Assembly: GCA_964557245.1 (NCBI GenBank)
Contig: CAZKZR010000001.1
Span: 1 to 27,093, forward strand
Origin: an uncultured Anaerolineaceae bacterium
GTDB lineage: Bacteria > Chloroflexota > Dehalococcoidia > Tepidiformales > Tepidiformaceae
Direction: 5' to 3'
DNA: 27,093 nucleotides
Part shown: positions 1 through 27,093 of the stretch, one piece after another
Layout: every line of letters begins with the position of its first letter
Position numbering within the stretch: the first letter of the stretch is position 1
Notes under the pieces: generated by a model
Database searches by the model: none
The model's input: the letters and a program-made list of their open reading frames with translations, nothing else
Told to the model about the DNA's origin: nothing
Translations under genes and position numbers: made by a program

Positions 1-594
1 GAGCACCACACGCGCATCGAATCGCCGGACACGCGCGTCGCGCTGACGCTTGCGGCCGCGCTCGGGTTCGCCTGGGTGGCCTATGAAGTCGGCGGGCTCG
101 CCGAGGTGACGGGCTCGTTCCTTGCCGGCGTCATGCTCTCCCGCACGGAGCTGGGCCACCACATCACTGACCCGGTCTCGCGGATCGGCTATTCGCTCTT
201 CATCCCCATCTTCTTCGTCTATATCGGCACTTCGGTCACCCGGGGGGACCTCTCGGCGGACCCCTGGCTGTGCGTCGGCATCGTGGTCGTGGCGCTTGCC
301 ACCAAGCTCCTGGGCTGTGGCGTCCCGGCACGGCTCTGCGGCGAATCCCTGACCACCTCGGTGCGCGTTGGCGCGGGGATGGTCGGCCGCGGCGAAATCG
401 CGCTGGTCGTTGCCTCCGTCGGCCTGGCCGAAGGTGTGGTGGATTCCACCGGCTTCTCGATTGCGATTGTCGTGACCATCGCCACCACGCTTGCGGCGCC
501 ACTGCTCCTGAAAAGCGCCTACCTCTGGTCCGGCACCCGGACCGAGGACGATTCGCCCCAGCGGCTGCCAGACTTCGCCACCGTGGGGCAGTAA
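1..594 (+). CDS. Cation:proton antiporter (CPA2, Kef/NapA-like), C-terminal part, 5'-truncated
   Basis: The frame is open from base 1 (EHHTRIESPDTRVALTLAAALGFAW...). Hydrophobic helices carry CPA2 motifs GSFLAGVML, FIPIFFVYIG, KLLGC and GMVGRGEIALVVA. Confidence 0.88.
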   Translation, partial: EHHTRIESPDTRVALTLAAALGFAWVAYEVGGLAEVTGSFLAGVMLSRTELGHHITDPVSRIGYSLFIPIFFVYIGTSVTRGDLSADPWLCVGIVVVALATKLLGCGVPARLCGESLTTSVRVGAGMVGRGEIALVVASVGLAEGVVDSTGFSIAIVVTIATTLAAPLLLKSAYLWSGTRTEDDSPQRLPDFATVGQ

Positions 595-606
595 CCGGAG
601 GACGCC

Positions 607-1200
607 GTGGCTGAGCCCAAGAATGCGATGTCGCGCCGTCCGGTGGATTCGACCGAGAACGTGCTCTTCGATGCCCGGGTGCGAGACCTGCAGCGAACCT
701 GGGATGAGCACCGGCTGACACTGCAGCTCTCGCAGGCCAACGGGTTCGCGGCCAAGCTCGACCTTCTCCGGACCATTCACGGCTGGATCGCCGAGAGCCT
801 CGTTTCAATCGAGCGCTACTACGGCCGCGCCGCGAATCCACGGCTGGACCCGATGCCCGGTCCGGAACAGGCGCAGGAGGGTTTCCGCGTCACGCTCTTT
901 GACCTCTACTCGGTACGGTTCTTTCTCTCGGAACGACGATCGGGGACTGCCCCCACGTGGGCGGTCGCCGGGGAGGCCCGGGCAGTCGGCCCGCGGCCCA
1001 CGCTCTCGTCGGTTGGGCCTACGCGCCGCCACGGCGTCTGGTCCCGCGAACGCCTCGAGCAGATCCTGCTTTCCGTGGTCAGCCAATACGAGCGCCAACG
1101 GACCGAGGCCGGCCCAATCGCGGCGACCGAGCGGCGGCGGCGCACCTCGGCGCTTCGCCCGATGACCCTCGAAGACCTCGAGTTCCCACCGACCGGCTGA
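607..1200 (+). CDS. Hypothetical protein, 197 aa
   Basis: GGAGG precedes the GTG, 12 nt after the antiporter stop. Composition is protein-like; no motif recognised. Confidence 0.7.
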   Translation: MAEPKNAMSRRPVDSTENVLFDARVRDLQRTWDEHRLTLQLSQANGFAAKLDLLRTIHGWIAESLVSIERYYGRAANPRLDPMPGPEQAQEGFRVTLFDLYSVRFFLSERRSGTAPTWAVAGEARAVGPRPTLSSVGPTRRHGVWSRERLEQILLSVVSQYERQRTEAGPIAATERRRRTSALRPMTLEDLEFPPTG

Positions 1201-1249
1201 CGCTCGCGGGGGGCACGATTGGCCATCACGCTTTAGCATTCGTCCCGGA

Positions 1250-2002
1250 ATGAAGATTCTCCGCCTGACCAACAGCAGCGACGTACATCCCGGTGTGGCC
1301 GAAGAGCTCCGCGCTCCCGCCGTAGCCGCGCGATTCGTTGAAAACGCGACCGGCGAGCCCGTGGAGACGATCCAGAAAGCGCTCTGGCCCACGCCCGCCT
1401 TCCCCGCCGTGCTCGAACGCTGGATGGACCAGTACTCCCCGGACGTGATCCTGTTCCGGCTCTCGTCTTACTGGGTCGCCTACGAGTCAACGCCGCTGCG
1501 GATTGGCAACCGGCTTGGCCGGCTGGGGAATCCGGTGACCACCGCCGGTACCAAAATCGGCGACCGCCCATGGCTGGTCGAACGGCGGGCATTCAAGGCA
1601 GCCCGGAAGGGCATTGTCCGCGTAGTTGGTGGCGACACCTATTTCACGCCGCTGGCCACGGCCGAAGTCCTTGAGGACTGCTTTCGGCTCATCGTCGCGC
1701 GCGAGTCCGTGCTGCCGGTGGTCCGCGGCACGGGGCTGATTCTCAATAGCTCCGGCTCGAAAAGCGGCAGGCGGCGTTCGCACGCGCGGGTGGCCGAACT
1801 GAACCGGCTGGTCATAGCCGCCTGCGAACGCTACCGCATCCCGTTTTCGCCGGAAGAGGTCAGCGAGGCTGAATCGACCACGCGCCAGGCGGATGAACTC
1901 CACGATGCCGCGGACGCCCACGCCGTCATCGGAGAGGCAGAGGGCAAGCTGATCGTTGATGCGTGGGAACTCACACGGGGCGCCGTTCGGCGGGCCAACT
2001 AG
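1250..2002 (+). CDS. SGNH/GDSL-like hydrolase-fold protein (divergent)
   Basis: N-terminal beta-strand then Ser (ILRLTNSSD), a PDVIL strand and C-terminal DxxH (ADELH). Clear paralog of 22674..23420. Confidence 0.65.
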   Translation: MKILRLTNSSDVHPGVAEELRAPAVAARFVENATGEPVETIQKALWPTPAFPAVLERWMDQYSPDVILFRLSSYWVAYESTPLRIGNRLGRLGNPVTTAGTKIGDRPWLVERRAFKAARKGIVRVVGGDTYFTPLATAEVLEDCFRLIVARESVLPVVRGTGLILNSSGSKSGRRRSHARVAELNRLVIAACERYRIPFSPEEVSEAESTTRQADELHDAADAHAVIGEAEGKLIVDAWELTRGAVRRAN

Positions 2003-2063
2003 CCGCGGATTCTCCCGGAAGGTGGCCTTTCGCCTTCTGGCTTTTGCCGCTTAACTCTCTTGC

Positions 2064-3218
2064 ATGACCGAACAGCGCATCCCTTTCGTGAAAGTGCAAC
2101 TGGACGATGACGATATCGCCGCCGTCGAAGGGGTCCTGCGCAGCGGATGGCTCACCACCGCCAGCCAGGTCAAAGCGCTCGAAGAGGAGCTGTGCGCCTA
2201 CACCGGCGCGAAGTTCGTCAACGCCGTGAACTCCGCCACCGCGGCCATGCATCTTTGCCTCGCGGCGTGGGACCTCGGTCCGGGCGACGAAGTGATCACG
2301 ACGCCATACACGTTCACCGCGACTGCCAACGTGGTCCTCCACTGCGGCGCCACGCCGGTGCTGGTTGATGTCGAAGAAGGGACCGCCAACATCGATCCCG
2401 CCGCCGTGGAACGCGCGATCACTCCCCACACGAAGGTGATCCTCCCGGTGCACATCGCAGGCGAGCCGTGCGATATGGACGCCCTGAACGCGATCGCCCG
2501 CCCGCGCGGGATCAAGATCCTCGAGGACGCCGCGCACGCCATCGGCTCTATGTACCGCGGGAAGCAGATCGGCAGCGTTTCCGATGCAGCCGCCTTTAGC
2601 TTCTACGCGAACAAAACCATGACCACCGGCGAAGGCGGTGCGCTCGCCACCGACGATGCCGAACTCAGCGCCCGGGTTCGCCGGCTCACGCTCCACGGGA
2701 TGTCCCGCGATGCCTACAACCGTTACGGCGCGGGTGGCAGTTGGCGGTACGACATCGAGGAGTTCGGGTTCAAGGACAACCTGACCGATATCGCGGCCGC
2801 GCTGGGCCGCACGCAACTCGGCAAGCTCGAGGGGTTCATCGAAGAGCGCACGCGCGTGGCCCAGCGCTACTTCGCGAACCTCCGCGACGAAGAGCACATC
2901 ATCCTGCCGTTGTTCAACGAGGATAACCGCCAGCCCTGGCACCTCTTCATGATCCGGATCAAGAACGAGACATCGCCGGTCCAGCGCGATGACGTCATCC
3001 GTGAACTCGCCGAGCGCGGGATCGGCACATCGGTCCATTTCATCCCGCTCCACTATCACTCGGCGTACCAGAAGCTCGGCCGCTGGGCGAAGGGCGATTT
3101 CCCGGTGGCGGAACGCTTCTTCGAGGGCGAAATCAGCCTGCCCATGTACCCCACGATGACCAACGCGGAAGTCGATGACGTTTGTGAAGCGCTCCGAGAG
3201 ATCCTGCATCCGGCTTAG
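2064..3218 (+). CDS. DegT/DnrJ/EryC1/StrS family PLP-dependent sugar aminotransferase
   Basis: Motifs VNSATAAMHL, GDEVIT, PVHIAG, EDAAHAIG and FSFYANKTMTTGEGG (PLP-binding Lys); 384 aa. Confidence 0.96.
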   Translation: MTEQRIPFVKVQLDDDDIAAVEGVLRSGWLTTASQVKALEEELCAYTGAKFVNAVNSATAAMHLCLAAWDLGPGDEVITTPYTFTATANVVLHCGATPVLVDVEEGTANIDPAAVERAITPHTKVILPVHIAGEPCDMDALNAIARPRGIKILEDAAHAIGSMYRGKQIGSVSDAAAFSFYANKTMTTGEGGALATDDAELSARVRRLTLHGMSRDAYNRYGAGGSWRYDIEEFGFKDNLTDIAAALGRTQLGKLEGFIEERTRVAQRYFANLRDEEHIILPLFNEDNRQPWHLFMIRIKNETSPVQRDDVIRELAERGIGTSVHFIPLHYHSAYQKLGRWAKGDFPVAERFFEGEISLPMYPTMTNAEVDDVCEALREILHPA

Positions 3219-3250
3219 AGGTGGCGTAGCTGCGAGCCTCCACCGTGCGA

Positions 3251-3259
3251 TGGCATAAT
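3251..3259 (+). promoter_or_regulatory. Extended -10 promoter element (TG-G-CATAAT) for the lipoprotein array
   Basis: TGGCATAAT lies about 40 nt upstream of the GTG at 3301, with an SD-like GGAGAGGG between them. Confidence 0.45.
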
Positions 3260-3300
3260 CGCCGCGCCGCGTCCGGAATGAACGCGGAGAGGGTTTCACC

Positions 3301-3861
3301 GTGCATCATCGTTCGCGCACGTTCGTTCTTGGCGCCGTGCTGGCCATCACTCCCGTCCTTGGCGGCGCCTGCGGCGGCAGCAGCCTGGAAAAGGTAGACG
3401 CCGACGACTGGGTAGCTGACGTATGCGATGCCGCCCTCGACTTTCAGGACGACTTTCTCGACGCCGCCGGCGGCCTGGACGTCATCGAAGATGGCGATCC
3501 GGACGAAATCAAGGATGCCGTCGACGAGTGGGTTGATGATGGCTCGGACGCGATCGATGCCTTCGTGAAGGACGTCGAGGATGTCGGCCAGCCGGACATC
3601 GACGGCGGCGCGGACGTCATCAAGGCCTTCCGCGCCCACGCCAAGAAGCAGAAGGAGATACTCGCGGACTTCAAGAAGGACGTGAACAAGCTCGATGACG
3701 ACGATGACGAGGACTTCCGCGACGGCGTCTTCGACATCCTCGACGACGTAGAAGACCCGGACTTCCGCGAGGAACTCGAAGACATCGATGAGAACGACGT
3801 GGACGACCTCATCGACCAGATCGACGAAGAACCCGACTGCGCGAGCGTCCTCTTCAATTGA
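3301..3861 (+). CDS. Acidic lipoprotein, paralog A
   Basis: Signal peptide with lipobox GGAC-GG; motifs KVDADDWVADVC, GQPDIDGG and C-terminal PDC; extremely Asp-rich. Confidence 0.88.
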   Translation: MHHRSRTFVLGAVLAITPVLGGACGGSSLEKVDADDWVADVCDAALDFQDDFLDAAGGLDVIEDGDPDEIKDAVDEWVDDGSDAIDAFVKDVEDVGQPDIDGGADVIKAFRAHAKKQKEILADFKKDVNKLDDDDDEDFRDGVFDILDDVEDPDFREELEDIDENDVDDLIDQIDEEPDCASVLFN

Positions 3862-4424
3862 CGCGCTTCCGCCGGGCCGCGCTACGAGGCGGGTCCGGCG
3901 TGTTGCTCTTCTTCGCCCTGGTCTCGCCGTCGTGCGGCGGCGGCGCGAAGAAATCTGACGCCGATGACTGGGTCGCTGATATCTGTGCCCCGGCCATCAC
4001 CTTGAGCGAAGCTCGCGGCGACGCGCTGCTCGATTTCTTCGCGGTCGATTCTTCGGATGGCCCGGCCATGACGGAGGGCTTCAACCGCTACAGCTCTCGC
4101 TATGGGAAAGGCCTCTCCGATTTCGAAAAAGCCGTCGATGCCTCCGGGCAGCCCGATGTGCTGGACGGCGCGAAAGTCCGCAAAGCGCTGCTTGCATGGG
4201 TCGAAGCCGAGCAAAAGGCGAACGACCGCGCCCATGACGAGGTCGCCGCGTTGAAGAAGGACAGCGAGTTCCTGGCCAGCGACGTCGACGATATCTTCTT
4301 CGACATAGACTTCGCCGATTTCCGTAAAATCCTCGCAGACAGTGGCGCGCGCAGTTCCGCCGATATCATCGCCCTGATCGAGAAGGACCCCCAGTGTGCA
4401 TTCGCTCTCTTCGCCGAAGACTGA
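3858..4424 (+). CDS. Lipoprotein, paralog B
   Basis: TTG start overlaps the stop of A (TTGA). Lipobox-like SPSC-GG; motifs KSDADDWVADIC, GQPDVLDG and PQC. Confidence 0.85.
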   Translation: MTRFRRAALRGGSGVLLFFALVSPSCGGGAKKSDADDWVADICAPAITLSEARGDALLDFFAVDSSDGPAMTEGFNRYSSRYGKGLSDFEKAVDASGQPDVLDGAKVRKALLAWVEAEQKANDRAHDEVAALKKDSEFLASDVDDIFFDIDFADFRKILADSGARSSADIIALIEKDPQCAFALFAED

Positions 4425-4960
4425 AGCCTCGCCGGACCGCGCTTCTCGCGCTGCCGCTGGTGGTGCTGGCGGGCGCCGCATCCTGTGGCGGCAGCGATAC
4501 GGAAAAGGTGGATGCCGACGACTGGGTGGATGACGTTTGCGACGCCACCAGCACCCTCGCCGACGCCGAGGATGACGCCTACAACGCCTATTTCGACATC
4601 GAGAGCGACGATGCCGATGAGATTCGCGACGCCCTTTCGGACTATGTGGATGATTACGCGAAGGCCCTGGACAAGTTCGCGCGCGCCGTGGAACGGGCCG
4701 GCGAACCTGATGTGGACCACGGCGACCGCATGGTCAAAGCCGTGCAGGGCTGGGTGGAGGAGGAGAAGAAGTACGGCGTCCGCGCCGAGCGCGACGCTCG
4801 GAGCCTGAAAACCGTCGATGAGATCGACCAGGTGTTCAGCGATATGAAACTTGCGAACCTTCTCGACTTCCTGGACGACACCGATTCGCGCGATACAAAC
4901 GACATCGTCGAGTTGTTCGACGATAACGAACGCTGCTCCAGCTTCCTGTTCGTCGACTGA
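4394..4960 (+). CDS. Acidic lipoprotein, paralog C (start GTG 4394 or CTG 4421)
   Basis: Lipobox AASC-GG; motifs KVDADDWVDDVC, GEPDVDHG and ERC. Confidence 0.85.
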   Translation: MCIRSLRRRLKPRRTALLALPLVVLAGAASCGGSDTEKVDADDWVDDVCDATSTLADAEDDAYNAYFDIESDDADEIRDALSDYVDDYAKALDKFARAVERAGEPDVDHGDRMVKAVQGWVEEEKKYGVRAERDARSLKTVDEIDQVFSDMKLANLLDFLDDTDSRDTNDIVELFDDNERCSSFLFVD

Positions 4961-5063
4961 GCCGAAAGCAGGGTTTGCAACACTGCGCTGTCCGTGAACC
5001 ACCGTACTGTCGTAGTAGGTGGAGGAACCGCAGAATTGCCAAAACCTCCAGGAGTGCCATCGA

Positions 5064-6197
5064 ATGCACCTGAACTCCTTCGCCCGCGCCGGGCTCCTCG
5101 CCGCCTTGCCGCTTTCGTCCCTGCTCTTTGCCTGTGGTGGCGGCGGCAGCGACAAGAAAGTCGATGCCGACGATTGGGTTGCTGACCTCTGCGATGCAGC
5201 CGCCGACTTCGATAAGGCGAGCGACAAGGCCGGGGAAGCCTTCCTGGATGCTGACTTCGATGACACCAAGGAGGCCAAGGCGGCCTTCAAGGAGAGCCTC
5301 GAAAAGCAGAAGGACGCCCAGAAGGACTTCCGGTCCGACTTCGACAAGATCGGCCAGCCCGACATCGAAGATGGCGACAAGGTGGTCGCCGCTTTCAAGG
5401 ACCAGTTCAAAGCGAACGACAAGATGACCGAGGATGTCGGCAAGGCCGTCGCCAAGATCGATGACGACGACGATTTCACCGAGGAATTCCTCAAGATCGC
5501 GGACGACTTCGATACGCCGGACTTCCGCGAAAAGATGGACGACCTCGCCGACGACAGCGATGACGTGGCGGACCTCATCGATAGCATCGATGCCGACAGC
5601 GATTGCTCCGCCGTCATCTTCGACCAGCCGGGCGCCGACGACACCACCGACGAACCGACCGCTCAGCCTTCCAAGACGACCGTCGCCAGCAAGACCACCG
5701 TCCCGACGACGACCGCGGCCAAGACCACGAACGAGAAGTGGGTTGCAGGCGTCTGCACCTCGCTCGGCGGCTGGATCAAGGACCTCGAAAACGCCAACGA
5801 CAAGCTCGATTCCACGCTCACCACAGCCAAGGACGCGCCCGCGCTCAAGGCGGCACTCGTGGAGTTCATGAAAAGTGGCCAGGCCGAGACGAAGAACATG
5901 CAGAAGGAAGTAGCGGCCTTGAAGGCCCCTGACGTGAAGAACGGCGCGGCGATCCAGCGCACGTTCAACGATGGGATGAGCCAGCTGGTCGCCGTGTTCG
6001 ATGGCCTGGTAACGGAATCCCAGAAGGTCGGCACCTCCTCGCTCGCGCAGACCACCGCGGATGTCGAGCGGCTTTCCAGCGGCATCAGCGACGCGTTCAA
6101 CGATGTCAGCGCCACCTTCGACAAACTCGACGACCTGGACACCGGCGAACTGGACAACCTGTTCGATCAGCGCCCGGAGTGCGCCGGGATCAACTAA
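5064..6197 (+). CDS. Two-domain lipoprotein, paralog D (two family domains joined by a Thr-rich linker)
   Basis: AGGAG lies 9 nt before ATG 5064. Lipobox LFAC-GG. Domain 1: KVDADDWVADLC..GQPDIEDG..SDC. Linker: KTTVASKTTVPTTTAAKTT. Domain 2: WVAGVC..APDVKNG..PEC. Confidence 0.9.
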   Translation: MHLNSFARAGLLAALPLSSLLFACGGGGSDKKVDADDWVADLCDAAADFDKASDKAGEAFLDADFDDTKEAKAAFKESLEKQKDAQKDFRSDFDKIGQPDIEDGDKVVAAFKDQFKANDKMTEDVGKAVAKIDDDDDFTEEFLKIADDFDTPDFREKMDDLADDSDDVADLIDSIDADSDCSAVIFDQPGADDTTDEPTAQPSKTTVASKTTVPTTTAAKTTNEKWVAGVCTSLGGWIKDLENANDKLDSTLTTAKDAPALKAALVEFMKSGQAETKNMQKEVAALKAPDVKNGAAIQRTFNDGMSQLVAVFDGLVTESQKVGTSSLAQTTADVERLSSGISDAFNDVSATFDKLDDLDTGELDNLFDQRPECAGIN

Positions 6198-6220
6198 CGC
6201 TGCCCCCGAACCACGCTTGC

Positions 6221-6246
6221 TGGCGCGGATGCTAGACTCCGCGCCA
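6221..6246 (+). promoter_or_regulatory. Perfect 9-bp inverted repeat enclosing an extended -10 upstream of phaC
   Basis: TGGCGCGGA-tgctagac-TCCGCGCCA; TG-C-TAGACT occupies 6230-6238. Confidence 0.5.
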
Positions 6247-6267
6247 CTAGCGATGGGAGGCTCCCCG

Positions 6268-7314
6268 ATGACGCAGGCGCCGGGACTCGAAACGGAAGCT
6301 GAACTCCTCCGCATGGCCCAGGGCCTGCGCGATGCGCTGGGCGCGCCCGCGCCGGTAGCGCTCTCCCGCCGCGTCATCGCCGGATTCCGCGGCAAGGCCC
6401 GCATGTATTACTACCCGCCGAAAGACGGCGGCCGGTTCAAGACGCCGCTCCTGCTCTTCCCCTACCTGGGCATCAGCAGGCCGTACATCTTCGACCTCCG
6501 TCCCGGTGAATCGTTCGCGGAGTTCCTCTATGAAGAGGGGATCCCGTTCTACCTCGTGGACTGGGGCATTTTCGGGCCCGAAGACCGCGAAATGGGCATG
6601 GATGACGTCATCGGAGACATGGTGCCTTCGCTGGTGCGGCAGGCCGTCGCCCACTCCGGCGCCGACGCGGTCACGCTCTTCGGCTATTGCATGGGCGTCC
6701 CCATGACCAGCTCCGCGCTCGCCTCCCAGCCGGACCTGCCGGTGAAGAACTATCTTTCCATGGTCGGTCCGATCGACTTTTCCGTCGGCGAATTTCCAAT
6801 GATGACGACCGAGGACCGCTTCGACGTGGATTCCATCGTTGAAACGTTCGACATGATGCCGGCGGAGTTCGTGCGATCCGGGTTCAAGATGCTGAACCCC
6901 ATGGGCGATATTTCTCAGGCGCAGTCGCTCCTCCAGAACGCGGCGAACCCGCAGTGGCTCATCGGCTACAAGGCGATGAACCGCTGGGCAAGCGAGTGGC
7001 TCCCCCTGCCGAAGCAGTTCTTCCGCCAGTGGGTCCGCCACTTCTACCAGGGGAATGAGCTGGTGCAGGGGAAGTTCCGCGTGCTCGGTGAAGCCGTGAA
7101 CCTGCGCGATATCACCGTCCCCGTGCTCTGCGTCGGCGCCAGCAAGGACGATATCGTCCCGGCGGACAGTGCCCGCGCCCTGGTCGAATCGGTCGGGAGT
7201 AAGGACAAGCAGTTTGTCGAACTCGAAGGCGGCCACATCTCGGTGATTGCGGGCCGCCGCGCGAAACAGGTGGTGTGGCCGGCGTTGTTGGAGTGGCTGC
7301 GAGAGCACGACTAG
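6268..7314 (+). CDS. phaC: Polyhydroxyalkanoate synthase catalytic subunit, class III/IV-like
   Basis: GGAGG lies 7 nt before ATG 6268; 348 aa. Motifs TPLLLFPYLGISRPYIFDL, LVDWG, lipase-like box GYCMG (Cys), KDDIVP (Asp) and GGHIS (His). Confidence 0.85.
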   Translation: MTQAPGLETEAELLRMAQGLRDALGAPAPVALSRRVIAGFRGKARMYYYPPKDGGRFKTPLLLFPYLGISRPYIFDLRPGESFAEFLYEEGIPFYLVDWGIFGPEDREMGMDDVIGDMVPSLVRQAVAHSGADAVTLFGYCMGVPMTSSALASQPDLPVKNYLSMVGPIDFSVGEFPMMTTEDRFDVDSIVETFDMMPAEFVRSGFKMLNPMGDISQAQSLLQNAANPQWLIGYKAMNRWASEWLPLPKQFFRQWVRHFYQGNELVQGKFRVLGEAVNLRDITVPVLCVGASKDDIVPADSARALVESVGSKDKQFVELEGGHISVIAGRRAKQVVWPALLEWLREHD

Positions 7315-7338
7315 CGGGACGGACGGACGACGGGGAAA

Positions 7339-7407
7339 TAGCACCGACCGTAAGGGAGGCCTGCGGTGGTGTAGCTCGGGATTCGGCCTCCCTCACGGTC
7401 GGGGCTA
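7339..7407. repeat. REP-like inverted doublet (REPIN-like)
   Basis: Arm 7339-7361 TAGCACCGACCGTAAGGGAGGCC and arm 7385-7407 GGCCTCCCTCACGGTCGGGGCTA are reverse complements at 21/23 positions. Confidence 0.85.
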
Positions 7408-7454
7408 GTTCCGTCCATGGAATCGACGACCCTCCCGGGGAGGCGCGTTGATGC

Positions 7455-7979
7455 CTAGTCAGCCAATTCTCCAGGCCCCCGCGTCCCACCAAGGTCCTGT
7501 CCCTGTCCCTCGACCACGTAACGGATCGCATCCTCCATGGCTTGCCGTGTGTAGAGATACCGGGTGCTGCCATGACGGGTCCAAACTCGCTGGCCCTCAT
7601 CCACCAACCCGTCTTCTCGGAGCCGGCGAGTCGACCACGCTTTGAATGCGTTCATCACCTGCTCCGGAGAGGTGTTCGCCTTAACCACCGTGTGAACGTG
7701 ATTCGTACGCACATTCATGGCGAGCAAATCCCATGAACGGTGCTCCGCGACTGACTCGATCGCCTTCGCAATGGATGATCGGGCGTCAACTGTGAACGTC
7801 ATGGACGCTGCTGATAAGCGGCGTTTCGCCTGCGCCAACCGCGATTCGCTCGGCTCGACCGATGCCGTTACCCCGGGACTGCGCTGTCGCTCGCTGGACC
7901 CACGAGCATCACCATGCAGCCACGTTCCGTACGCAGTGAACGTGATGAGGTACGTGCCAGAGTCCTGCCGCTCCGTCAC
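7455..7979 (-). mobile_element. Y1 HUH transposase, IS200-like / REP-associated tyrosine transposase (RAYT)
   Basis: Motifs YLITFTAYGTWLHGD, HUH motif NHVH, FKAWSTRRL, VWTRHGS and catalytic Tyr in AIRYVVEGQ; 174 aa. AGGAG lies 8 nt before the GTG; palindromes flank the gene. Confidence 0.85.
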
Positions 7980-7989
7980 CGCCGGGGCT
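7971..7989. repeat. Degenerate third REP arm overlapping the transposase start
   Basis: CTCCGTCACCGCCGGGGCT matches 7388-7406 CTCCCTCACGGTCGGGGCT at 16/19 positions. Confidence 0.6.
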
Positions 7990-7990
7990 C

Positions 7991-8359
7991 CTACTTCTTC
8001 TTTTTCGTCTTCACCTTCGGTTCAGACCCGCCACCGGCGGTCTGTGCCGCGAGCAGCGCCGCCAGCGCATCGTCAATCCGGTCCATCCGCAGGAGGATTG
8101 TGTGCACCTGGTCCTGGAGGCGCTGGAACTCCACCAGCGGCACCGCCCCCACCGCCTCCACAATCGGCCCATACGCTTCGCGCGCGGCCTTCGCCATGGC
8201 GGCCCGCGCCGCCACATAGTTCTTCTCGATCTCGCCCGTCATCGCCTGGCCCTCGGGCGTGGCCGACGTAGCTTCGTACACCTGTCCCCACTGCTTCAGG
8301 AACTGGTCGCTCATCGATTTCCACTGGTTCATCAGGTCAGCAATGCCGGGCTGTGTCAT
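7991..8359 (-). CDS. Small helical protein, putative PhaE/PhaR-like PHA synthase partner or granule protein (122 aa)
   Basis: Amphipathic helices; C-terminal coiled coil VPLVEFQRLQDQVHTILLRMDRIDDAL resembles PhaE/PhaR C-termini; Lys-rich tail; close to phaC. Confidence 0.6.
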   Translation of the reverse strand: MTQPGIADLMNQWKSMSDQFLKQWGQVYEATSATPEGQAMTGEIEKNYVAARAAMAKAAREAYGPIVEAVGAVPLVEFQRLQDQVHTILLRMDRIDDALAALLAAQTAGGGSEPKVKTKKKK

Positions 8360-8365
8360 GGCCGG

Positions 8366-8371
8366 AGTATA
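8366..8371 (-). promoter_or_regulatory. -10 box TATACT, 6 nt before ATG 8359 (leaderless-type)
   Basis: The minus strand reads TATACT-ccggcc-ATG, with no SD. Confidence 0.6.
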
Positions 8372-8436
8372 GCGACGCCCATTGATCTCCGCCGCTGCCC
8401 GTGTACATTCCGCGCGATACCTCAAGGGGCTCCCAC

Positions 8437-9246
8437 ATGCCGTACGCGCAGGTCAACGATGTTTCGCTCTTCTACACCGACGAAGGCGAAGGTTCGCCCG
8501 TGCTGCTGGTGCACGGCTGGAGCTGCGACGGCTCGGACTGGGCCTGGCAAACGCCCGCCCTCAAGGCAGCCGGCTTCCGCTGCATCGTCCCGGACCTGCG
8601 CGGCCATGGCCGCTCATCCGTGGTGGAAGACGGCTACACGCCGCGCGGTTACGCCGCCGACCTCGCAGCGCTGCTCGGCCAGCTGAACACAGGCCCCGTG
8701 GTCGCCATTGGGCATTCCATGGGCGGCGCCACGGTCGTGGCACTCGCGGTCGAGCATCCGGAATGCGTGCGCGCCGTTGTCCCGGTCGATTCCGCGTACG
8801 GGTTCGCCGAAGAGATGCCCGGGCAGATGACCGGCATGGTCGAGGCCTTCAGGTCACCCGAGGGCCACGCCGCCGCCCTCCAGTTCGCGGGGGCCGCGTT
8901 CTACACGGCTTCGACGCCTGCCCATCTGCCCGCGCTGCACGCCCGCCGCATCGCCGCCTTCAACCAGGAGGTGATGTGGAAAGCCATGGCCGGCCTCGCC
9001 CTCGCGGAGGACCAGTTCGGCACGCGCACCCGGGCCGAAGCGTACCTGCCGCGGGTTGCCGCGCCCGCCCTGGCGTTCCGCGCCGGGAGCCAGGACCCCA
9101 CAGCCATGGCCGCCTGGGAGCGAGAGCAGTTCAAGCATCCGGCATCCAAGGCCGTCGGCTGGGAAGGGACAGGGCACTGGCTCCACCAGGAGCGCCCGGC
9201 CGAATTCAACGCCATCCTGCTTTCGTGGCTCGCCGGCCTGGGCTAG
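8437..9246 (+). CDS. Alpha/beta hydrolase
   Basis: Motifs LLVHGW, PDLRGHGRS, nucleophile elbow GHSMGG and GTGHWLHQERP; AAGGGG precedes ATG 8437. Confidence 0.92.
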   Translation: MPYAQVNDVSLFYTDEGEGSPVLLVHGWSCDGSDWAWQTPALKAAGFRCIVPDLRGHGRSSVVEDGYTPRGYAADLAALLGQLNTGPVVAIGHSMGGATVVALAVEHPECVRAVVPVDSAYGFAEEMPGQMTGMVEAFRSPEGHAAALQFAGAAFYTASTPAHLPALHARRIAAFNQEVMWKAMAGLALAEDQFGTRTRAEAYLPRVAAPALAFRAGSQDPTAMAAWEREQFKHPASKAVGWEGTGHWLHQERPAEFNAILLSWLAGLG

Positions 9247-9256
9247 CGCTTGCGGG

Positions 9257-11599
9257 CTACGGCACGATGACGCGGCCGCGGACCATGTCCCGGAGTGTCT
9301 CGCTCAACTGGTCATAGGCCACGATCAGCCGCTCATCGATGTCCGTGCCGCTTGTGTAGACGGCGAAGCCGATCTGCCCCGCCGGTTCGTATTCCATGAC
9401 GCCCGAGCGCCCGTAGTGGCCCCAGCGCTCGCCGTAGATACGCCCTTCTTCCCGCCAGCACGGGCAGAACGGATAGGTGCCCAACCCGGCGTACTGGAAC
9501 TCGGGACCGAGGAAGTCGGTCATCGCATCGCGCGTCGCTTCCGAGAGCAAACGGTCCGTTCCGTAGAGGGCGAGCGCCCAGGCCGCGATGTCGCCAACAG
9601 TGGAATAGATACCTGCTGACGACCAGAGCAGGCCGTGGTACTCGAACGCCGCGGTCGCCGGGCCAGTACTCGATGACGAGCGGAGAATGCCCGAACTGGA
9701 ACGCAGCGCGGCGTTGCTCTGGGGATGCGTCGAAGCCGCGGTCGGCGCGATCTCTTCGTCCATTTTGGTCCCGGTAAGTCCGAGCGGGTCCAGCAACCGT
9801 TCGTGGAGCGCGGTGGTATACGGCGTTCCTGTGACCTTCTCGATGACCAGCCCGAGCATGTAGTACCCCGGACTGGAGTAAAGAAACCCTGTACCCGGTT
9901 CGAAAGCCAGGGGAGTCCGCGACGCGGCCAGCAGCGCGTCGGCCGGCGCGATCCCGTCGGTCGCCATCAGCCCCGAACGATGTTGGATAAGCTCCCGGAC
10001 GGTGTAGTCCCCGTCGTGAGCGATCCATGGCACGTAGTTCGAAACTCGCGCGTCCAGGTCCACCTTGCCTTCTTCCACCAGCTGGAGAACGAGGGCGACC
10101 GTGAACGTCTTGGTGACGCTGGCCGTCGGGTAGACGTAATTCGACGGCAACGGCTGTCCGGTCTGGACGTTGTTTCCGGACGCTGCCTGCCACGTCGAAC
10201 CGTTCCCCATGGCGATGGCGACGGCGGTGCCATCGAGTCCGTTGCTCAAACGCCAGGCATCGAGCGCCGCCTGCAGTTCCCCGGCGCTGACCGTTGCGGG
10301 TTCGTTGGGCGCGGGCAAAACATCGGGCGAAGGCGGTTCCTCCAGGACCACCGCACTCGCCGCACGGAGCGCGATCCCGACTCCCGACGGCGGGACCGCC
10401 CGGTGCTCGGCTCGCAGGTCTCCCGTGGGCCGCAGTTCGCTCACAAGGAACGCCGCGAGCAGCGTGAAAACGCCCATCGCGGCCACGGCCGGCACCGCGA
10501 ACCGCCTCAGCACCGACTGGTCCGTAGAGATTCGCTGTGGGCCCGCCCGGGGAGTGATGTGAAGTTCCCGCCGCGCCGCGAAATCTTCTACCCATCCGAA
10601 CGCCAGCATGCAGACGAAGGTCACGGCCAGGACGATCGGGAAGGCCGCGACATCCCGCAGCCATGCGGGGTGCGGGTCGGCCCAGAGGAGTTCGTACATC
10701 ACGAAGAGGCCAGCCGCGTGCCACAGGTAGATCGTGAAGATGCGGTCGTTCACCCAGGCGACGAACCGCGCCGGACCGGGCTGCGTGGCGAGCCGGCGCA
10801 GCGGCGCTTCGAACGTCAGCGCGATGCCCAGCCAGGTAAGACCGACCAGCAAGTGGGCGGGATACGAAGCGTTGACCACCATCCCCGGCACGTCCTGGGT
10901 CGCAATCCAGGCGGTAGCCCCGATCGCGAAGACGAGCGTTCCGGCCGCCCGCACTCGCGTCCCGATCCTGCCAACCAGACCGGCGTTGTACGCGAAACCG
11001 AGCAACCAGAAGATCGAGAACGTCGCCGCATCTTCAAACTGCCACGGCACGGGGTGGCCGGCCCGGGCGCGCATTTCGAAGACAATCGCAAAGCCCAGGG
11101 GGATGCCGATCACGGCGACGGACAGGCGCCGGAACAGCCAGAGCAGCAGCGGGCTGAGGAGGATGAGCCAGGTCAGGCAGCGCAGGTACCAGAGCACCGC
11201 CCAGAAGGTGACTCCCCAGCCGGAACCCTGGGGATCCCAGATGGGGAAGATCCACCACGGCAGCTGGTCCCAGCGCATCGGCTGCCCCAGTTCCACCTTC
11301 ACCTGCGAGTGCAGCGCCATGCCCGGGACAACGACCAGGGCAAAGGCCCACAGCGGTATGAGCAGCCTTCGGAAGCGGGCTATCAACACGTGCCGCCAGG
11401 AGGCTCGTTCCAGGGAGTGGGCCATCAGCGAGCCGGCGACGAAGAACATCGCCGGCATGGAGGCGACCAGGTAAGAGAGCCACGCGAAGCCGAACGTGTG
11501 CCAGGCCAGCACCCGGATGATTGCGACCGCGCGAATCAGGTCCAGGAACTGGTTGTGCGGCTTGTTCTGTGCCGGACCTTCGGCCGTAGCGTGTTGCAT
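9257..11599 (-). CDS. Acyltransferase-3 (OafA-like, polytopic) fused to a beta-lactamase/class C-type serine hydrolase
   Basis: N-terminal FLDLIRAVAI..H, MPAMFFVAG, RFRRLLIP, LWYL and FTIYLWH with about 10 hydrophobic segments. C-terminal SxxK (ASVTK), LIQHRSG, FEPGTGFLYSS and GHYG. Confidence 0.88.
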   Translation of the reverse strand: MQHATAEGPAQNKPHNQFLDLIRAVAIIRVLAWHTFGFAWLSYLVASMPAMFFVAGSLMAHSLERASWRHVLIARFRRLLIPLWAFALVVVPGMALHSQVKVELGQPMRWDQLPWWIFPIWDPQGSGWGVTFWAVLWYLRCLTWLILLSPLLLWLFRRLSVAVIGIPLGFAIVFEMRARAGHPVPWQFEDAATFSIFWLLGFAYNAGLVGRIGTRVRAAGTLVFAIGATAWIATQDVPGMVVNASYPAHLLVGLTWLGIALTFEAPLRRLATQPGPARFVAWVNDRIFTIYLWHAAGLFVMYELLWADPHPAWLRDVAAFPIVLAVTFVCMLAFGWVEDFAARRELHITPRAGPQRISTDQSVLRRFAVPAVAAMGVFTLLAAFLVSELRPTGDLRAEHRAVPPSGVGIALRAASAVVLEEPPSPDVLPAPNEPATVSAGELQAALDAWRLSNGLDGTAVAIAMGNGSTWQAASGNNVQTGQPLPSNYVYPTASVTKTFTVALVLQLVEEGKVDLDARVSNYVPWIAHDGDYTVRELIQHRSGLMATDGIAPADALLAASRTPLAFEPGTGFLYSSPGYYMLGLVIEKVTGTPYTTALHERLLDPLGLTGTKMDEEIAPTAASTHPQSNAALRSSSGILRSSSSTGPATAAFEYHGLLWSSAGIYSTVGDIAAWALALYGTDRLLSEATRDAMTDFLGPEFQYAGLGTYPFCPCWREEGRIYGERWGHYGRSGVMEYEPAGQIGFAVYTSGTDIDERLIVAYDQLSETLRDMVRGRVIVP

Positions 11600-11758
11600 C
11601 GCGATCGAGCGTAGGGTTGCGGTAGCCCGAGGAATCAGGGTCGAACGTTCCCCACACCGAGCCCGAAAGGACCACGGCCGGGCACTTACCTCAGCCTTAC
11701 ACTGACCTTTGGATCATCAACGAATCGAGGTGGTGGCCTTATCCTCACGCGCTTTGGG

Positions 11759-12796
11759 TTGATCCTGGCCTCCGGGGCATGGCTGTTGCTTGCCCTGAGC
11801 TGTACCGGCCCGGCGCCGGCCGGGCAGAGTTCCGCGAGCATCGTGACCCTGGCCCAGGACCGCGTCCAGATGGACGCAGGTCTTGATTCGCCGGAGTTGC
11901 TGGGCTTTTCGCTTGCGCCGACCTGGTCGGCCGCTCCGCAGCAGCGACTTCGCGGCGGGCGGAGCGCATGCGCCACTGCCTACCCCTCGGGTTACACAGC
12001 GGGCAAGACGGCCCTGCGAACGCTGACGTCCGGCTCGCTCAAACGTACCTACCGCGTGCACATTCCCGCGCAAACGAAAAACGATCGGCCGCTCGCTGTT
12101 GTCCTGAACTTCCACGGGCGCAGCGGCACCGGCATCGATCAGGAGATCACGTCGGGTCTGCTTCCGGTCAGCGACCGCGAGGGCTTCATCCTCGTTTCGC
12201 CCGACGGGACTGGCACCCCCATGGGCTGGTCTGCCGGCGCCACGCCGGCCAACAGCACCGATGACGTCCGGTTCGTGTCGGACATCCTCGACACGCTCCA
12301 GCGTGAGCTCTGCGTGGACACGTCGCGGGTGTACGCGACCGGCTTCTCCAACGGGGCGTTCATGACCTCGCGGCTCGCCTGCGCGATGCCCGACCGCATC
12401 GCGGCAGTCGTCGCTGTCGGCGGTGTCGATTTCCCGGAGGGAAAGTGCCGCTCCACCGTGCCGGTGCTCGCCATCCATGGCACCGCCGATGAGGTCGTGC
12501 CGATCGATGGCGGGATTGTGCGCGAGTGGCACTACCAGGGCGCGAACGCTTCGATCGAAGACTGGGCCGCAAACAACGGCTGCCGTCCAGTTGCCTCTAC
12601 CGTGACGCTCGCTGCCGGCGTAACCGTCGATGCCTTCGCCGACTGCTCCGCTCCCACCGCGATCATCCGCATCGCGGGCGCCGGTCATCTCTGGCCAGGC
12701 GCCCCCGGCTACTCGGCGGGGACCCCCGGCGCAAACGTCGCCGGCGCGAACATCGTCTGGCGTTTCCTGTCGCAGGGCGTGGTCGGCGGCAATTAG
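11759..12796 (+). CDS. Secreted or lipoprotein esterase, PHB depolymerase / LpqC family (start uncertain)
   Basis: Motifs RTYRVHIP, VLNFHG, GFILVSPDG, DDVRFV, GFSNG (nucleophile), IHGTAD and GAGHLWPG; signal-like N-terminus ending LALSC. Confidence 0.88.
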   Translation: MILASGAWLLLALSCTGPAPAGQSSASIVTLAQDRVQMDAGLDSPELLGFSLAPTWSAAPQQRLRGGRSACATAYPSGYTAGKTALRTLTSGSLKRTYRVHIPAQTKNDRPLAVVLNFHGRSGTGIDQEITSGLLPVSDREGFILVSPDGTGTPMGWSAGATPANSTDDVRFVSDILDTLQRELCVDTSRVYATGFSNGAFMTSRLACAMPDRIAAVVAVGGVDFPEGKCRSTVPVLAIHGTADEVVPIDGGIVREWHYQGANASIEDWAANNGCRPVASTVTLAAGVTVDAFADCSAPTAIIRIAGAGHLWPGAPGYSAGTPGANVAGANIVWRFLSQGVVGGN

Positions 12797-13890
12797 GTTG
12801 CGCGGTCGAGCGGCAGCGTGAACGAGAGTGTGGCCCCTCCCGCGGCTTCGTTGCGCGCCGAAATCGTCCCGCCGTGCGCCTCCACGAGCCGCCGTGCGAT
12901 GGCCAGCCCAAGACCGCTTCCGGTCGAATCCGCCGCCTTCCGGTAGCGTTCGAAGATGTGCTCGAGTTCCTCGGCGGGGATGCCCGGTCCGGTGTCGGAA
13001 ACGGAGATCGTCGCTTGCCCGCTGTCCGATTCGAGCATGAGGCTGACCGTTCCACCCTCGGGCGAGTGGCGCAGCGCGTTCGAGACCAGGTTCTCCAGCA
13101 CCTGGCGAACGCGCCCGGCATCGGCGTCCGCGCTGACCGGCGTTCCCGTCACGGTGATGGTCTGCCGCTTCCGCACAGCCTGTGCCGCCGAGGCGGCGGC
13201 GACATCCTGGAGGAGGCTCAGCAGATCCGTCGTTTCGCGGTGCAGGTGCAGGACGCCGGCCTCCGCCGACGAGAGCGTCCCGAGGTCATCCACGAGCCGG
13301 GCGATAACGCTGACCTCTTCCAGCACGCCGCTGAGCCGTTCACGGTCGGCCGGGTACACGCCGTCCAGCATGCCTTCGACGTTGCCCCGTATGACGGCGA
13401 GGGGGTTCCGCACCTCGTGCGCGATATCGGCCACGAGGGCTCGCCGCTGCTCTTCCGCGCCCTGCAGCCGGCTCGCGGTCACGTTGAACGACTCGGCGAG
13501 TCCCCGCATCGGCGGCGGGCCATTGCTATCCACGCGTGCCGAGTAGTCGCCTGTTGCGAGTTGGGCCAGCCCCGCCGCGACGTTGTCCAGGGGCCCGGTA
13601 AATCTCCGGGCGATGCGCGTCACCCCGAAAATGAGGAACCCCAGGAAGGCCAGGAAGAACACCCCGCCGAACGGCGGCGAGGGGCGGCCGTCATCCCGCC
13701 GCCAACCGCCGCCGTCATGGTTCGAAAACAGGATGGCGGAAACAGCTGCAAAGAGGGCCACGATCACCAGCAACGCCAGCAAGCCGACCAGGATTCGGCG
13801 GCCGAAGCCACTCCGCGCGCGCCGGGGAGGCGGCCATGGCTCGCCCTCCGGCCACCAGGGCGGCCTCGTCCGTGGCGGCCGCCCGGTCAT
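12793..13890 (-). CDS. Sensor histidine kinase (2 TM, HAMP, HisKA, HATPase), BaeS-like
   Basis: Motifs ADIAHEVRNPL (H-box), NLVSNALRH, DTGPGI and GSGLGLAI; start overlaps the regulator stop. Confidence 0.95.
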   Translation of the reverse strand: MTGRPPRTRPPWWPEGEPWPPPRRARSGFGRRILVGLLALLVIVALFAAVSAILFSNHDGGGWRRDDGRPSPPFGGVFFLAFLGFLIFGVTRIARRFTGPLDNVAAGLAQLATGDYSARVDSNGPPPMRGLAESFNVTASRLQGAEEQRRALVADIAHEVRNPLAVIRGNVEGMLDGVYPADRERLSGVLEEVSVIARLVDDLGTLSSAEAGVLHLHRETTDLLSLLQDVAAASAAQAVRKRQTITVTGTPVSADADAGRVRQVLENLVSNALRHSPEGGTVSLMLESDSGQATISVSDTGPGIPAEELEHIFERYRKAADSTGSGLGLAIARRLVEAHGGTISARNEAAGGATLSFTLPLDRAT

Positions 13891-14579
13891 CGCCGCGACT
13901 CCGGCTGTTCGGCGAACCGGTAGCCCAGCCCGTACACCGTCTGGATGTACCGGGGATGCGCAGGGTCCGGTTCGATCTTCTTGCGGATGTTCTTGATGTG
14001 GGAGTCGATCGCCCGTTCGTAGGACTCGAAGGCGATGCCGTGCAGCAGGTCCAACAGCTGTCCGCGGGTGAAGACGCGTCCCGGCTGCCGCGCGAGTTGC
14101 GCCAGGAGCTGGATCTCCGAGGCCGTCAGGTCCGCCGCGCGACCACCAACGGTGACGCGCAAACGCGACACGTCTACTTCGACATCGCCCGCGCGAATGA
14201 CCTCTGCCGGGCCTGCGGCCAACTCTGCCCGCCGCAGCACCGCCCGCACCCGGGCGACCAGCTCGCGCGGGCTGAACGGCTTCACCACGTAGTCGTCGGT
14301 GCCCATTTCCAGCCCTGCTACCCGGTCCGACTCTTCGCCTCGGGCTGTGAGGATCACCACCGGGACGTTCGAAGTGCGCCGCAACTCCCGGATTACGTCC
14401 AGGCCGTCGCGCCTGGGCAACCCGAGGTCCAACACCACGAGGTCCGTCCCCTGGCGCGCTTCCCGCAGAGCCGAATCGCCGTCCGCGACGACCGACACTT
14501 CGAACCCGGCCGAAACCAGGTAATCCCGCACCAGCGCGCTGATCTTGGGCTCATCTTCCGCGACGAGGATGCGTGGCAT
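13887..14579 (-). CDS. OmpR-family response regulator
   Basis: Motifs RILVAEDE, VVLDLGLP, ILTAR, DDYVVKPFSPREL and wHTH RAIDSHIKNIRKK..TVYGLGY; AGGAG precedes ATG 14579. Confidence 0.95.
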   Translation of the reverse strand: MPRILVAEDEPKISALVRDYLVSAGFEVSVVADGDSALREARQGTDLVVLDLGLPRRDGLDVIRELRRTSNVPVVILTARGEESDRVAGLEMGTDDYVVKPFSPRELVARVRAVLRRAELAAGPAEVIRAGDVEVDVSRLRVTVGGRAADLTASEIQLLAQLARQPGRVFTRGQLLDLLHGIAFESYERAIDSHIKNIRKKIEPDPAHPRYIQTVYGLGYRFAEQPESRR

Positions 14580-14612
14580 GAGTCGGTCTCCTGCGGATAG
14601 TTCATCACGAAC

Positions 14613-14666
14613 GGCCGCCCCCGGCACGAGGGCACGGGAGCGGCCTACGGGCACTCGTAGTGCCCG
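14613..14666. repeat. Two adjacent intergenic palindromes, GTAG-type REP-like
   Basis: 14613-14622 GGCCGCCCCC and 14636-14645 GGGAGCGGCC pair at 9/10, preceded on the minus strand by GTA(G). 14648-14666 is CGGGCACT-cgt-AGTGCCCG (8/8). Confidence 0.6.
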
Positions 14667-14681
14667 GTGCTGGCGTCCGGT

Positions 14682-15044
14682 CTACTGGGCGGGGGTAGCG
14701 GGTGGCGGCGGCGTGTCGTTGTGATGGGCGTCGCGGTGCCAATCTTCGAACCTGCCGCGCGGGCCGCCCCACCCGTCGTGCCGGTTCCGTGTCACCAGCG
14801 CGACTGTCAGCACCACCCCGCCGATGACCAGCAACGGGAAGGCCGGGAAGAACGGGCGTCCTCGCCAGTGGCCGTCGCGCACCACGACGAGTGAGCCGCC
14901 GTTGCCGGCGGGAGTGCCGTCCTGGTTCACCAGCCGGTACTCCACGGTCCGTTCGTGGACGTCATCGTAGTGCCAGGCGATGGCGCTCCCGATTCCGACA
15001 ATGGCACCAATGGCCAACAGGACGATTGCGATTCTGAGCAGCAT
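14682..15044 (-). CDS. Small two-TM membrane protein, first gene of the two-component operon
   Basis: GAGGAGG SD; two hydrophobic segments; Pro-rich tail. Confidence 0.8.
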   Translation of the reverse strand: MLLRIAIVLLAIGAIVGIGSAIAWHYDDVHERTVEYRLVNQDGTPAGNGGSLVVVRDGHWRGRPFFPAFPLLVIGGVVLTVALVTRNRHDGWGGPRGRFEDWHRDAHHNDTPPPPATPAQ

Positions 15045-15128
15045 GGCCGCCTCCTCTACTGAATTTCGAGGACATCGTCGGGAGAAAATGTGGAGGGACT
15101 ATGTGCGAACCACGGAGGGAGTGTGCGT

Positions 15129-15617
15129 TCAGTCGCGGGCGTAGCCGCCATCGCGAAGGCGCCGCCAGACTTCGCCGCTCGCGGCGTAGCGCTCCATCAG
15201 GTACGGGTACACGGCGGGGACGTTGAACAGCTCTTCCATGCACAGCTGGGAGAGATAGCGGTCCAGCAGCGTCGGGTGCTCATCGGGGTCCACCATGTCC
15301 AGCATGAGCCCCTCCTCGAAGCCTCCTGCGGCGGCAGGCATCCCGGGGACCACGTTCGACGTGACCAGGCCCTTCGCTTCGAGTGATTCGATCGCCGCGC
15401 GCAGCCTCGCCCGGAACTCCGGGATGACGCGCATGTTGTCCGGCCCGAGGTAGGCCTCGCGGTCTTCGGTCTCCTGCAACGCAGCAGCCACCGCGCACAC
15501 GTGGTCCACGCGGAAGGCATCGCTTCCCGCCGACTTCGACGGCGGCAAGCCCACCGAAAGCACGCCCAGGACGGTTTTCTCCAGCAGATCGAGGTCTTGC
15601 GGTTGGTAGGCACTCAC
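15129..15617 (-). CDS. Hypothetical protein (about 162 aa), possible winged-helix-like fold
   Basis: Biased codon usage starts near GTG 15617, which is preceded by TG-C-TACCCT at 7 nt. Segments LLEKTVLGVL and LRAAIESLEAKGLV recall wHTH helices. Confidence 0.65.
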   Translation of the reverse strand: MSAYQPQDLDLLEKTVLGVLSVGLPPSKSAGSDAFRVDHVCAVAAALQETEDREAYLGPDNMRVIPEFRARLRAAIESLEAKGLVTSNVVPGMPAAAGGFEEGLMLDMVDPDEHPTLLDRYLSQLCMEELFNVPAVYPYLMERYAASGEVWRRLRDGGYARD

Positions 15618-15710
15618 AACGGACAGGGTAGCAAAGCGGTTGAAATCGCAAAGGAATGAGGACGGTTGCACCCCGAACCTGCGGGAGGCTTCTCGCGTTA
15701 GAATCCCACA

Positions 15711-15745
15711 CTCAGTCCTCAGTCCTTTCAACTTTCAACTCAGGA
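15711..15745 (+). repeat. Short tandem heptamer run in the epoxide hydrolase leader
   Basis: CTCAGTC CTCAGTC CTTTCAA CTTTCAA CTCAGGA. Confidence 0.6.
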
Positions 15746-15754
15746 GGCCGGGCA

Positions 15755-16705
15755 ATGGCCGAAATTCGCCATCACCAGGTCCAGACCAACGGAATCAACA
15801 TGCACGTCGCCGAAGCCGGCGTGGGCTTCCCCGTGGTCTTCATCCACGGCTTTCCCGAACTCTGGTACTCCTGGCGCCACCAGATCCAGTCGCTCGCCGA
15901 CAACGGCTTCAGGGCGATTGCGCCGGACCAGCGCGGCTACGGCGAAACCGACGCGCCGAAAGACCCGCACCAGTACACGATGAAGATCCTCACCGCGGAT
16001 ATGGCCGGGCTACTCGACGCCCTGGACATCGAGAAGGCGGTCTTCGTGGGCCACGATTGGGGCGGCGCCGTGCTCTGGCAGATGGGGCTCCGGTATCCGG
16101 AACGGGTGGAGCGGCTCGTTGGCCTGAACACGCCGTTCGGGGGCGCCGGCGGTGGGCGTGTGACCGAAAACCTGCGTGATTTCCACGGGCTATCGGACCA
16201 GACGTTCTACATGCGCTACTTCCTGAACCCAGGCGTCGCCGAAGCCGAACTCGAAGCGGATGTGCGCACCACCTTCAAGAAGATCTTCCTGCCCTACACC
16301 CGCGCCGAGGATTTCACGACGTTCATGAAGGTCGGTGGCGATGGCAGCGGTGTGATCGCGAAGATCGAGCACACGGACACGTTCCTCACGGACGAGGAAC
16401 TGGACGTCTACACCAGCACGTTCGAGCGGACCGGCTTCACCGGCGGCCTGAACTGGTACCGCGGCGCGGACTTCAACGCCGACGAAGTCGGCGGCCCGAC
16501 GGCCAACACGCTGGCCATCAAATCCATGATGGTGACGGCCGGGAAGGACACGATTCTCAAGCCCGCGATGGCGGCGGCCATGCCGATGATGATTCCTGGC
16601 ATCCGCATGGAGCACATCGAGGACTGTTCCCACTGGACCCAGCAGGAGCGCCCGGCCGAAGTGAACGCGCTGCTGCTGGACTTCCTTGCCGATCTGAAGC
16701 GCTAG
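15755..16705 (+). CDS. Epoxide hydrolase (alpha/beta fold, soluble EH-like)
   Basis: Motifs HGFPELWYSWRHQ, APDQRGYG, Asp nucleophile GHDWGG, FYMRYF and LNWYR lid tyrosines, CSHWTQQE; AGGAGG SD. Confidence 0.92.
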   Translation: MAEIRHHQVQTNGINMHVAEAGVGFPVVFIHGFPELWYSWRHQIQSLADNGFRAIAPDQRGYGETDAPKDPHQYTMKILTADMAGLLDALDIEKAVFVGHDWGGAVLWQMGLRYPERVERLVGLNTPFGGAGGGRVTENLRDFHGLSDQTFYMRYFLNPGVAEAELEADVRTTFKKIFLPYTRAEDFTTFMKVGGDGSGVIAKIEHTDTFLTDEELDVYTSTFERTGFTGGLNWYRGADFNADEVGGPTANTLAIKSMMVTAGKDTILKPAMAAAMPMMIPGIRMEHIEDCSHWTQQERPAEVNALLLDFLADLKR

Positions 16706-16714
16706 ATTGCCGGC

Positions 16715-16801
16715 CTAGAGGACGCGTCGCCGGAAGAAGACTCGGCGGCGGCGTGCCATGATCGGGCGGCGGCGGGACGGGCGGAATACGCGGAAGAACA
16801 T
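16715..16801 (-). CDS. Candidate small Arg-rich protein, 28 aa: MFFRVFRPSRRRPIMARRRRVFFRRRVL
   Basis: GGAGAG lies 5 nt before the ATG. The ORF sits in an otherwise empty gap between convergent genes, downstream of a terminator, and ends 9 nt from the opposing stop. Confidence 0.5.
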   Translation of the reverse strand: MFFRVFRPSRRRPIMARRRRVFFRRRVL

Positions 16802-16869
16802 CTGATCTCTCCATAACTGTTCTGTCCTCTGTATGGCGTCGCCAACAGAAAAAGTGCGACGCAGGGACG

Positions 16870-16914
16870 AAAAAACGGTGCAGACGGTGGTCGGAGATTC
16901 CACCGCCTGCACCG
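16870..16914 (-). terminator. Intrinsic terminator of the 942-aa gene
   Basis: Minus strand: CGGTGCAGGCGGTGG-loop-CCACCGTCTGCACCG (15 bp; the single mismatch is a G:U pair on this strand) followed by TTTTTT. Confidence 0.85.
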
Positions 16915-16945
16915 GGGAGGGAGGGGTCGCCTGCCGGGGAGGGCT

Positions 16946-19774
16946 TCAGGCGGCCTTCTGCAATTGCCTCGGCGCGAGCTCGATCACCTGCGCCGGGGCC
17001 TTGTGGGATTCGCGGTACCGCTGCGCGAACCCGCCGACGAAGAACGCGAGTGCCATCAGTTCGGCGCCCTCTTCGATGACGGTGATCGTCCACGCGTGCG
17101 ACGCGAATCCGTCGATTGCGACCGTCAGTACCGCGAACGGCGCCGCGCCGAGGAAGTACAGGATGGCCTTCGGGTGTTCGAACACCTGCTTCCAGAGCAG
17201 CGCCGAGATAGCCATGCCGGTCAGCCCGTAGACCGCGACGATGAAGTCGCTCGGGCGGTGGAACCCGAACGGGTGGTCGAACGGAGTCGTCGCCGAAATC
17301 AGGCCGCCGAGCTTGCCGTGAATATCCGGCGTGGCATCGAACGCGAGAATCGCGAACGCCAGGCCCCAGGCGCCCCAGAGGTCGCGGTAGATGGCCCGTC
17401 CGCCGTCCTTCCGCCAGGCGGAGATGCCCATCGTGCCCGCCACCAGCATCATTGCCGACGACAGGAAGGTGACGGGCCCGAAGTCCCGGAACAGGTCCGG
17501 TTCGGCGCTGCGGGGGTCGATGGCCGCGGAACCGGCCAGCGCGGTGGCGGCGAACACTCCCGTGAATACGACGAGCGCAGGGGTGAGGTACCGCGTGCGG
17601 GCCAGGCGGCCGGCAAACGCCTCGAGGGCCCTCGCGGCCGGGACAATCCCTTTGCTCGCGGTCTCCGAGCGGCCAGCGGCTTCGCGAACCCGCAGCACGG
17701 AGGCGCCGGCCAGGAACACCCCCGCCGCGAGCGCAGCCGCGGATGCTCCACTGACGGCGGCCGCTTCCAGCCCGAAGGCGGCGCCGGCGGCGATCGTCGC
17801 GACGGCAAGGACGGGCGATGACGCTCGCGAAGCCAGGAATTCGTGGCGGAACATCCAGGCGGTTGCGGCCGCGGTCAGCGCGTAGGCGGCGGCCGCCAGC
17901 ATCGTCGTTTCACTCTCGCCGGGGACCATCGGGATGTTGGTGTCCTCGAACAGGCCCGCGATGTTCGCGCTGATGTTGAACGCAAGGTCGATGCCCGCGC
18001 CGAGAGCGCCAACGCCGGCGATCAGCCAGAGGAAGCTCCCGCCCTGGTCGGCCGCCGAGGCGGATTGCCCGGTCTTCCAGAAGGCGCGGAAGGCGAGCAG
18101 CGCCGCGAGACCCGAGACCGCCAGCGCGGCGTACGCCACCCGGTCCATTGCGGTGCCCGAAAGCGACCCGCCGGCGAGCACCGCCGTCCCGGCGATGGCT
18201 CCAACTGCCGCCACCGAGACCAGCCCGGCCGCGTTCGGCTGGCGCAGCTTTGCTGAAGCGGCCGGGAGCGCCATCCAGCGGCTCAGCGCACCGAGGTGCA
18301 GCCGCTCATGCAGGCGGAACGGGATGTGGCGAAGGGCCTGGTCGAACAGGACCGCGCGCAGTGCCCGCTGCGATCGGAACGGCCGCGCCGCGAGGTAGGC
18401 AAAAGCGCCGAATCCCGGGATGGCGCCGAGGACGAACACCGGCGCAGAGTGCACCGCGCGAGCTTCGCGCCTGGCGTCCGCGTTGCGCAGTCCGGACCAT
18501 TCGCCCTTCAGCCGGGCGGCCAGCGTCCAGCCGCTGCGGGCGATGGAACCCAGCGGGAAGCGCAGGGGCACACTCATGGCCAGGTGGGCGCCGAGGCCAG
18601 CGGTCGCAGCGGTCATCTCGGGAGCGGCCAGCGAAGCGCGCGCTGCTTCGGCCTCGGCCGGTTGCAGCAGGCCTTCGTTGACCCAGTTGTCGATGCCGGC
18701 GGTCGCGATGTCCGTCGCCATCCGCTCGCCGCCCGAAGACAGCCGCTTCACTCCGCGGAACCAGCCCGGCACGTCGATGATTGCCGTGGCGATGCGCAGC
18801 GCTTTGCTCACGTAGCGCCGCTCGCTGGCGTGCCATGCGCGCTGAGCAATGCCGTAGTTGGCGGCGGAGATGCGCAGGCTGTTCGCGCTGGCGTCGCCGA
18901 GTTGTGCCTCAATCTGGGGCAGGTGTCGCTCGAGGTAGGCGTTCAGCCGGCCCACGTTGATCTCATCGAACGAGGGATAGAGCCCGGCCCGCAACGAGCG
19001 CCAGAGCACTCGCGGCCGCAGGAACGGGGACACCAGGTTCGATTCGAGGTCGATGATCCGGTACGCGCCGTCCGTGCGTTCGATGAGGTTGCCGATGGCG
19101 CGCGGGTTGTACGAAGCCACCTGCCACGGCGGCAGCCCGGCCTCTTCGAAGTGGCCCTGGAGCCGGTTCAGGAACGTCCGCGCGGTTTTCGTATCCCGCG
19201 GGAGCGTACCGCGAACTAACTCGGTGACCAGGCTGTAGCGCCCGTCGTCGCCGAGCGTGACATCCAGCACCGGTGAGACGTGGTTCTCGCCGAACCAGTA
19301 CTCGGTGAGCAATCCCGCGATCGCCCGCCGCTCAGTGGCCGCCGTGAATGCGGCTTCGTTGGTGGTGTAGGGGAAGGCGGACTGGAACGAGAGCGCGTAG
19401 AGCAGTTTCACGGGCCTGGTCGGCCGGTACACCTTCGTCGCCGTGCCCCTGTCGTAGTCCAGCACCACATCACTCGAAATCGAGCCGGTCAGCACGATCC
19501 CGGTCTCCGGCACTGATGTGGCCGGGGCAACGGCCTCAGCGGTGGCGGCGCCACGCCGGAAAGCGAGCACCAGCCCCGCGCCGCCGAACGCGACCGCAAG
19601 GCTCAGCGCGAACGCGGCCGCCCAGGCCGGCTGCGCGGCTTGTGTTGCCTCGAATAGCGCTGCGGCGGCGAAGAAGATGCCGACGGCGATCAGTGACCCG
19701 GCAGCGGCAAGTCGGCCGCTTCCGTGAGTGTCAGCCGTACCGAAGTCCTGGTGTGCAGGCGTCCAGGTGGACAT
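16946..19774 (-). CDS. 942-aa membrane protein: 2 TM, protein-kinase-like domain, multi-TM C-terminal region
   Basis: GGGGAG SD. Kinase-like elements ATKVYR, HVSPVLDV..SLVTELVRG, GNLI and RIIDLE, followed by many hydrophobic helices. Confidence 0.8.
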   Translation of the reverse strand: MSTWTPAHQDFGTADTHGSGRLAAAGSLIAVGIFFAAAALFEATQAAQPAWAAAFALSLAVAFGGAGLVLAFRRGAATAEAVAPATSVPETGIVLTGSISSDVVLDYDRGTATKVYRPTRPVKLLYALSFQSAFPYTTNEAAFTAATERRAIAGLLTEYWFGENHVSPVLDVTLGDDGRYSLVTELVRGTLPRDTKTARTFLNRLQGHFEEAGLPPWQVASYNPRAIGNLIERTDGAYRIIDLESNLVSPFLRPRVLWRSLRAGLYPSFDEINVGRLNAYLERHLPQIEAQLGDASANSLRISAANYGIAQRAWHASERRYVSKALRIATAIIDVPGWFRGVKRLSSGGERMATDIATAGIDNWVNEGLLQPAEAEAARASLAAPEMTAATAGLGAHLAMSVPLRFPLGSIARSGWTLAARLKGEWSGLRNADARREARAVHSAPVFVLGAIPGFGAFAYLAARPFRSQRALRAVLFDQALRHIPFRLHERLHLGALSRWMALPAASAKLRQPNAAGLVSVAAVGAIAGTAVLAGGSLSGTAMDRVAYAALAVSGLAALLAFRAFWKTGQSASAADQGGSFLWLIAGVGALGAGIDLAFNISANIAGLFEDTNIPMVPGESETTMLAAAAYALTAAATAWMFRHEFLASRASSPVLAVATIAAGAAFGLEAAAVSGASAAALAAGVFLAGASVLRVREAAGRSETASKGIVPAARALEAFAGRLARTRYLTPALVVFTGVFAATALAGSAAIDPRSAEPDLFRDFGPVTFLSSAMMLVAGTMGISAWRKDGGRAIYRDLWGAWGLAFAILAFDATPDIHGKLGGLISATTPFDHPFGFHRPSDFIVAVYGLTGMAISALLWKQVFEHPKAILYFLGAAPFAVLTVAIDGFASHAWTITVIEEGAELMALAFFVGGFAQRYRESHKAPAQVIELAPRQLQKAA

Positions 19775-19943
19775 GTGGTTGCTCCCCGATGGTTCTGCAG
19801 CGCGCTCCGGCGCCCTGCGAGTGATCCCATCGTGCGAGAGAAGCGAGGCCGCTCTCGCCCCTCTATGGGTGCATCACATGTCCCACCTAAGGGGGAGACC
19901 CGAATCTAAAGGGGCGATCTACGTCACATTTCCGAGAGGGCGC

Positions 19944-20894
19944 TCAGGCCGGGAGCAACGCCCGCAGCCGCTCATCCAGCTCCTTCAGCGGCCGGCCCTT
20001 GCCGAAACGCTCGAGCACGGACCGCCTGCCCGACTGGTTCGTCTTCAGTTCACCTGCCCGGTGCTTTTCCAGCAGACCGGCGATCGCCGCTCGAACCTGT
20101 TCCAGCCCTTCGGCCTTGATGCACCCCGGCATGGCGAACGTCCAGATGACGTATCTGCCCCGCGAAAGCGCCTCAACCGCGATGAACGACTGGCCGTCGT
20201 GGCTCGTAAGCCGCACCACCACCGTGGTCTCGCGGTACAGCGCGTCCATGTCCTCTACCCAATCCCGGGCCTCCAGGTTGGACGGCAGCGGCTGGGGCAA
20301 CGTCCCGGCCGGGGACGGAATGAGCGTGAACGGCACCTCAGGAAACTCGCGTGGCAGCTGCAACAGCGTTTCGCCGTCGAATACCTCGCGGTCGTACGAA
20401 TCGACGGGGTAGTAGAGCAACACGCGGAATTCTTCGGGCAAAGGCGGCGCCGGAGGCACATGGATAGGAATCGGGAGCGAGACGTACTCGGAGATGACGC
20501 CAATTGTCCGCAGCTCTTCCACTAACCAGGGCGCGTCGCACCAGTGCGCCGGCCGTTCGGCCACGCGCAGTGACACGTTGTGCCGGCGGTGCTCGTCGAT
20601 GGCGATCTGCACGTCGGTGCCAACCCAGTGGATGACCGTGGGCTTCCTTCGCAACCGCAACAGGCGGTCCTGCGGTGACTTGCGGTCAATCCGGCTGCCG
20701 ATCAGGTAGACGATGTCGGCGCGCGCGGCGGCCGCCGCCACTTTCGCCCAGCCGCCGGCGCTCCTTCCAGGGTGGGGAAGGTATTCCGCCTTCCAGCCCA
20801 GGTCTCCCAGGTCCCTGGCCAGCAGCTTCCCGAAATAGGGCAGCCCCAGGATCAGGATGCGGCCACGGCGCTCCCCGTCGCCCCCAGGGTTCAT
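19944..20894 (-). CDS. Putative glycosyltransferase (GT-B, GT4-like, divergent)
   Basis: Motifs RILILG, HWVGTD, SHDGQSFIAVEALSRGRYVI (GT4 S..E.....EA..G.PVI-like); start overlaps the acyltransferase stop. Confidence 0.7.
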   Translation of the reverse strand: MNPGGDGERRGRILILGLPYFGKLLARDLGDLGWKAEYLPHPGRSAGGWAKVAAAAARADIVYLIGSRIDRKSPQDRLLRLRRKPTVIHWVGTDVQIAIDEHRRHNVSLRVAERPAHWCDAPWLVEELRTIGVISEYVSLPIPIHVPPAPPLPEEFRVLLYYPVDSYDREVFDGETLLQLPREFPEVPFTLIPSPAGTLPQPLPSNLEARDWVEDMDALYRETTVVVRLTSHDGQSFIAVEALSRGRYVIWTFAMPGCIKAEGLEQVRAAIAGLLEKHRAGELKTNQSGRRSVLERFGKGRPLKELDERLRALLPA

Positions 20895-21487
20895 TGCGGC
20901 GGCGTCTCACCGGCAACGCGTGCCCGTGGCGCGACGAGCGTCGCCCCGGGCGCCACATCGCGGTCCACAAGGGCATGCGCGCCGATCGTCGCGCGCTGGC
21001 CGACCGTCACACCGTGCAGCACCGTCGCGCCTAGCCCCAGGTACGCCCCGGAACCGATCGTGACCGGAGCCTGCTGGCGCGGGTGCCGCTCCTTCAGCGG
21101 CCCCGATCCAACATCGATGTGGGTGATGACGCTGCAGCGCATCGAAAGCGTGGCTTCAGACTCGATGACCACGCCATCCGCGAGGTCGATCAGGACATCG
21201 GTGCCGAGATGGACCCGATCGCCAATAGTGAGGTTCCTGAAGTCCCCATCCGCGTTCACGATGTGGATCGGCCCATGGATGGAAACGTCGCGGCCAACGG
21301 TGGCGCCGAACTCCCGGAGGATCTCCACGTGGGCGTTGGGCGTAGTTCGCAGTTCGATGGCGATCCCCTCGATCCCGTCCCGCAGATAGCGCGCCCGGCG
21401 GCGCGATCGGCCGAAGATCCCGAGGGATCGACGGACGGGGCGGGCGGCCGGCGCAATAGCGTTCCGGAAACGGGATAATGCCGTCAG
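20891..21487 (-). CDS. Hexapeptide-repeat (LbH) acyltransferase; the track ORF starts at 21328, likely true start CTG 21487
   Basis: Repeats VGRDVSI, IGDRVHL, IESEATL, IGSGAYLGLGATVLHGVTVGQRATIGAHALV. The frame is open to 21520, and GGAGG lies 8 nt before CTG 21487. Confidence 0.88.
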   Translation of the reverse strand: MTALSRFRNAIAPAARPVRRSLGIFGRSRRRARYLRDGIEGIAIELRTTPNAHVEILREFGATVGRDVSIHGPIHIVNADGDFRNLTIGDRVHLGTDVLIDLADGVVIESEATLSMRCSVITHIDVGSGPLKERHPRQQAPVTIGSGAYLGLGATVLHGVTVGQRATIGAHALVDRDVAPGATLVAPRARVAGETPPQ

Positions 21488-21510
21488 GGGGTCATCCTCC
21501 GTTCGCTCGG

Positions 21511-21533
21511 CTGTAAACTGTCAGTAAACAGTT
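21511..21533. promoter_or_regulatory. Putative transcription factor site between divergent operons
   Basis: Direct repeat GTAAAC at 21513 and 21524 (11-bp period) overlaps the inverted repeat AACTGT-N6-ACAGTT (21516-21533). Confidence 0.5.
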
Positions 21534-21566
21534 AGGACGGTTGCATGGCAACGCCGTGCTCTTGTC

Positions 21567-21595
21567 TTGCCTGCATAAGAAGGCACTCCTACGCT
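21567..21595 (+). promoter_or_regulatory. Sigma70-type promoter for 21636
   Basis: TTGCCT (21567-21572), 17-nt spacer, TACGCT (21590-21595). Confidence 0.5.
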
Positions 21596-21635
21596 GCAAT
21601 CAATTGGGGCAGCTTCGCCCCGCGAGTGAGGCACT

Positions 21636-22076
21636 ATGAAGCGAGCGTTACTCTTCGCCTTTGGCGCGGCCGCCCTGCTCTCCGCAGCGGCTCCTGCCCT
21701 GGTTTCGGCCCAGAATTTCCCGCCGCCGCCCCCAACCACCTTCTACGGCAAGGTCCCTTCGGGCATCGGCCCCGGCGATACCGTTATCGCGATCGTCACC
21801 GACGGCACGTCGTCGCAGGTCTGCGGTGACGGCGCCACCGCGAACGACACCAGCGGTGTTGTCTACGTGGTGGATGTGGTTGCCAATGCGCAGACCGCGG
21901 GCTGCGGCCAGACCGGCCGAAACGTCCAGTTCTACTTCGTCGGCGCCAAGCGCCTGGCGACGGACACGGCCGCATGGGCCGGCCCAGGCCCGAAGGAGCA
22001 GAACTTGACAGGTCTCGGTCAGCCGCTTACGCCCAAGAACCGCGCCCCGCAAGTCGCGAAGGACGGCGTCAACTAG
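21636..22076 (+). CDS. Secreted beta-rich protein, paralog 1
   Basis: Signal peptide MKRALLFAFGAAALLSAAAPALVSA; motifs FYGKV, VIAIV, VCG, VYVVDV, AGCG; tail APQVAKDGVN. Confidence 0.85.
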   Translation: MKRALLFAFGAAALLSAAAPALVSAQNFPPPPPTTFYGKVPSGIGPGDTVIAIVTDGTSSQVCGDGATANDTSGVVYVVDVVANAQTAGCGQTGRNVQFYFVGAKRLATDTAAWAGPGPKEQNLTGLGQPLTPKNRAPQVAKDGVN

Positions 22077-22083
22077 GCTCCTC

Positions 22084-22602
22084 GTGAACCACTTTCGAAG
22101 CGAGCACGTCCCGCGGCCCGGGAACCGTTCCAGGTTCCTCGTGGCGGGAGTGCTCGCTTCGTCGTTCCTGGCGTTCGCGGCATTTGGCATAGCCCGGGCG
22201 GTCGACCCACCCCAGCCGGACTTCTTCTGGCCTTACGGCAAGGTCCAATCCGGGGGCCAGAACATCTCGCCGCCCGTCCAACGCGTCATCGCCATCGTCA
22301 ACGGCAAAGCCTGCGGCGAAGCCACGACGCTGGTCGCGCAGGCTGGCCCCGGGGTGCCTGCCGGCGATGTAGGCAAGACGGTCTACGTGGTAGACGTCTT
22401 CGCCGATGGCGCTGGCTCGGGACAGCGCGCCGGCTGCGGACGGCCGGGCGATGTGGTCTGGCTCTACTTCCCGGAATCCCACCAGTTCGCTGCCCAGCTC
22501 GCGAACTTCGCCCAGGGCAGTCTCCGCTTCGACGTGGACCTCGGGGATGAGCTGCCGTTCCGGCTGCAGGGACCGATGCTGGCGAACGACGGACTGAACT
22601 AA
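22084..22602 (+). CDS. Secreted beta-rich protein, paralog 2
   Basis: Signal peptide ending IARA; motifs PYGKV, VIAIV, ACG, VYVVDV, AGCG; tail GPMLANDGLN. Confidence 0.85.
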   Translation: MNHFRSEHVPRPGNRSRFLVAGVLASSFLAFAAFGIARAVDPPQPDFFWPYGKVQSGGQNISPPVQRVIAIVNGKACGEATTLVAQAGPGVPAGDVGKTVYVVDVFADGAGSGQRAGCGRPGDVVWLYFPESHQFAAQLANFAQGSLRFDVDLGDELPFRLQGPMLANDGLN

Positions 22603-22673
22603 GCGGGGGCGGACGCGATTCCTGCCTCTCGACAGATGTGCGCTCCCGGGCAGTGCGCGATACTGCGCGCGTC

Positions 22674-23420
22674 ATGAGGATTCTCCGTATTGGGACCAGC
22701 AACGACGACCAAACCCCCGTTCCAGAAGCTCAGCGCGGCTGGAAAATCGCCGAACAGATGCTCGCTGAGGCGACCGGAGAACCGGTGGAAACCGTCCTTC
22801 GGCGCGGCTGGCCGAATTCGAAGTTCGGAGACCGTCTCGAAGCCTGGATGGAAGAACTCCAGCCCGATTTCGTCGTCATCCAGGTCAACAACTACTGGTA
22901 CGGGCACGAATCGATTCCGCTTTGGCTGCACCGCCGGCTCGGCCGCGTGGGCGATTCGGTCGGCAGCGTCGGGGCGAAGGTCGGGAGATGGTCGTGGGTG
23001 GCCGACAATCGCGTGGCTCAGCTCGTGAACAGGCGCGCCCCGGATGTCCTGCCGTACGCAACCCATTTCTCCGTCGCGGAAGTGGCGTCTGGCATGGAGT
23101 CGGCTCTGCGCCGCGTGTTGACCCATGAGGGTGTGCTCCTCCTGGTTCGCGGCAACGAAGACTGGCATATCCCTACCGCCTCCGCGCGCTTCAACCGCCG
23201 CAACCGCGCTCGCAACGCCGCCATGTCAGCCGCGATGAGGGAGGTCTGCGAGCGTCTGCGTGTGCCGTACGCGCAGCGCCCTTCGAATCCGGAGGAAGTG
23301 CGAACTGTGAATAACGCTGGTTTCCATTCCGCGCCCGAAGAGCAACAGAATGCCGGAGCTTTCGATGGCGAGTCGATGATCGCGGCCTGGCGGAGCGTCC
23401 ACTCCCTCGCCCTGCCCTGA
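22674..23420 (+). CDS. SGNH/GDSL-like protein, paralog of 1250..2002
   Basis: MRILRIGTSND aligns with MKILRLTNSSD, fixing the start at ATG 22674. Shared ATGEPVET, WP, PD, YW..ES.PL, VRG and CER.R.P. Confidence 0.7.
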   Translation: MRILRIGTSNDDQTPVPEAQRGWKIAEQMLAEATGEPVETVLRRGWPNSKFGDRLEAWMEELQPDFVVIQVNNYWYGHESIPLWLHRRLGRVGDSVGSVGAKVGRWSWVADNRVAQLVNRRAPDVLPYATHFSVAEVASGMESALRRVLTHEGVLLLVRGNEDWHIPTASARFNRRNRARNAAMSAAMREVCERLRVPYAQRPSNPEEVRTVNNAGFHSAPEEQQNAGAFDGESMIAAWRSVHSLALP

Positions 23421-23421
23421 G

Positions 23422-24363
23422 CTAACGCCAGAGCACCGCGACCAGTTTCTCCAGTGCCTCTCCCGCCCGCGGCCCCGGCGCGCGGAGGAAGAGCGAGGTA
23501 TCGAGCACGGCGACGCGGTCCTGTTTGACGGCGGGCACTCCTGCCCAGGCTCGGTCGGCTTTGATCTGCGCATCAAGCCCGCCCTGCCCCGAAGGGAGGA
23601 TGAGCACGGCCTCCGGAGCGAGCGCGGCGGCGGCGCCGACATCAATGACCCCAAAACCCGGTATTGGCCCGCCATCCGCGACGGAACCAAGCACGTTGGT
23701 TGCTCCGAGGTATTCCAGCAGGCTCCCGATATAGGTCGCCGAGCCGCCCCCGAAGACGTCCCGTCCGCCTCCGGTCAACACCAGCACCCTGGGCGCGCCG
23801 CCGCGGGCCGCGGCCACACCGCGGGCGGCCTCCGTGCGCGCTTCGAGTTGATCTCGCGCGGCCGCTGCCTCCGGCCCATGGTCCGTCGCCTCTCCCATCG
23901 CCGTCAGGGCCGCCAGAACCTCGGAGAACGAGTTCGCCTTCAGCATGTAGACCGGGCGGCTGAAGCGGTCGAAATCCCGTGTCCGGCCGGCCTGGTAGGC
24001 CGCGTCAGCCAGCACAAGGTCCGGCGCGAGCGCCTCGATGGCGTTGAAGTCGGGAGAAATGGCAGAACCGACAAGCTTCGCCGCGGGCGCCACATCCGCC
24101 GGCGTGTCGGAGGTGCGGCCCAGTACCTCCAGACCGATGGCCACGGCGTAATCGGCCGCGGCCGGGCTCAAGGCCACAACGGTCCGCACTTCCTCGGGCA
24201 GCGAAACGCTCCGCCCCGTCATGTCTGTGACTTGCCGGCCCCCGTTGGTGCCGCTTGCGGTGACCGTGGCCGTCGGCGAAGGCCTTGGCGGAACGGCCGG
24301 CGCCGCTTTCCCGCAACCGGCGAAGACGCCGGCGAGCAGCGCCACCGCCAGCCACCGTTTCAC
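23422..24363 (-). CDS. ABC transporter substrate-binding lipoprotein (BtuF / iron-siderophore, helical-backbone type)
   Basis: Lipobox FAGC; motifs VTDMTGRSV, TVVALSP, PDFNAIEALAPDLVL, GATNV and RAPGPR. GTGA overlap with the cofC stop. Confidence 0.9.
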   Translation of the reverse strand: MKRWLAVALLAGVFAGCGKAAPAVPPRPSPTATVTASGTNGGRQVTDMTGRSVSLPEEVRTVVALSPAAADYAVAIGLEVLGRTSDTPADVAPAAKLVGSAISPDFNAIEALAPDLVLADAAYQAGRTRDFDRFSRPVYMLKANSFSEVLAALTAMGEATDHGPEAAAARDQLEARTEAARGVAAARGGAPRVLVLTGGGRDVFGGGSATYIGSLLEYLGATNVLGSVADGGPIPGFGVIDVGAAAALAPEAVLILPSGQGGLDAQIKADRAWAGVPAVKQDRVAVLDTSLFLRAPGPRAGEALEKLVAVLWR

Positions 24364-25013
24364 GCGCGTGCTGCGAGGCGCGCTTCAACGCCAATCGACT
24401 GCAGGTACCGGCCGGCTGCGCCCTGCCGCCCCCGGGGCGCCCTCAGCAACTCGACGATGTCATCGGCGGTATCAAGGTCCAGGCGCAGTTCACGGTTCGG
24501 ACAGACCGCGACGTGCATGCCGGCCTTGCGCGCCGCCGCTGTGTGGCGGGCGAATGACGCTGCCCCGTACGCGAGCGGGAAGCGTCCAGGCGGCTCGAGA
24601 ACCATCGCGTTCGTACCGCCGTCCCGGCTTTCCACCACGGCGATGGCGTTCGGACGCGACATCGAGAGCAGGTAGTCCACGGCTTCATTCGTCGCGAGCG
24701 GGAGGTCCGCATGGAGGATGAGCACCCGCTCCCGCCCGCTGCCTTCCGTCATGAGCGTCGCCAGAGCCGCTTCCAGTTGCCCGTTCAGGCCCTCGACGTC
24801 GGCGGATTCGGGCATCACGCGCGCCTTGCCCGCGGCGGCCGCTCGCACCCGCGGGTCGGCGGTCAGGACCACGGCCGCCGGACCAGCCGCGTGCAGCACC
24901 GATTCGAGCGTGATGATCGCCAGTGTTTCCCGCTCCTCCGGCGAAAGCAGGGGCGCCAGCCGGCCCTTCGCGCGGTCCAGCCGGTTCACCGGAATGAGCA
25001 CGGGAACGCTCAC
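24360..25013 (-). CDS. cofC: 2-phospho-L-lactate/phosphoenolpyruvate guanylyltransferase (F420 biosynthesis; FbiD)
   Basis: Motifs VLIPVN..AKGRL, HADLPL, DGGTNA, YGAASFARH and LDLDTADD; directly after cofD. Confidence 0.92.
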   Translation of the reverse strand: MSVPVLIPVNRLDRAKGRLAPLLSPEERETLAIITLESVLHAAGPAAVVLTADPRVRAAAAGKARVMPESADVEGLNGQLEAALATLMTEGSGRERVLILHADLPLATNEAVDYLLSMSRPNAIAVVESRDGGTNAMVLEPPGRFPLAYGAASFARHTAAARKAGMHVAVCPNRELRLDLDTADDIVELLRAPRGRQGAAGRYLQSIGVEARLAARA

Positions 25014-25942
25014 CTGGCGGTCTCCAGGAAGGCGAGGATGTCGCGAGCCAGTTCCGCTTTCCGTTCCATGCTGGTCATCATCGTGTCCGTCACGAGGCAG
25101 CGAAGTCCCAGCGCTTCTACTTCATTCGCCAGCGCCCGGTCCTGCTCGTCGATGACGAACACATCGATCAGGCCGCTGTAGATCTTCGCCACCCCCAGAG
25201 CGGAAACCTCGTAACCCATCGTGGTCATCATTTTCGCCGCGGGGCCTTTCACCACCTGCCCGGCGATGATCGGGCTCACGGCGACCCGGGTGGCCTTCGT
25301 TGTTGCAAGTGCCGAGCGCACGCCTTCAACGGCGAGGATCGGTCCGACGCTCACGAACGGGTTGCTCGGCGCGAGGAAGACCGTCTCAGCGTCGCGCAGC
25401 GCTTCGATGACACCTGGCGCCGGTTTCGCCGCCTCGATGCCGGCGAACCGGATCGATCGCACATCAACCTCCGTGCGCAGCCGGACCATGTACTCCTGGA
25501 AGGCGAGTTCTCCCTCGGGCCCGGTGATCATCGTCCGCACCGGCTCATTGGTCATGGGAATCACGGTGCAGCGGAGGTCCCAGGCCTTCGCCAGCCCGGC
25601 AACGATTTCGTGCATCGGCACACCCTGGTGGATGAGGCGAGTCCGGTGGATCGCCATCGCCAGGTCCTTGTCGCCCAGGTTGAACCAGCGTTCGTAGCCG
25701 AAGCGCTGGAGCTGATCCACCACGGCGAACGTATCGCTGGTGAGGCCCCATCCCGTCTCCGGGTTGATCGCGCCGGCCAGTGCGTAGAGCACGATGTCGG
25801 TGTCCGGCGAGACGTGCAGGCCGAACATCTCCACATCGTCGCCGGTGTTCGAGATCACGGTGACTTCGGAGGGATCAACTACCTGGCAGAGGCCCTGGAG
25901 GAAGCGAGAAGCGCCGACGCCGCCGGCGAGCACGGTGTACAC
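25010..25942 (-). CDS. cofD: 2-phospho-L-lactate transferase (F420 biosynthesis; FbiA)
   Basis: Motifs LAGGVGASRFLQG, NTGDD, SPDTD, WFNLGDKDLA, PSNPFVSVGPIL and SPII..KGPA. Confidence 0.95.
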   Translation of the reverse strand: MYTVLAGGVGASRFLQGLCQVVDPSEVTVISNTGDDVEMFGLHVSPDTDIVLYALAGAINPETGWGLTSDTFAVVDQLQRFGYERWFNLGDKDLAMAIHRTRLIHQGVPMHEIVAGLAKAWDLRCTVIPMTNEPVRTMITGPEGELAFQEYMVRLRTEVDVRSIRFAGIEAAKPAPGVIEALRDAETVFLAPSNPFVSVGPILAVEGVRSALATTKATRVAVSPIIAGQVVKGPAAKMMTTMGYEVSALGVAKIYSGLIDVFVIDEQDRALANEVEALGLRCLVTDTMMTSMERKAELARDILAFLETAR

Positions 25943-25948
25943 CCGGCG

Positions 25949-25954
25949 ATCGTA
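25949..25954 (-). promoter_or_regulatory. -10 box TACGAT, 6 nt before the cofD GTG (leaderless-type)
   Basis: The minus strand reads TACGAT-cgccgg-GTG, with no SD. Confidence 0.55.
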
Positions 25955-25978
25955 ACCGGCACGGGATGCTGCGTCGCG

Positions 25979-27093
25979 CTAGGTCGATTCCGGGCGTCTG
26001 ACGGTCCGCGCGCCTACTGGCACGCGGGGATCGGGCGCTCGCGCCGCGGTTGCCGCCGGCTCTTCCCGGCTTCGCCGGACCGGCTCACCGAGCGGTTCCA
26101 CCACCGGGTTGTGCCCGCGCGTGCCCGCTCCCAGTTCGATGGCGACGAGGATCGCGAACACCAGGTAGAGGAATGGTTCCTCCAGCAACCGGCCCTCGGA
26201 CTGAGACTGGAAGAGGATCTCGATGAGCGCGGCCGCGCACCACGCCGCCATTAATCGCGAATACCGGTCGTCATACAGCCGGTATGCCGAGCGGCAGGCG
26301 ACGATGACGCGCAGCGCGAACAGCGTGAGCATGCCGATGCCGACGATTCCCAGTTCAGCCAGGATGCTGATGAACGAGGTGTGCGAGAGCGTGGTCTTCG
26401 CCCACCAGGGGAGCGTCCAGAGGTAGCTGATGACCAGCGTGTGCTGGTAATTGCCCGAACCAACGCCGACGAGCGGGTTGTCCTTCCACATCTCCCAGCC
26501 GCCCTTGATCAAGAACTCTCGCTGGCCGATGAGCTGGATGCCCGAGGTGAGCGACTTCACCCGCTCGGCATTCGCGCCGCCCTGCATGAAGAGAAGCACC
26601 AGCAAGAACGCCAGCCCGCCGAATGCCACCGCGGTGAGGCGCAGCTTGGTGTACCTCCGGATCGGCGCCATGAGTACCACCAGGAACGAGGCGAGCAACA
26701 TGCCCAGCCAGCCCGACCGCGACGCCGTTGTGACGATGCCGACGGCGCAGATCGCCATCATCGGGGCCGCGATGTAGACCGTGAGCCGCCGGGGTCCGGT
26801 GACCATGATCAGCCCCGCGGAGAGCGCCATTGAAATCGCCAGGAACCGCGCAAGGTTGTTCGGGTCCGCGAAGAACGCGTTGGAGCGGTAGCTGTAGTCA
26901 TCCGATTGGATCAAGATCGCGCGCCACTGGAACACGCCGAGTACACGCTGGGCGATGGCGACGACGGAAAGCAGGGTTGCCGCGATGAGGAACGCGGCGA
27001 CTATTCGCTCCAGGTCCTTCCGGTCCTCGATCATCGAGGGTGCGGCGAACACGAAGGCCACGTACATCGGCATGATCAGCACGCCGTTGGTCG
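25979..27093 (-). CDS. O-antigen ligase / Wzy_C family membrane protein, 5'-truncated
   Basis: The frame is open to the window edge. Motifs F.DPNNLA, TASRSGWLG, MWKDNPLVGVGSGNY and SHTSFISILAELGIVG. Confidence 0.9.
   Translation of the reverse strand, partial: TNGVLIMPMYVAFVFAAPSMIEDRKDLERIVAAFLIAATLLSVVAIAQRVLGVFQWRAILIQSDDYSYRSNAFFADPNNLARFLAISMALSAGLIMVTGPRRLTVYIAAPMMAICAVGIVTTASRSGWLGMLLASFLVVLMAPIRRYTKLRLTAVAFGGLAFLLVLLFMQGGANAERVKSLTSGIQLIGQREFLIKGGWEMWKDNPLVGVGSGNYQHTLVISYLWTLPWWAKTTLSHTSFISILAELGIVGIGMLTLFALRVIVACRSAYRLYDDRYSRLMAAWCAAALIEILFQSQSEGRLLEEPFLYLVFAILVAIELGAGTRGHNPVVEPLGEPVRRSREEPAATAARAPDPRVPVGARTVRRPEST

Follow-up and report, generated by a model that had tools for sequence, protein, structure and literature searches.

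Four co-oriented genes on the plus strand, spanning positions 3301–6197 of the window (the whole 27,093-nucleotide stretch of DNA that was analysed), together encode a ~160-aa domain five times over. The large family to which this domain belongs is unnamed and has no entry in Pfam, NCBIfam or the PDB. Judging from their sequences, the products of these genes, A to D, are most likely exported lipoproteins, lipid-anchored via an N-terminal Cys, and the reading that we favor, to which a probability of about 0.4 can be assigned, is that the array constitutes a lipid-anchored polyanionic surface coat whose putative function is to bind Ca2+ and Mg2+.

Gene A (3301–3861) is an ORF of 186 aa encoding a lipoprotein precursor, gene B (3858–4424) an ORF of 188 aa with a TTG start encoding a lipoprotein-like paralogue and gene C (4394–4960) an ORF of 188 aa with a GTG start encoding another lipoprotein precursor. 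Gene D (5064–6197) encodes a two-domain lipoprotein precursor of 377 aa when read from its likely ATG start at 5064; its open frame begins with the GTG at 5019 (5019–6197, 392 aa), and a gene call in another assembly (P0187), which is 99% identical across the whole D2 query, is also 377 aa long. Within gene D, domain D1 (5133–5624) is delimited by the domain alignment, the profile match and the AF2 model, the Thr/Pro/Ala-rich linker (5625–5711) by the sequence and the AF2 model, and domain D2 (5706–6194) by the domain alignment and the profile match. The TTG start of gene B and the stop codon of gene A overlap by 4 nt, the GTG start of gene C and the end of gene B by 31 nt, and gene D begins 103 nt past gene C; in light of these overlapping ends and of the position of D, the four genes probably form one operon. 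A promoter and terminator scan of the array returned nothing above chance.

Long antisense ORFs overlap the array (e.g., 4100–5647 and 4836–6404 on the minus strand), as is usual in GC-rich DNA, and could suggest that the four frames are themselves spurious, being chance products of GC-rich, GAC-rich sequence. This explanation is refuted by the results and retains virtually no probability. Indeed, the array goes beyond chance since the domain profile retrieves the same tandem arrangement from 13 other genome loci (E 1e-18 to 1e-73) and dN/dS is below 1 in the plus-strand frames; furthermore, an exhaustive search yields 2629 representatives of 50%-identity clusters, the AF2 models are confident and the invariant motif displays synonymous differences between copies. 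A genome scan employed the A orthologues, and the family profile matches gene A with an E of 1e-72.

The motifs by which the original prediction had recognized four co-oriented genes with five copies of one domain are all present as claimed. The DADDWV-containing motif reads KVDADDWVADVC in A, KSDADDWVADIC in B, KVDADDWVDDVC in C and KVDADDWVADLC in D1; the central turn is GQPDIDGG (A), GQPDVLDG (B), GEPDVDHG (C) or GQPDIEDG (D1), and the C-terminal Cys is found in the context PDC (A), PQC (B), ERC (C) or SDC (D1), the corresponding motifs of D2 being WVAGVC, APDVKNG and PEC. Invariant in the five-domain alignment are the W, V, C, P, D, G and C-terminal C. Third-position differences among the copies are indeed present in the DADDWV codons (e.g., GAC/GAT and GTA/GTC/GTG/GTT), and the selection at the protein level that had been deduced from these differences is borne out by dN/dS values of 0.06–0.40, below 1 for every orthologue pair in the plus-strand frames, which are rough, owing to the saturation of dS (0.7 to >2), and are used here solely in the sense of “below 1”. 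The array genes are thus under purifying selection, with no gene-wide positive selection.

In all four proteins the lipobox Cys is followed by GG, as originally noticed, and the PROSITE lipobox pattern PS51257 is matched by A, C and D but not by B, which has a Pro at −2. The signal peptide of A comprises residues 1–23 and precedes Cys24 (codon at 3370; lipobox LAITPVLGGAC); the equivalent residues are Cys26 of B (3933), within the atypical lipobox SPSC, Cys31 of C (4484), whose n-region is rich in Arg (RRR...PRRTALL), and the lipobox Cys of D (5133). With regard to Tat export, whose mark is a twin-arginine motif in the n-region, an RR pair with hydrophobic residues after it is seen in B (RFRRAAL) and C (PRRTALL), is absent from A and D and, searched with a loose pattern, occurs in 32 of 187 family proteins. 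The earlier designation of these proteins as lipoproteins is supported by the lipobox of A, C and D and by the presence of a PS51257-type lipobox in 175 of the 211 family proteins.

Mature A consists of 163 residues, 60 of which (36.8%) are Asp or Glu, conferring a net charge of −47, a figure nearly identical to the earlier count of about 60 in 162. The epithet “hyper-acidic”, which had been extended to the entire array, is apt for A, C (30% Asp+Glu) and D1 (32%), whose contents lie between 30 and 37%, but not for B (21%) and D2 (16%), which by the same measure are merely moderately acidic. The acidity is particular to the array lipoproteins and not proteome-wide: these contain 21–37% Asp+Glu with an Asp:Glu ratio of about 3:1, compared with 7.5–15%, about 1:1 and a pI of 5.0–9.6 in nine other proteins of the window, and on the strength of the latter values a halophile-type acidic proteome was rejected. 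Neither the EF-hand pattern PS00018 nor DxDxDG has a match in A–D, where DxDxD-type strings alone are present (e.g., DGDPDE and DDDDDE). The roles put forward in the original prediction, namely Ca2+ or metal binding, cationic-peptide binding, mineral nucleation and immunity, are speculative. Within a set of 12 A orthologues having 51–75% identity to the A of the window, 13 Asp/Glu columns are invariant and 11 more are conserved to at least 90%.

The signature of the wider family consists of an aromatic residue, mostly Trp, separated by four residues from a Cys, of a G-x-P-D turn followed by a Gly, and of a C-terminal Cys; the [WYF]xxxxC motif occurs in 228 of 233 family domains and the median composition of the family is 23% Asp+Glu against 9% Lys+Arg. 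When scored with a profile of the distant members only, D2 reaches 120 bits and the other four window domains 32–98 bits, so that by this measure D2 is the window domain nearest the wider-family consensus. The original prediction likened the family to actinobacterial WxxxVC...PxC lipoproteins; this is partly right, as some wider-family proteins come from Actinomycetota MAGs. The host itself belongs to the Chloroflexota (Tepidiformia/Dehalococcoidia-like) and not to the Actinobacteria.

The family had been thought to lack a name, and this is indeed the case: all the members that carry a label are “hypothetical protein”, and a strong match to a characterised family, looked for in Pfam, NCBIfam and the PDB, was not found. 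In Pfam-A and NCBIfam no match to A–D exceeds the curated cut-off, and the same holds for ten distant members in Pfam; the best matches are sub-threshold and of a compositional or helical nature (DUF2383, Apolipoprotein, Tape_meas_lam_C). Among PDB sequences the family profile picks up nothing but noise from coiled coils and designed bundles, the best match having an E of 5e-4 and covering 70 residues, and a survey of the literature on acidic lipoproteins in Chloroflexi and Tepidiforma encountered no description of the family, the one match in which Tepidiforma is mentioned being unrelated. A phasin identity, suggested by a PhaC-like neighbor of the array, was rejected, there being no Phasin Pfam match for A–D and an export signal in all four proteins.

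The helical bundle that had been anticipated is what AF2 predicts for the A domain with high confidence (pLDDT 93.9, pTM 0.86). The model shows three long and four short helices (residues 11–39, 44–72, 80–106, 113–126, 132–137, 142–152 and 155–161) packed in a compact bundle, in which a small beta bridge between residues 8–9 and 74–75 ties the N-terminus to the conserved GxPD turn, and in which the Asp-rich loops EDGDPDE and DDDDDED are located at the long-helix ends opposite the N-terminus. The model of D consists of two helical domains separated by a disordered linker (pLDDT <50, model residues 165–193). The few residues conserved throughout the family lie in three places: helix 1, which opens with the Trp and the first Cys; the connection from helix 2 to helix 3, which contains the G-x-P-D turn and its Gly; and the final helix, to which the last Cys belongs. 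Exactly two core Cys are present in 215 of 233 family domains, and both Cys columns, the Pro and the Gly are invariant in two alignments of diverse members; from this conservation, the Cys pair is likely to form a disulfide. Two mean-field covariation runs on 265–269 domains gave a noisy output dominated by indel-edge artefacts.

Two Foldseek searches of the PDB gave no match at E ≤0.001, the best E values being 0.25–0.4 and most TM scores <0.45. CyanoQ (PsbQ), a four-helix bundle that is also lipid-anchored, and the periplasmic four-helix sensor domains 4HB_MCP, PcaY and Adeh_2942 likewise form up-down helical bundles outside the cytoplasm, with a size of about 150 aa, and two of these, PcaY_PP and Adeh_2942, are among the weak and non-significant matches (ranks 22 and 44, E 2–3, TM about 0.3); nevertheless, none of the Pfam models for PsbQ, 4HB_MCP and the HBM sensor domain is above its cut-off for the array proteins, and, unlike CyanoQ and the 4HB sensors, the array domain adds four short C-terminal helices and the Cys pair.

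The composition of the array varies from one genome to another, the number of genes per locus ranging from 1 to 4 among relatives. The set is A, B, C, D in the window; it is A, B, D in loci L003 and L004, A, C, D in L005 and L006, A, D in L008 and B, D in L014, while L009 and L012 have D alone and L001 has A and C alone; B orthologues are thus found in L003, L004 and L014 and C orthologues in L001, L005 and L006. What resembled a decayed gene fragment in L007 was rejected as such, being a 100-N assembly gap within a B-type gene. The array lipoproteins have a dN 2–8 times that of the flanking genes, and gene B, the fastest evolving and least conserved copy (dN about 0.4), is only about 53% identical to its orthologues, compared with 92–93% for the neighboring DegT-type gene.

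Variable gene number and rapid change, together with the strongly negative and predicted outward-facing character of A–D, could be accounted for if these proteins formed a variable shield on the surface or acted as decoys or in immunity, absorbing or blocking attackers of a cationic nature (antimicrobial peptides, bacteriocins, lysozyme-like enzymes or phage receptor-binding proteins) and being driven to change by an arms race; a CdiI_3 immunity-domain gene does adjoin one distant family member on two contigs. We nevertheless regard this as rather unlikely. Every orthologue pair is under purifying selection, many acidic positions are strictly conserved, which is not what a hypervariable surface would display, and the domains of the array represent old orthologous subfamilies (A, B, C, D1, D2) that are present in other genomes and show no recent lineage-specific bursts. 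DNA identity between copies is 60–81% over no more than 68 nt, with no sign among the array copies of recent duplication or gene conversion, and the array contains neither phase-variation repeats (four tiny TRF rows with scores ≤38) nor the long identical tracts that would permit gene conversion. In addition, the PADLOC models include no family for the array proteins at E up to 0.01 and a scan of viral contigs revealed no relatives of them. The same orthology, the dN/dS below 1 and the lack of recent duplication and conversion run counter to the diversifying expansion that had been proposed for the array.

The OspC/Vsp, PFam54/CspA and BBK32/FbpA C-terminal domains of Borrelia are likewise small, lipid-anchored, mostly helical, multi-copy paralogues that outpace housekeeping genes, and the BBK32 and FbpA domains are weak Foldseek matches (rank 46 in one search and rank 32 in the other; E >1, TM ≤0.4) that do not attain significance, sequence similarity likewise being non-significant; on the other hand, the array belongs to a free-living Chloroflexota without an animal host, its proteins stand out by their conserved Cys pair and extreme Asp content, and its paralogues are chromosomal, in tandem and orthologous across genomes. 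Similarly, the phase-variable Vlp, Vsp and Vsa genes of Mycoplasma form tandem arrays of surface lipoproteins whose number varies among strains, but in-frame tandem repeats, homopolymer or invertible switches and long stretches of identical DNA between copies are all lacking in the window, and the array products are folded helical bundles under purifying selection instead of repetitive extended chains.

The array is preceded by a gene for a DegT/DnrJ/EryC1-type (PseC/ArnB-like) sugar aminotransferase (2064–3218, plus strand) and followed by one for an alpha/beta hydrolase resembling class III PHA synthase PhaC (6271–7314, plus strand, the start being approximate and the match below the curated cut-off), both of which are syntenic with the array in most related genomes. 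Loci L001–L005, L007–L009, L012 and L014 have the DegT-type gene, the array and the gene for the PhaC-like hydrolase in this order, which L006, L013 and L015 show in part. DegT/ArnB-family enzymes make amino sugars able to carry a positive charge. The retention of this order in most loci of the clade, the possibly cationic products of the upstream enzyme and the site-like confinement of the family-wide conserved residues to helix 1, the helix 2–3 turn and the last helix would be expected if A–D were envelope-assembly or ligand-binding proteins acting through a conserved pole (Trp, disulfide and GxPD turn), possibly binding an amino-sugar wall glycopolymer made with the participation of the DegT-type neighbor, with acidity having merely a tuning effect. 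Such a role seems unlikely. The synteny is limited to fairly close relatives and may simply be inherited, the arrays of L010 and L011 are flanked instead by CvpA/Rrf2 and PAC2/amidase genes, and the neighborhoods of these two arrays and of the distant members P0033 and P0040 have no partner in common. Furthermore, a structural role explains the conserved Trp, Cys pair and turn equally well, and Foldseek offers no fold match to a known binding domain.

In most loci, including the distant L010 and L011, the two-domain D comes after at least one single-domain gene, an arrangement that, together with the long and flexible linker of D and the start/stop overlaps of A, B and C, suggestive of coupled synthesis, evokes a hetero-oligomeric scaffold or spacer made of the paralogues and extending from the membrane to the wall or S-layer, with a mechanical or organising task similar in concept to that of helical envelope lipoproteins such as Lpp. 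We consider this very unlikely, because a fixed partnership is evidently not required in L009 and L012, with D alone, or in L001, with A and C alone, and because strongly acidic surfaces of like charge would be expected to push each other apart if no cations bridged them.

According to the anchored polyanionic coat that we favor, A–D would be exported and held by their lipidated N-terminal Cys at the outer face of the cytoplasmic membrane; since Chloroflexota are without LPS and have an outer-membrane gene pattern like that of monoderm bacteria (PMC8871954), such an anchor would leave a lipoprotein oriented towards the wall or the outside. The presumed disulfide would staple the C-terminal helix to helix 1, and the Trp, the Cys pair, the G-x-P-D turn and the Gly would lie at the pole beside the membrane anchor, leaving a variable surface that in this lineage is packed with aspartate. 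The two Asp-rich loops may cluster at the membrane-distal pole, both being at the long-helix ends opposite the N-terminus. The coat would bind or buffer hard divalent cations (Ca2+, Mg2+), favored over transition metals because His and additional Cys are scarce in A–D, and would set the surface charge of the envelope, while the paralogues, among them D with its two domains and flexible linker, would position charge at differing distances from the membrane. Charge cannot be the entire function, because B and D2 are moderately acidic and yet conserved. Points that speak against the cation-binding coat are the lack of an EF-hand or DxDxDG motif and the atypical lipobox of B; a further one is that no functional link based on gene neighborhood holds across distant lineages.

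Calsequestrin is an acidic, high-capacity and low-affinity Ca2+ buffer, and the mollusc Asprich and Aspein are Asp-rich proteins that control mineral formation. The array proteins resemble them in having a very high Asp+Glu content, an excess of Asp, Asp runs (DDDDDED) and no canonical EF-hand, but differ in their unrelated fold and origin and in being membrane-anchored bacterial lipoproteins for which cation binding is putative. The wall and lipoteichoic acids of Firmicutes, polyanions that are anchored to the membrane or the wall at the surface of bacteria lacking an outer membrane, bind Mg2+ and Ca2+ and set the surface charge; these are phosphate-containing glycopolymers and not proteins, so that the functional analogy is hypothetical. 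Extending it, in Chloroflexota and some Actinomycetota the family might be a protein-based surface polyanion made of lipid-anchored helical bundles locked by a disulfide (up to about 40% Asp+Glu) and performing the task of the Firmicutes teichoic acids in cation storage, in the control of surface charge and perhaps in that of carbonate or phosphate encrustation, with the paralogue set tuning charge density and reach; this broader proposal is speculative and, in our opinion, unlikely to be correct.

Knowledge of the cell envelope of Chloroflexota is poor, to the point that the number of membranes is itself under debate (PMC8871954). The family represented in the array is a concrete candidate for the building of a charged surface in this phylum. 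It is newly defined, its fold is predicted with confidence, its signature is clear and, unusually, its folded domain contains up to about 40% Asp+Glu. Even if its function should turn out to be mundane, it would provide a clean new domain family for annotation.

The region 3301–6197 carries four co-oriented genes on the + strand, A (3301–3861, an ORF of 186 aa), B (3858–4424, 188 aa), C (4394–4960, 188 aa) and D (ORF 5019–6197, 392 aa), which hold five copies of one domain, in keeping with the original prediction. The likely start of A is GTG 3301, with GGAGAGGG upstream; that of B is TTG 3858, which overlaps the stop of A by 4 nt and is the sole in-frame B start giving a full signal peptide (P0001, the B gene call in another assembly, has 174 aa and a later start that leaves 11 residues before the Cys); that of C is GTG 4394, overlapping B by 31 nt and preceded by GAAGGA; and that of D is ATG 5064, preceded by CCAGGAG and yielding 377 aa, the length also of P0187, the D orthologue as called in another assembly. 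The overlapping gene ends point to joint translation of A, B and C, the gap between C and D is 103 nt, and a promoter and terminator scan of the region yielded none above chance. Twin-arginine-like strings are present in the n-regions of B (RFRRAAL, 3858–3935) and C (RRR...PRRTALL, 4394–4486), unlike those of A and D, and in some B-type orthologues (e.g., P0024, RRRFGAVLL); to go by sequence, export of part of the family in folded form via Tat is possible.

Long opposite-strand ORFs overlap the array region and are the usual by-product of GC-rich DNA. Purifying selection and matches to the family profile both fall on the + frames, which are therefore genuine genes, and the reading of the array as an artefact of spurious ORFs, whose probability is negligible, is refuted.

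With D cut in two (D1 and D2), the alignment comprises five domains of ~160 aa with 24–45% identity to A, across which W, V, C, P, D, G and the last C are invariant. The motifs quoted beforehand were all recovered exactly in the ORF translations and in this alignment, the third codon positions of DADDWV do vary in all four genes, and mature A contains 60 Asp+Glu in 163 residues, in line with the earlier hand count of about 60 in 162. Two further claims stood in part: the lipobox Cys followed by Gly-Gly matches a PROSITE-type pattern in A, C and D, whereas B has Cys-Gly-Gly but Pro at −2, and the term hyper-acidic applies to A (37% Asp+Glu), D1 (32%) and C (30%), whereas B (21%) and D2 (16%) are moderate. 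The Asp:Glu ratio of the lipoproteins is ~3:1, compared with ~1:1 in the other window proteins, which contain 8–15% Asp+Glu, so that both acidity and Asp bias are specific to the lipoproteins.

The proposal of a helical-bundle domain is borne out by the fold predicted by AlphaFold2 for mature A from 25 aligned sequences (pLDDT 93.9, pTM 0.86), which consists of three long antiparallel helices (11–39, 44–72 and 80–106), four short ones (113–126, 132–137, 142–152 and 155–161) and a small beta bridge between residues 8–9 (Lys-Val before DADDW) and 74–75 (Gln-Pro of GQPD). From the helix topology of this model we infer that one end of the bundle would hold the anchored N-terminus, the GxPD turn, the short C-terminal helices that carry the last Cys, and also the Trp and first Cys from near the start of helix 1, and that the Asp-rich loops 40–47 (EDGDPDE) and 107–113 (DDDDDED) would come together at the opposite end. 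The model of D (overall pLDDT 78.8, pTM 0.50) has two bundles and a disordered Thr/Pro-rich linker, residues 165–193 having pLDDT <50, and its pTM fits a flexible arrangement of the two domains. Foldseek comparison of the A and D models with the PDB gave no match at E ≤0.001, the best being BRIL fusions and designed bundles with TM mostly <0.45, and the family sequence profile gave only compositional matches to the PDB; the helical model of the domain is confident and looks new.

The premise that the domain has no named family held throughout, none having emerged from Pfam, NCBIfam, PADLOC or PDB profile and fold searches: scans of the four proteins against the first three returned no model at its cut-off, and a Pfam scan of ten distant family members returned no match above cut-off. 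The five-domain profile, run through a word index of 5.8 billion proteins, retrieved 40 relatives, one from a "Dehalococcoidia bacterium" MAG, the named ones being all "hypothetical". HMMER, run exhaustively with a 25-sequence profile over 1.84 billion cluster representatives, gave 2629 family matches at E ≤1e-3, 1344 at ≤1e-10 and 43 at ≤1e-30, mostly of ~185 aa with a single domain, many of ~380 aa with two domains and one with three. The distant members, two of which come from Actinomycetota MAGs and whose source names say nothing beyond "hypothetical protein", retain the C-terminal Cys, the first Cys with an aromatic residue four before it, and the G-x-P-D turn, after which comes a conserved Gly. 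Among 233 near-full-length family domains, whose median composition is 23% Asp+Glu vs 9% Lys+Arg, 228 contain [WYF]xxxxC and 215 exactly two core Cys; a lipobox is present in 175 of 211 family proteins. The window genes are thus members, among the most acidic, of a large, unnamed and generally acidic lipoprotein family. D2 scores 120 bits against the distant-member profile, ahead of A (98), C (66), D1 (65) and B (32), and is the window domain nearest to the distant consensus, which suggests that the hyper-acidic copies are derived. Two metagenome proteins, P0038, in which the window A N-terminus is joined to a PF04371 (agmatine deiminase-type) C-terminus, and P0032, in which an unrelated N-terminus is joined to the C-terminal half of A, are probably assembly chimeras from very short contigs.

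When GTDB was scanned with one genome per species, 13 loci came up, 12 from MAGs labelled Chloroflexota (Dehalococcoidia, Ca. Amarobacter glycogenicus, Thermoflexaceae, Chloroflexia and "Anaerolineaceae", Ca. Amarobacter being placed in class Tepidiformia) and one from a MAG labelled only "bacterium". The family profile detects 2–5 tandem domains at each locus, and a neighbour-joining tree resolves these domains into five subfamilies (A, B, C, D1 and D2), all of which recur in several genomes. The window, with A, B, C and D, has the fullest gene set among these loci; A, B and D occur at L003 and L004, A, C and D at L005 and L006, A and D at L008, B and D at L014, D only at L009 and L012, and A and C only at L001/L002. 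That the paralogues build a hetero-oligomeric scaffold is improbable, some genomes having just one of the genes. At L007 and L013 the number of genes is not readable owing to a 100-N assembly gap (5924–6023 and 1274–1373, respectively) exactly inside the array; this placement suggests that assemblers or scaffolders break at the paralogue-rich array, so that MAG gene counts may be underestimates.

At most loci the array is flanked upstream by a DegT/PseC/ArnB-type sugar aminotransferase gene and downstream by a class III PhaC-like alpha/beta hydrolase gene, at the more distant L010 and L011 it lies between CvpA/Rrf2 and PAC2/amidase genes, and two distant single-domain members have unrelated neighbourhoods. 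One of the latter, P0033, is followed on two contigs from different samples by a CdiI_3 (contact-dependent inhibition immunity) gene, the sole hint of a tie to toxin-immunity loci. No partner gene kept across lineages was found in these neighbourhoods, and a role of the conserved pole of the bundle in ligand binding or envelope assembly, perhaps tied to the DegT neighbour, is doubtful, the DegT synteny being restricted to close relatives.

Elsewhere in the window, two + strand ORFs upstream of the DegT gene (607–1200 and 1250–2002) have no Pfam/NCBIfam match, the second being conserved at the same position in L014 (68% identity over 246 aa). An IS200/Y1-type transposase-like gene (7455–7979, − strand; PF01797, E 1.5e-9), which lies close downstream of the PhaC-like gene, has a 55%-identical copy at the equivalent place in L003 and may therefore be a RAYT-like resident of the site and not a newly inserted element. 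The remaining features are all on the − strand: a 780-aa protein (9257–11599; 82–83% identical in L003 and L007) that fuses an Acyltransferase_3 membrane domain to a serine beta-lactamase/PBP-like domain and probably modifies envelope polymers; a BaeS/BaeR-like pair (12793–14654), whose histidine kinase (12793–13890) and OmpR-family response regulator (13887–14654) genes overlap by 4 nt; a 942-aa ORF (16946–19774) of predicted pI 9.6 with no Pfam/NCBIfam match at E ≤1e-5, which is either an uncharacterised large protein or an ORF that arose by chance in GC-rich DNA over real + strand genes; and a run (23422–27082) encoding a Peripla_BP_2 binding protein, a CofC-like guanylyltransferase, CofD (2-phospho-L-lactate transferase of coenzyme F420 synthesis) and a Wzy_C/O-antigen-ligase-like membrane protein.

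The flanking genes of the array share 91–94% protein identity with those of L003, L004, L007, L009 and L014, so that the window probably derives from a member of this Chloroflexota clade and not from an actinobacterium. Protein-level change is 2–8 times faster in the lipoproteins; identity with L003 is 93% for DegT and 91% for the hydrolase, vs 82% for A and D1, 78% for D2 and 53% for B. Nei–Gojobori counting between the window and six related loci gave a dN/dS of 0.06–0.40 for the lipoprotein domains and 0.035–0.15 for the flanking genes, values of which, dS being saturated, only "below 1" is safe. Since paralogue DNA similarity is confined to motif regions (60–81% over ≤68 nt) and the array has no meaningful tandem repeats, these comparisons give no sign of recent duplication, gene conversion or phase-variation machinery. 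Taken with the orthology of the subfamilies across genomes, these data speak against the diversifying expansion first proposed; the array is instead a set of old paralogues on which selection is relaxed yet still purifying, with genes lost and gained at a single locus. An arms race in which the lipoproteins shield the cell from cationic attackers, or serve as decoys for them, is favoured by the variable gene number and the faster evolution, but the dN/dS below 1, the age of the orthologous subfamilies and the absence of ties to defence systems or viruses make it unlikely. Of the Asp/Glu positions in 12 A orthologues, 13 never vary and a further 11 are conserved at ≥90%; the charge is selected site by site, beyond bulk composition.

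All four proteins have export signals and a lipobox in their sequence, a conserved Cys pair and predicted compact helical bundles, and the lipoproteins are conserved under purifying selection in a Chloroflexota clade. Because Chloroflexota have no LPS and resemble single-membrane bacteria in their pattern of outer-membrane genes (PMC8871954), the lipoproteins should face the wall or the outside. The leading reading, to which we give a probability of roughly 0.4, is that the Cys pair would be a disulfide stapling the C-terminal helix to helix 1, and that the proteins would form an anchored polyanionic coat binding hard divalent cations; such a coat would also fix surface charge. Against cation binding by the coat counts the fact that no canonical Ca2+ motif was found in A–D, and charge is not the whole story, since B and D2 are conserved yet only mildly acidic.

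In kind, the array comes nearest to two groups, the helical surface lipoproteins that Borrelia encodes as paralogues and the Mycoplasma lipoprotein arrays; by analogy only, acidic Ca2+ buffers (calsequestrin) and Asp-rich mineral-control proteins are nearest in chemistry and teichoic acids in possible role. Where membership in these systems could be tested the array was found to belong to none, and the only categories that it fits are "bacterial lipoprotein", to judge from the signal sequence, and "domain with conserved Cys pair". At present no larger system is tied to the array, which belongs to a known kind, that of tandem surface lipoprotein paralogues; its domain family is real, conserved, unnamed and of striking composition, and merits a definition of its own.

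Follow-up and report, generated by a model that had tools for sequence, protein, structure and literature searches.

An apparently single-copy TnpAY1 gene of class 3 type and its inverted hairpin arms between convergent genes in a Tepidiformaceae genome

What does a small HUH-nuclease gene, followed by an inverted doublet of hairpin arms, represent in the 27,093-nt stretch of DNA analysed here (the window): a resident enzyme with its own recognition hairpins, an element that still moves, or the remains of one? The HUH gene (7455..7979, minus strand), assigned below to class 3 of the TnpAY1 proteins, is a 174-aa ORF with a GTG start. It is convergent with a PhaC-like gene of class III type (6268..7314, plus strand; 348 aa from M70) that matches TIGR01836 at 7e-70, yet under the family cut-off. 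As phaC homologues of 88% identity belong to named Tepidiformaceae MAGs, the host is placed in Tepidiformaceae (Chloroflexota). On the other side lies a small conserved gene (7991..8359, minus strand; ~122 aa with a Lys-rich tail), which faces phaC in Tepidiformaceae and has orthologues of 81–94% identity in the relatives L118, L207, L208, L209 and L212. Pfam and NCBIfam profiles gave no significant family for this gene, and the label 'PhaE-like' that an earlier, sequence-only reading of the locus had attached to it is without a match. The junction of the small gene and the HUH gene (7980..7993, minus strand) comprises the TAG stop of the former (7993-7991), an AGGAG (7992-7988) and an 8-nt spacer before the GTG at 7979. 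The 11-nt distance from stop to start and the overlap of the AGGAG with the TAG, both noted in that reading, are there in the sequence. The RNA-labelled runs X19 and X20 gave low-depth fragments only, with no contig across 7990. As the junction measures 11 nt and 7980..7993 showed neither a promoter-like nor a terminator-like site, the HUH gene and the small gene upstream of it probably share a transcript.

The HUH protein matches Pfam Y1_Tnp (PF01797) with an E-value of 1.5e-9 (38.4 bits, cut-off 23), and it stays below the cut-offs of both the NCBIfam IS200 transposase model NF033573 (35.3 bits, cut-off 55) and the REP_Tyr_transpos model NF047646 (29.7 bits, cut-off 80). Its HUH motif is H94-V-H96 (TNHVH); Y154 is the putative nucleophile and Q159 a putative metal ligand in the motif YVVEGQ, where the Y-to-Q spacing is 5; and the family signature reads W133-T-R-H-G-S-T (VWTRHG). 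All 11 invariant and 23 near-invariant residues of a 61-sequence family alignment (A1) are present in the window protein, whose G before Q is also the residue in the 61 homologues' consensus (YVxEGQG). An AF2 model (pLDDT 90) places H94 and H96 on strand 94-100 and Y154 on a C-terminal helix (145-157); between beta1 and alphaA (residues ~25-55) it has a beta-hairpin and a helix beyond those of IS200/IS605 TnpA. The top 30 Foldseek matches are all IS200/IS605/TnpAREP structures, with IS200, ISDra2, IS608 and TnpAREP at probability 1.0. In a profile search of PDB sequences the nearest entries were of the IS200/ISDra2 type (E 0.003-0.04), and 4ER8 (TnpAREP) was not found. Judged by profile and by model, the protein is a member of the Y1 HUH superfamily with a predicted TnpA fold. 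No tnpB was found among the neighbours or elsewhere in the 27-kb window, in agreement with the earlier reading. The family has a patchy, cross-phylum distribution in which the best matches to the window protein are only ~50% identical, and a scan of 2.9 million viral contigs gave no relative.

The inverted doublet reported downstream of the gene is confirmed and can be delimited more closely. The distal arm (7334..7361, plus strand, inverted relative to the gene) begins 20 nt past the phaC stop and consists of the foot ATAGCA, the core CCGACCGTAAGGGAGG (7344-7359) and CC. The proximal arm (7385..7412, minus strand, gene orientation) begins ~43 nt past the HUH-gene stop and consists of the foot CTAGCC, the core CCGACCGTGAGGGAGG (7402->7387) and CC. 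The arms measure 28 nt each, are 89% complementary and lie 23 nt apart. Common to both is a 23-nt unit, TAGC-N-CCGACCGT-N-AGGGAGGCC, and their pattern in the window can be written CCGACCGT[AG]AGGGAGG. Within this unit the 16-mer core CCGACCGTNAGGGAGG is exact in both arms, at 7344-7359 on the plus strand and 7387-7402 on the minus strand, preceded by ATAGCA or CTAGCC, and an identical core occupies the orthologous position in L118, L204 and L207. The 23-nt spacer (7362..7384) varies: in L118 its place is taken by ~58 nt of unrelated sequence. Being opposite in orientation, the two arms can pair into a 28-bp hairpin, and the 96-nt doublet region has a much stronger fold than its shuffled versions as DNA (z ~-6; 0/200 shuffles as good) and as RNA (z -5.7). 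Rfam matched no family at the hairpin. With nearest-neighbour parameters the single arms give no fold (z +0.6). Sheared G.A pairs and GNNA-type loops stabilise DNA mini-hairpins beyond what standard parameters predict. Elsewhere in the window, a GTAG-led palindrome at 14613-14666 is unrelated to the arm motif.

Whether the arms belong to the gene was examined in an unbiased set of 80 metagenome homologue loci, which were fetched via the 61-sequence protein alignment and searched for the motif with ≤2 mismatches. The 16-nt core lies ≤400 nt from the gene in 48 of the 80 loci, at a density of 2.24/kb near the gene versus 0.17/kb further off (13-fold), and shuffled flanks yielded 0.35 matches in total. 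With the Pfam match, this bears out the claim that a Y1 HUH enzyme is accompanied by its cognate hairpin repeats. The layout is regular: the nearest upstream motif stands on the gene strand, shortly upstream, in 41/48 loci, and the nearest downstream motif is inverted, just past the stop, in 30/43, whereas the remaining layout (13/43) is that of the window, with a first downstream copy on the gene strand and then an inverted copy. Gene and core also occur together in L019, L036, L104, L121 and L118.

Covariation was assessed on instances anchored on the invariant inner 13 nt only, with the outer positions left free. Pair (0,15) is C-G in 95 instances, G-C in 57, A-T in 8 and G-T in 3, with 4 non-pairs, so that 98% are paired versus 49% in shuffles (0/1000), and pair (-2,17) is paired in 69% versus 46% (0/1000 reach 69%). 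Because these closing pairs covary in the homologue loci, a mini-hairpin within each arm is supported. Across 186 instances from at least five phyla, 13 of the 16 core positions are ≥93% invariant; pair (-1,16) is C-G in 179/185, and position +16 is G in 182/186. The window arms carry C at +16, which leaves them without the extra C(-1)-G(16) closing pair. The loop reads G-T-N-A, where N can be any base. Of the fold proposed earlier, CC-GA-CC-GT[AG]A-GG-GA-GG, the hairpin thus stands by covariation, and the loop is GTNA, not strictly GNRA as that proposal had it, since its third base is free. The mini-hairpin recognised would comprise ~16-20 nt, closed by at least two G-C pairs and continuing through a tandem G.A/A.G internal loop into a C-C/G-G stem that carries the GTNA loop. 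On its 5' side would stand a short foot, TAGC-N in the window and CnGA in most relatives. In the instances themselves position -5 is G in 163/186, where the window feet (AATAGCA, ACTAGCC) have T, and most family members have GAG, GTAG or GAAG where the window has TAG. The TAG foot recurs in Dehalococcoidia genomes among the matches listed, and is therefore a sub-variant.

A scan of species-representative genomes with CCGACCGTNAGGGAGGCC, a pattern biased to a GGCC tail unlike the wider family, returned at least 117 loci, and many of the matches listed are chance or coding. The 18-mer is abundant in some Dehalococcoidia MAGs; STL-CHL37 has it exactly at least 22 times, often in tandem series, spread over six contigs. 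Pyrinomonadaceae, Blastocatellia and Planctomycetota carry it as well, and an HUH homologue is encoded at four of the loci among the matches listed. A set of actinobacterial matches to the 18-mer among those listed shares conserved flanks; these were rejected as REPs. One such locus (L026) has a group II intron match ~300 nt from the 18-mer. Regularly spaced copies were likewise rejected as CRISPR-like arrays, as L203 is a simple tandem repeat with a 38-nt period and lacks unique spacers.

To which kind of Y1 enzyme does the protein belong? Quentin et al. (2018; PMC6006769) split TnpAY1 into class 1 (IS200), class 2 (TnpAREP/RAYT) and, as a new and small group, class 3, which was defined from 24 proteins and proposed as an evolutionary intermediate between IS200 transposases and domesticated RAYTs. 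Class 3 proteins carry the motifs NHVH, W[TA] and YV[VI][AENY]EQ (Y----Q) (PMC6006769, Table 1), have a median length of 178 aa and ~1.2 copies per genome, and come from Planctomycetes, Acidobacteria and Proteobacteria; half of them are without HUH or Y motifs (PMC6006769). Their genes have on their flanks 'atypical secondary structures' with a CnGA foot, of which Solibacter usitatus has ~600 copies (PMC6006769). Table S1 of the same paper lists, for Solibacter, Legionella and Planctomyces, a hairpin ..CGACC-GTNA-GGGAG.. with tandem G.A mismatches, among them the example AGCCGCGACCGTCAGGGAGCGGTCG with the fold.(((((..((....))..))))).. and the Legionella hairpin CCGAGCCGCGACCGTAAGGGAGCGGA (PMC6006769). 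As TNHVH, VWTRHG and YVVEGQ are accompanied by the same published hairpin, the window gene is by its sequence a class 3 TnpAY1, neither a classical IS200 nor a class-2 RAYT. The RAYT identity proposed earlier therefore has to be given up: the tyrosine motif is YVVEGQ and not Y---NP, the arms have no GT[AG]G foot, and NF047646 scores 29.7 against a cut-off of 80. The accompanying idea of a non-GTAG REP class was right in substance, but the class is already known from that Table S1 (PMC6006769); both the kind of element and its hairpin are already described, and no new REP class is at hand. A literature search found no paper besides PMC6006769 treating class 3. The class now counts 827 clusters at 50% identity (E ~<=1e-30), with >1,200 matches in a word-indexed search.

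The upstream side of the gene is less clear. The stretch AGCCCCGGCGGTGACGGAG (7971..7989, minus strand), which lies over the GTG start, matches the arm at 16 of 19 positions, as had been noted. It has 4 mismatches against the 15 specified core positions, for which the chance expectation is ~0.024 per 100-nt single-strand zone. It is possibly a decayed upstream arm, although this is suggestive only and the stretch would not fold. Its orientation agrees with the family layout, and L207 has an intact upstream arm in gene orientation beyond a PAP2 gene, which makes a decayed counterpart in the window plausible. On the other hand, the GCCCCGG part of the stretch may derive instead from the ancestral spacer between phaC and the small gene, as the empty-site spacer of L208 shares CCGGGGC with it. 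Of the arms claimed for the two sides, only the downstream doublet is intact, and the upstream arm is no more than a possible relic.

Neither a second copy of the HUH gene nor another arm motif with ≤2 mismatches was found in the 27-kb contig. Three metagenome assemblies contain the organism at 8-9x depth; each has one locus, and no other contig of these assemblies matches the 96-nt doublet, even at 80% likeness; a fourth run (X5) returned nothing for the doublet. The search reported pieces down to 21 nt elsewhere, which makes dispersed near-copies unlikely, while copies of the 16-nt core alone could be missed. The arms appear confined to the locus in this organism. This speaks against a dispersed REP system, and weakens the term 'REP system' for the organism; the enzyme may lack anything to mobilise. 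Tandem arrays of arms and dispersed arm copies are seen in related genomes. At the locus itself the number of units varies: runs X2, X3 and X4 (L204, L205; Logan contigs) have an additional 83 nt at the doublet, whereas two arms are present in the window and in run X1. The extra 83 nt consist of a third arm and a 59-nt spacer that ends in a seemingly degenerate inverted arm, and the two forms represent a unit-number polymorphism between ~98%-identical strains. The difference could come from enzyme action, or from recombination or slippage between direct arms.

Comparison with relatives, which had been proposed as a check for an empty site, provides a history for the locus. The HUH gene occurs with the same neighbours in L204/L205 (a 98% identical strain), L118 and L207. 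At these filled sites the neighbours are 82-93% identical and the HUH alleles 54-57% identical to one another; the arm cores are identical at 16/16 positions across the syntenic alleles, and the loop is unrelated. The HUH gene has a dN of 0.44 versus 0.05 for phaC (~8x). Its own dS is saturated (1.6-3.2) with four-fold sites at chance identity, phaC dS is 0.8-1.0, and with phaC dS as the clock the HUH dN/dS reaches up to ~0.45. Such fast protein evolution makes weakened constraint possible; the ORF is nonetheless intact in four lineages after dS >1. Empty sites were found in L208 and L212 (phaC 88% identical) and in L209 (81%), where phaC and the small gene are 13-18 nt apart with no motif between them, and in L211 (phaC 91% identical) the locus is rearranged and the HUH gene absent. 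The empty junctions indicate that the module arrived by insertion. Independent acquisition of the three alleles at a hot spot, considered because the proteins are 55% and the neighbours 90% identical, was rejected, as the three syntenic alleles form one clade with 100/98 support in a tree of 63 family members. With the host lineages near synonymous saturation, fast evolution in place after one old insertion suffices. The favoured history, which appeals to parsimony over few lineages, is that the gene and its arms were inserted once in an ancestor of one Tepidiformaceae subclade and would since have been kept vertically. PAP2 as a passenger gene in L207 is a weakened proposal, as L211 has PAP2 beside phaC without the HUH gene. 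The earlier term 'domesticated' needs qualifying by the empty sites that mark an arrival by insertion; the apparent single copy and the synteny in L118, L207 and L204 are borne out. The coupling to the PHA gene is positional, an insertion between convergent genes, and nothing seen here points to a functional link.

Taken together, the best explanation of the locus, and in our estimation quite probably the correct one, is a resident, apparently single-copy class 3 TnpAY1 with cognate hairpins, REPtron-like, that derives from one insertion followed by vertical inheritance. By analogy with IS608 and ISDra2 TnpA and with E. coli TnpAREP, the enzyme would bind the mini-hairpin as a dimer, in single-stranded DNA, and would cleave near it, the foot helping to choose the site. 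A metal held by H94, H96 and Q159 would serve catalysis, with Y154 as the nucleophile, and rejoining of strands could then add, remove or move arm units. The 83-nt unit difference, the tandem arrays and the dispersed copies in relatives fit the proposed strand rejoining. On RNA, the doublet is possibly a 3'-end hairpin for both convergent transcripts, a role that is not required, because the empty-site relatives have no hairpin.

An autonomous IS-like element that still moves as a unit, its synteny due to rare transposition or to a favoured target site, would account for the empty sites in close relatives, for the arms on both gene sides at most family loci, and for the patchy distribution across phyla with best matches at ~50% identity. 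We consider this unlikely, since only one copy is present in the contig and one locus in each metagenome assembly with the organism, and the syntenic alleles are one clade with saturated synonymous sites, which implies long residence at one site. The arrangement of the arms points in the same direction: those flanking the gene are inverted, whereas IS200/IS605 excision requires one strand, and the upstream arm is decayed in the window. Nor was any relative seen in the 2.9 million viral contigs.

The core is exact at ~55% enzyme identity, unlike the class-2 REPs that co-evolve with their RAYT, and on a more novel reading of this the hairpin would be under constraint beyond its own enzyme. It may then be constrained as a structured RNA or DNA signal, with the Tepidiformaceae module a domesticated device for ssDNA or 3'-end processing that serves phaC and its partner; we give this only a minor chance. 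If it were true, the strains with two and with three arms would testify to an enzyme that is active today. Tandem sheared G.A pairs together with a GNNA-type loop make up a structure of this signal type, and an identical 18-mer lies inside actinobacterial loci among the matches listed, one of them L026 with its group II intron match.

Less probable still, and very doubtful in our view, is a decaying former transposase whose doublet has been kept as an RNA hairpin that terminates or stabilises the phaC and small-gene transcripts. The ~8-fold excess of HUH dN (0.44) over that of phaC, the degenerate upstream arm with no dispersed arms found, the high stability of the doublet as an RNA hairpin where two genes converge, and the half of the class 3 proteins of Quentin et al. 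that are without HUH or Y motifs (PMC6006769) would all suit such decay. However, the ORF has stayed intact in four lineages after dS >1, the 11 invariant and 23 near-invariant residues are all kept in a protein that AF2 models with confidence, and the cores show base-for-base conservation that extends to the unpaired loop and the G.A positions, which an RNA terminator would not require. In the empty-site relatives, moreover, a 13-nt gap without any hairpin suffices. Finally, an ordinary intergenic terminator or palindrome that adjoins the HUH gene by coincidence, for which one could cite its place between convergent genes, the motif being nowhere else in the window and the missing Rfam match, is refuted to the point of being negligible by the identical 16-nt core that flanks homologues in several phyla and by its identity with the published class 3 hairpin.

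With the resident class 3 enzyme as the preferred reading, the locus reveals no new kind of system; its novelty is a new host phylum (Chloroflexota) and a minor hairpin sub-variant for an experimentally untouched class. Class 3 turns out to be larger than was known in 2018, and its recognition hairpin is unusually invariant, with a fold that now has the support of covariation. The locus also offers a comparison series, made up of an empty site, a filled site with three old alleles, and two-arm versus three-arm strains, that can be used for testing the action of the enzyme and its benefit to the host.

Among known systems, the IS200/IS605 TnpA proteins (IS608, ISDra2 and Sulfolobus IS200; class 1.1) are the closest solved relatives by profile and fold, and they resemble the window protein in the Q-type tyrosine motif and in the small imperfect ssDNA hairpins that IS200/IS605 enzymes recognise. 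They differ in a Y-to-Q spacing of 4 as compared with 5 in the window, and the window locus has no tnpB, has hairpins that are inverted and not confined to one strand, and is syntenic and apparently single-copy. The E. coli TnpAREP/RAYT with its REP-BIMEs (class 2.2, 4ER8) is similar in being a single-copy HUH-Y1 gene of the same fold (Foldseek probability 1.0) with inverted cognate hairpins and a short 5' foot, and in the arrangement of inverted units as REPIN/BIME-like doublets. Here the differences lie in the tyrosine motif (Y---NP in RAYTs, YVVEGQ in the window), in the foot (GT[AG]G versus ATAG and CTAG), and in the hairpin itself, as RAYT REPs are lineage-specific whereas the class 3 core is nearly invariant across phyla. 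In the REPINs of Bertels and Rainey (2011) the number of units varies between close strains, as it does at this locus, but REPINs are replicated by a class-2 RAYT to tens to hundreds of copies, whereas only gene-adjacent copies are detectable in the window organism. From class 3 as published (PMC6006769) the locus departs in its host, a member of Tepidiformaceae in Chloroflexota, in its TAGC-N foot where class 3 has CnGA, in the G in place of E before Q (YVVEGQ), and in having no dispersed arms seen, as opposed to the ~600 copies of Solibacter; the window arms also have the C-G variant of the closing pair and miss the next C-G pair below it. The agreement with that class nevertheless extends to the NHVH, W[TA] and Y----Q motifs, the length of ~175 aa, the extended conserved N-terminus, an apparently low copy number and the flanking hairpin with two 2-nt internal loops around CC-GTNA-GG, in an organisation that is REPtron-like and not IS-like.

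In the Tepidiformaceae, a small Lys-tailed gene and phaC are kept back to back with 13–18 nt between their stops (L208:4018-4100, L209 and L212, relatives with an empty junction). In the window this small gene (7991-8359, minus strand) faces the phaC-like gene (6268-7314, plus strand), and in two other loci, L207 and L211, a PAP2 phosphatase gene lies at the phaC/small-gene junction. The small gene has no match in Pfam or NCBIfam, so 'PhaE-like', the label of the sequence-only reading, is a putative name.

Long head-to-tail series of the mini-hairpin, the cognate repeat of class 3 genes, adjoin some homologues (L203, and also L184, L002, L062 and L096). At L203, 23 copies of a 38-nt unit with 95% identity lie downstream of the gene (L203:3509-4385), and ∼4 copies of a 44-nt unit lie upstream (L203:2747-2912); in the Dehalococcoidia MAG STL-CHL37, the periods are 116–170 nt. 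These arrays are satellite-like, and a CRISPR-like nature is ruled out because unique spacers are absent. Several very strong class 3 matches (E ∼1e-55 to 1e-68) sit inside predicted proteins of 690–1579 aa (P0244, P0246, P0247, P0249, P0250, P0269, P0323, P0324 and P0326). These long proteins may be genuine fusions, or may come from gene prediction continuing across hairpin arrays.

Among the matches listed from the genome contig scan, many Actinomycetota genomes hold the identical 18-mer CCGACCGTGAGGGAGGCC in the conserved context GGTAAG...CAACTCCCCGGCGGG... (L013, L017, L018, L021, L022, L026, L028, L041, L057, L071, L088, L113, L114 and L116). At L026, Rfam matches group II intron D1-D4, and the 18-mer follows ∼300 nt downstream. 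The Actinomycetota 18-mer thus looks like a GNRA hairpin, with tandem G.A pairs, that belongs to group II introns. Either chance or a structural motif reached by convergence accounts for this. Separately, a GTAG-led palindrome (GGGCACTACGAGTGCCCGTAGGCCG...) at window 14613-14666 has no further copy within the window; it has no feature in common with the class 3 hairpin, to which it is unrelated.

The gap between the end of the upstream arm and the start codon is just 4–10 nt in some relatives (L036:7778-7953 and L121:5975-5990); L036 additionally contains a duplicate of an arm together with a 5′ gene fragment. With this spacing, the AGGGAGG of such arms would act as a putative Shine-Dalgarno sequence sequestered in the hairpin. 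Translation is known to be occluded in IS200, and the predicted sequestering at L036 and L121 is similar to this.

What the first reader, a model, noticed from the sequence alone, without database searches (positions are those of the whole stretch)
9257..11599. AT3 acyltransferase fused to a beta-lactamase-fold serine hydrolase instead of SGNH
Seen: one 780-aa ORF has a polytopic AT3 domain, a further TM and Pro-rich linker, then an SxxK (SVTK), Y-S-S, H-Y-G domain. Established: fused AT3 proteins such as OatA and OafA use a C-terminal SGNH domain to relay the acyl group to an extracellular glycan. Inference: here a penicillin-recognising-protein fold may be the relay transacylase or an editing esterase, which would be an alternative wall or glycan acylation module.
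Basis: partly seen in the sequence, partly recalled or inferred. Interest (0 to 1): 0.62.

Follow-up and report, generated by a model that had tools for sequence, protein, structure and literature searches.

The report
Membrane acyltransferase fused to PBP-fold enzyme
This gene joins a membrane acyl-transfer domain to an outward-facing penicillin-binding-protein-like serine enzyme. It belongs to a large, unstudied family that probably adds acyl groups to a secreted or wall sugar polymer, in place of the usual SGNH partner.

Summary
ORF 9257-11599 (minus strand, 780 aa) has a full-length Acyl_transf_3 (AT3) domain, an eleventh TM helix, a Pro-rich linker and a Beta-lactamase-fold (PF00144) domain carrying SVTK, YSS and HYG.

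The fusion is not an artefact. About 100 clusters at 50% identity share the architecture, in Chloroflexota and Actinomycetota, including cultured Actinoplanes and Kineococcus.

The 10+1 TM layout, the positive-inside tally (17 vs 5 K+R) and a relative with a C-terminal LysM domain place the hydrolase outside the cell.

The C-domain is closest to S12 D-peptidases (R61, alkaline D-peptidase). Only the nucleophile set (Ser494, Lys497, Tyr574) is invariant. The positions that read D-Ala-D-Ala or beta-lactams are degenerate, as in the teichoic-acid esterase DltE.

Two new links point to a glycan substrate:
- An actinobacterial subclade fuses the same module to a BcsA-like processive GT2 synthase.
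- In the Chloroflexota branch the gene is paired divergently with a secreted CE1/PHB-depolymerase-type esterase.

Best reading (about 0.45): an AT3 to PBP-fold acyl relay onto an extracytoplasmic polysaccharide, with the esterase as de-acylase. Main rivals: the C-domain is an editing esterase, or an independent DD-peptidase.

I class it as a new variant of a known kind. No biochemistry exists for it.

The parts
9257..11599 (-). Whole 780-aa ORF (P0001): AT3 domain, TM11, linker and S12/beta-lactamase-fold domain
10607..11551 (-). AT3 (Acyl_transf_3, PF01757) domain, residues 17-331, ten hydrophobic helices
   Evidence: Pfam hit; hydropathy scan; AF2 helices
11498..11533 (-). TM1 motif R23-X10-H34 (RAVAIIRVLAWH), the proposed acyl-CoA-binding and catalytic motif of AT3 enzymes
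   Evidence: R23, R29, W33 and H34 are invariant in 52 fused proteins. The motif is defined in PMC7448272.
10436..10504 (-). Eleventh TM helix (residues 366-388), which carries the chain back to the outside
   Evidence: The closest AT3-only relatives end right after TM10 and lack this helix.
10280..10435 (-). Linker, residues 389-440: a disordered stretch, the conserved 'VPPSGVG...' helix (404-415) and a Pro-rich segment
9260..10279 (-). Extracytoplasmic S12 / beta-lactamase-fold serine enzyme domain, residues 441-780 (Pfam 454-754)
10109..10120 (-). Motif 1, S494-V-T-K497 (nucleophile Ser and general-base Lys)
   Evidence: S494, T496 and K497 are invariant in 52 sequences
9872..9880 (-). Motif 2, Y574-S-S576. 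Tyr and Ser575 are invariant. The third position (Asn161 in R61) is variable (S/T/R/N/A).
9410..9418 (-). Motif 3, H728-Y-G730, corresponding to HTG of R61. Only the preceding G727 is invariant. Position 728 is H, F or Y (H most often; L at the aligned position in one distant member), and position 729 is variable.
9458..9466 (-). C712-P-C714: the only cysteines of the outer domain, conserved in at least 90% of members and also in the triple fusions. Role unknown.
11759..12796 (+). Divergently transcribed partner gene: a 345-aa secreted (possibly lipoprotein) alpha/beta-hydrolase esterase of the PHB-depolymerase / feruloyl-esterase (CE1-like) type. Predicted triad S197/D244/H310.
   Evidence: Family hits. 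Adjacent and divergent in the window and in L001, L002, L003, L006, L008 and L009; distant homologues lie next to the fused gene in L017, L021 and L039.
11600..11758 (.). 159-bp divergent intergenic region shared by the fused gene and the esterase gene
   Evidence: No sigma-70-like promoter and no Rfam match.

Best explanation
The ORF encodes a genuine bifunctional envelope enzyme. An N-in, 10-helix AT3 (TmAT-type) acyl-CoA-dependent transmembrane acyltransferase is joined through an eleventh helix and a linker to an extracytoplasmic S12 (R61/alkaline-D-peptidase-like) beta-lactamase-fold serine enzyme. Proposed mechanism: (1) The AT3 pore binds a cytoplasmic acyl-CoA (R23, R75, R78) and presents the thioester at the outer face near H34. 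(2) Ser494 of the PBP-fold domain, activated by Lys497 and Tyr574, takes the acyl group as an acyl-enzyme. (3) The acyl group is passed to a hydroxyl of an exported or wall polysaccharide instead of to water. This is the role the SGNH domain plays in OafA, OafB and OatA. (4) The divergently encoded secreted CE1-like esterase removes the acyl groups again, in the manner of Ape1. Shown here: the architecture, the family, the conserved residues, the outside topology (by sequence rules and homology) and the links to a GT2 synthase and an esterase. Inferred: the acyl relay through Ser494, the identity of the donor and acceptor, and the role of the esterase.
For: The AT3 domain is full length and keeps the residues shown to be essential in OafA: R-X10-H, RxxR, FFxxG, the YLWH helix and GWxED after TM10 (PMC7448272).

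Several results place the C-domain outside. There are eleven TM helices with 17.1 K+R in predicted inside loops against 5.0 in outside loops, averaged over 52 proteins. The C-domain is acidic and holds only two Cys, both conserved. The closest AT3-only relatives stop after TM10. P0036 carries a C-terminal LysM domain.

Ser494, Lys497 and Tyr574 are invariant. The R61 positions that read acyl-D-Ala-D-Ala (Asn161, Thr299) are not kept. DltE shows the same pattern, with the catalytic S-X-X-K motif kept but only the Tyr of motif 2 and the Gly of motif 3 kept, and it is an esterase on a wall polymer, not a carboxypeptidase (PMC10241514).

Beta-lactamase-fold acyltransferases are among the structural neighbours: EstCE1 (7atl) and macrolactin acyltransferase (6kjh) (PMC7894173).

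Rosetta-stone evidence: at least 45 clusters at 90% identity of 1230-1350-aa proteins fuse a BcsA-like processive GT2 synthase (D,D,D,QxxRW; best PDB match BcsA, 2.6e-31) to the same AT3-TM11-S12 module. The match to P0001 is collinear over residues 1-714 and includes the CPC motif. These genes sit on Mb-scale contigs. They form one clade nested in the actinobacterial two-domain branch.

The only recurrent neighbour is a secreted carbohydrate-esterase-type hydrolase.
Against: There is no biochemical data for any member. AT3-only enzymes acylate acceptors without a relay domain, so the C-domain need not be a relay. The OatA Tyr206/OafB Tyr194 shuttle residue in loop 5-6 is not conserved here; the loop reads W186-Q-x-x-D190. 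AF2 gives a pTM of only 0.59 with a disordered linker, so the model does not establish a defined AT3/S12 interface, and no coordinates were available to measure the H34-S494 distance. The GT2 fusion lies in the actinobacterial branch, at 27% identity to the window protein, so applying it to the Chloroflexota branch is an extrapolation. The closest solved relatives by sequence are D-stereospecific peptidases, not esterases. Gene context other than the esterase is not conserved.
Confidence: 0.45

Rival explanations
1. Editing or de-acylating esterase. The AT3 domain acylates the glycan directly, as AT3-only enzymes do. The tethered PBP-fold domain hydrolyses acyl (or D-aminoacyl) esters from the same polymer, tuning or proof-reading the modification in the way DltE and FmtA do for D-Ala-teichoic acids.
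For: The motif pattern is that of DltE: SxxK, Tyr and Gly kept, the rest degenerate. FmtA and DltE are R61-like folds that act as esterases on wall polymers, and dltE sits in the operon of a transmembrane acylation pathway. FmtA and Flp appear among the sequence hits. AT3-only enzymes need no relay.
Against: A separate secreted esterase is already the conserved partner in the Chloroflexota branch, which makes a second de-acylase redundant. Fusing a synthase, an acylating domain and a de-acylating domain in one chain would be a futile arrangement unless regulated.
Confidence: 0.25
2. Independent DD-peptidase. The C-domain is a true R61-type DD-carboxypeptidase, endopeptidase or transpeptidase that trims peptidoglycan stem peptides. 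It is anchored beside an AT3 domain that O-acetylates peptidoglycan, giving two separate wall-maturation activities in one protein.
For: The best sequence and fold matches are R61 DD-peptidase, alkaline D-peptidase and D-amidohydrolases. The SVTK motif is identical to that of R61. One relative has a peptidoglycan-binding LysM domain.
Against: Asn161 and Thr299 of R61 are not conserved, and His298 only partly. By gapless extension of the alignment, Arg285 of R61 would be Tyr or Phe here. Scores against the PBP4B, AmpH and class C NCBIfam models are far below cut-off. Fusion to a BcsA-like glucan synthase points to a polysaccharide, not a peptide.
Confidence: 0.12
3. The AT3 domain does not transfer acyl groups here. 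It serves as an anchor, channel or transporter, as was once proposed for VanT. The outer PBP-fold domain would then be a D-amino-acid amide/peptide hydrolase or a ligand sensor in the style of BlaR1.
For: VanT shows that AT3 domains can be fused to enzymes of D-amino-acid metabolism with an unclear AT3 role. Two-component genes lie near the fused gene in some loci.
Against: All catalytic hallmarks of AT3 are invariant across two phyla, which is not expected for a passive anchor. The two-component neighbours are not consistently present. There is no cytoplasmic output domain.
Confidence: 0.08
4. The fusion is an assembly, frameshift or read-through artefact of two adjacent genes.
For: None found.
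Against: The same uninterrupted architecture, with a conserved TM11 and linker, occurs in about 100 clusters at 50% identity, in isolate genomes and on Mb-scale contigs.
Confidence: 0.01

Closest known systems
AT3-SGNH fused O-acetyltransferases (OafA/OafB of Salmonella, OatA of Staphylococcus aureus)
   Same: A 10-TM AT3 domain with R/K-X10-H and RxxR, an extra eleventh helix, a linker and an extracytoplasmic serine-nucleophile domain. The gene stands alone rather than in a biosynthetic cluster.
   Different: The outer domain has the S12/beta-lactamase fold (SxxK, Tyr) instead of the SGNH fold (Ser-His-Asp). The loop 5-6 Tyr shuttle is not conserved. The AT3 domain belongs to a different subfamily, whose nearest relatives are actinobacterial AT3-only proteins.
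Dlt pathway with DltE, and FmtA (R61-like D-Ala esterases acting on teichoic acids)
   Same: A PBP-fold enzyme with intact SxxK and Tyr but degenerate motifs 2 and 3, linked genetically (DltE) to a transmembrane acyl-transfer pathway and acting on a wall polymer ester.
   Different: In those systems the membrane transferase is an MBOAT (DltB), the donor is a carrier protein, and the PBP-fold protein is a separate hydrolase. Here it is covalently fused to an AT3 domain.
Streptomyces R61 DD-peptidase / Bacillus alkaline D-peptidase (MEROPS S12)
   Same: Best sequence and fold matches (profile E 3e-37 and 9e-47; Foldseek probability 1.0). Identical SVTK. Tyr in motif 2 and an HxG-like motif 3.
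   Different: Asn161 and Thr299 are not kept, and Arg285 probably is not either. The C-terminal third shows no detectable sequence match. The family has its own CPC motif. The domain is membrane-tethered to an AT3 domain.
Exopolysaccharide acylation systems coupled to GT2 synthases (Wss acetylated cellulose, AlgI/J/F/X, IcaA with the AT3 protein IcaC)
   Same: A processive GT2 synthase plus a transmembrane acyltransferase plus an outer serine-hydrolase-fold partner, modifying a polymer as it emerges. The triple-fusion relatives put all three in one chain. The Wss and Alg comparison is from general knowledge.
   Different: Known systems use MBOAT with SGNH/AlgX-like partners, or AT3 alone (IcaC). 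None is known to use a PBP-fold partner. The window's own gene lacks the GT2 domain.
ClbP (colibactin-maturing S12 peptidase with TM helices)
   Same: A periplasmic S12 domain anchored by its own TM helices. It is a structural neighbour.
   Different: ClbP has three C-terminal TM helices that are not an AT3 domain, and it cleaves an N-acyl-D-Asn prodrug motif.
VanT (AT3 fused to serine racemase)
   Same: Another non-SGNH fusion of an AT3 domain.
   Different: The VanT partner domain is cytoplasmic and PLP-dependent. Here the partner is outside and is a serine acyl-enzyme catalyst.

Membership tests
Acyl_transf_3 (AT3, PF01757; TmAT superfamily) | Full-length match to the Pfam model above the gathering score | tested here: met
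   72.4 bits vs cut-off 31; profile positions 2-325 of 326
Acyl_transf_3 (AT3, PF01757; TmAT superfamily) | R/K-X10-H motif in TM1 and RxxR before TM3 (essential in OafA, OafB and Oac) | tested here: met
   R23...H34 and R75xxR78 are invariant in 52 family members. Motifs as defined in PMC7448272.
Acyl_transf_3 (AT3, PF01757; TmAT superfamily) | Ten transmembrane helices with N and C termini inside | tested here: inconclusive
   The hydropathy scan gives 10 segments and the positive-inside tally is 17 vs 5. DSSP on the AF2 model merges TM4 and TM5 into one helix, 136-179. No experimental topology exists.
Acyl_transf_3 (AT3, PF01757; TmAT superfamily) | Acyl-CoA-dependent acyl transfer | not testable with these tools
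   Needs a biochemical assay
AT3-SGNH fused acyltransferases (OafA/OatA type) | Eleventh TM helix plus linker placing a C-terminal domain outside | tested here: met
   TM 366-388 and linker 389-440. AT3-only relatives lack this helix.
AT3-SGNH fused acyltransferases (OafA/OatA type) | C-terminal SGNH/GDSL domain with a Ser-His-Asp triad | tested here: not met
   No SGNH family hit; the C-domain is PF00144
AT3-SGNH fused acyltransferases (OafA/OatA type) | Periplasmic Tyr in loop 5-6 (OatA Y206 / OafB Y194) proposed as the acetyl shuttle | tested here: not met
   Loop 5-6 reads P-V-P-W186-Q-F-E-D190 with no conserved Tyr
S12 DD-peptidase / penicillin-binding proteins (R61 type) | Motif 1, SxxK | tested here: met
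   S494-V-T-K497 is invariant
S12 DD-peptidase / penicillin-binding proteins (R61 type) | Motif 2, Y-x-N | tested here: not met
   Tyr574 is invariant but the Asn position is S/T/R/N/A
S12 DD-peptidase / penicillin-binding proteins (R61 type) | Motif 3, K/H-T/S-G | tested here: not met
   The window has H-Y-G. Across the family the first position is H, F or Y (L in one distant member) and the second is Y/L/N/V, with Thr in one distant member (HTG). Only the Gly before it (G727) is invariant.
S12 DD-peptidase / penicillin-binding proteins (R61 type) | Arg285-type carboxylate anchor; penicillin binding; DD-peptidase activity | tested here: inconclusive
   A gapless extension of the HMM alignment puts Tyr/Phe709 at the Arg285 position. 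No residue-level structural alignment was available, and the activities need assays.
Class C beta-lactamase | Score at or above the NCBIfam class C model cut-off | tested here: not met
   49.6 bits vs cut-off 415
Beta-lactamase-fold esterases/acyltransferases (family VIII EstB/EstCE1, macrolactin acyltransferase) and DltE/FmtA-type esterases | SxxK and catalytic Tyr kept, with motifs 2 and 3 otherwise degenerate | tested here: met
   Pattern seen. It matches the descriptions in PMC10241514 and PMC4752606. 7atl and 6kjh are among the fold neighbours.
Beta-lactamase-fold esterases/acyltransferases (family VIII EstB/EstCE1, macrolactin acyltransferase) and DltE/FmtA-type esterases | Phylogenetic placement inside one of these families; ester or acyl-transfer activity | not tested
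   No tree with these families was built. The S12 peptidases score higher.

The most novel reading that the evidence does not exclude
The PBP/beta-lactamase fold would be a third, unrecognised class of extracytoplasmic acyl-relay partner for transmembrane acyltransferases, beside the SGNH and AlgX-type domains. Ser494 would take an acyl group straight from the CoA thioester presented by the AT3 pore and esterify a nascent polysaccharide. The GT2-AT3-PBP triple fusions of Acidimicrobiia would then be single-chain machines that synthesise, export and acylate an undescribed acylated beta-glucan. The invariant CPC pair would act as a redox or metal switch on the outer domain.
Probability: 0.33. 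Interest if true: 0.78.

Novelty: new variant of a known kind. Interest (0 to 1): 0.62.

Why it matters
Envelope glycan acylation controls lysozyme and phage resistance, biofilm matrix properties and surface charge. Its current paradigm is a membrane acyltransferase (AT3 or MBOAT) working with an SGNH-type outer partner. A large family in two monoderm phyla that swaps in a penicillin-binding-protein fold would widen that paradigm. It would give PBP-fold enzymes a new physiological role as glycan acyltransferases or esterases. It would also warn against annotating such genes as 'serine hydrolase', 'beta-lactamase' or 'DD-carboxypeptidase'. The triple fusion to a cellulose-synthase-like enzyme predicts an unknown acylated exopolysaccharide in Acidimicrobiia. 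Cultured hosts (Actinoplanes, Kineococcus) make the hypothesis directly testable.

Tried and rejected
- Artefact hypothesis: rejected by conservation of the architecture.
- Class C beta-lactamase, AmpH or PBP4B identity: rejected. All NCBIfam scores are far below cut-off.
- NCBIfam scan of the AT3 part alone: no hit.
- Conserved operon: not found. All-vs-all clustering of flanking ORFs from 29 loci gave only the esterase, plus loosely recurring two-component genes. The immediate neighbours are heterogeneous: thiolase with a ChsH2-like OB protein, acetate kinase, ADP-forming acyl-CoA synthetase, SDR, luciferase-like, EF4 and others.
- Split-gene (Rosetta) test in AT3-only Streptomyces and Micromonospora loci: no adjacent beta-lactamase-fold gene.
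- Residue-level alignment of the motif-3 region to R61: the profile alignment stops at G707, and the last 115 residues alone find nothing in the PDB.
- Inter-domain geometry from AlphaFold: not obtainable. No coordinates were available, pTM is 0.59 and the linker is disordered.
- Rfam scan and promoter/terminator scans of the locus: nothing.
- Literature: AT3 reviews and the TmAT paper list only AT3-only, AT3-SGNH, AT3-racemase and NRF-AT3 architectures. Searches pairing PF01757 with PF00144, and AT3 terms with beta-lactamase, found no description of this fusion.
- Whole-genome searches for a GT2 synthase in the window's own genome were impossible because the genome search was shut (notice).
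Full report
**1. Observation**

The minus-strand ORF 9257-11599 is open, starts with ATG and encodes 780 residues. Pfam finds a full-length Acyl_transf_3 domain at residues 17-331 (profile 2-325 of 326, E 4e-20). It also finds a Beta-lactamase (PF00144) domain at residues 454-754 (E 1e-49). There is no SGNH hit.

Between the two domains lie a strongly hydrophobic helix (366-388) and a Pro-rich linker. NCBIfam gives only far-sub-threshold hits, for example class C beta-lactamase at 49.6 bits against a cut-off of 415.

**2. The fusion is real and forms a family**

- A word-indexed search of 5.8 billion proteins returned 45 cluster representatives with the same PF01757 + PF00144 pair. They are 742-883 aa long and 98% to 28% identical.
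- An exhaustive profile search of 1.84 billion 50%-identity representatives lists roughly 100 full-length fused proteins among the best 150.
- A scan of one genome per GTDB species finds full-length copies in Chloroflexota MAGs: Anaerolineaceae, Thermoflexaceae, Dehalococcoidia and Tepidiformaceae, at 49-82% identity.
- The same scan finds copies in Actinomycetota, including isolate genomes of Actinoplanes spp. and Kineococcus sp., at 30-34% identity.
- One Propionibacteriaceae locus has two tandem copies.

An assembly or read-through artefact is therefore excluded. The window itself is evidently from a Chloroflexota genome. Its closest locus, L001, is an 'uncultured Anaerolineaceae' MAG with shared flanking genes.

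**3. The membrane half**

Alignments of 26 and 52 fused proteins show these features invariant or nearly so:
- R23-X10-H34 in TM1
- M-F-F-V-A-G-S in TM2
- R75-x-x-R78
- a conserved outer loop 3-4 (W116..P119..D122-P-x-G-S..W128)
- N243
- I-Y-L-W-H in TM9
- G335-W-x-E-D...R344 after TM10

R/K-X10-H, RxxR, the FFxISG-like motif and the acidic residue after TM10 are the features shown by mutagenesis to be essential in OafA and OafB (PMC7448272). They are interpreted as the acyl-CoA site and the catalytic His in the OafB model (PMC9833829). The AT3 domain therefore looks catalytically competent. One difference is that the Tyr in loop 5-6 proposed as the acetyl shuttle in OatA and OafB is not conserved. 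That loop reads W186-Q-x-x-D190.

**4. Topology**

The hydropathy scan gives ten helices in the AT3 domain plus an eleventh. Under the N-in model, inside loops carry on average 17.1 K+R and outside loops 5.0 across 52 proteins. The C-domain is acidic (22 K+R against 37 D+E) and contains only two cysteines.

The nearest AT3-only relatives, from Streptomyces, Arthrobacter and others at about 34% identity, end right after the GWVED motif and have no eleventh helix. This mirrors the known rule that TM11 appears when an outer domain is fused (PMC7448272, PMC9558356). One relative (P0036) adds a C-terminal LysM domain, which is an extracytoplasmic peptidoglycan-binding module.

These are sequence-based inferences and there is no experimental topology. 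One caveat: DSSP on the AlphaFold model merges my TM4 and TM5 into one long helix.

**5. The outer half**

By sequence, the closest solved proteins are alkaline D-peptidase 4y7p (profile E 9e-47), the S12 D-amidohydrolase 3wwx and the Streptomyces R61 DD-peptidase (3e-37). SurE, D-amino-acid amidase, LACTB, Flp, ClbP, FmtA and EstB follow.

The AlphaFold model has mean pLDDT 85.9 and pTM 0.59. TM11 has low confidence and the linker 390-404 is disordered. Foldseek ranks the same S12 enzymes first. It also lists beta-lactamase-fold acyltransferases: EstCE1 (7atl) and macrolactin acyltransferase (6kjh).

Across 52 family members:
- S494, T496, K497, H540, Y574, S575 and G727 are invariant.
- The residue matching R61 Asn161 varies (S/T/R/N/A).
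- His728 is replaced by Phe or Tyr in some members.
- The residue matching R61 Thr299 is not conserved.

The profile alignment to R61 ends at G705-L-G707, which matches G281-L-G283 of R61. Extending it without gaps would place Tyr or Phe709 at R61 Arg285, the carboxylate anchor. I rate this as probable, not shown. The R61 residue numbers beyond the printed alignment are from my recollection of the R61 sequence.

This pattern matches what is described for DltE. That protein was annotated as a DD-carboxypeptidase but is a D-Ala esterase on lipoteichoic acid. It keeps the S-X-X-K motif unchanged, only the catalytic Tyr of motif 2 and the Gly of motif 3 are kept, and Arg285 is replaced by Tyr (PMC10241514). 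FmtA is similar (PMC4752606). The acyl-enzyme chemistry is thus preserved while the D-Ala-D-Ala and beta-lactam recognition features are not.

A family hallmark with no explanation is C712-P-C714. These are the only two Cys of the domain. They sit in the strand before the HYG strand and are conserved in at least 90% of members and in the triple fusions.

**6. What it acts on: two new links**

(a) Fusion to a glycan synthase. Scanning longer family members showed that P0223 (1260 aa) and P0216 carry an N-terminal processive GT2 glycosyltransferase in front of the AT3-TM11-S12 module. A search with P0223 found at least 45 clusters at 90% identity of such triple fusions. They are 1230-1350 aa long and down to 49% identical, from Acidimicrobiia, Ilumatobacteraceae and other Actinomycetota. 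JGI names them 'cellulose synthase (UDP-forming)'.
- The GT2 part has the D, D, D, QxxRW signature, and its best solved relatives are BcsA cellulose synthases (2.6e-31).
- P0001 aligns collinearly with P0223 over residues 1-714, including R-X10-H, YLWH, SxTK and CPC.
- The genes sit on 1.4- and 2.4-Mb contigs.
- In a maximum-likelihood tree the triple fusions form one clade (SH-aLRT 100) nested within the actinobacterial two-domain proteins. The window protein lies in the separate Chloroflexota clade.

A processive synthase fused to the module is strong Rosetta-stone evidence that the module modifies an exported polysaccharide. Applying this to the window's branch is an inference.

(b) A conserved esterase neighbour. 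Flanking genes are otherwise unconserved. The exception is a 345-aa secreted esterase encoded divergently 160 bp upstream. It is alpha/beta-hydrolase, possibly a lipoprotein.
- It recurs in the same position in L001, L002, L003, L006, L008 and L009, even though the other neighbours differ.
- Distant homologues adjoin the fused gene in three actinobacterial loci.
- It matches feruloyl esterases (9j07, 5e-27) and the PHB-depolymerase esterase family, just under the NCBIfam type-1 scl-PHA depolymerase cut-off (141.9 vs 150).
- Its predicted triad is S197/D244/H310.

A secreted carbohydrate-esterase-type enzyme beside an acyltransferase recalls the pairing of acetyltransferase and Ape1 esterase in peptidoglycan O-acetylation clusters. 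That comparison is from general knowledge.

**7. Most likely mechanism**

I favour a relay, with confidence about 0.45:
1. The AT3 pore presents an acyl-CoA thioester at the outer face.
2. Ser494 is acylated.
3. The acyl group is passed to a hydroxyl of a polysaccharide.
4. The neighbouring esterase reverses the mark.

This is chemically natural. PBP-fold enzymes work through acyl-serine intermediates and transfer to nucleophiles other than water. R61 is a transpeptidase and accepts ester and thioester donors (general knowledge). [quoted passage not shown]

Steps 1-4 are inferred. Only the parts list and its conservation are shown.

The main rival (0.25) is that the AT3 domain acylates directly, as AT3-only enzymes do, and the PBP-fold domain is an editing esterase like DltE or FmtA. 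An independent DD-peptidase (0.12) is disfavoured by the degenerate recognition residues and by the synthase fusion. A non-catalytic AT3 anchor or sensor arrangement (0.08) is disfavoured by the invariant AT3 catalytic residues.

**8. Novelty**

Public annotation pipelines already show the domain pair. JGI calls it 'CubicO group peptidase / OafA/YrhL' and NCBI calls it 'serine hydrolase'. The architecture is therefore not unseen.

However, the AT3 reviews and the TmAT superfamily paper list only AT3-only, AT3-SGNH, AT3-racemase (VanT) and NRF-AT3 architectures. Full-text searches found no description of an AT3-beta-lactamase fusion.

Earlier first-stage notes of this scan flagged the same fusion in other genomes, without follow-up. 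They agree with the recurrence shown here but add no independent evidence.

I class it as a new variant of a known kind: transmembrane acyltransferase plus outer serine-enzyme partner. Interest is 0.62, for three reasons. It is a sizeable, testable family. It would extend the envelope-acylation paradigm. The triple fusion predicts an unknown acylated glucan.

Noticed in passing
P0223, P0270-P0316; loci L081:8001-11747 and L082:8001-11711: Triple-fusion proteins of 1230-1350 aa: a BcsA-like processive GT2 synthase, an AT3 domain and a beta-lactamase-fold domain. There are at least 45 clusters, in Acidimicrobiia, Ilumatobacteraceae and other Actinomycetota, and they are uncharacterised. Both loci examined share an upstream membrane-anchored ORF of 330-378 aa with no Pfam hit (41% identical to each other).
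   Followed up: partly
P0323 (Actinomycetospora sp. TBRC 11914, 1236 aa): A related single-chain design: a chitin-synthase-like GT2 domain, an AT3 domain and a polysaccharide deacetylase (PF01522), according to precomputed Pfam hits.
   Followed up: no
window 9458-9466 (-): An invariant Cys-Pro-Cys in the outer domain, and the only cysteines there. Its role is open: disulfide, metal site or catalytic.
   Followed up: partly
window 7455-7979 (-): A 174-aa IS200/Y1-transposase-like (REP-associated type) ORF. It sits between a PHB_depo_C/alpha-beta-hydrolase gene (6061-7314 +) and a small Lys-tailed ORF (7991-8425 -).
   Followed up: no
window 16946-19774 (-): A 942-aa ORF with high GC3 (0.86) and no Pfam or NCBIfam hit.
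   Followed up: no
window 2064-3218 (+), 20891-21328 (-), 25979-27091 (-): Scattered surface-glycan genes in the window: a DegT/EryC1 sugar aminotransferase, a hexapeptide acyltransferase and a Wzy_C (O-antigen ligase-like) membrane protein. None is conserved next to the fused gene elsewhere.
   Followed up: partly
window 24360-25942 (-): The F420 biosynthesis genes cofC and cofD, consistent with a Chloroflexota or Actinomycetota origin.
   Followed up: no
L014:7599-12909: Two tandem paralogues of the AT3-beta-lactamase gene in a Propionibacteriaceae MAG.
   Followed up: partly
L020:10219-11535: In Kineococcus sp. SYSU DK003 an acetate kinase gene overlaps the 3' end of the fused gene. In L009 an ADP-forming acyl-CoA synthetase lies two genes away. 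In L023 and L028 a thiolase with a ChsH2-like OB protein lies upstream. This is a loose acyl-CoA theme and may be chance.
   Followed up: partly

Follow-up and report, generated by a model that had tools for sequence, protein, structure and literature searches.

Several of the smallest proteins associated with the bacterial ribosome, namely bTHX of Thermus, bS22 (Sra), the actinobacterial bS22/bL37, bL34 and bL36, are 24–46 amino acids long, consist of 40–55% basic residues and contain almost no acidic ones. bTHX, bS22 and bL37 are lineage-restricted, and Sra is non-essential and growth-phase regulated. The genes of such proteins are routinely missed by annotation; Prodigal-type gene callers apply a cut-off of 90 nt, and genes of fewer than 30 codons fall below it. 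Short arginine-dominated modules also occur in the arginine-rich-motif (ARM) peptides of lambda/P22 N and HIV Tat/Rev, in which an unstructured segment of 10–20 residues could fold on RNA; these segments are N-terminal modules of larger proteins and have defined RNA hairpin targets nearby. Tritrpticin, indolicidin and apidaecin, in turn, are animal peptides cleaved from secreted precursors. Apidaecin ends in P-R-L, with R17 and L18 trapping release factors, and active apidaecin-like peptides carry a net charge of +2 to +4 (PMC11347161).

Here we analyse a 28-codon reading frame in a window of 27,093 nt (the whole stretch of DNA studied) and its counterparts in related genomes. We consider it probable, from comparison of the sequences, that the frame is a real, selected and translated stand-alone small-protein gene, and that its family was previously undescribed. 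An unannotated gene for a very small basic protein is in itself an already known kind of object, and bTHX, bS22/Sra, bL37 and bL34 are, to our knowledge, the only familiar bacterial proteins comparable to it in both length and charge. The peptide resembles the small basic ribosomal proteins in its size, its richness in basic residues, its near-absence of acidic ones, its lineage restriction and its having been missed by annotation. Unlike bL34, bL36, bTHX, bS22 and bL37, to which it shows no sequence or profile similarity, it is far more aromatic (18–28%) and uses Arg and never Lys (one divergent member, L008, apart); its gene does not lie in a ribosomal operon and is missing in some close relatives. 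Like the lambda/P22 N and Tat/Rev segments, it is an Arg-dominated, peptide-sized module, but here the motif makes up the whole small protein and no conserved RNA hairpin was found adjoining it. With tritrpticin, indolicidin and apidaecin it shares a composition of Arg, aromatic residues and Pro and a non-helical character, whereas the family peptide has no export signal. The branch of the family found in Tepidiforma (L007, L009, L036 and L037) ends in PRL, as apidaecin does; by contrast, the last three residues are RVL or RAL in the window, L001 and L002 peptides, which lack the penultimate Arg, and the charge of +11 to +12 also departs from that of apidaecin. An apidaecin-type termination arrest, attractive for the Tepidiforma branch, fails both on the ending of the window branch and on charge.

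In the window, the small ORF occupies 16801..16715 on the minus strand and reads ATG TTC TTC CGC ... CTC TAG, that is, 28 codons and a stop. The encoded peptide, MFFRVFRPSRRRPIMARRRRVFFRRRVL, contains 12 Arg and 5 Phe and no Asp, Glu or Lys. A Shine–Dalgarno sequence, GGAGAG, lies at 16812..16807 and is followed by ATCAG (5 nt) and then the ATG. The initial annotation had proposed this Arg/Phe-rich frame and its ribosome-binding site at 5 nt, and every sequence detail of that description was confirmed. It had also described an internally repetitive pattern; CGGAAGAA does occur twice in the peptide, and nothing more is repeated. The frame is hidden, as had been noticed, as the tail of a 65-aa ORF with a GTG start (16912..16715, minus strand). 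This masking ORF is spurious: its start lies within a terminator hairpin, and an exact protein look-up with it returned no record.

The hairpin belongs to the intrinsic terminator of a 942-aa gene (terminator at 16914..16870, minus strand; 15-bp stem with one G·U pair, 9-nt loop, T6). Folding bore out the earlier reading of a strong terminator at 16870–16914: the hairpin (16914..16876) with its T6 tract (16875..16870) has a dG of -30.6 kcal/mol and z = -6.1, and 0 of 200 shuffles equalled it. A consensus scan for sigma-70 promoters and terminators gave no match, missing this terminator because of its 9-nt loop. The terminator upstream of the small ORF is also kept in L002, and it keeps transcription from further upstream out of the small ORF. 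The 942-aa gene itself (19774..16946, minus strand) has no family match and is predicted, by eye, to encode a multi-transmembrane protein. Found in the window and in L002 alone, this gene has been inserted, as a lineage-specific element, between the small ORF and the conserved orf316. On the other side lies a convergent alpha/beta-hydrolase gene (15755..16705, plus strand; Pfam Abhydrolase_1, 1.3e-34, and an NCBIfam match) of the epoxide-hydrolase/haloalkane-dehalogenase-like kind. In the window, 9 nt separate the hydrolase stop from the small-ORF stop, and neither the consensus scan nor folding found a terminator between the two. Among the relatives this tail-to-tail gap ranges from -4 to +35 nt, with the exception of L001, in which a 371-nt repeat array has been inserted between the hydrolase gene and the small ORF, leaving the ORF itself intact.

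GC content at codon positions 1, 2 and 3 of the small ORF is 0.66, 0.55 and 0.86, a pattern like that of the real genes of the window. Yet all six frames are nearly open across the region and short Arg-rich ORFs are common in the related loci (~65% GC), so that composition and ORF length alone do not go beyond chance; it is the comparative evidence from relatives that lifts the small ORF above it. A structured non-coding RNA is unlikely, because the mRNA region of the small ORF is no more structured than its shuffles (z = +1.5). Rfam gave no match in the whole window, and a permissive search of 16600–17000 returned only chance-level microRNA and lncRNA matches (E 0.5–8). A 5′-UTR hairpin around the Shine–Dalgarno sequence (GAACA/UGUUC in the window, CUGAC/GUCAG in L002) was rejected, as the single-sequence folds conflict and the RNAalifold consensus contains zero pairs.

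An ORF of 26–29 codons occurs at the same site and on the same strand in six further distinct relatives. The orthologous loci are L001 (= L035), L002, L007, L009, L036, L037 and L008. Orthologues of the hydrolase, 69–93% identical, come from metagenome-assembled genomes labelled Dehalococcoidia, Tepidiformales or Tepidiforma (Chloroflexota), and the DNA runs that contain the window are bioreactor, activated-sludge and biofilter metagenomes. The encoded peptides are MFRIFPFPRFRNRRIVRRRRFFRRAL in L001 (= L035), MFRIFPFPRFRNRRVARRRQRRFFRRAL in L002 and MLRWLFPFRRFRRPLFRRRLRRRPRL in L009, each with an ATG start; FRFLWPFRRWRRRRRFRRRPFAGPRL in L007, with a GTG start; (M)FRFLFPFRRWRRRRGFF[G/R]RPRFRAGPRL in L036 and L037, also with GTG; and the divergent MDMIYRWFPALRRFRMYVTKFRNRTS in L008, with ATG. 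A degenerate DNA pattern combining the Shine–Dalgarno sequence, start and core motif matched only the four canonical loci among 34 loci; on metagenome contigs it gave three matches, of which two were new Tepidiforma-type forms (L036 and L037). The core pattern without the Shine–Dalgarno sequence had no match in viral contigs, and a family HMM run on six-frame translations of all loci revealed no further copy. HMM matches in L017 lie out of frame within a larger duplicated ORF and were judged to be chance.

The gene order is also shared. The small ORF faces the hydrolase gene, and upstream of it, reading in the same direction, lie a lineage-dependent gene, orf316 and a hexapeptide transferase gene. 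At the variable position, the window and L002 have the 942-aa protein and L007, L009, L036 and L037 a 107-aa ArsR-family regulator; L001 has no gene there. The small ORF of L008 has no co-directional gene upstream; it is on its own and points away from a GNAT gene. The next gene past the small ORF is convergent in every member.

The claim of the initial annotation that this is a real small protein is well supported by these relatives, in which frame, start, Shine–Dalgarno sequence and stop are kept while most change is synonymous, the pattern of purifying selection acting on the amino-acid sequence. GGAG or GAGG precedes the start codon by 5–10 nt in the window, L001, L002, L007, L009, L036 and L037, L008 being without it; the start is ATG in the window, L001, L002, L009 and L008 and GTG in L007, L036 and L037. 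Between L001 and L002, 23 of 25 amino acids are identical, with 8.5 synonymous versus 2.5 replacement differences (pS 0.42, pN 0.046), and the changes include an Arg CGG/AGG exchange and a TAA/TGA exchange at the stop. In the comparison of L007 with L009, mismatches at codon positions 1, 2 and 3 number 2, 3 and 19 (pS ~0.77, saturated; pN 0.18), and L036 and L037 differ by three synonymous changes and one replacement. Indels within the ORF have lengths divisible by three: L001 and L002 differ by 6 nt, L007 and L036 by 3 + 3 nt, and in one further strain the stretch goes from 76 to 70 nt. Sister strains of the window carry four single-base indels (at 16856, 16863, 16870 and 16923), all outside the ORF, and two substitutions within it, S9F and M15V, both towards the family consensus. 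The window copy is thus the least canonical member of the family, having S9 and M15 in place of the consensus F and V and a 1-nt deletion in its upstream motif. All seven copies that end in Leu use CTC for it, although other synonymous sites are saturated.

Composition-preserving shuffles supported the peptide similarity of L007 and L009 (p = 0.0004), of a window variant and L002 (p = 0.004) and of L002 and L009 (p = 0.02). When the window peptide was compared directly with the Tepidiforma forms, the similarity was not significant (p = 0.16–0.41). The proposed homology of the window peptide to these forms is a transitive one, running through L001 and L002, synteny and the upstream motif.

Given its position downstream of the terminator, the small gene had been expected to need its own promoter, and a gene-specific upstream motif, a putative promoter, indeed stands at the expected site. 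The motif, CGTCAC-N16-GCCAT, precedes the small ORF in L001, L002, L007, L009, L035, L036 and L037; all seven matching loci have it upstream of the small ORF, and it occurs nowhere else in the 37 loci (~400 kb). The canonical form is present in five of the six distinct relatives. It begins 56–64 nt before the start codon, with GCCAT 34–42 nt before the start, and its 16-nt spacer has fully diverged and is unalignable between lineages. The window itself carries a one-base-deleted form, CGTC-GCAC...GCCAT (16861..16833, minus strand), ~60 nt before the start (GCCAT ~35 nt), which is a putative promoter; in sister strains X2, X3 and X5 an extra base after 16856 restores CGTCAC-N16-GCCAT. L008 has a sigma-70-like TTGCCA-N16-TATGGT in place of the family motif. 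Three different genes precede the motif in different loci, and in the window a strong terminator comes before it, so the motif belongs to the small gene.

By its geometry, we infer that CGTCAC-N16-GCCAT is a bipartite promoter. ECF41-type sigma factors recognize a promoter signature of TGTCACA-n16-CGTC (PMC3426412), and the family motif is similar to ECF41 promoters in having GTCAC at the -35 position (here CGTCAC[CT]) and a 16-nt spacer (PMC3426412); its -10 half is an invariant GCCAT, where ECF41 promoters have CGTC. Among the scanned ORFs of the window, from 9257 to its end, none was identified as an ECF sigma gene, and the ECF41 resemblance may serve as a lead only. The same stretch includes an inverted repeat, GCGTCGC/GCGACGC, to which the initial annotation had drawn attention. 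It is present (16862–16856/16842–16836), and it did not prove to be conserved, being broken in the sister strains by a 1-nt insertion. The repeat is incidental, because the insertion that restores the canonical motif is the one that destroys the repeat; a role as an operator was rejected on the same two grounds, its lack of conservation in relatives and its disruption in sister strains.

A search for RNA runs at the window locus found none. Three mud metagenomes labelled 'RNA-Seq' gave sparse, DNA-like coverage of the window, with zero coverage over 16708–17259. For the L036 homologue, one low-depth metatranscriptome contig of 151 nt spans the end of the upstream gene and the start of the ORF. 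X24 behaves like genomic DNA.

The small ORF is patchily distributed. In L003 and L004, whose hydrolases are 91% and 87% identical to that of the window, it is cleanly missing at the syntenic site and orf316 abuts the hydrolase gene; nor does it occur near the orthologous hydrolase gene of L005, L006 and L010. Most simply, the small ORF is ancestral and was lost later in some relatives, since it is carried by the window clade and also by the Tepidiforma clade, which is more distant. The gene is dispensable, or relocated, in relatives without it at this site, and its absence there from L003–L006 and L010 speaks against its being essential or a core part of the ribosome. So far as these data show, the family is limited to the order Tepidiformales (Chloroflexota, class Dehalococcoidia).

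At the N-terminus the peptides share a conserved core, M-F-R-x-[FL]-[FW]-P-F-R-R-[FW]-R, and after it comes an Arg/aromatic tail of variable length. Six of the seven distinct members end in Leu, L008 in Ser. The peptides have 26–29 residues, a net charge of +11 to +12, 5–8 aromatic residues (18–28%) and 2–3 Pro; Arg makes up 43% (11–12 codons), and Lys and acidic residues are absent from all members except L008, whose peptide has a net charge of +6 and one Asp. Mean Eisenberg hydrophobicity is -0.5 to -0.7 and no hydrophobic segment is present. An amphipathic helix was considered and rejected, the hydrophobic moment lying no higher than that of shuffles in any member.

Six family members had no match at E <= 10 in Pfam or NCBIfam, and neither single peptides nor the profile matched PDB chains, ribosome structures included, at E <= 10. 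Kinship with bL34, prompted by the likeness of 'RVFRPSRRR' in the window to 'RTFQPS..KR', was rejected: the PS pair is not a family feature, S9 being replaced by F in the other members, and no profile matched. A peptide-profile search of 5.8 billion proteins yielded one match, P0001, a 26-aa JGI gene call identical to the L001 peptide; the JGI gene caller had called this form independently. In an exhaustive HMMER search of 1.84 billion representatives with a 65-column profile, the sole match, P0002, was a spurious repeat ORF. The family, its motif and its upstream element are thus new to Pfam, NCBIfam, the PDB and Rfam, and essentially absent from gene catalogues.

As to function, we propose a working model. 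The small gene would be transcribed alone from CGTCAC-N16-GCCAT, possibly by means of an alternative sigma factor, and, as the two stops leave no room for a terminator between them, its mRNA would have to extend as antisense RNA into the 3′ end of the convergent hydrolase gene. The product may be an extended, non-helical, arginine-rich polycation that binds a polyanion, RNA or the ribosome being the likeliest; we hold this view tentatively, and it draws its support from composition only (43% Arg, 18–28% aromatic residues, 2–3 Pro, no amphipathicity). Such a peptide could act in a way comparable to the very small basic ribosome-associated proteins bTHX, bS22/Sra and bL34, and it would be accessory and not essential, given that some relatives lack the small gene. 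A bolder and rather unlikely version makes it a new Chloroflexota ribosome ligand, either an accessory or hibernation-type protein or an apidaecin-like tunnel binder, with CGTCAC-N16-GCCAT as the promoter of a dedicated sigma factor. In the apidaecin-like variant, a peptide with a C-terminal Leu or PRL would stay on the terminating ribosome and modulate termination. Nothing points to the binding of polyhydroxyalkanoate (PHA) or polyphosphate that had also been suggested for the peptide. The other suggestions of the initial annotation, a protamine-like or ribosome-associated protein or a membrane-active peptide, found no support in sequence or structure matches.

Other explanations of the locus differ in how much of this evidence they can absorb. 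A toxic or membrane-active cationic peptide, kept in check by the overlapping hydrolase transcript, or else a leaderless antimicrobial, is one that we consider unlikely; harm would come through membranes or through a blocked intracellular target, and the 3′-overlap would be of the kind seen in type I toxin–antitoxin systems. The core [FW]-P-F-R-R-[FW]-R does resemble tritrpticin and indolicidin (a resemblance only), the stops lie -4 to +35 nt apart in most members, so that the transcripts must overlap, and the gene is dispensable and patchy, with a gene-specific and possibly stress-type promoter motif. However, the hallmark of type I toxins, a hydrophobic peptide with a transmembrane helix, is absent from these peptides, which have no hydrophobic segment and no amphipathic moment above that of shuffles; a type I-style membrane toxin and a helical pore former are therefore both misfits. 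Nor does a transporter, immunity or antisense RNA gene adjoin the small ORF in any locus, and in L001 the 371-nt repeat array parts an unchanged ORF from the hydrolase gene. This array also weighs against a quite improbable alternative, in which the frame is a cis-acting regulatory ORF: whether transcription goes on, in antisense, into the hydrolase gene would depend on translation of the frame, and hydrolase expression would be adjusted in this way, through ribosomes that stall at Arg codons or on account of the nascent chain, or that terminate slowly after the final Leu. Of the neighbours, only the 3′ end of the hydrolase gene is retained in all members, the upstream gene being variable; the stops have no terminator between them, Arg takes up 11–12 of the 26–29 codons, and the last codon is invariably CTC in the seven Leu-ending copies. 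But adjacency may persist trivially through short spacers, and there is no co-directional gene downstream, which excludes classical attenuation; of the hallmarks of a leader or attenuator, the loci show instead a convergent next gene in every member and neither excess nor conserved RNA structure. The best-conserved part of the peptide is its N-terminus, unlike in arrest peptides, in which the C-terminal residues at the peptidyl-transferase centre matter, and the C-terminal half carries indels.

Both of these readings presuppose a translated frame. That there is no gene here at all, the frame being either a chance opening in GC-rich spacer DNA or the shadow of a plus-strand element (the hydrolase 3′ UTR or an ORF), strikes us as highly improbable. 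It would agree with six largely open frames, with the abundance of short Arg-rich ORFs and with the absence of the element from some relatives. The four other frames show no conservation, and in the plus-strand frame that shares third codon positions with the small ORF ('anti f1') pS/pN is almost equal to that of the minus frame, so that the choice of strand rests on start, Shine–Dalgarno sequence and stop together with a slightly better amino-acid identity. Against a plus-strand gene, amino-acid identity in that frame is lower than in the minus frame in every pair, a stop stands at its 5′ end in five loci (the window, L001, L036, L037 and L008), and it has no conserved start; in the window it amounts to a 15-codon ORF at most, the ATG of which is lost in the sister strains. 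Against chance, the minus-strand start, Shine–Dalgarno sequence and stop are kept across lineages whose neutral sites are saturated, the indels within the ORF are multiples of three while those just outside it are of single bases, and the region has no RNA family match and no excess structure.

If the small ORF is the stand-alone small-protein gene that we take it to be, a few metagenome-assembled relatives suffice to recover such a gene along with its start codon, the site where ribosomes bind and a promoter-like motif of its own. With so extreme a composition (43% Arg), the small gene is a candidate for one that arose recently out of GC-rich spacer DNA and was then fixed by selection. Should toxicity or a regulatory role be borne out, the peptide would count as an unusual small effector, one that is not hydrophobic and whose gene lies tail-to-tail with that of a hydrolase; and if it binds the ribosome or RNA, the translation machinery of a little-studied phylum would gain a lineage-specific component.

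The small open reading frame (ORF), which encodes a putative Arg/Phe-rich peptide of 28 residues, lies in a partly conserved neighbourhood. Two of its syntenic neighbours are conserved: orf316 (19944-20894, minus strand), which is 64-89% identical over eight related loci and overlaps, at its start, with the stop of the gene for a hexapeptide-repeat transferase, and orf200 (15129-15731, minus strand), which is divergent from the alpha/beta-hydrolase gene. A family search returned no match for either. Other genes in the window, among them those for the F420 biosynthesis proteins CofC and CofD, a periplasmic binding protein and a Wzy_C/O-antigen-ligase-like membrane protein (23422-25942 and 25979-27082, minus strand) and for an acyltransferase-3/beta-lactamase fusion protein (9257-11599), are ordinary and bear no relation to the small ORF.

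Directly upstream, inserted between orf316 and the small ORF, is a 942-aa ORF (16946-19774, minus strand) that, among the related loci, is confined to the window and L002. It has gene-like codon statistics, long hydrophobic stretches visible by eye and a strong terminator of its own; searches of Pfam and NCBIfam gave no match.

The window copy of the small ORF is the least canonical, because it lacks a base of the upstream motif and carries two divergent residues. On the minus strand, positions 16854-16862 read CGTCGCAC, one base fewer than in the sister-strain contigs X2, X3 and X5; the extra base in these contigs sits after 16856 and yields the promoter-like family motif CGTCAC-N16-GCCAT. 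The window peptide has S9 and M15, positions occupied by F and V in the others. This copy could be a weakened allele or the product of an assembly error.

Downstream, the gap to the convergent hydrolase gene has grown in one relative from a few nucleotides to 371 nt. In L001, a tandem repeat (L001:6964-7321; a 99-nt unit in 3.7 copies, with 89% matches) is inserted between the stops of the two genes and leaves both intact; L035 has the same repeat.

Two other related loci showed irregularities. The hydrolase orthologue at L010:6001-6946 gives two alignment segments, covering query residues 1-184 and 175-314, that overlap but lie in different frames; either the gene is a pseudogene with a frameshift or the assembly is wrong here. 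The bin is labelled Gammaproteobacteria, a label that looks doubtful because this hydrolase is 76% identical to a Chloroflexota gene. At L017:2208-2954, a segment of about 620 bp is directly duplicated, so that the beginning of a larger ORF is present twice in identical form. Weak HMM matches in L017, which fall out of frame within the larger ORF, were rejected as chance.

Throughout the Tepidiforma branch (L007, L009, L036 and L037), the gene directly upstream of the small ORF encodes a 107-aa ArsR-family helix-turn-helix regulator (for example, L009:2664-2987, minus strand). The C terminus of the regulator is Cys-rich (CCPPEAGEGCCS), and its gene lies 76 nt ahead of the small ORF. At L036, a single 151-nt metatranscriptome contig covers both the 3′ end of the regulator gene and the start of the small ORF. 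Given this bridging contig, it is possible that the regulator gene and the small ORF are co-transcribed by read-through.

Follow-up and report, generated by a model that had tools for sequence, protein, structure and literature searches.

The gene at positions 16946-19774 (minus strand, stop codon included) of the window, by which we mean the whole stretch of 27,093 nucleotides analyzed here, comes from an uncultured Chloroflexota bacterium and encodes a 942-aa polytopic membrane protein of an undescribed family without coverage in Pfam, NCBIfam or the PDB. Structure prediction supports the description of its soluble domain as protein-kinase-like. The domain appears to retain a putative Mg-nucleotide-binding set (K114, N229 and D242-x-E244-S245), with Trp-Gln in the place of the HxD Asp and Arg-Arg in that of the alphaC Glu.

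The 942-aa open reading frame had been proposed in an earlier, sequence-only reading of this DNA, and the ORF list and the translation confirm it on the minus strand. Homologs of the protein number 103 at 90% clustering, with identities of 77-36% across full or partial length and a common N-terminus MS(T/A)WT, and the family comprises 655 representatives at 50% clustering; 16946-19774 is therefore a real conserved gene. All taxon-labelled relatives are Chloroflexota MAGs. The sequence-only reading was loose in speaking of a 942-aa domain, as the kinase-like part covers aa ~92-270 of the 942. Its remark that no described architecture resembles this one agrees with our searches: the whole protein had no meaningful match in Pfam or NCBIfam, and PDB sequence and profile searches with the protein and with alignments A1 and A4 returned chance matches only (e.g., ribosomal protein L4 over 35 residues). 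A scan around 16946-19774 found no promoter or terminator. In P0173, an apparent MMPL-core "fusion", the junction sits mid-domain, and we therefore discarded it as an assembly chimera or frameshift. Frameshifts are also apparent in P0220, P0231, P0153 and P0208.

The protein-kinase-like domain (aa ~92-270; 18965-19501, minus strand) was delimited from an AlphaFold2 (AF2) model, Foldseek and the invariant residues. The model has a pLDDT of 92.5 and a pTM of 0.77, and its elements follow the order beta1-3, helices, beta4-5, hinge, alphaE-like helix, two short strands and "IDLES". The motifs had been read from the sequence as standing in kinase order, and their positions agree with the corresponding secondary-structure elements of the model, with K114 on beta3, N229 before a beta7-like strand and D242 after a beta8-like strand. 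The sequence-only reading had staked itself on a protein-kinase-like fold of this domain, and the Foldseek search against the PDB did not contradict it: the top 50 matches are all protein kinases, with probabilities of 0.95-1.0 and E-values of ~1e-3. The corresponding TM-scores are low (0.18-0.23 query-normalized, 0.12-0.34 target-normalized), with an rmsd of 7.5-15.7 A. Profile and sequence methods (Pfam, NCBIfam, PDB profiles) gave no significant link of the family to any kinase family, and for 18 core sequences searched against Pfam and NCBIfam there were zero kinase-family matches (Pkinase, APH, Kdo/WaaP, RIO, ABC1, choline kinase and others) even at E <= 10. For a sister clade that is homologous to the clade of the window at the profile level (E 1e-48), the best PDB matches of the profile are Ser/Thr kinases at the G-loop and beta3, at a non-significant E of 0.3. 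We regard the support for a bilobal PKL fold over aa ~92-270 as moderate rather than strong.

Residue conservation was scored on an alignment of 68 relatives. The equivalent of the beta-3 Lys, K114 (19433-19435, minus strand), is invariant in these sequences and aligns with the Lys of "EK" in the sister clade. N229 (19088-19090, minus strand), the catalytic-loop Asn equivalent, lies directly before the beta7-like strand, and D242-L-E244-S245 (19040-19051, minus strand), with the equivalent of the Mg-site "DFG-Asp", directly after the beta8-like strand; N229, D242, E244 and S245 are invariant among the 68 relatives, and the K, N and D-x-E-S are likewise invariant in a distant clade. The Lys of ATKVY, the Asn of GNLI and the Asp of IIDLE had been singled out from the sequence as kinase residues, and all three hold. 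The same is true for the placement of GLPPWQ at the HxD position, where W217-Q218 (19121-19126, minus strand) stands in place of the motif; W217 is invariant, Q218 is nearly so, V or I comes next in all members, and the pair is kept in the distant clade ("WQV"). A conserved Asp between alphaE and N229, sought in the family alignment and in the distant clade, is absent. The hinge proposed in SLVTELVRG is borne out at G189 of "ELVRG", which is invariant. D270 is invariant as well. Two further assignments had to be given up: in place of an alphaC Glu in TER we find a variable E148 column (H/Y/A/Q/L/E/R), with a nearly invariant R149 and an invariant R150 where that Glu would be, and the supposed Gly-loop LTGSISSDVVL has no conserved Gly in the clade of the window, only an invariant S101. 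The distant sister clade has a canonical-looking "LGxGRAAxVxLV" at the Gly-loop. The Asn that follows "IDLES" in the query ("IDLESN") is not conserved, and relatives have G, A, S or T. As the canonical catalytic Asp is missing, the original designation "atypical kinase or pseudokinase" fits. By its sequence the domain would class as a pseudokinase, having lost the catalytic Asp and the Lys-Glu pair, and the invariant K, N, D, E, S, W and Q appear equally consistent with catalysis and with regulation.

Two N-terminal TM helices (aa ~24-72; 19559-19705, minus strand) precede the kinase-like domain, as had been proposed; hydropathy places them at aa ~24-45 and 52-72, and the architectures of relatives and the positive-inside count were also considered. 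In fused relatives (P0074-P0103) a PAP2 domain is found where the 942-aa protein has this pair. The region described earlier as a soluble domain is not wholly soluble, since its C-terminal half (aa ~332-507; 18254-18781, minus strand) forms a helical module separable from the rest, as judged from conservation, AF2 secondary structure and hydropathy. The module contains two hydrophobic helix-Pro/Gly-helix hairpins, "SVPLRFPLGSIAR" and "AIPGFGAFAYLAARPFR", and a hydrophobic segment at aa 443-464 by hydropathy; we infer that the hairpins insert into the cytoplasmic face of the membrane. The helical module and TM unit of P0243, P0247 and L008 occur together with PAP2, and exactly the kinase-like part is absent, suggesting that this part is an add-on with an accessory or regulatory function.

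Beyond aa 514 there are many TM helices by hydropathy, in agreement with the earlier description of the C-terminal half. TM unit 1 (aa ~512-704; 17663-18241, minus strand; profile comparison, local HMM match E 7e-19) is a degenerate copy that keeps D596, E645 and R650 but in which the His-Glu and EE motifs have disappeared. TM unit 2 (aa ~726-929; 16988-17599, minus strand; profile comparison, local HMM match E 3e-51) is well conserved at W800, D813, H819, D843, D888 and E901/E902/E905, which include the polar residues that had looked conserved in FDATPDIH (D813/H819), AIDG (D888) and IEEGAEL (E901/E902/E905). The first unit had been suspected to be a degenerate version of the second, and hhalign profile-profile comparison of the two bears this out (93% probability, E 3e-7, 154 columns). 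Single-unit homologs align to both TM halves; judged from these profiles and alignments, the TM unit is genuinely duplicated within the C-terminal half. Direct BLASTP of one TM half against the other was not significant, and profiles were therefore required to show the duplication. When TM unit 2 was the sole query, a word-indexed search for homologs gave fragments only, and it was a profile search that found a family of stand-alone TM-unit proteins of ~250 aa, for which Pfam and NCBIfam contain nothing meaningful. Nine loci have two TM units, and stand-alone TM units often occur two per locus. The TM unit has no relative in Pfam, NCBIfam or the PDB, and a known transporter or enzyme fold for the TM half is unsupported because no Foldseek match in the PDB was better than E 0.5 (Wzx flippase WzxE, E 1.3, probability 0.07). 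The topology was predicted solely from the positive-inside rule (19 K/R in predicted cytoplasmic loops vs. 4 outside) and the AF2 helices, and it would place D813, H819, D843, D888 and E901-905 on the outer membrane surface of the cell envelope-facing side, away from the cytoplasm. The active sites of PAP2 enzymes of the PgpB type face the outer side.

Across the family, three modules recur in changing combinations, either joined in one chain or encoded side by side. One is the core of kinase-like and helical parts, another is the TM unit, and the third consists of phosphoesterases, among which PAP2 (PF01569, a lipid phosphate phosphatase) occurs in both arrangements and the PhoD-like enzymes occur as neighbors. 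PAP2 is fused in ~30 of the 103 homologs, with C-terminal fusions in P0072 and P0116; P0080 and P0087 are PAP2 fusions of the Thermomicrobiales type. Stand-alone PAP2 genes are adjacent in five loci (L004, L006, L013, L015, L022) and PhoD-like genes in four (L025, L016, L017, L020); in L025 the PhoD-like gene shares an operon with a PAP2-core fusion and a stand-alone gene for the TM unit. The earlier idea of a kinase-like domain wired to a membrane enzyme or transporter is supported as far as the linkage to membrane modules is concerned, and the repeated association with membrane phosphatases suggests that the family is involved in handling membrane lipids or envelope material in phosphorylated form. 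The 942-aa protein has no Pfam match to PAP2, our own PAP2 HMM finds none in the window, and a search for PAP2 or PhoD genes near the window gene and the other two-unit genes found none; the inference of such a partner for the window gene is therefore borrowed from other clades. In the sister locus L001 a PAP2 gene lies 9 kb away, where the window has an IS200-like transposase. This PAP2 is distant (E 1e-9 to our own PAP2 HMM) and is therefore probably not the partner.

The sequence-only reading had also noted a GT and an acetyltransferase upstream of, and co-oriented with, the gene (19944-21328, minus strand; assessed by Pfam, NCBIfam and synteny). Pfam and NCBIfam confirm the hexapeptide acetyltransferase at 20891-21328; the GT is not confirmed, as the 316-aa ORF at 19944-20894 has only a sub-threshold match to Glyco_trans_1_4 (E 0.024) and no relative among PDB sequences. 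Of the relatives, only the two closest, L001 and L014, share this neighborhood, so that an operon link and the connection with glycan modification that had been drawn from these neighbors do not hold family-wide. The synteny is lineage-specific, and the upstream genes are probably not part of the system. On the other side lies a convergent alpha/beta hydrolase gene (15656-16705, plus strand; Pfam, NCBIfam and sequence), epoxide-hydrolase/haloalkane-dehalogenase-like and without signal peptide; by neighbor clustering, an alpha/beta hydrolase adjoins the two-unit genes in 5/5 loci.

The explanation that we favor, held tentatively and with somewhat less than even confidence, is that of a pseudokinase or atypical transferase that binds nucleotide in the cytoplasm, is coupled to an outer-leaflet polar site and takes part in lipid- or envelope-phosphate turnover. 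The 942-aa protein would be one chain of a modular Chloroflexota membrane system. Its kinase-like domain would be cytoplasmic, would bind ATP or another nucleotide with Mg or Mn, and would not perform classical Asp-based phosphotransfer; it may work as a pseudokinase switch that depends on nucleotide, or else as a transferase or ATPase of an atypical kind, and would control or energize the pair of TM units. At the outer leaflet, these units would provide a polar or metal site for a phosphorylated membrane lipid or a lipid-linked envelope precursor, with polyprenyl or glycerolipid phosphate as a candidate, and in relatives the PAP2/PhoD partners would remove the phosphate from that substrate on the outside of the cell. 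In the clade of the window, the second TM unit would have been fused in and a phosphatase gene is absent nearby. A more daring proposal, which we think has only a small chance of being correct, is a previously unknown transmembrane coupling machine of Chloroflexota in which the Trp-Gln kinase-fold ATP-binding domain drives or gates a new-fold TM pseudo-dimer, and the outer Asp/His/Glu site and PAP2/PhoD recycle a lipid-linked carrier of phosphate, e.g., polyprenyl phosphate.

An active atypical lipid kinase is a serious, if unlikely, alternative. Such an enzyme would phosphorylate a membrane lipid (polyprenol, diacylglycerol or inositol-type) on the cytoplasmic side using a substitute base, e.g., E244 or D270, with PAP2/PhoD opposing it and the TM units binding or flipping the lipid. 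The Mg site has the "IDxE" form that is typical of small-molecule kinases of the APH/choline-kinase type, the putative Mg-ATP-binding residues are invariant in a family of 655 representatives, the hydrophobic hairpins beside the active-site region could present a lipid head group, and the kinase/phosphatase pairing recurs. In addition, an analogous PAP2-plus-PKL "lipid kinase" module has been proposed for SEAE1 (bioRxiv 10.64898/2026.09.18.752743). However, no member has an Asp at the catalytic-base position, where W-Q is conserved, the alphaC Glu is absent, and the kinase-like part is dispensable in the PAP2-helical-TM variants.

The existence of these variants would agree with a membrane part that is itself the enzyme or transporter, with the kinase-like domain serving for scaffolding or dimerization only, independently of nucleotide, as would the occurrence of the ~250-aa TM unit on its own with an invariant D/H/E set and no solved relative. 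Degenerate pseudokinases that do not bind nucleotides usually lose the Lys, Asn and Asp, however, and here these are invariant; we consider this reading quite improbable. Very improbable, in our view, is a soluble domain that is not kinase-like, for instance an ATP-grasp-like alpha+beta nucleotide-binding fold with a coincidental motif order. ATP-grasp enzymes have an ExN Mg motif, which the "IDLESN" of the query superficially resembles, and the low TM-scores, the marginal Foldseek E-values and the lack of an HMM link to kinases would fit as well; yet the Asn of "ESN" varies among relatives (G/A/S/T), the best structural matches are kinases in 50/50 cases, the secondary-structure order agrees with the kinase core residue by residue, and G-loop similarity is present in the sister clade.

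The best structural matches are PKL kinases, both Hanks-type/eukaryotic (p38, ERK, PknB, Stk1) and the kinase domain of class III lanthipeptide synthetase (PDB 7wj6, 8sam). Like these, the domain has the predicted order beta1-3, alphaC, beta4-5, hinge, alphaE, Asn and Mg-site Asp, with conserved beta-3 Lys, Asn and Asp. Unlike them, the 942-aa protein carries W-Q for the HxD Asp and R-R for the alphaC Glu, has a helical bundle with hydrophobic hairpins where the APE/substrate-binding C-lobe would be, and is detected by no Pfam or NCBIfam kinase model. In Mycobacterium tuberculosis, MviN (MurJ) has an intracellular pseudokinase domain in a polytopic membrane protein of envelope biogenesis. Similar to MviN, a kinase-like domain without the full catalytic machinery lies within a polytopic membrane protein here; in contrast to MviN/MurJ, there is no Pfam match to the 14-TM flippase domain of MurJ and the MOP superfamily, WzxE reaches no better than the Foldseek E-value of 1.3, the TM unit appears to be of a different fold, and the partners are phosphatases. 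The UbiB/ABC1/COQ8 proteins have an atypical PKL fold associated with membranes and lipids, for which an ATPase or regulatory activity has been proposed rather than protein phosphorylation. The tie between a PKL-like fold and membranes or lipids is shared with our family, whereas the 942-aa protein has no PF03109 match, no KxGQ or Ala-rich loop signature in the alignments, and other domain partners. Pseudokinases of the SelO and SidJ type perform non-kinase chemistry on a PKL fold with non-canonical catalytic geometry. Like these, our domain is predicted to have a PKL-like fold with a retained Lys/Asn/Asp metal-nucleotide site, and by analogy a nucleotide in flipped orientation could be bound by the basic residues close to alphaC; no sequence or profile similarity to these pseudokinases was found. 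For SEAE1, an intact catalytic core and a lineage-specific PAP2 coupling have been reported (bioRxiv 10.64898/2026.09.18.752743). Set apart from SEAE1 by that description only, the present family lacks the catalytic Asp, shows recurrent PAP2/PhoD coupling by fusion and adjacency, and has extra TM modules.

To our knowledge, the envelope biology of Chloroflexota is poorly known. The family would add a sizeable new group (655 representatives at 50% identity) to the kinase-like superfamily, with an unusual hallmark in which Lys, Asn and Asp-x-Glu are kept and His-x-Asp is replaced by Trp-Gln, and two further undescribed membrane modules are defined. The repeated PAP2/PhoD-like fusion and adjacency lead to a testable hypothesis on lipid- and envelope-phosphate metabolism in Chloroflexota. 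If the domain is catalytic, it would be another kinase fold with non-canonical chemistry; if a coupling machine as proposed above is at work, it would represent a new route of carrier-lipid or phospholipid turnover, possibly with new kinase-fold chemistry.

The 942-aa membrane protein is encoded by a real gene, a minus-strand ORF of 942 codons at 16946-19774 in the ORF list and translation of the window, and its ATG at 19774 is supported because close homologues share its MS(T/A)WT N-terminus. A word-indexed search gave 103 homologous clusters at 90% identity, with identities from 77% to ~34%. An exhaustive HMM search with a profile of the core only (the kinase-like domain, aa ~92-270, plus a helical module) retrieved, at 50% clustering, 655 representatives with E <= 1e-3, and for 223 of these E was <= 1e-30. 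All 14 loci from species-representative genomes belong to Chloroflexota MAGs (Dehalococcoidia, Tepidiformaceae, 'Anaerolineaceae' and Chloroflexia) and the other homologues named in the word-indexed search are from Dehalococcoidia and Thermomicrobiales; the family is restricted to uncultured Chloroflexota. The whole protein matched nothing in Pfam-A or NCBIfam, 18 diverse core sequences had no Pfam match even at E <= 10, and searching PDB sequences, whether with the protein alone or with profiles, gave chance matches only. A literature search found no description of the family. No described family covers it, and it constitutes a new modular family.

By hydropathy the N-terminus has a pair of TM helices (about aa 24-45 and 52-72), aa 443-464 are weakly hydrophobic and many TM segments follow beyond aa 514; BLAST against the homologues delimits the common region, the core, to aa ~95-500. 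The window form (about 950 aa) consists of 2 TM helices, core and two TM units, as the duplicated C-terminal membrane module is called here. Other proteins combine the core with one TM unit (about 670-790 aa) or with an N-terminal lipid-phosphate phosphatase, PAP2 (about 700 aa), and mixed forms read PAP2-core-TM unit (P0081, P0094) or core-TM unit-PAP2 (P0072, P0116). The core itself comprises two modules. Two cluster representatives at 50% identity that are independent of each other (P0243, P0247), and locus L008, have a single uninterrupted ORF that runs from PAP2 through core-profile positions 243-418 (window aa ~332-507) to a TM unit, the kinase-like part being absent. Two hydrophobic helix-turn-helix elements of this separable helical module, 'SVPLRFPLGSIAR' and 'AIPGFGAFAYLAARPFR', are strongly conserved, have Pro/Gly at their tips and may be membrane-dipping hairpins. 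A split version of the focal architecture occurs at locus L018 (5920-9670), where two tandem core-only genes (444 and 486 aa; kinase-like plus helical module) are followed by a TM-unit-containing ORF.

The AlphaFold2 model of aa 85-520, built from a 68-sequence alignment (mean pLDDT 92.5, pTM 0.77), has the order beta1-beta2-beta3, two short helices, a long helix, beta4-beta5, a long helix and two short strands, and is all-helical beyond ~aa 270. The best 50 Foldseek matches in the PDB are all protein kinases (probabilities 0.95-1.0), including p38, JNK, ERK, PknB, Stk1, PknS and the kinase domain of a class III lanthipeptide synthetase. These matches are weak (E ~1e-3, large rmsd; TM-scores 0.18-0.23 query-normalised and 0.12-0.34 target-normalised), and the comparison supports a divergent kinase-like fold to a moderate degree, the rival being that the soluble domain has a non-kinase fold. 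The kinase-like fold is supported independently by the placement of invariant residues exactly at kinase positions in model and alignment, with K114 on the third strand, N229 immediately before a beta7-like strand and D242 immediately after a beta8-like strand. It is also supported by a distant sister clade (P0209, P0229, P0241, P0245), which is homologous to the window clade (hhalign E 1e-48) and carries a canonical-looking 'LGxGRAAxVxLV...EK' motif; its top PDB sequence matches, although non-significant (E 0.3), are Ser/Thr kinases aligned over the G-loop and beta2-beta3. In members of this clade, among them P0229 at L007 8001-10100, a large insertion follows the hinge and the helical region is doubled; the gene ahead of P0229 encodes 576 aa and has weak DUF3616 and phytase-like matches.

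Residues invariant in the 68 sequences include S101, K114, R150, G189, W217, P224, N229, D242, E244, S245 and D270, with Q218 and R149 near-invariant. In the alignments, distant clade included, no Asp is conserved from the alphaE-like helix to N229, and the HxD slot reads W-Q-(V/I) throughout. The pseudokinase assignment of the sequence-only reading is supported by the invariant Lys, Asn and Asp ligands and the lack of a conserved Asp in that slot; its alphaC Glu did not hold, as the E148 column is variable. The domain thus retains its Mg-nucleotide ligands and lacks the classical base and Lys-Glu pair, which by definition makes it a pseudokinase or atypical enzyme. Two rivals for its role are a lipid kinase that is active through a substitute base and a domain acting purely as a scaffold. 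What the analysis shows is a kinase-like fold that retains the nucleotide and metal ligands and has lost the base.

The AlphaFold2 model of aa 505-942 is all-helical (pLDDT 85.9), and Foldseek against the PDB gave nothing below E 0.5. The TM unit is duplicated in the focal protein. BLASTP of the two C-terminal halves detected no similarity, but profiles of aa 512-704 and 726-929 align with 93% probability (E 3e-7, 154 columns) and single-unit homologues match both halves by BLAST, so that the degenerate similar unit read before the last one is correct. Diverse TM units share an invariant Trp and an invariant Asp with a His six residues on, and near-invariant Glu residues open the last helix and lie beyond it. 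A profile search also found stand-alone TM-unit proteins of ~250-265 aa (P0252-P0259), which matched no Pfam or NCBIfam family. With the N-terminus set inside and the helices taken from hydropathy and AF2, 19 flanking K/R fell inside versus 4 outside, a bias that would place the kinase-like core in the cytoplasm and D813, H819, D843, D888 and E901/E902/E905 on the outer side of the membrane.

Scanning all fetched loci with custom HMMs (PAP2, core, TM unit, PhoD) showed that the family is recurrently linked to phosphoesterases. PAP2 is fused in L005, L008 and L025, separate and directly downstream in L004, L006 and L022 (two copies in L022), and directly upstream in L013 and L015. A PhoD-like phosphatase is the divergent upstream neighbor in L016, L017 and L020; in these and in L025 it has an N-terminal DUF7670 membrane domain, and the L025 operon reads PAP2-core, TM unit and an overlapping downstream PhoD-like gene. 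Extra stand-alone TM-unit genes adjoin the core gene in L011, L013, L015, L018, L019, L021 and L025; two TM units per locus are common, and the window protein has both fused. In the two-unit clade (window, L001, L002, L003, L010) no phosphatase lies nearby and an alpha/beta hydrolase always adjoins the focal-type gene, that of the window being epoxide-hydrolase-like and without signal peptide. The proposed glycosyltransferase and glycan context was not borne out: the upstream acetyltransferase and 316-aa ORF recur only in L001 and L014, and domain and PDB sequence searches did not convincingly make the latter a glycosyltransferase. The actual context is phosphatases and the stand-alone TM-unit family. 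In two PAP2-adjacent loci a small co-oriented ORF of ~106-112 aa without Pfam family lies just upstream of the core gene (L004 7345-7683, L006 7434-7754). An apparent MMPL-core fusion (P0173) is most likely an assembly chimera, with its junction inside the kinase-like domain and a tail that reads frameshifted.

The window is syntenic with the sister locus L001 over 19 kb (76% nucleotide identity), and L001's 0.7-kb PAP2 segment is replaced at 7322-8063 by an IS200-like (Y1_Tnp) transposase segment (ORF 7455-7979, minus strand). Also present in L001 are two minus-strand genes of coenzyme F420 biosynthesis, cofD (25010-25942) and cofC (24360-25013), after which comes a gene for a Peripla_BP_2 substrate-binding protein (23422-24363, minus); a 780-aa protein (9257-11599, minus) in which an Acyl_transf_3 membrane acyltransferase is fused to a beta-lactamase/transpeptidase-like domain; and a minus-strand two-component system (12793-14654) of HAMP-HisKA histidine kinase (12793-13890) and OmpR-type response regulator (13887-14654), separated by 2.3 kb from the focal gene's 3' end. 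Three minus-strand ORFs without Pfam or NCBIfam family (21648-22190, 22599-23168, 15129-15731) keep their positions in related loci (L001/L014 and L001/L003). A Wzy_C/O-antigen-ligase-like membrane protein (25979-27082, minus) and a DegT/DnrJ sugar aminotransferase (2064-3218, plus) place envelope-polysaccharide genes elsewhere in the window.

The kinase-like domain may act in the cytoplasm as a nucleotide-dependent switch, or as an atypical transferase or ATPase, and control the two TM units. The polar site on the outer side of these units could in turn cooperate with PAP2 or PhoD enzymes outside the cytoplasm, the substrate being either a phosphorylated lipid or a lipid-linked precursor of the envelope. 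A 2026 preprint proposed a comparable lipid module, PAP2 plus a kinase-like domain, for the unrelated SEAE1 family, which, unlike this one, is reported to have an intact catalytic core (bioRxiv 10.64898/2026.09.18.752743). The sequence-only reading was largely right, the 942-aa ORF and its conserved homologues being confirmed, and what it described is a new family that belongs to a fold class already known and is combined with membrane modules that are new.

Follow-up and report, generated by a model that had tools for sequence, protein, structure and literature searches.

A cof-linked lipoprotein of the class III binding fold that lacks the permease-docking glutamates in Tepidiforma-type Dehalococcoidia

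The window, the whole stretch of DNA analysed here, is 27,093 nucleotides from an uncultured Anaerolineaceae bacterium that GTDB places in the Tepidiformaceae. On its minus strand, cofD and cofC are followed by a gene for a lipoprotein with the fold of a substrate-binding protein (SBP). The features of the locus are:

25979–25981, minus strand: stop codon of a Wzy_C gene, the upstream neighbour of cofD
25972–25977, minus strand: weak, putative –35-like element GCGACG, 17 nt upstream of the –10 box
25949–25954, minus strand: –10 box TACGAT, 6 nt (spacer CGCCGG) before the GTG start of cofD
25010–25942, minus strand: cofD/fbiA, 310 aa (TIGR01819, 338 bits against a cutoff of 257)
24360–25013, minus strand: cofC/fbiD, 217 aa (TIGR03552, 148 bits against a cutoff of 105; PF01983)
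23422–24363, minus strand: lipoprotein with class III (Peripla_BP_2) binding fold, 313 aa (PF01497, 76 bits against 27.5)
24313–24363, minus strand: signal peptide and lipobox (FAGC, Cys17), then a Pro-rich tether PPRPSPTAT, read from the sequence
24043–24045, minus strand: codon of Asn107, the N-lobe docking-glutamate position (BtuF Glu72)
23635–23637, minus strand: codon of Gly243, the C-lobe docking-glutamate position (BtuF Glu202)
22638–23420, plus strand: convergent ORF downstream of the SBP gene, its stop 2 nt from the SBP stop

The three genes form a chain of overlaps, as the original prediction had it. Both 4-nt junctions were verified in the sequence of the minus strand: the TGA of cofD and the GTG start of cofC share a GTGA at 25010–25013, and the TGA of cofC and the GTG start of the SBP gene share another at 24360–24363. 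The next gene is convergent, also as predicted; all related loci lack this ORF, whose only profile match is a weak one to GDSL (23 bits, under the cutoff of 32.9). The statement that no permease or ATPase follows the binding protein could be extended – there are no FecCD permease or ABC ATPase genes across the whole 27-kb window, nor within 10 kb on either side in 33 related loci. Rfam and tRNA scans of the window gave no matches.

The leaderless-type promoter that had been proposed for the operon was borne out by the comparison of loci. The cofD start is a GTG (25940–25942, minus strand) with no Shine-Dalgarno sequence, and a TAnnnT motif lies 6–7 nt before the cofD start codon in 29 of 30 related loci; the remaining intergenic spacer is not conserved. 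The putative GCGACG element stands directly after the Wzy_C stop codon and is also found in the closest relatives, with GTTCGC or TGACTG at equal distance in other subclades. The promoter emerged from the locus comparison only, and a generic sigma-70 promoter scan detected nothing. Weak evidence comes from RNA: short contigs in two metatranscriptome runs together cover cofD, cofC and the SBP gene, and the contigs of the RNA runs are absent over 25950–26217 and present from 25816 downwards. All sequencing runs containing the locus are metagenomes. The SBP, CofD and CofC would be transcribed and translated as one unit from the leaderless promoter.

CofC/FbiD is a guanylyltransferase producing an activated donor, and CofD/FbiA transfers the phospho-lactyl or phospho-enolpyruvyl group of the GDP-activated donor to FO, yielding (dehydro-)F420-0. 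The CofD of the window aligns end to end with Methanosarcina mazei CofD (3C3D, 231 bits) and over the full length with Mycobacterium smegmatis FbiA (6UVX, 200 bits). The metal ligands of FbiA are D45 and D57 (PMC7253369); D35 and D47 of the window CofD align with these, and the catalytic Asp residues are conserved. Judged from their sequences, both are genuine enzymes of the F420 pathway. A role for the two as envelope enzymes was rejected, given the equivalog cutoffs passed, the full-length alignments to 3C3D and 6UVX and the retained catalytic Asp residues.

The third protein begins with the lipoprotein signal MKRWLAVALLAGVFAGC, in which the lipobox was called by eye; C17, G18, R27, P28 and T31 are each at least 90% conserved among 22 aligned members. 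The PF01497 match covers residues 63–289 (76.3 bits against a gathering score of 27.5). The AF2 model (pLDDT 87.6) has two lobes with a backbone helix (163–187), and in a Foldseek search its TM scores to HtsA, Lmo2184, FecB, BhuT and IsdE were 0.75–0.84. With two Rossmann-like lobes and a single long rigid linking helix in the model, the predicted fold is that of class III.

The 87 close homologues are all from Dehalococcoidia of the Tepidiforma type. Full-length members, 45–98% identical, come from at least 30 genomes, and 33 positions are invariant in an alignment of 22 sequences. The invariant residues specific to the family (D86, D120, R127, D130, F134, R201, D202 and R294) map to segments that contact the ligand in HtsA and IsdE, which indicates that the cof-linked family probably binds one conserved ligand. 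Its nature does not seem to be revealed by fold or sequence, the structural neighbours binding siderophores, haem, citrate and B12. Three conserved arginines in the family are compatible with any anionic ligand. The database members P0076 and P0082 have divergent, frameshift-like C-termini.

The protein had been called BtuF-like, and TIGR03868 had been named for the proposed F420-0 importer of Actinobacteria. The name was accurate – NCBIfam describes TIGR03868 as a ‘putative F420-0 ABC transporter substrate-binding protein’. The lipoprotein itself gave no match to this model even at E ≤ 10 (cutoff of 392.4), though SBPs outside the family score 46–49 bits. No other family had been put forward for F420-0 before, and the missing similarity weighs against a deazaflavin ligand. 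It is not BtuF-like in the specific sense either, with 27.5 bits against a cutoff of 234 for the BtuF model NF002894. The IsdE model TIGR03659 gave 72.3 bits against 298.65, and the best named matches (IsdE, a PGF-CTERM SBP, FecB and BtuF) are all far under cutoff. Membership of the TIGR03868, BtuF, IsdE and FhuD families was rejected on these profile scores. IsdE-type haem binding was rejected on the haem ligands, which are not conserved: Met78 and His229 of IsdE align to Ile/Leu and Ser, and the family alignment has no conserved His, Met or extra Tyr that could be used as a haem axial ligand. Automatic annotation labels these proteins ‘iron complex transport system substrate-binding protein’, and the family is a warning about such labels.

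In class III SBPs, one Glu per lobe pairs with an Arg of the permease, a Glu-Arg pair having been described for BtuCD-F, and mutagenesis in FecB, FhuD2 and FeuA found the salt bridges of these glutamates to be indispensable for docking (PMC3741162). Across the cof-linked family, the N-lobe position is N, T, A or P and the C-lobe position is G, A, S or T, and neither is acidic in any of 79 members. Two sets of nearest relatives have Glu in 82/91 and 106/111 sequences at the N-lobe position, and in 86/91 and 110/111 at the C-lobe position. As far as alignment can tell, the loss of both permease-docking glutamates is the main new feature of the lipoprotein family. Of the characteristics of a type II ABC importer (BtuCD-F/FhuDBC type), the docking glutamates and the FecCD/ATPase cassette are both absent. 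FecCD and ATPase genes do adjoin the paralogues P0466 and P0091, and a Tepidiforma sp. MAG has a complete SBP-FecCD-ABC_tran cassette with a flavin reductase adjacent. The proposal that the lipoprotein uses a transporter encoded elsewhere is weakened: such a cassette does exist in a Tepidiforma genome, but the family has lost both glutamates that its nearest relatives keep. The lipoprotein would no longer dock onto a permease of the BtuCD/FecCD type; it may have a co-evolved, non-canonical permease contact.

Among related loci from Tepidiforma-type Dehalococcoidia, all 30 whose sequence reaches far enough upstream have the order cofD-cofC-SBP. Of 29 distinct loci, 22 preserve the 4-nt overlap between cofC and the SBP gene; in the others the two genes are a few nt apart. 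The original prediction had offered linkage unique to this genome as grounds for dropping it; the cof link is conserved across a deep Chloroflexota clade, and those grounds fall away. None of 80 unrelated cofD loci has an SBP beside cofD – the neighbours there are cofC (38), cofE (37), fbiB-C (21), cofG (20) and cofH (18). Within 10 kb on either side of the SBP-clade loci there is no cofE, fbiB-C, cofG or cofH, and the partner slot is taken by the SBP. Another Dehalococcoidia MAG has the order cofG-cofH-cofD-cofC. Because the linkage is found in one clade only, it represents a single evolutionary event. The gene order 3’ of the SBP varies between subclades. Upstream, a Wzy_C gene lies immediately before cofD in all 24 loci that extend far enough, with conserved GT genes beyond, and this GT-Wzy block is as syntenic as cofD-cofC-SBP, so inheritance may account for some of the conservation. 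P0090, a distant homologue (27% identity), is an orphan SBP without cof linkage and for that reason uninformative about it.

The constancy of the Wzy_C and GT genes upstream is what would be seen if the lipoprotein were a scaffold in envelope biogenesis, recruited like the orphan FecB as the extracytoplasmic partner of a polytopic membrane glycosyl-ligase or transferase, here the adjacent Wzy_C protein or the GT block, with its placement after cofD and cofC incidental; the loss of the docking glutamates would fit a non-transport role of this kind. However, Wzy is a separate transcription unit, with a promoter between it and cofD, and the translational coupling of the SBP is to cofC, not to Wzy. 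CofD and CofC appear to be authentic F420 enzymes, and the family-specific invariants lie in the ligand-cleft segments, not in a surface patch. A scaffold is thus considered unlikely.

Doubt is greater for an accessory SBP that would deliver an iron chelate, haem or corrinoid to a remote FecCD/ATPase cassette, the cofDC linkage being historical. Staphylococcus aureus FhuD1 and FhuD2, which have one permease in common, provide an analogy, and the lipoprotein belongs to PF01497 with IsdE, the PGF-CTERM SBP, FecB and BtuF as its best named matches, all far below cutoff. The complete cassette of the Tepidiforma sp. MAG could be the recipient, and orphan SBPs such as P0090 occur among distant relatives. 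Yet the docking glutamates, absent in 79 of 79 members, are retained by the cassette-linked paralogue and by about 90–99% of relatives; the replacement of IsdE Met78/His229 and the lack of a conserved His, Met or extra Tyr as axial ligand speak against haem; and conservation extends to the dedicated promoter and to the coupling of translation. The lipoprotein might also be a ligand sensor or a relic in slow decay, uninvolved in transport and in F420 metabolism. The missing permease partner and the C-termini of P0076 and P0082 could be taken that way, but this reading is highly improbable given that full-length proteins occur in at least 30 genomes, that 33 positions are invariant among 22 sequences, that the AF2 fold is confident and that no signalling genes are adjacent.

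We infer, tentatively and with somewhat less than even confidence, that the lipoprotein is a surface binder of a deazaflavin, FO, that feeds CofD and CofC without canonical ABC docking. It would be anchored on the external side of the cytoplasmic membrane, retaining the class III fold and a strictly conserved ligand cleft, and its most likely task there would be to bind a deazaflavin. FO is the favoured candidate, since CofD uses it as substrate. Uncharged FO would cross the membrane without a dedicated importer, and inside the cell CofC and CofD would add the charged phospho-lactyl/enolpyruvyl group, by which FO would be trapped as F420-0. Binding by the lipoprotein would make FO locally more concentrated, which could serve either to salvage it from the community or to recover what has leaked out. 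Producers do leak FO, and organisms unable to make it use it; we know of no characterised FO uptake or binding factor, and of no FO-binding class III SBP for comparison. FO in the medium enters E. coli and yeast without a known FO importer, and phosphorylation traps it (PMC8859854). The broader notion of permease-independent cofactor capture, in which an SBP freed from its ABC transporter becomes a surface trap for FO and CofC/CofD serve as the ‘pump’, is put forward as an improbable extension.

As to the source of FO, a search with the CofH of Thermomicrobium roseum found none named Tepidiforma among the matches listed, the best 120 of 8000 (at least 67% identity), and the two CofH gene contexts examined belong to other lineages. 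The papers and supplements on Tepidiforma and Chloroflexota that were consulted make no mention of F420 genes.

If the lipoprotein does capture FO, then biofilm and sludge communities would share FO as a public good, and this would be the first identified FO-binding uptake factor. For FO acquisition or retention by bacteria, the locus supplies a specific candidate that can be cloned and that has hosts in culture (Tepidiforma species). The conserved operon and the loss of docking residues together point to a means of capture or retention of a cofactor precursor that has not been described before.

The TIGR03868 proteins of Actinobacteria share with the lipoprotein the Peripla_BP_2 superfamily, a genomic tie to the F420 pathway and a function proposed from context. 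To our knowledge TIGR03868 is a hypothetical equivalog that was never experimentally tested; we take it to belong to a three-gene cassette with permease and ATPase, linked to cofE, in genomes without cofC and cofD. The window SBP, in contrast, has no cassette, has cofD and cofC as partners with no cofE within 10 kb on either side, and has lost the docking residues, and therefore the logical ligand would be FO, not F420-0.

The nearest relative outside the family is a Tepidiforma/Dehalococcoidia paralogue, the P0100 family (P0466 in L123), at about 217 bits to the family profile. It has the same fold and comes from the same phylum, but FecCD and ABC_tran genes come after it and its docking glutamates are in place (106/111 and 110/111), while the cof-linked family has neither and differs from it by a 7-residue insertion (229–235) just before the C-lobe apex helix. 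BtuF, FhuD, IsdE and HtsA have the same two alpha/beta lobes and rigid helix (Foldseek E 1e-14 to 1e-19, TM 0.62–0.84); at 15–26% identity to these, the window SBP lacks the IsdE haem ligands and the Glu-Arg docking pair.

In T. roseum, of another Chloroflexota lineage, the order is cofD-cofC-DMT-fbiB(C-domain), and a transport-type gene likewise overlaps the cofC stop. Its product is an integral-membrane EamA/DMT carrier, whereas the window protein is a binding protein. The T. roseum carrier does not imply FO auxotrophy, because cofG-cofH are on the same replicon as the operon. T. roseum and Miltoncostaea both have a DMT carrier beside cofDC, but the two carriers are not closely homologous, and no similar DMT was found in 80 metagenomic cofD loci, so a DMT next to cofDC is a lead, not a rule.

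FecB of Mycobacterium tuberculosis (Rv3044) is an orphan lipoprotein of the same fold (Foldseek 7uq0 and 8ebg) that functions outside a classical ABC import cassette; its role is in arabinan synthesis, together with Rv3035 and AftB (PMC13041763), and, unlike the window SBP, it has no linkage to cofactor genes. Whatever its ligand, the cof-linked family is a natural case of a class III SBP losing both docking glutamates under strong purifying selection, and like FecB it informs the recruitment of binding proteins to non-transport roles.

The substrate-binding protein (SBP) is encoded in a row of four genes:

25979–27082 (−): Wzy_C/O-antigen-ligase-like membrane protein, first of the four consecutive genes
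25010–25942 (−): cofD, passing the NCBI equivalog cutoff (338 vs 257 bits)
24360–25013 (−): cofC, passing the NCBI equivalog cutoff (148 vs 105 bits)
23422–24363 (−): SBP, Peripla_BP_2, 313 aa, last of the four

Over its full length the CofD encoded here aligns with M. mazei CofD (crystallised; 231 bits) and with M. smegmatis FbiA, and it retains both metal-binding aspartates – D35 and D47, equivalent to D45 and D57 of FbiA (PMC7253369). As originally noted, cofD, cofC and the SBP gene form a chain of 4-nt overlaps, GTGA at each junction, and the next gene (22638–23420, +) is convergent. The leaderless-type promoter was also recovered. Wzy and cofD are 36 nt apart, and within this gap TACGAT (25949–25954) lies six bases 5' of the GTG start, which has no Shine-Dalgarno sequence. 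A generic consensus promoter scan did not pick up the box. Of 30 related loci, 29 have a TAnnnT hexamer 6–7 nt 5' of the cofD start, within an unconserved spacer; a −10-type hexamer at this distance is the geometry expected of a leaderless mRNA. It also sets cofD-cofC-SBP apart from Wzy as a transcription unit. In two metatranscriptome runs, short contigs cover cofD, cofC and SBP and none covers 25950–26217, a pattern that agrees with the promoter call at a depth too low for proof.

The 87 close homologues of the SBP (46–98% identity) are all from Dehalococcoidia/Tepidiforma-type genomes. An exhaustive profile search showed the cof-linked SBPs to be a discrete family: a few representatives at 50% identity score above 300 bits, and the next score follows at 217 bits. 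The BtuF-like label first given did not hold, nor is the protein of TIGR03868 type: every named NCBIfam match is far under its cutoff, and TIGR03868 ("putative F420-0 ABC transporter substrate-binding protein") gave no match although the model was in the searched library. IsdE-type haem binding was rejected as well, the haem ligands of IsdE being unconserved. The AF2 model has a class III binding fold (pLDDT 87.6, backbone helix 163–187). Its best structural matches, at 15–26% identity, bind staphyloferrin, haem, ferric citrate, catecholates or B12, so the fold gives no hint of the ligand. In two database members, P0076 (Ca. Amarobacter glycogenicus, 377 aa) and P0082 (353 aa), the sequence departs entirely from the family from residue ~290 on and is too long, as if frameshifted, unlike a related locus that reads through normally; these C-termini are probably assembly errors, not pseudogenes.

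The N-terminus of the SBP is a lipoprotein signal (…VFAGC, Cys17) with a Pro-rich tether after it. Chloroflexota are generally assumed to have a single membrane, which should place the SBP on the outside of the cytoplasmic membrane. The tether (window 24270–24312, residues 18–32, …PVPPRPSPTPT…) is conserved to a degree unusual for a linker, with R27, P28 and T31 at least 90% conserved across members of 45–98% identity, and may serve as a site of modification or interaction.

Linkage was surveyed in one genome per species (32 loci, including the complete Tepidiforma flava genome). All 30 loci that extend far enough upstream have the order Wzy-cofD-cofC-SBP, and the cof linkage is not unique to this genome. 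cofC and SBP overlap by 4 nt in 22 of 29 distinct loci and are a few bases apart in the others. Gene order downstream of the SBP varies among subclades but the upstream GT-Wzy block is conserved; the SBP therefore sits where a syntenic block ends, and the linkage may partly reflect plain inheritance. No cofE, cofG, cofH, fbiB-C or FecCD gene was found within ±10 kb of the Tepidiforma-type loci, in line with the lack of adjoining transporter genes first noted. In 80 cofD loci of other lineages (44–56% identity), the neighbours are cofC (38), cofE (37), the FbiB C-domain (21), cofG (20) and cofH (18), as in the cofG-cofH-cofD-cofC-LLM locus of another Dehalococcoidia MAG; Peripla_BP_2 and FecCD genes are absent from all 80 loci.

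DNA nearly identical to 23422–25942 occurs in metagenomes from bioreactors, activated sludge, biofilters, aquaculture and wetland (runs X25–X44) and the T. flava version in hot-spring metagenomes, so the range of the operon takes in both mesophilic engineered and thermal habitats.

The convergent ORF at 22638–23420 (260 aa, GC3 0.75, weak GDSL-lipase match of 23 bits) has no counterpart in the 32 related loci, and in close relatives the two small secreted-protein genes that lie beyond it here come directly 3' of the SBP; the ORF has the look of an insertion specific to this lineage, or may not be a gene. These two genes, 21636–22076 (+) and 22084–22602 (+), are tandem paralogues; their products (146 and 172 aa) carry signal peptides and a PPPPP/PPQP motif and belong to no assigned family, and one subclade (cluster '2') keeps the genes downstream of the SBP. 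The 780-aa product of 9257–11599 (−) fuses an Acyl_transf_3 membrane acyltransferase domain to a C-terminal serine beta-lactamase/PBP-like domain. Three large coding-like ORFs have no Pfam match at E ≤ 0.001:

16946–19774 (−): 942 aa
5019–6197 (+): 392 aa
19944–20894 (−): 316 aa

The main new result is that the docking residues are lost. In class III binding proteins, one glutamate per lobe (Glu72 and Glu202 in BtuF) docks the protein to the permease, and mutagenesis of FecB, FhuD2 and FeuA found these salt bridges indispensable (PMC3741162). An alignment of 79 members of the cof-linked family, E. coli BtuF and the 91 closest relatives outside the family placed the two BtuF glutamates at residues 72 and 202, as expected. 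No family member (0 of 79) has an acidic residue at either position.

Residues at the docking positions of the SBP (P0100 family: canonical paralogues, the closest outgroup)
Position 107 (N lobe): family (79), N/T/A/P; nearest relatives (91), Glu in 82; P0100 family (111), Glu in 106
Position 243 (C lobe): family (79), G/A/S/T; nearest relatives (91), Glu in 86; P0100 family (111), Glu in 110

The P0100 family includes a Tepidiforma sp. MAG paralogue in a standard SBP-FecCD-ABC_tran cassette, and FecCD also follows a more remote homologue that has both glutamates. The docking residues and the cassette are thus lost where the cof linkage is gained. Residues invariant only in the family (D86, D120, R127, D130, F134, a TGGGRD loop with R201/D202, a 229–235 insertion and R294) sit in the stretches with which HtsA and IsdE contact their ligands: selection acts on the cleft and not on the docking surface.

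The Tepidiforma clade owns one type II importer. The canonical cassette (JBBFMF010000028.1, 3617–7256) is divergent from a Flavin_Reduct gene, a typical iron-chelate uptake arrangement. A transporter encoded elsewhere, as first proposed, has a candidate in that MAG, but the missing glutamates make it doubtful.

The original observation is confirmed and its interpretation is supported in part, with a plausible functional tie to F420-0 synthesis and a conserved linkage. The best-supported reading, held tentatively, is a surface ligand binder serving the CofD/CofC step, with FO the logical ligand because it is the CofD substrate. Uncharged FO supplied in the medium gets into E. coli and yeast cells, where phosphorylation can trap it (PMC8859854). 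A permease-free SBP would thus bind FO at the cell surface and cytoplasmic CofC/CofD would trap it, together a workable acquisition or retention device. A role as envelope scaffold seems unlikely, though the adjoining Wzy/GT block and the analogy of M. tuberculosis FecB-Rv3035-AftB (PMC13041763) favour it. Less likely still is a conventional binder of iron, haem or a corrinoid that works with a remote FecCD cassette, which the missing glutamates disfavour, and a sensor or decaying remnant is very improbable.

Other cof loci carry transport genes of a different kind. On the Thermomicrobium roseum megaplasmid (NC_011961.1, 11935–15148), a "DMT family transporter" gene overlapping the cofC stop by 4 nt lies between cofD-cofC and an FbiB C-domain nitroreductase. 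A Miltoncostaea oceani plasmid (3385–6647) has a DMT gene immediately 5' of cofD-cofC-cofE; no close homology was found between the two DMT proteins (E 0.04). A third locus, L040, has an EamA gene about 4 kb downstream of cofC. These associations may be coincidental, or the cof-linked DMT/EamA proteins may carry deazaflavins; riboflavin importers of the RibN type belong to the DMT proteins.
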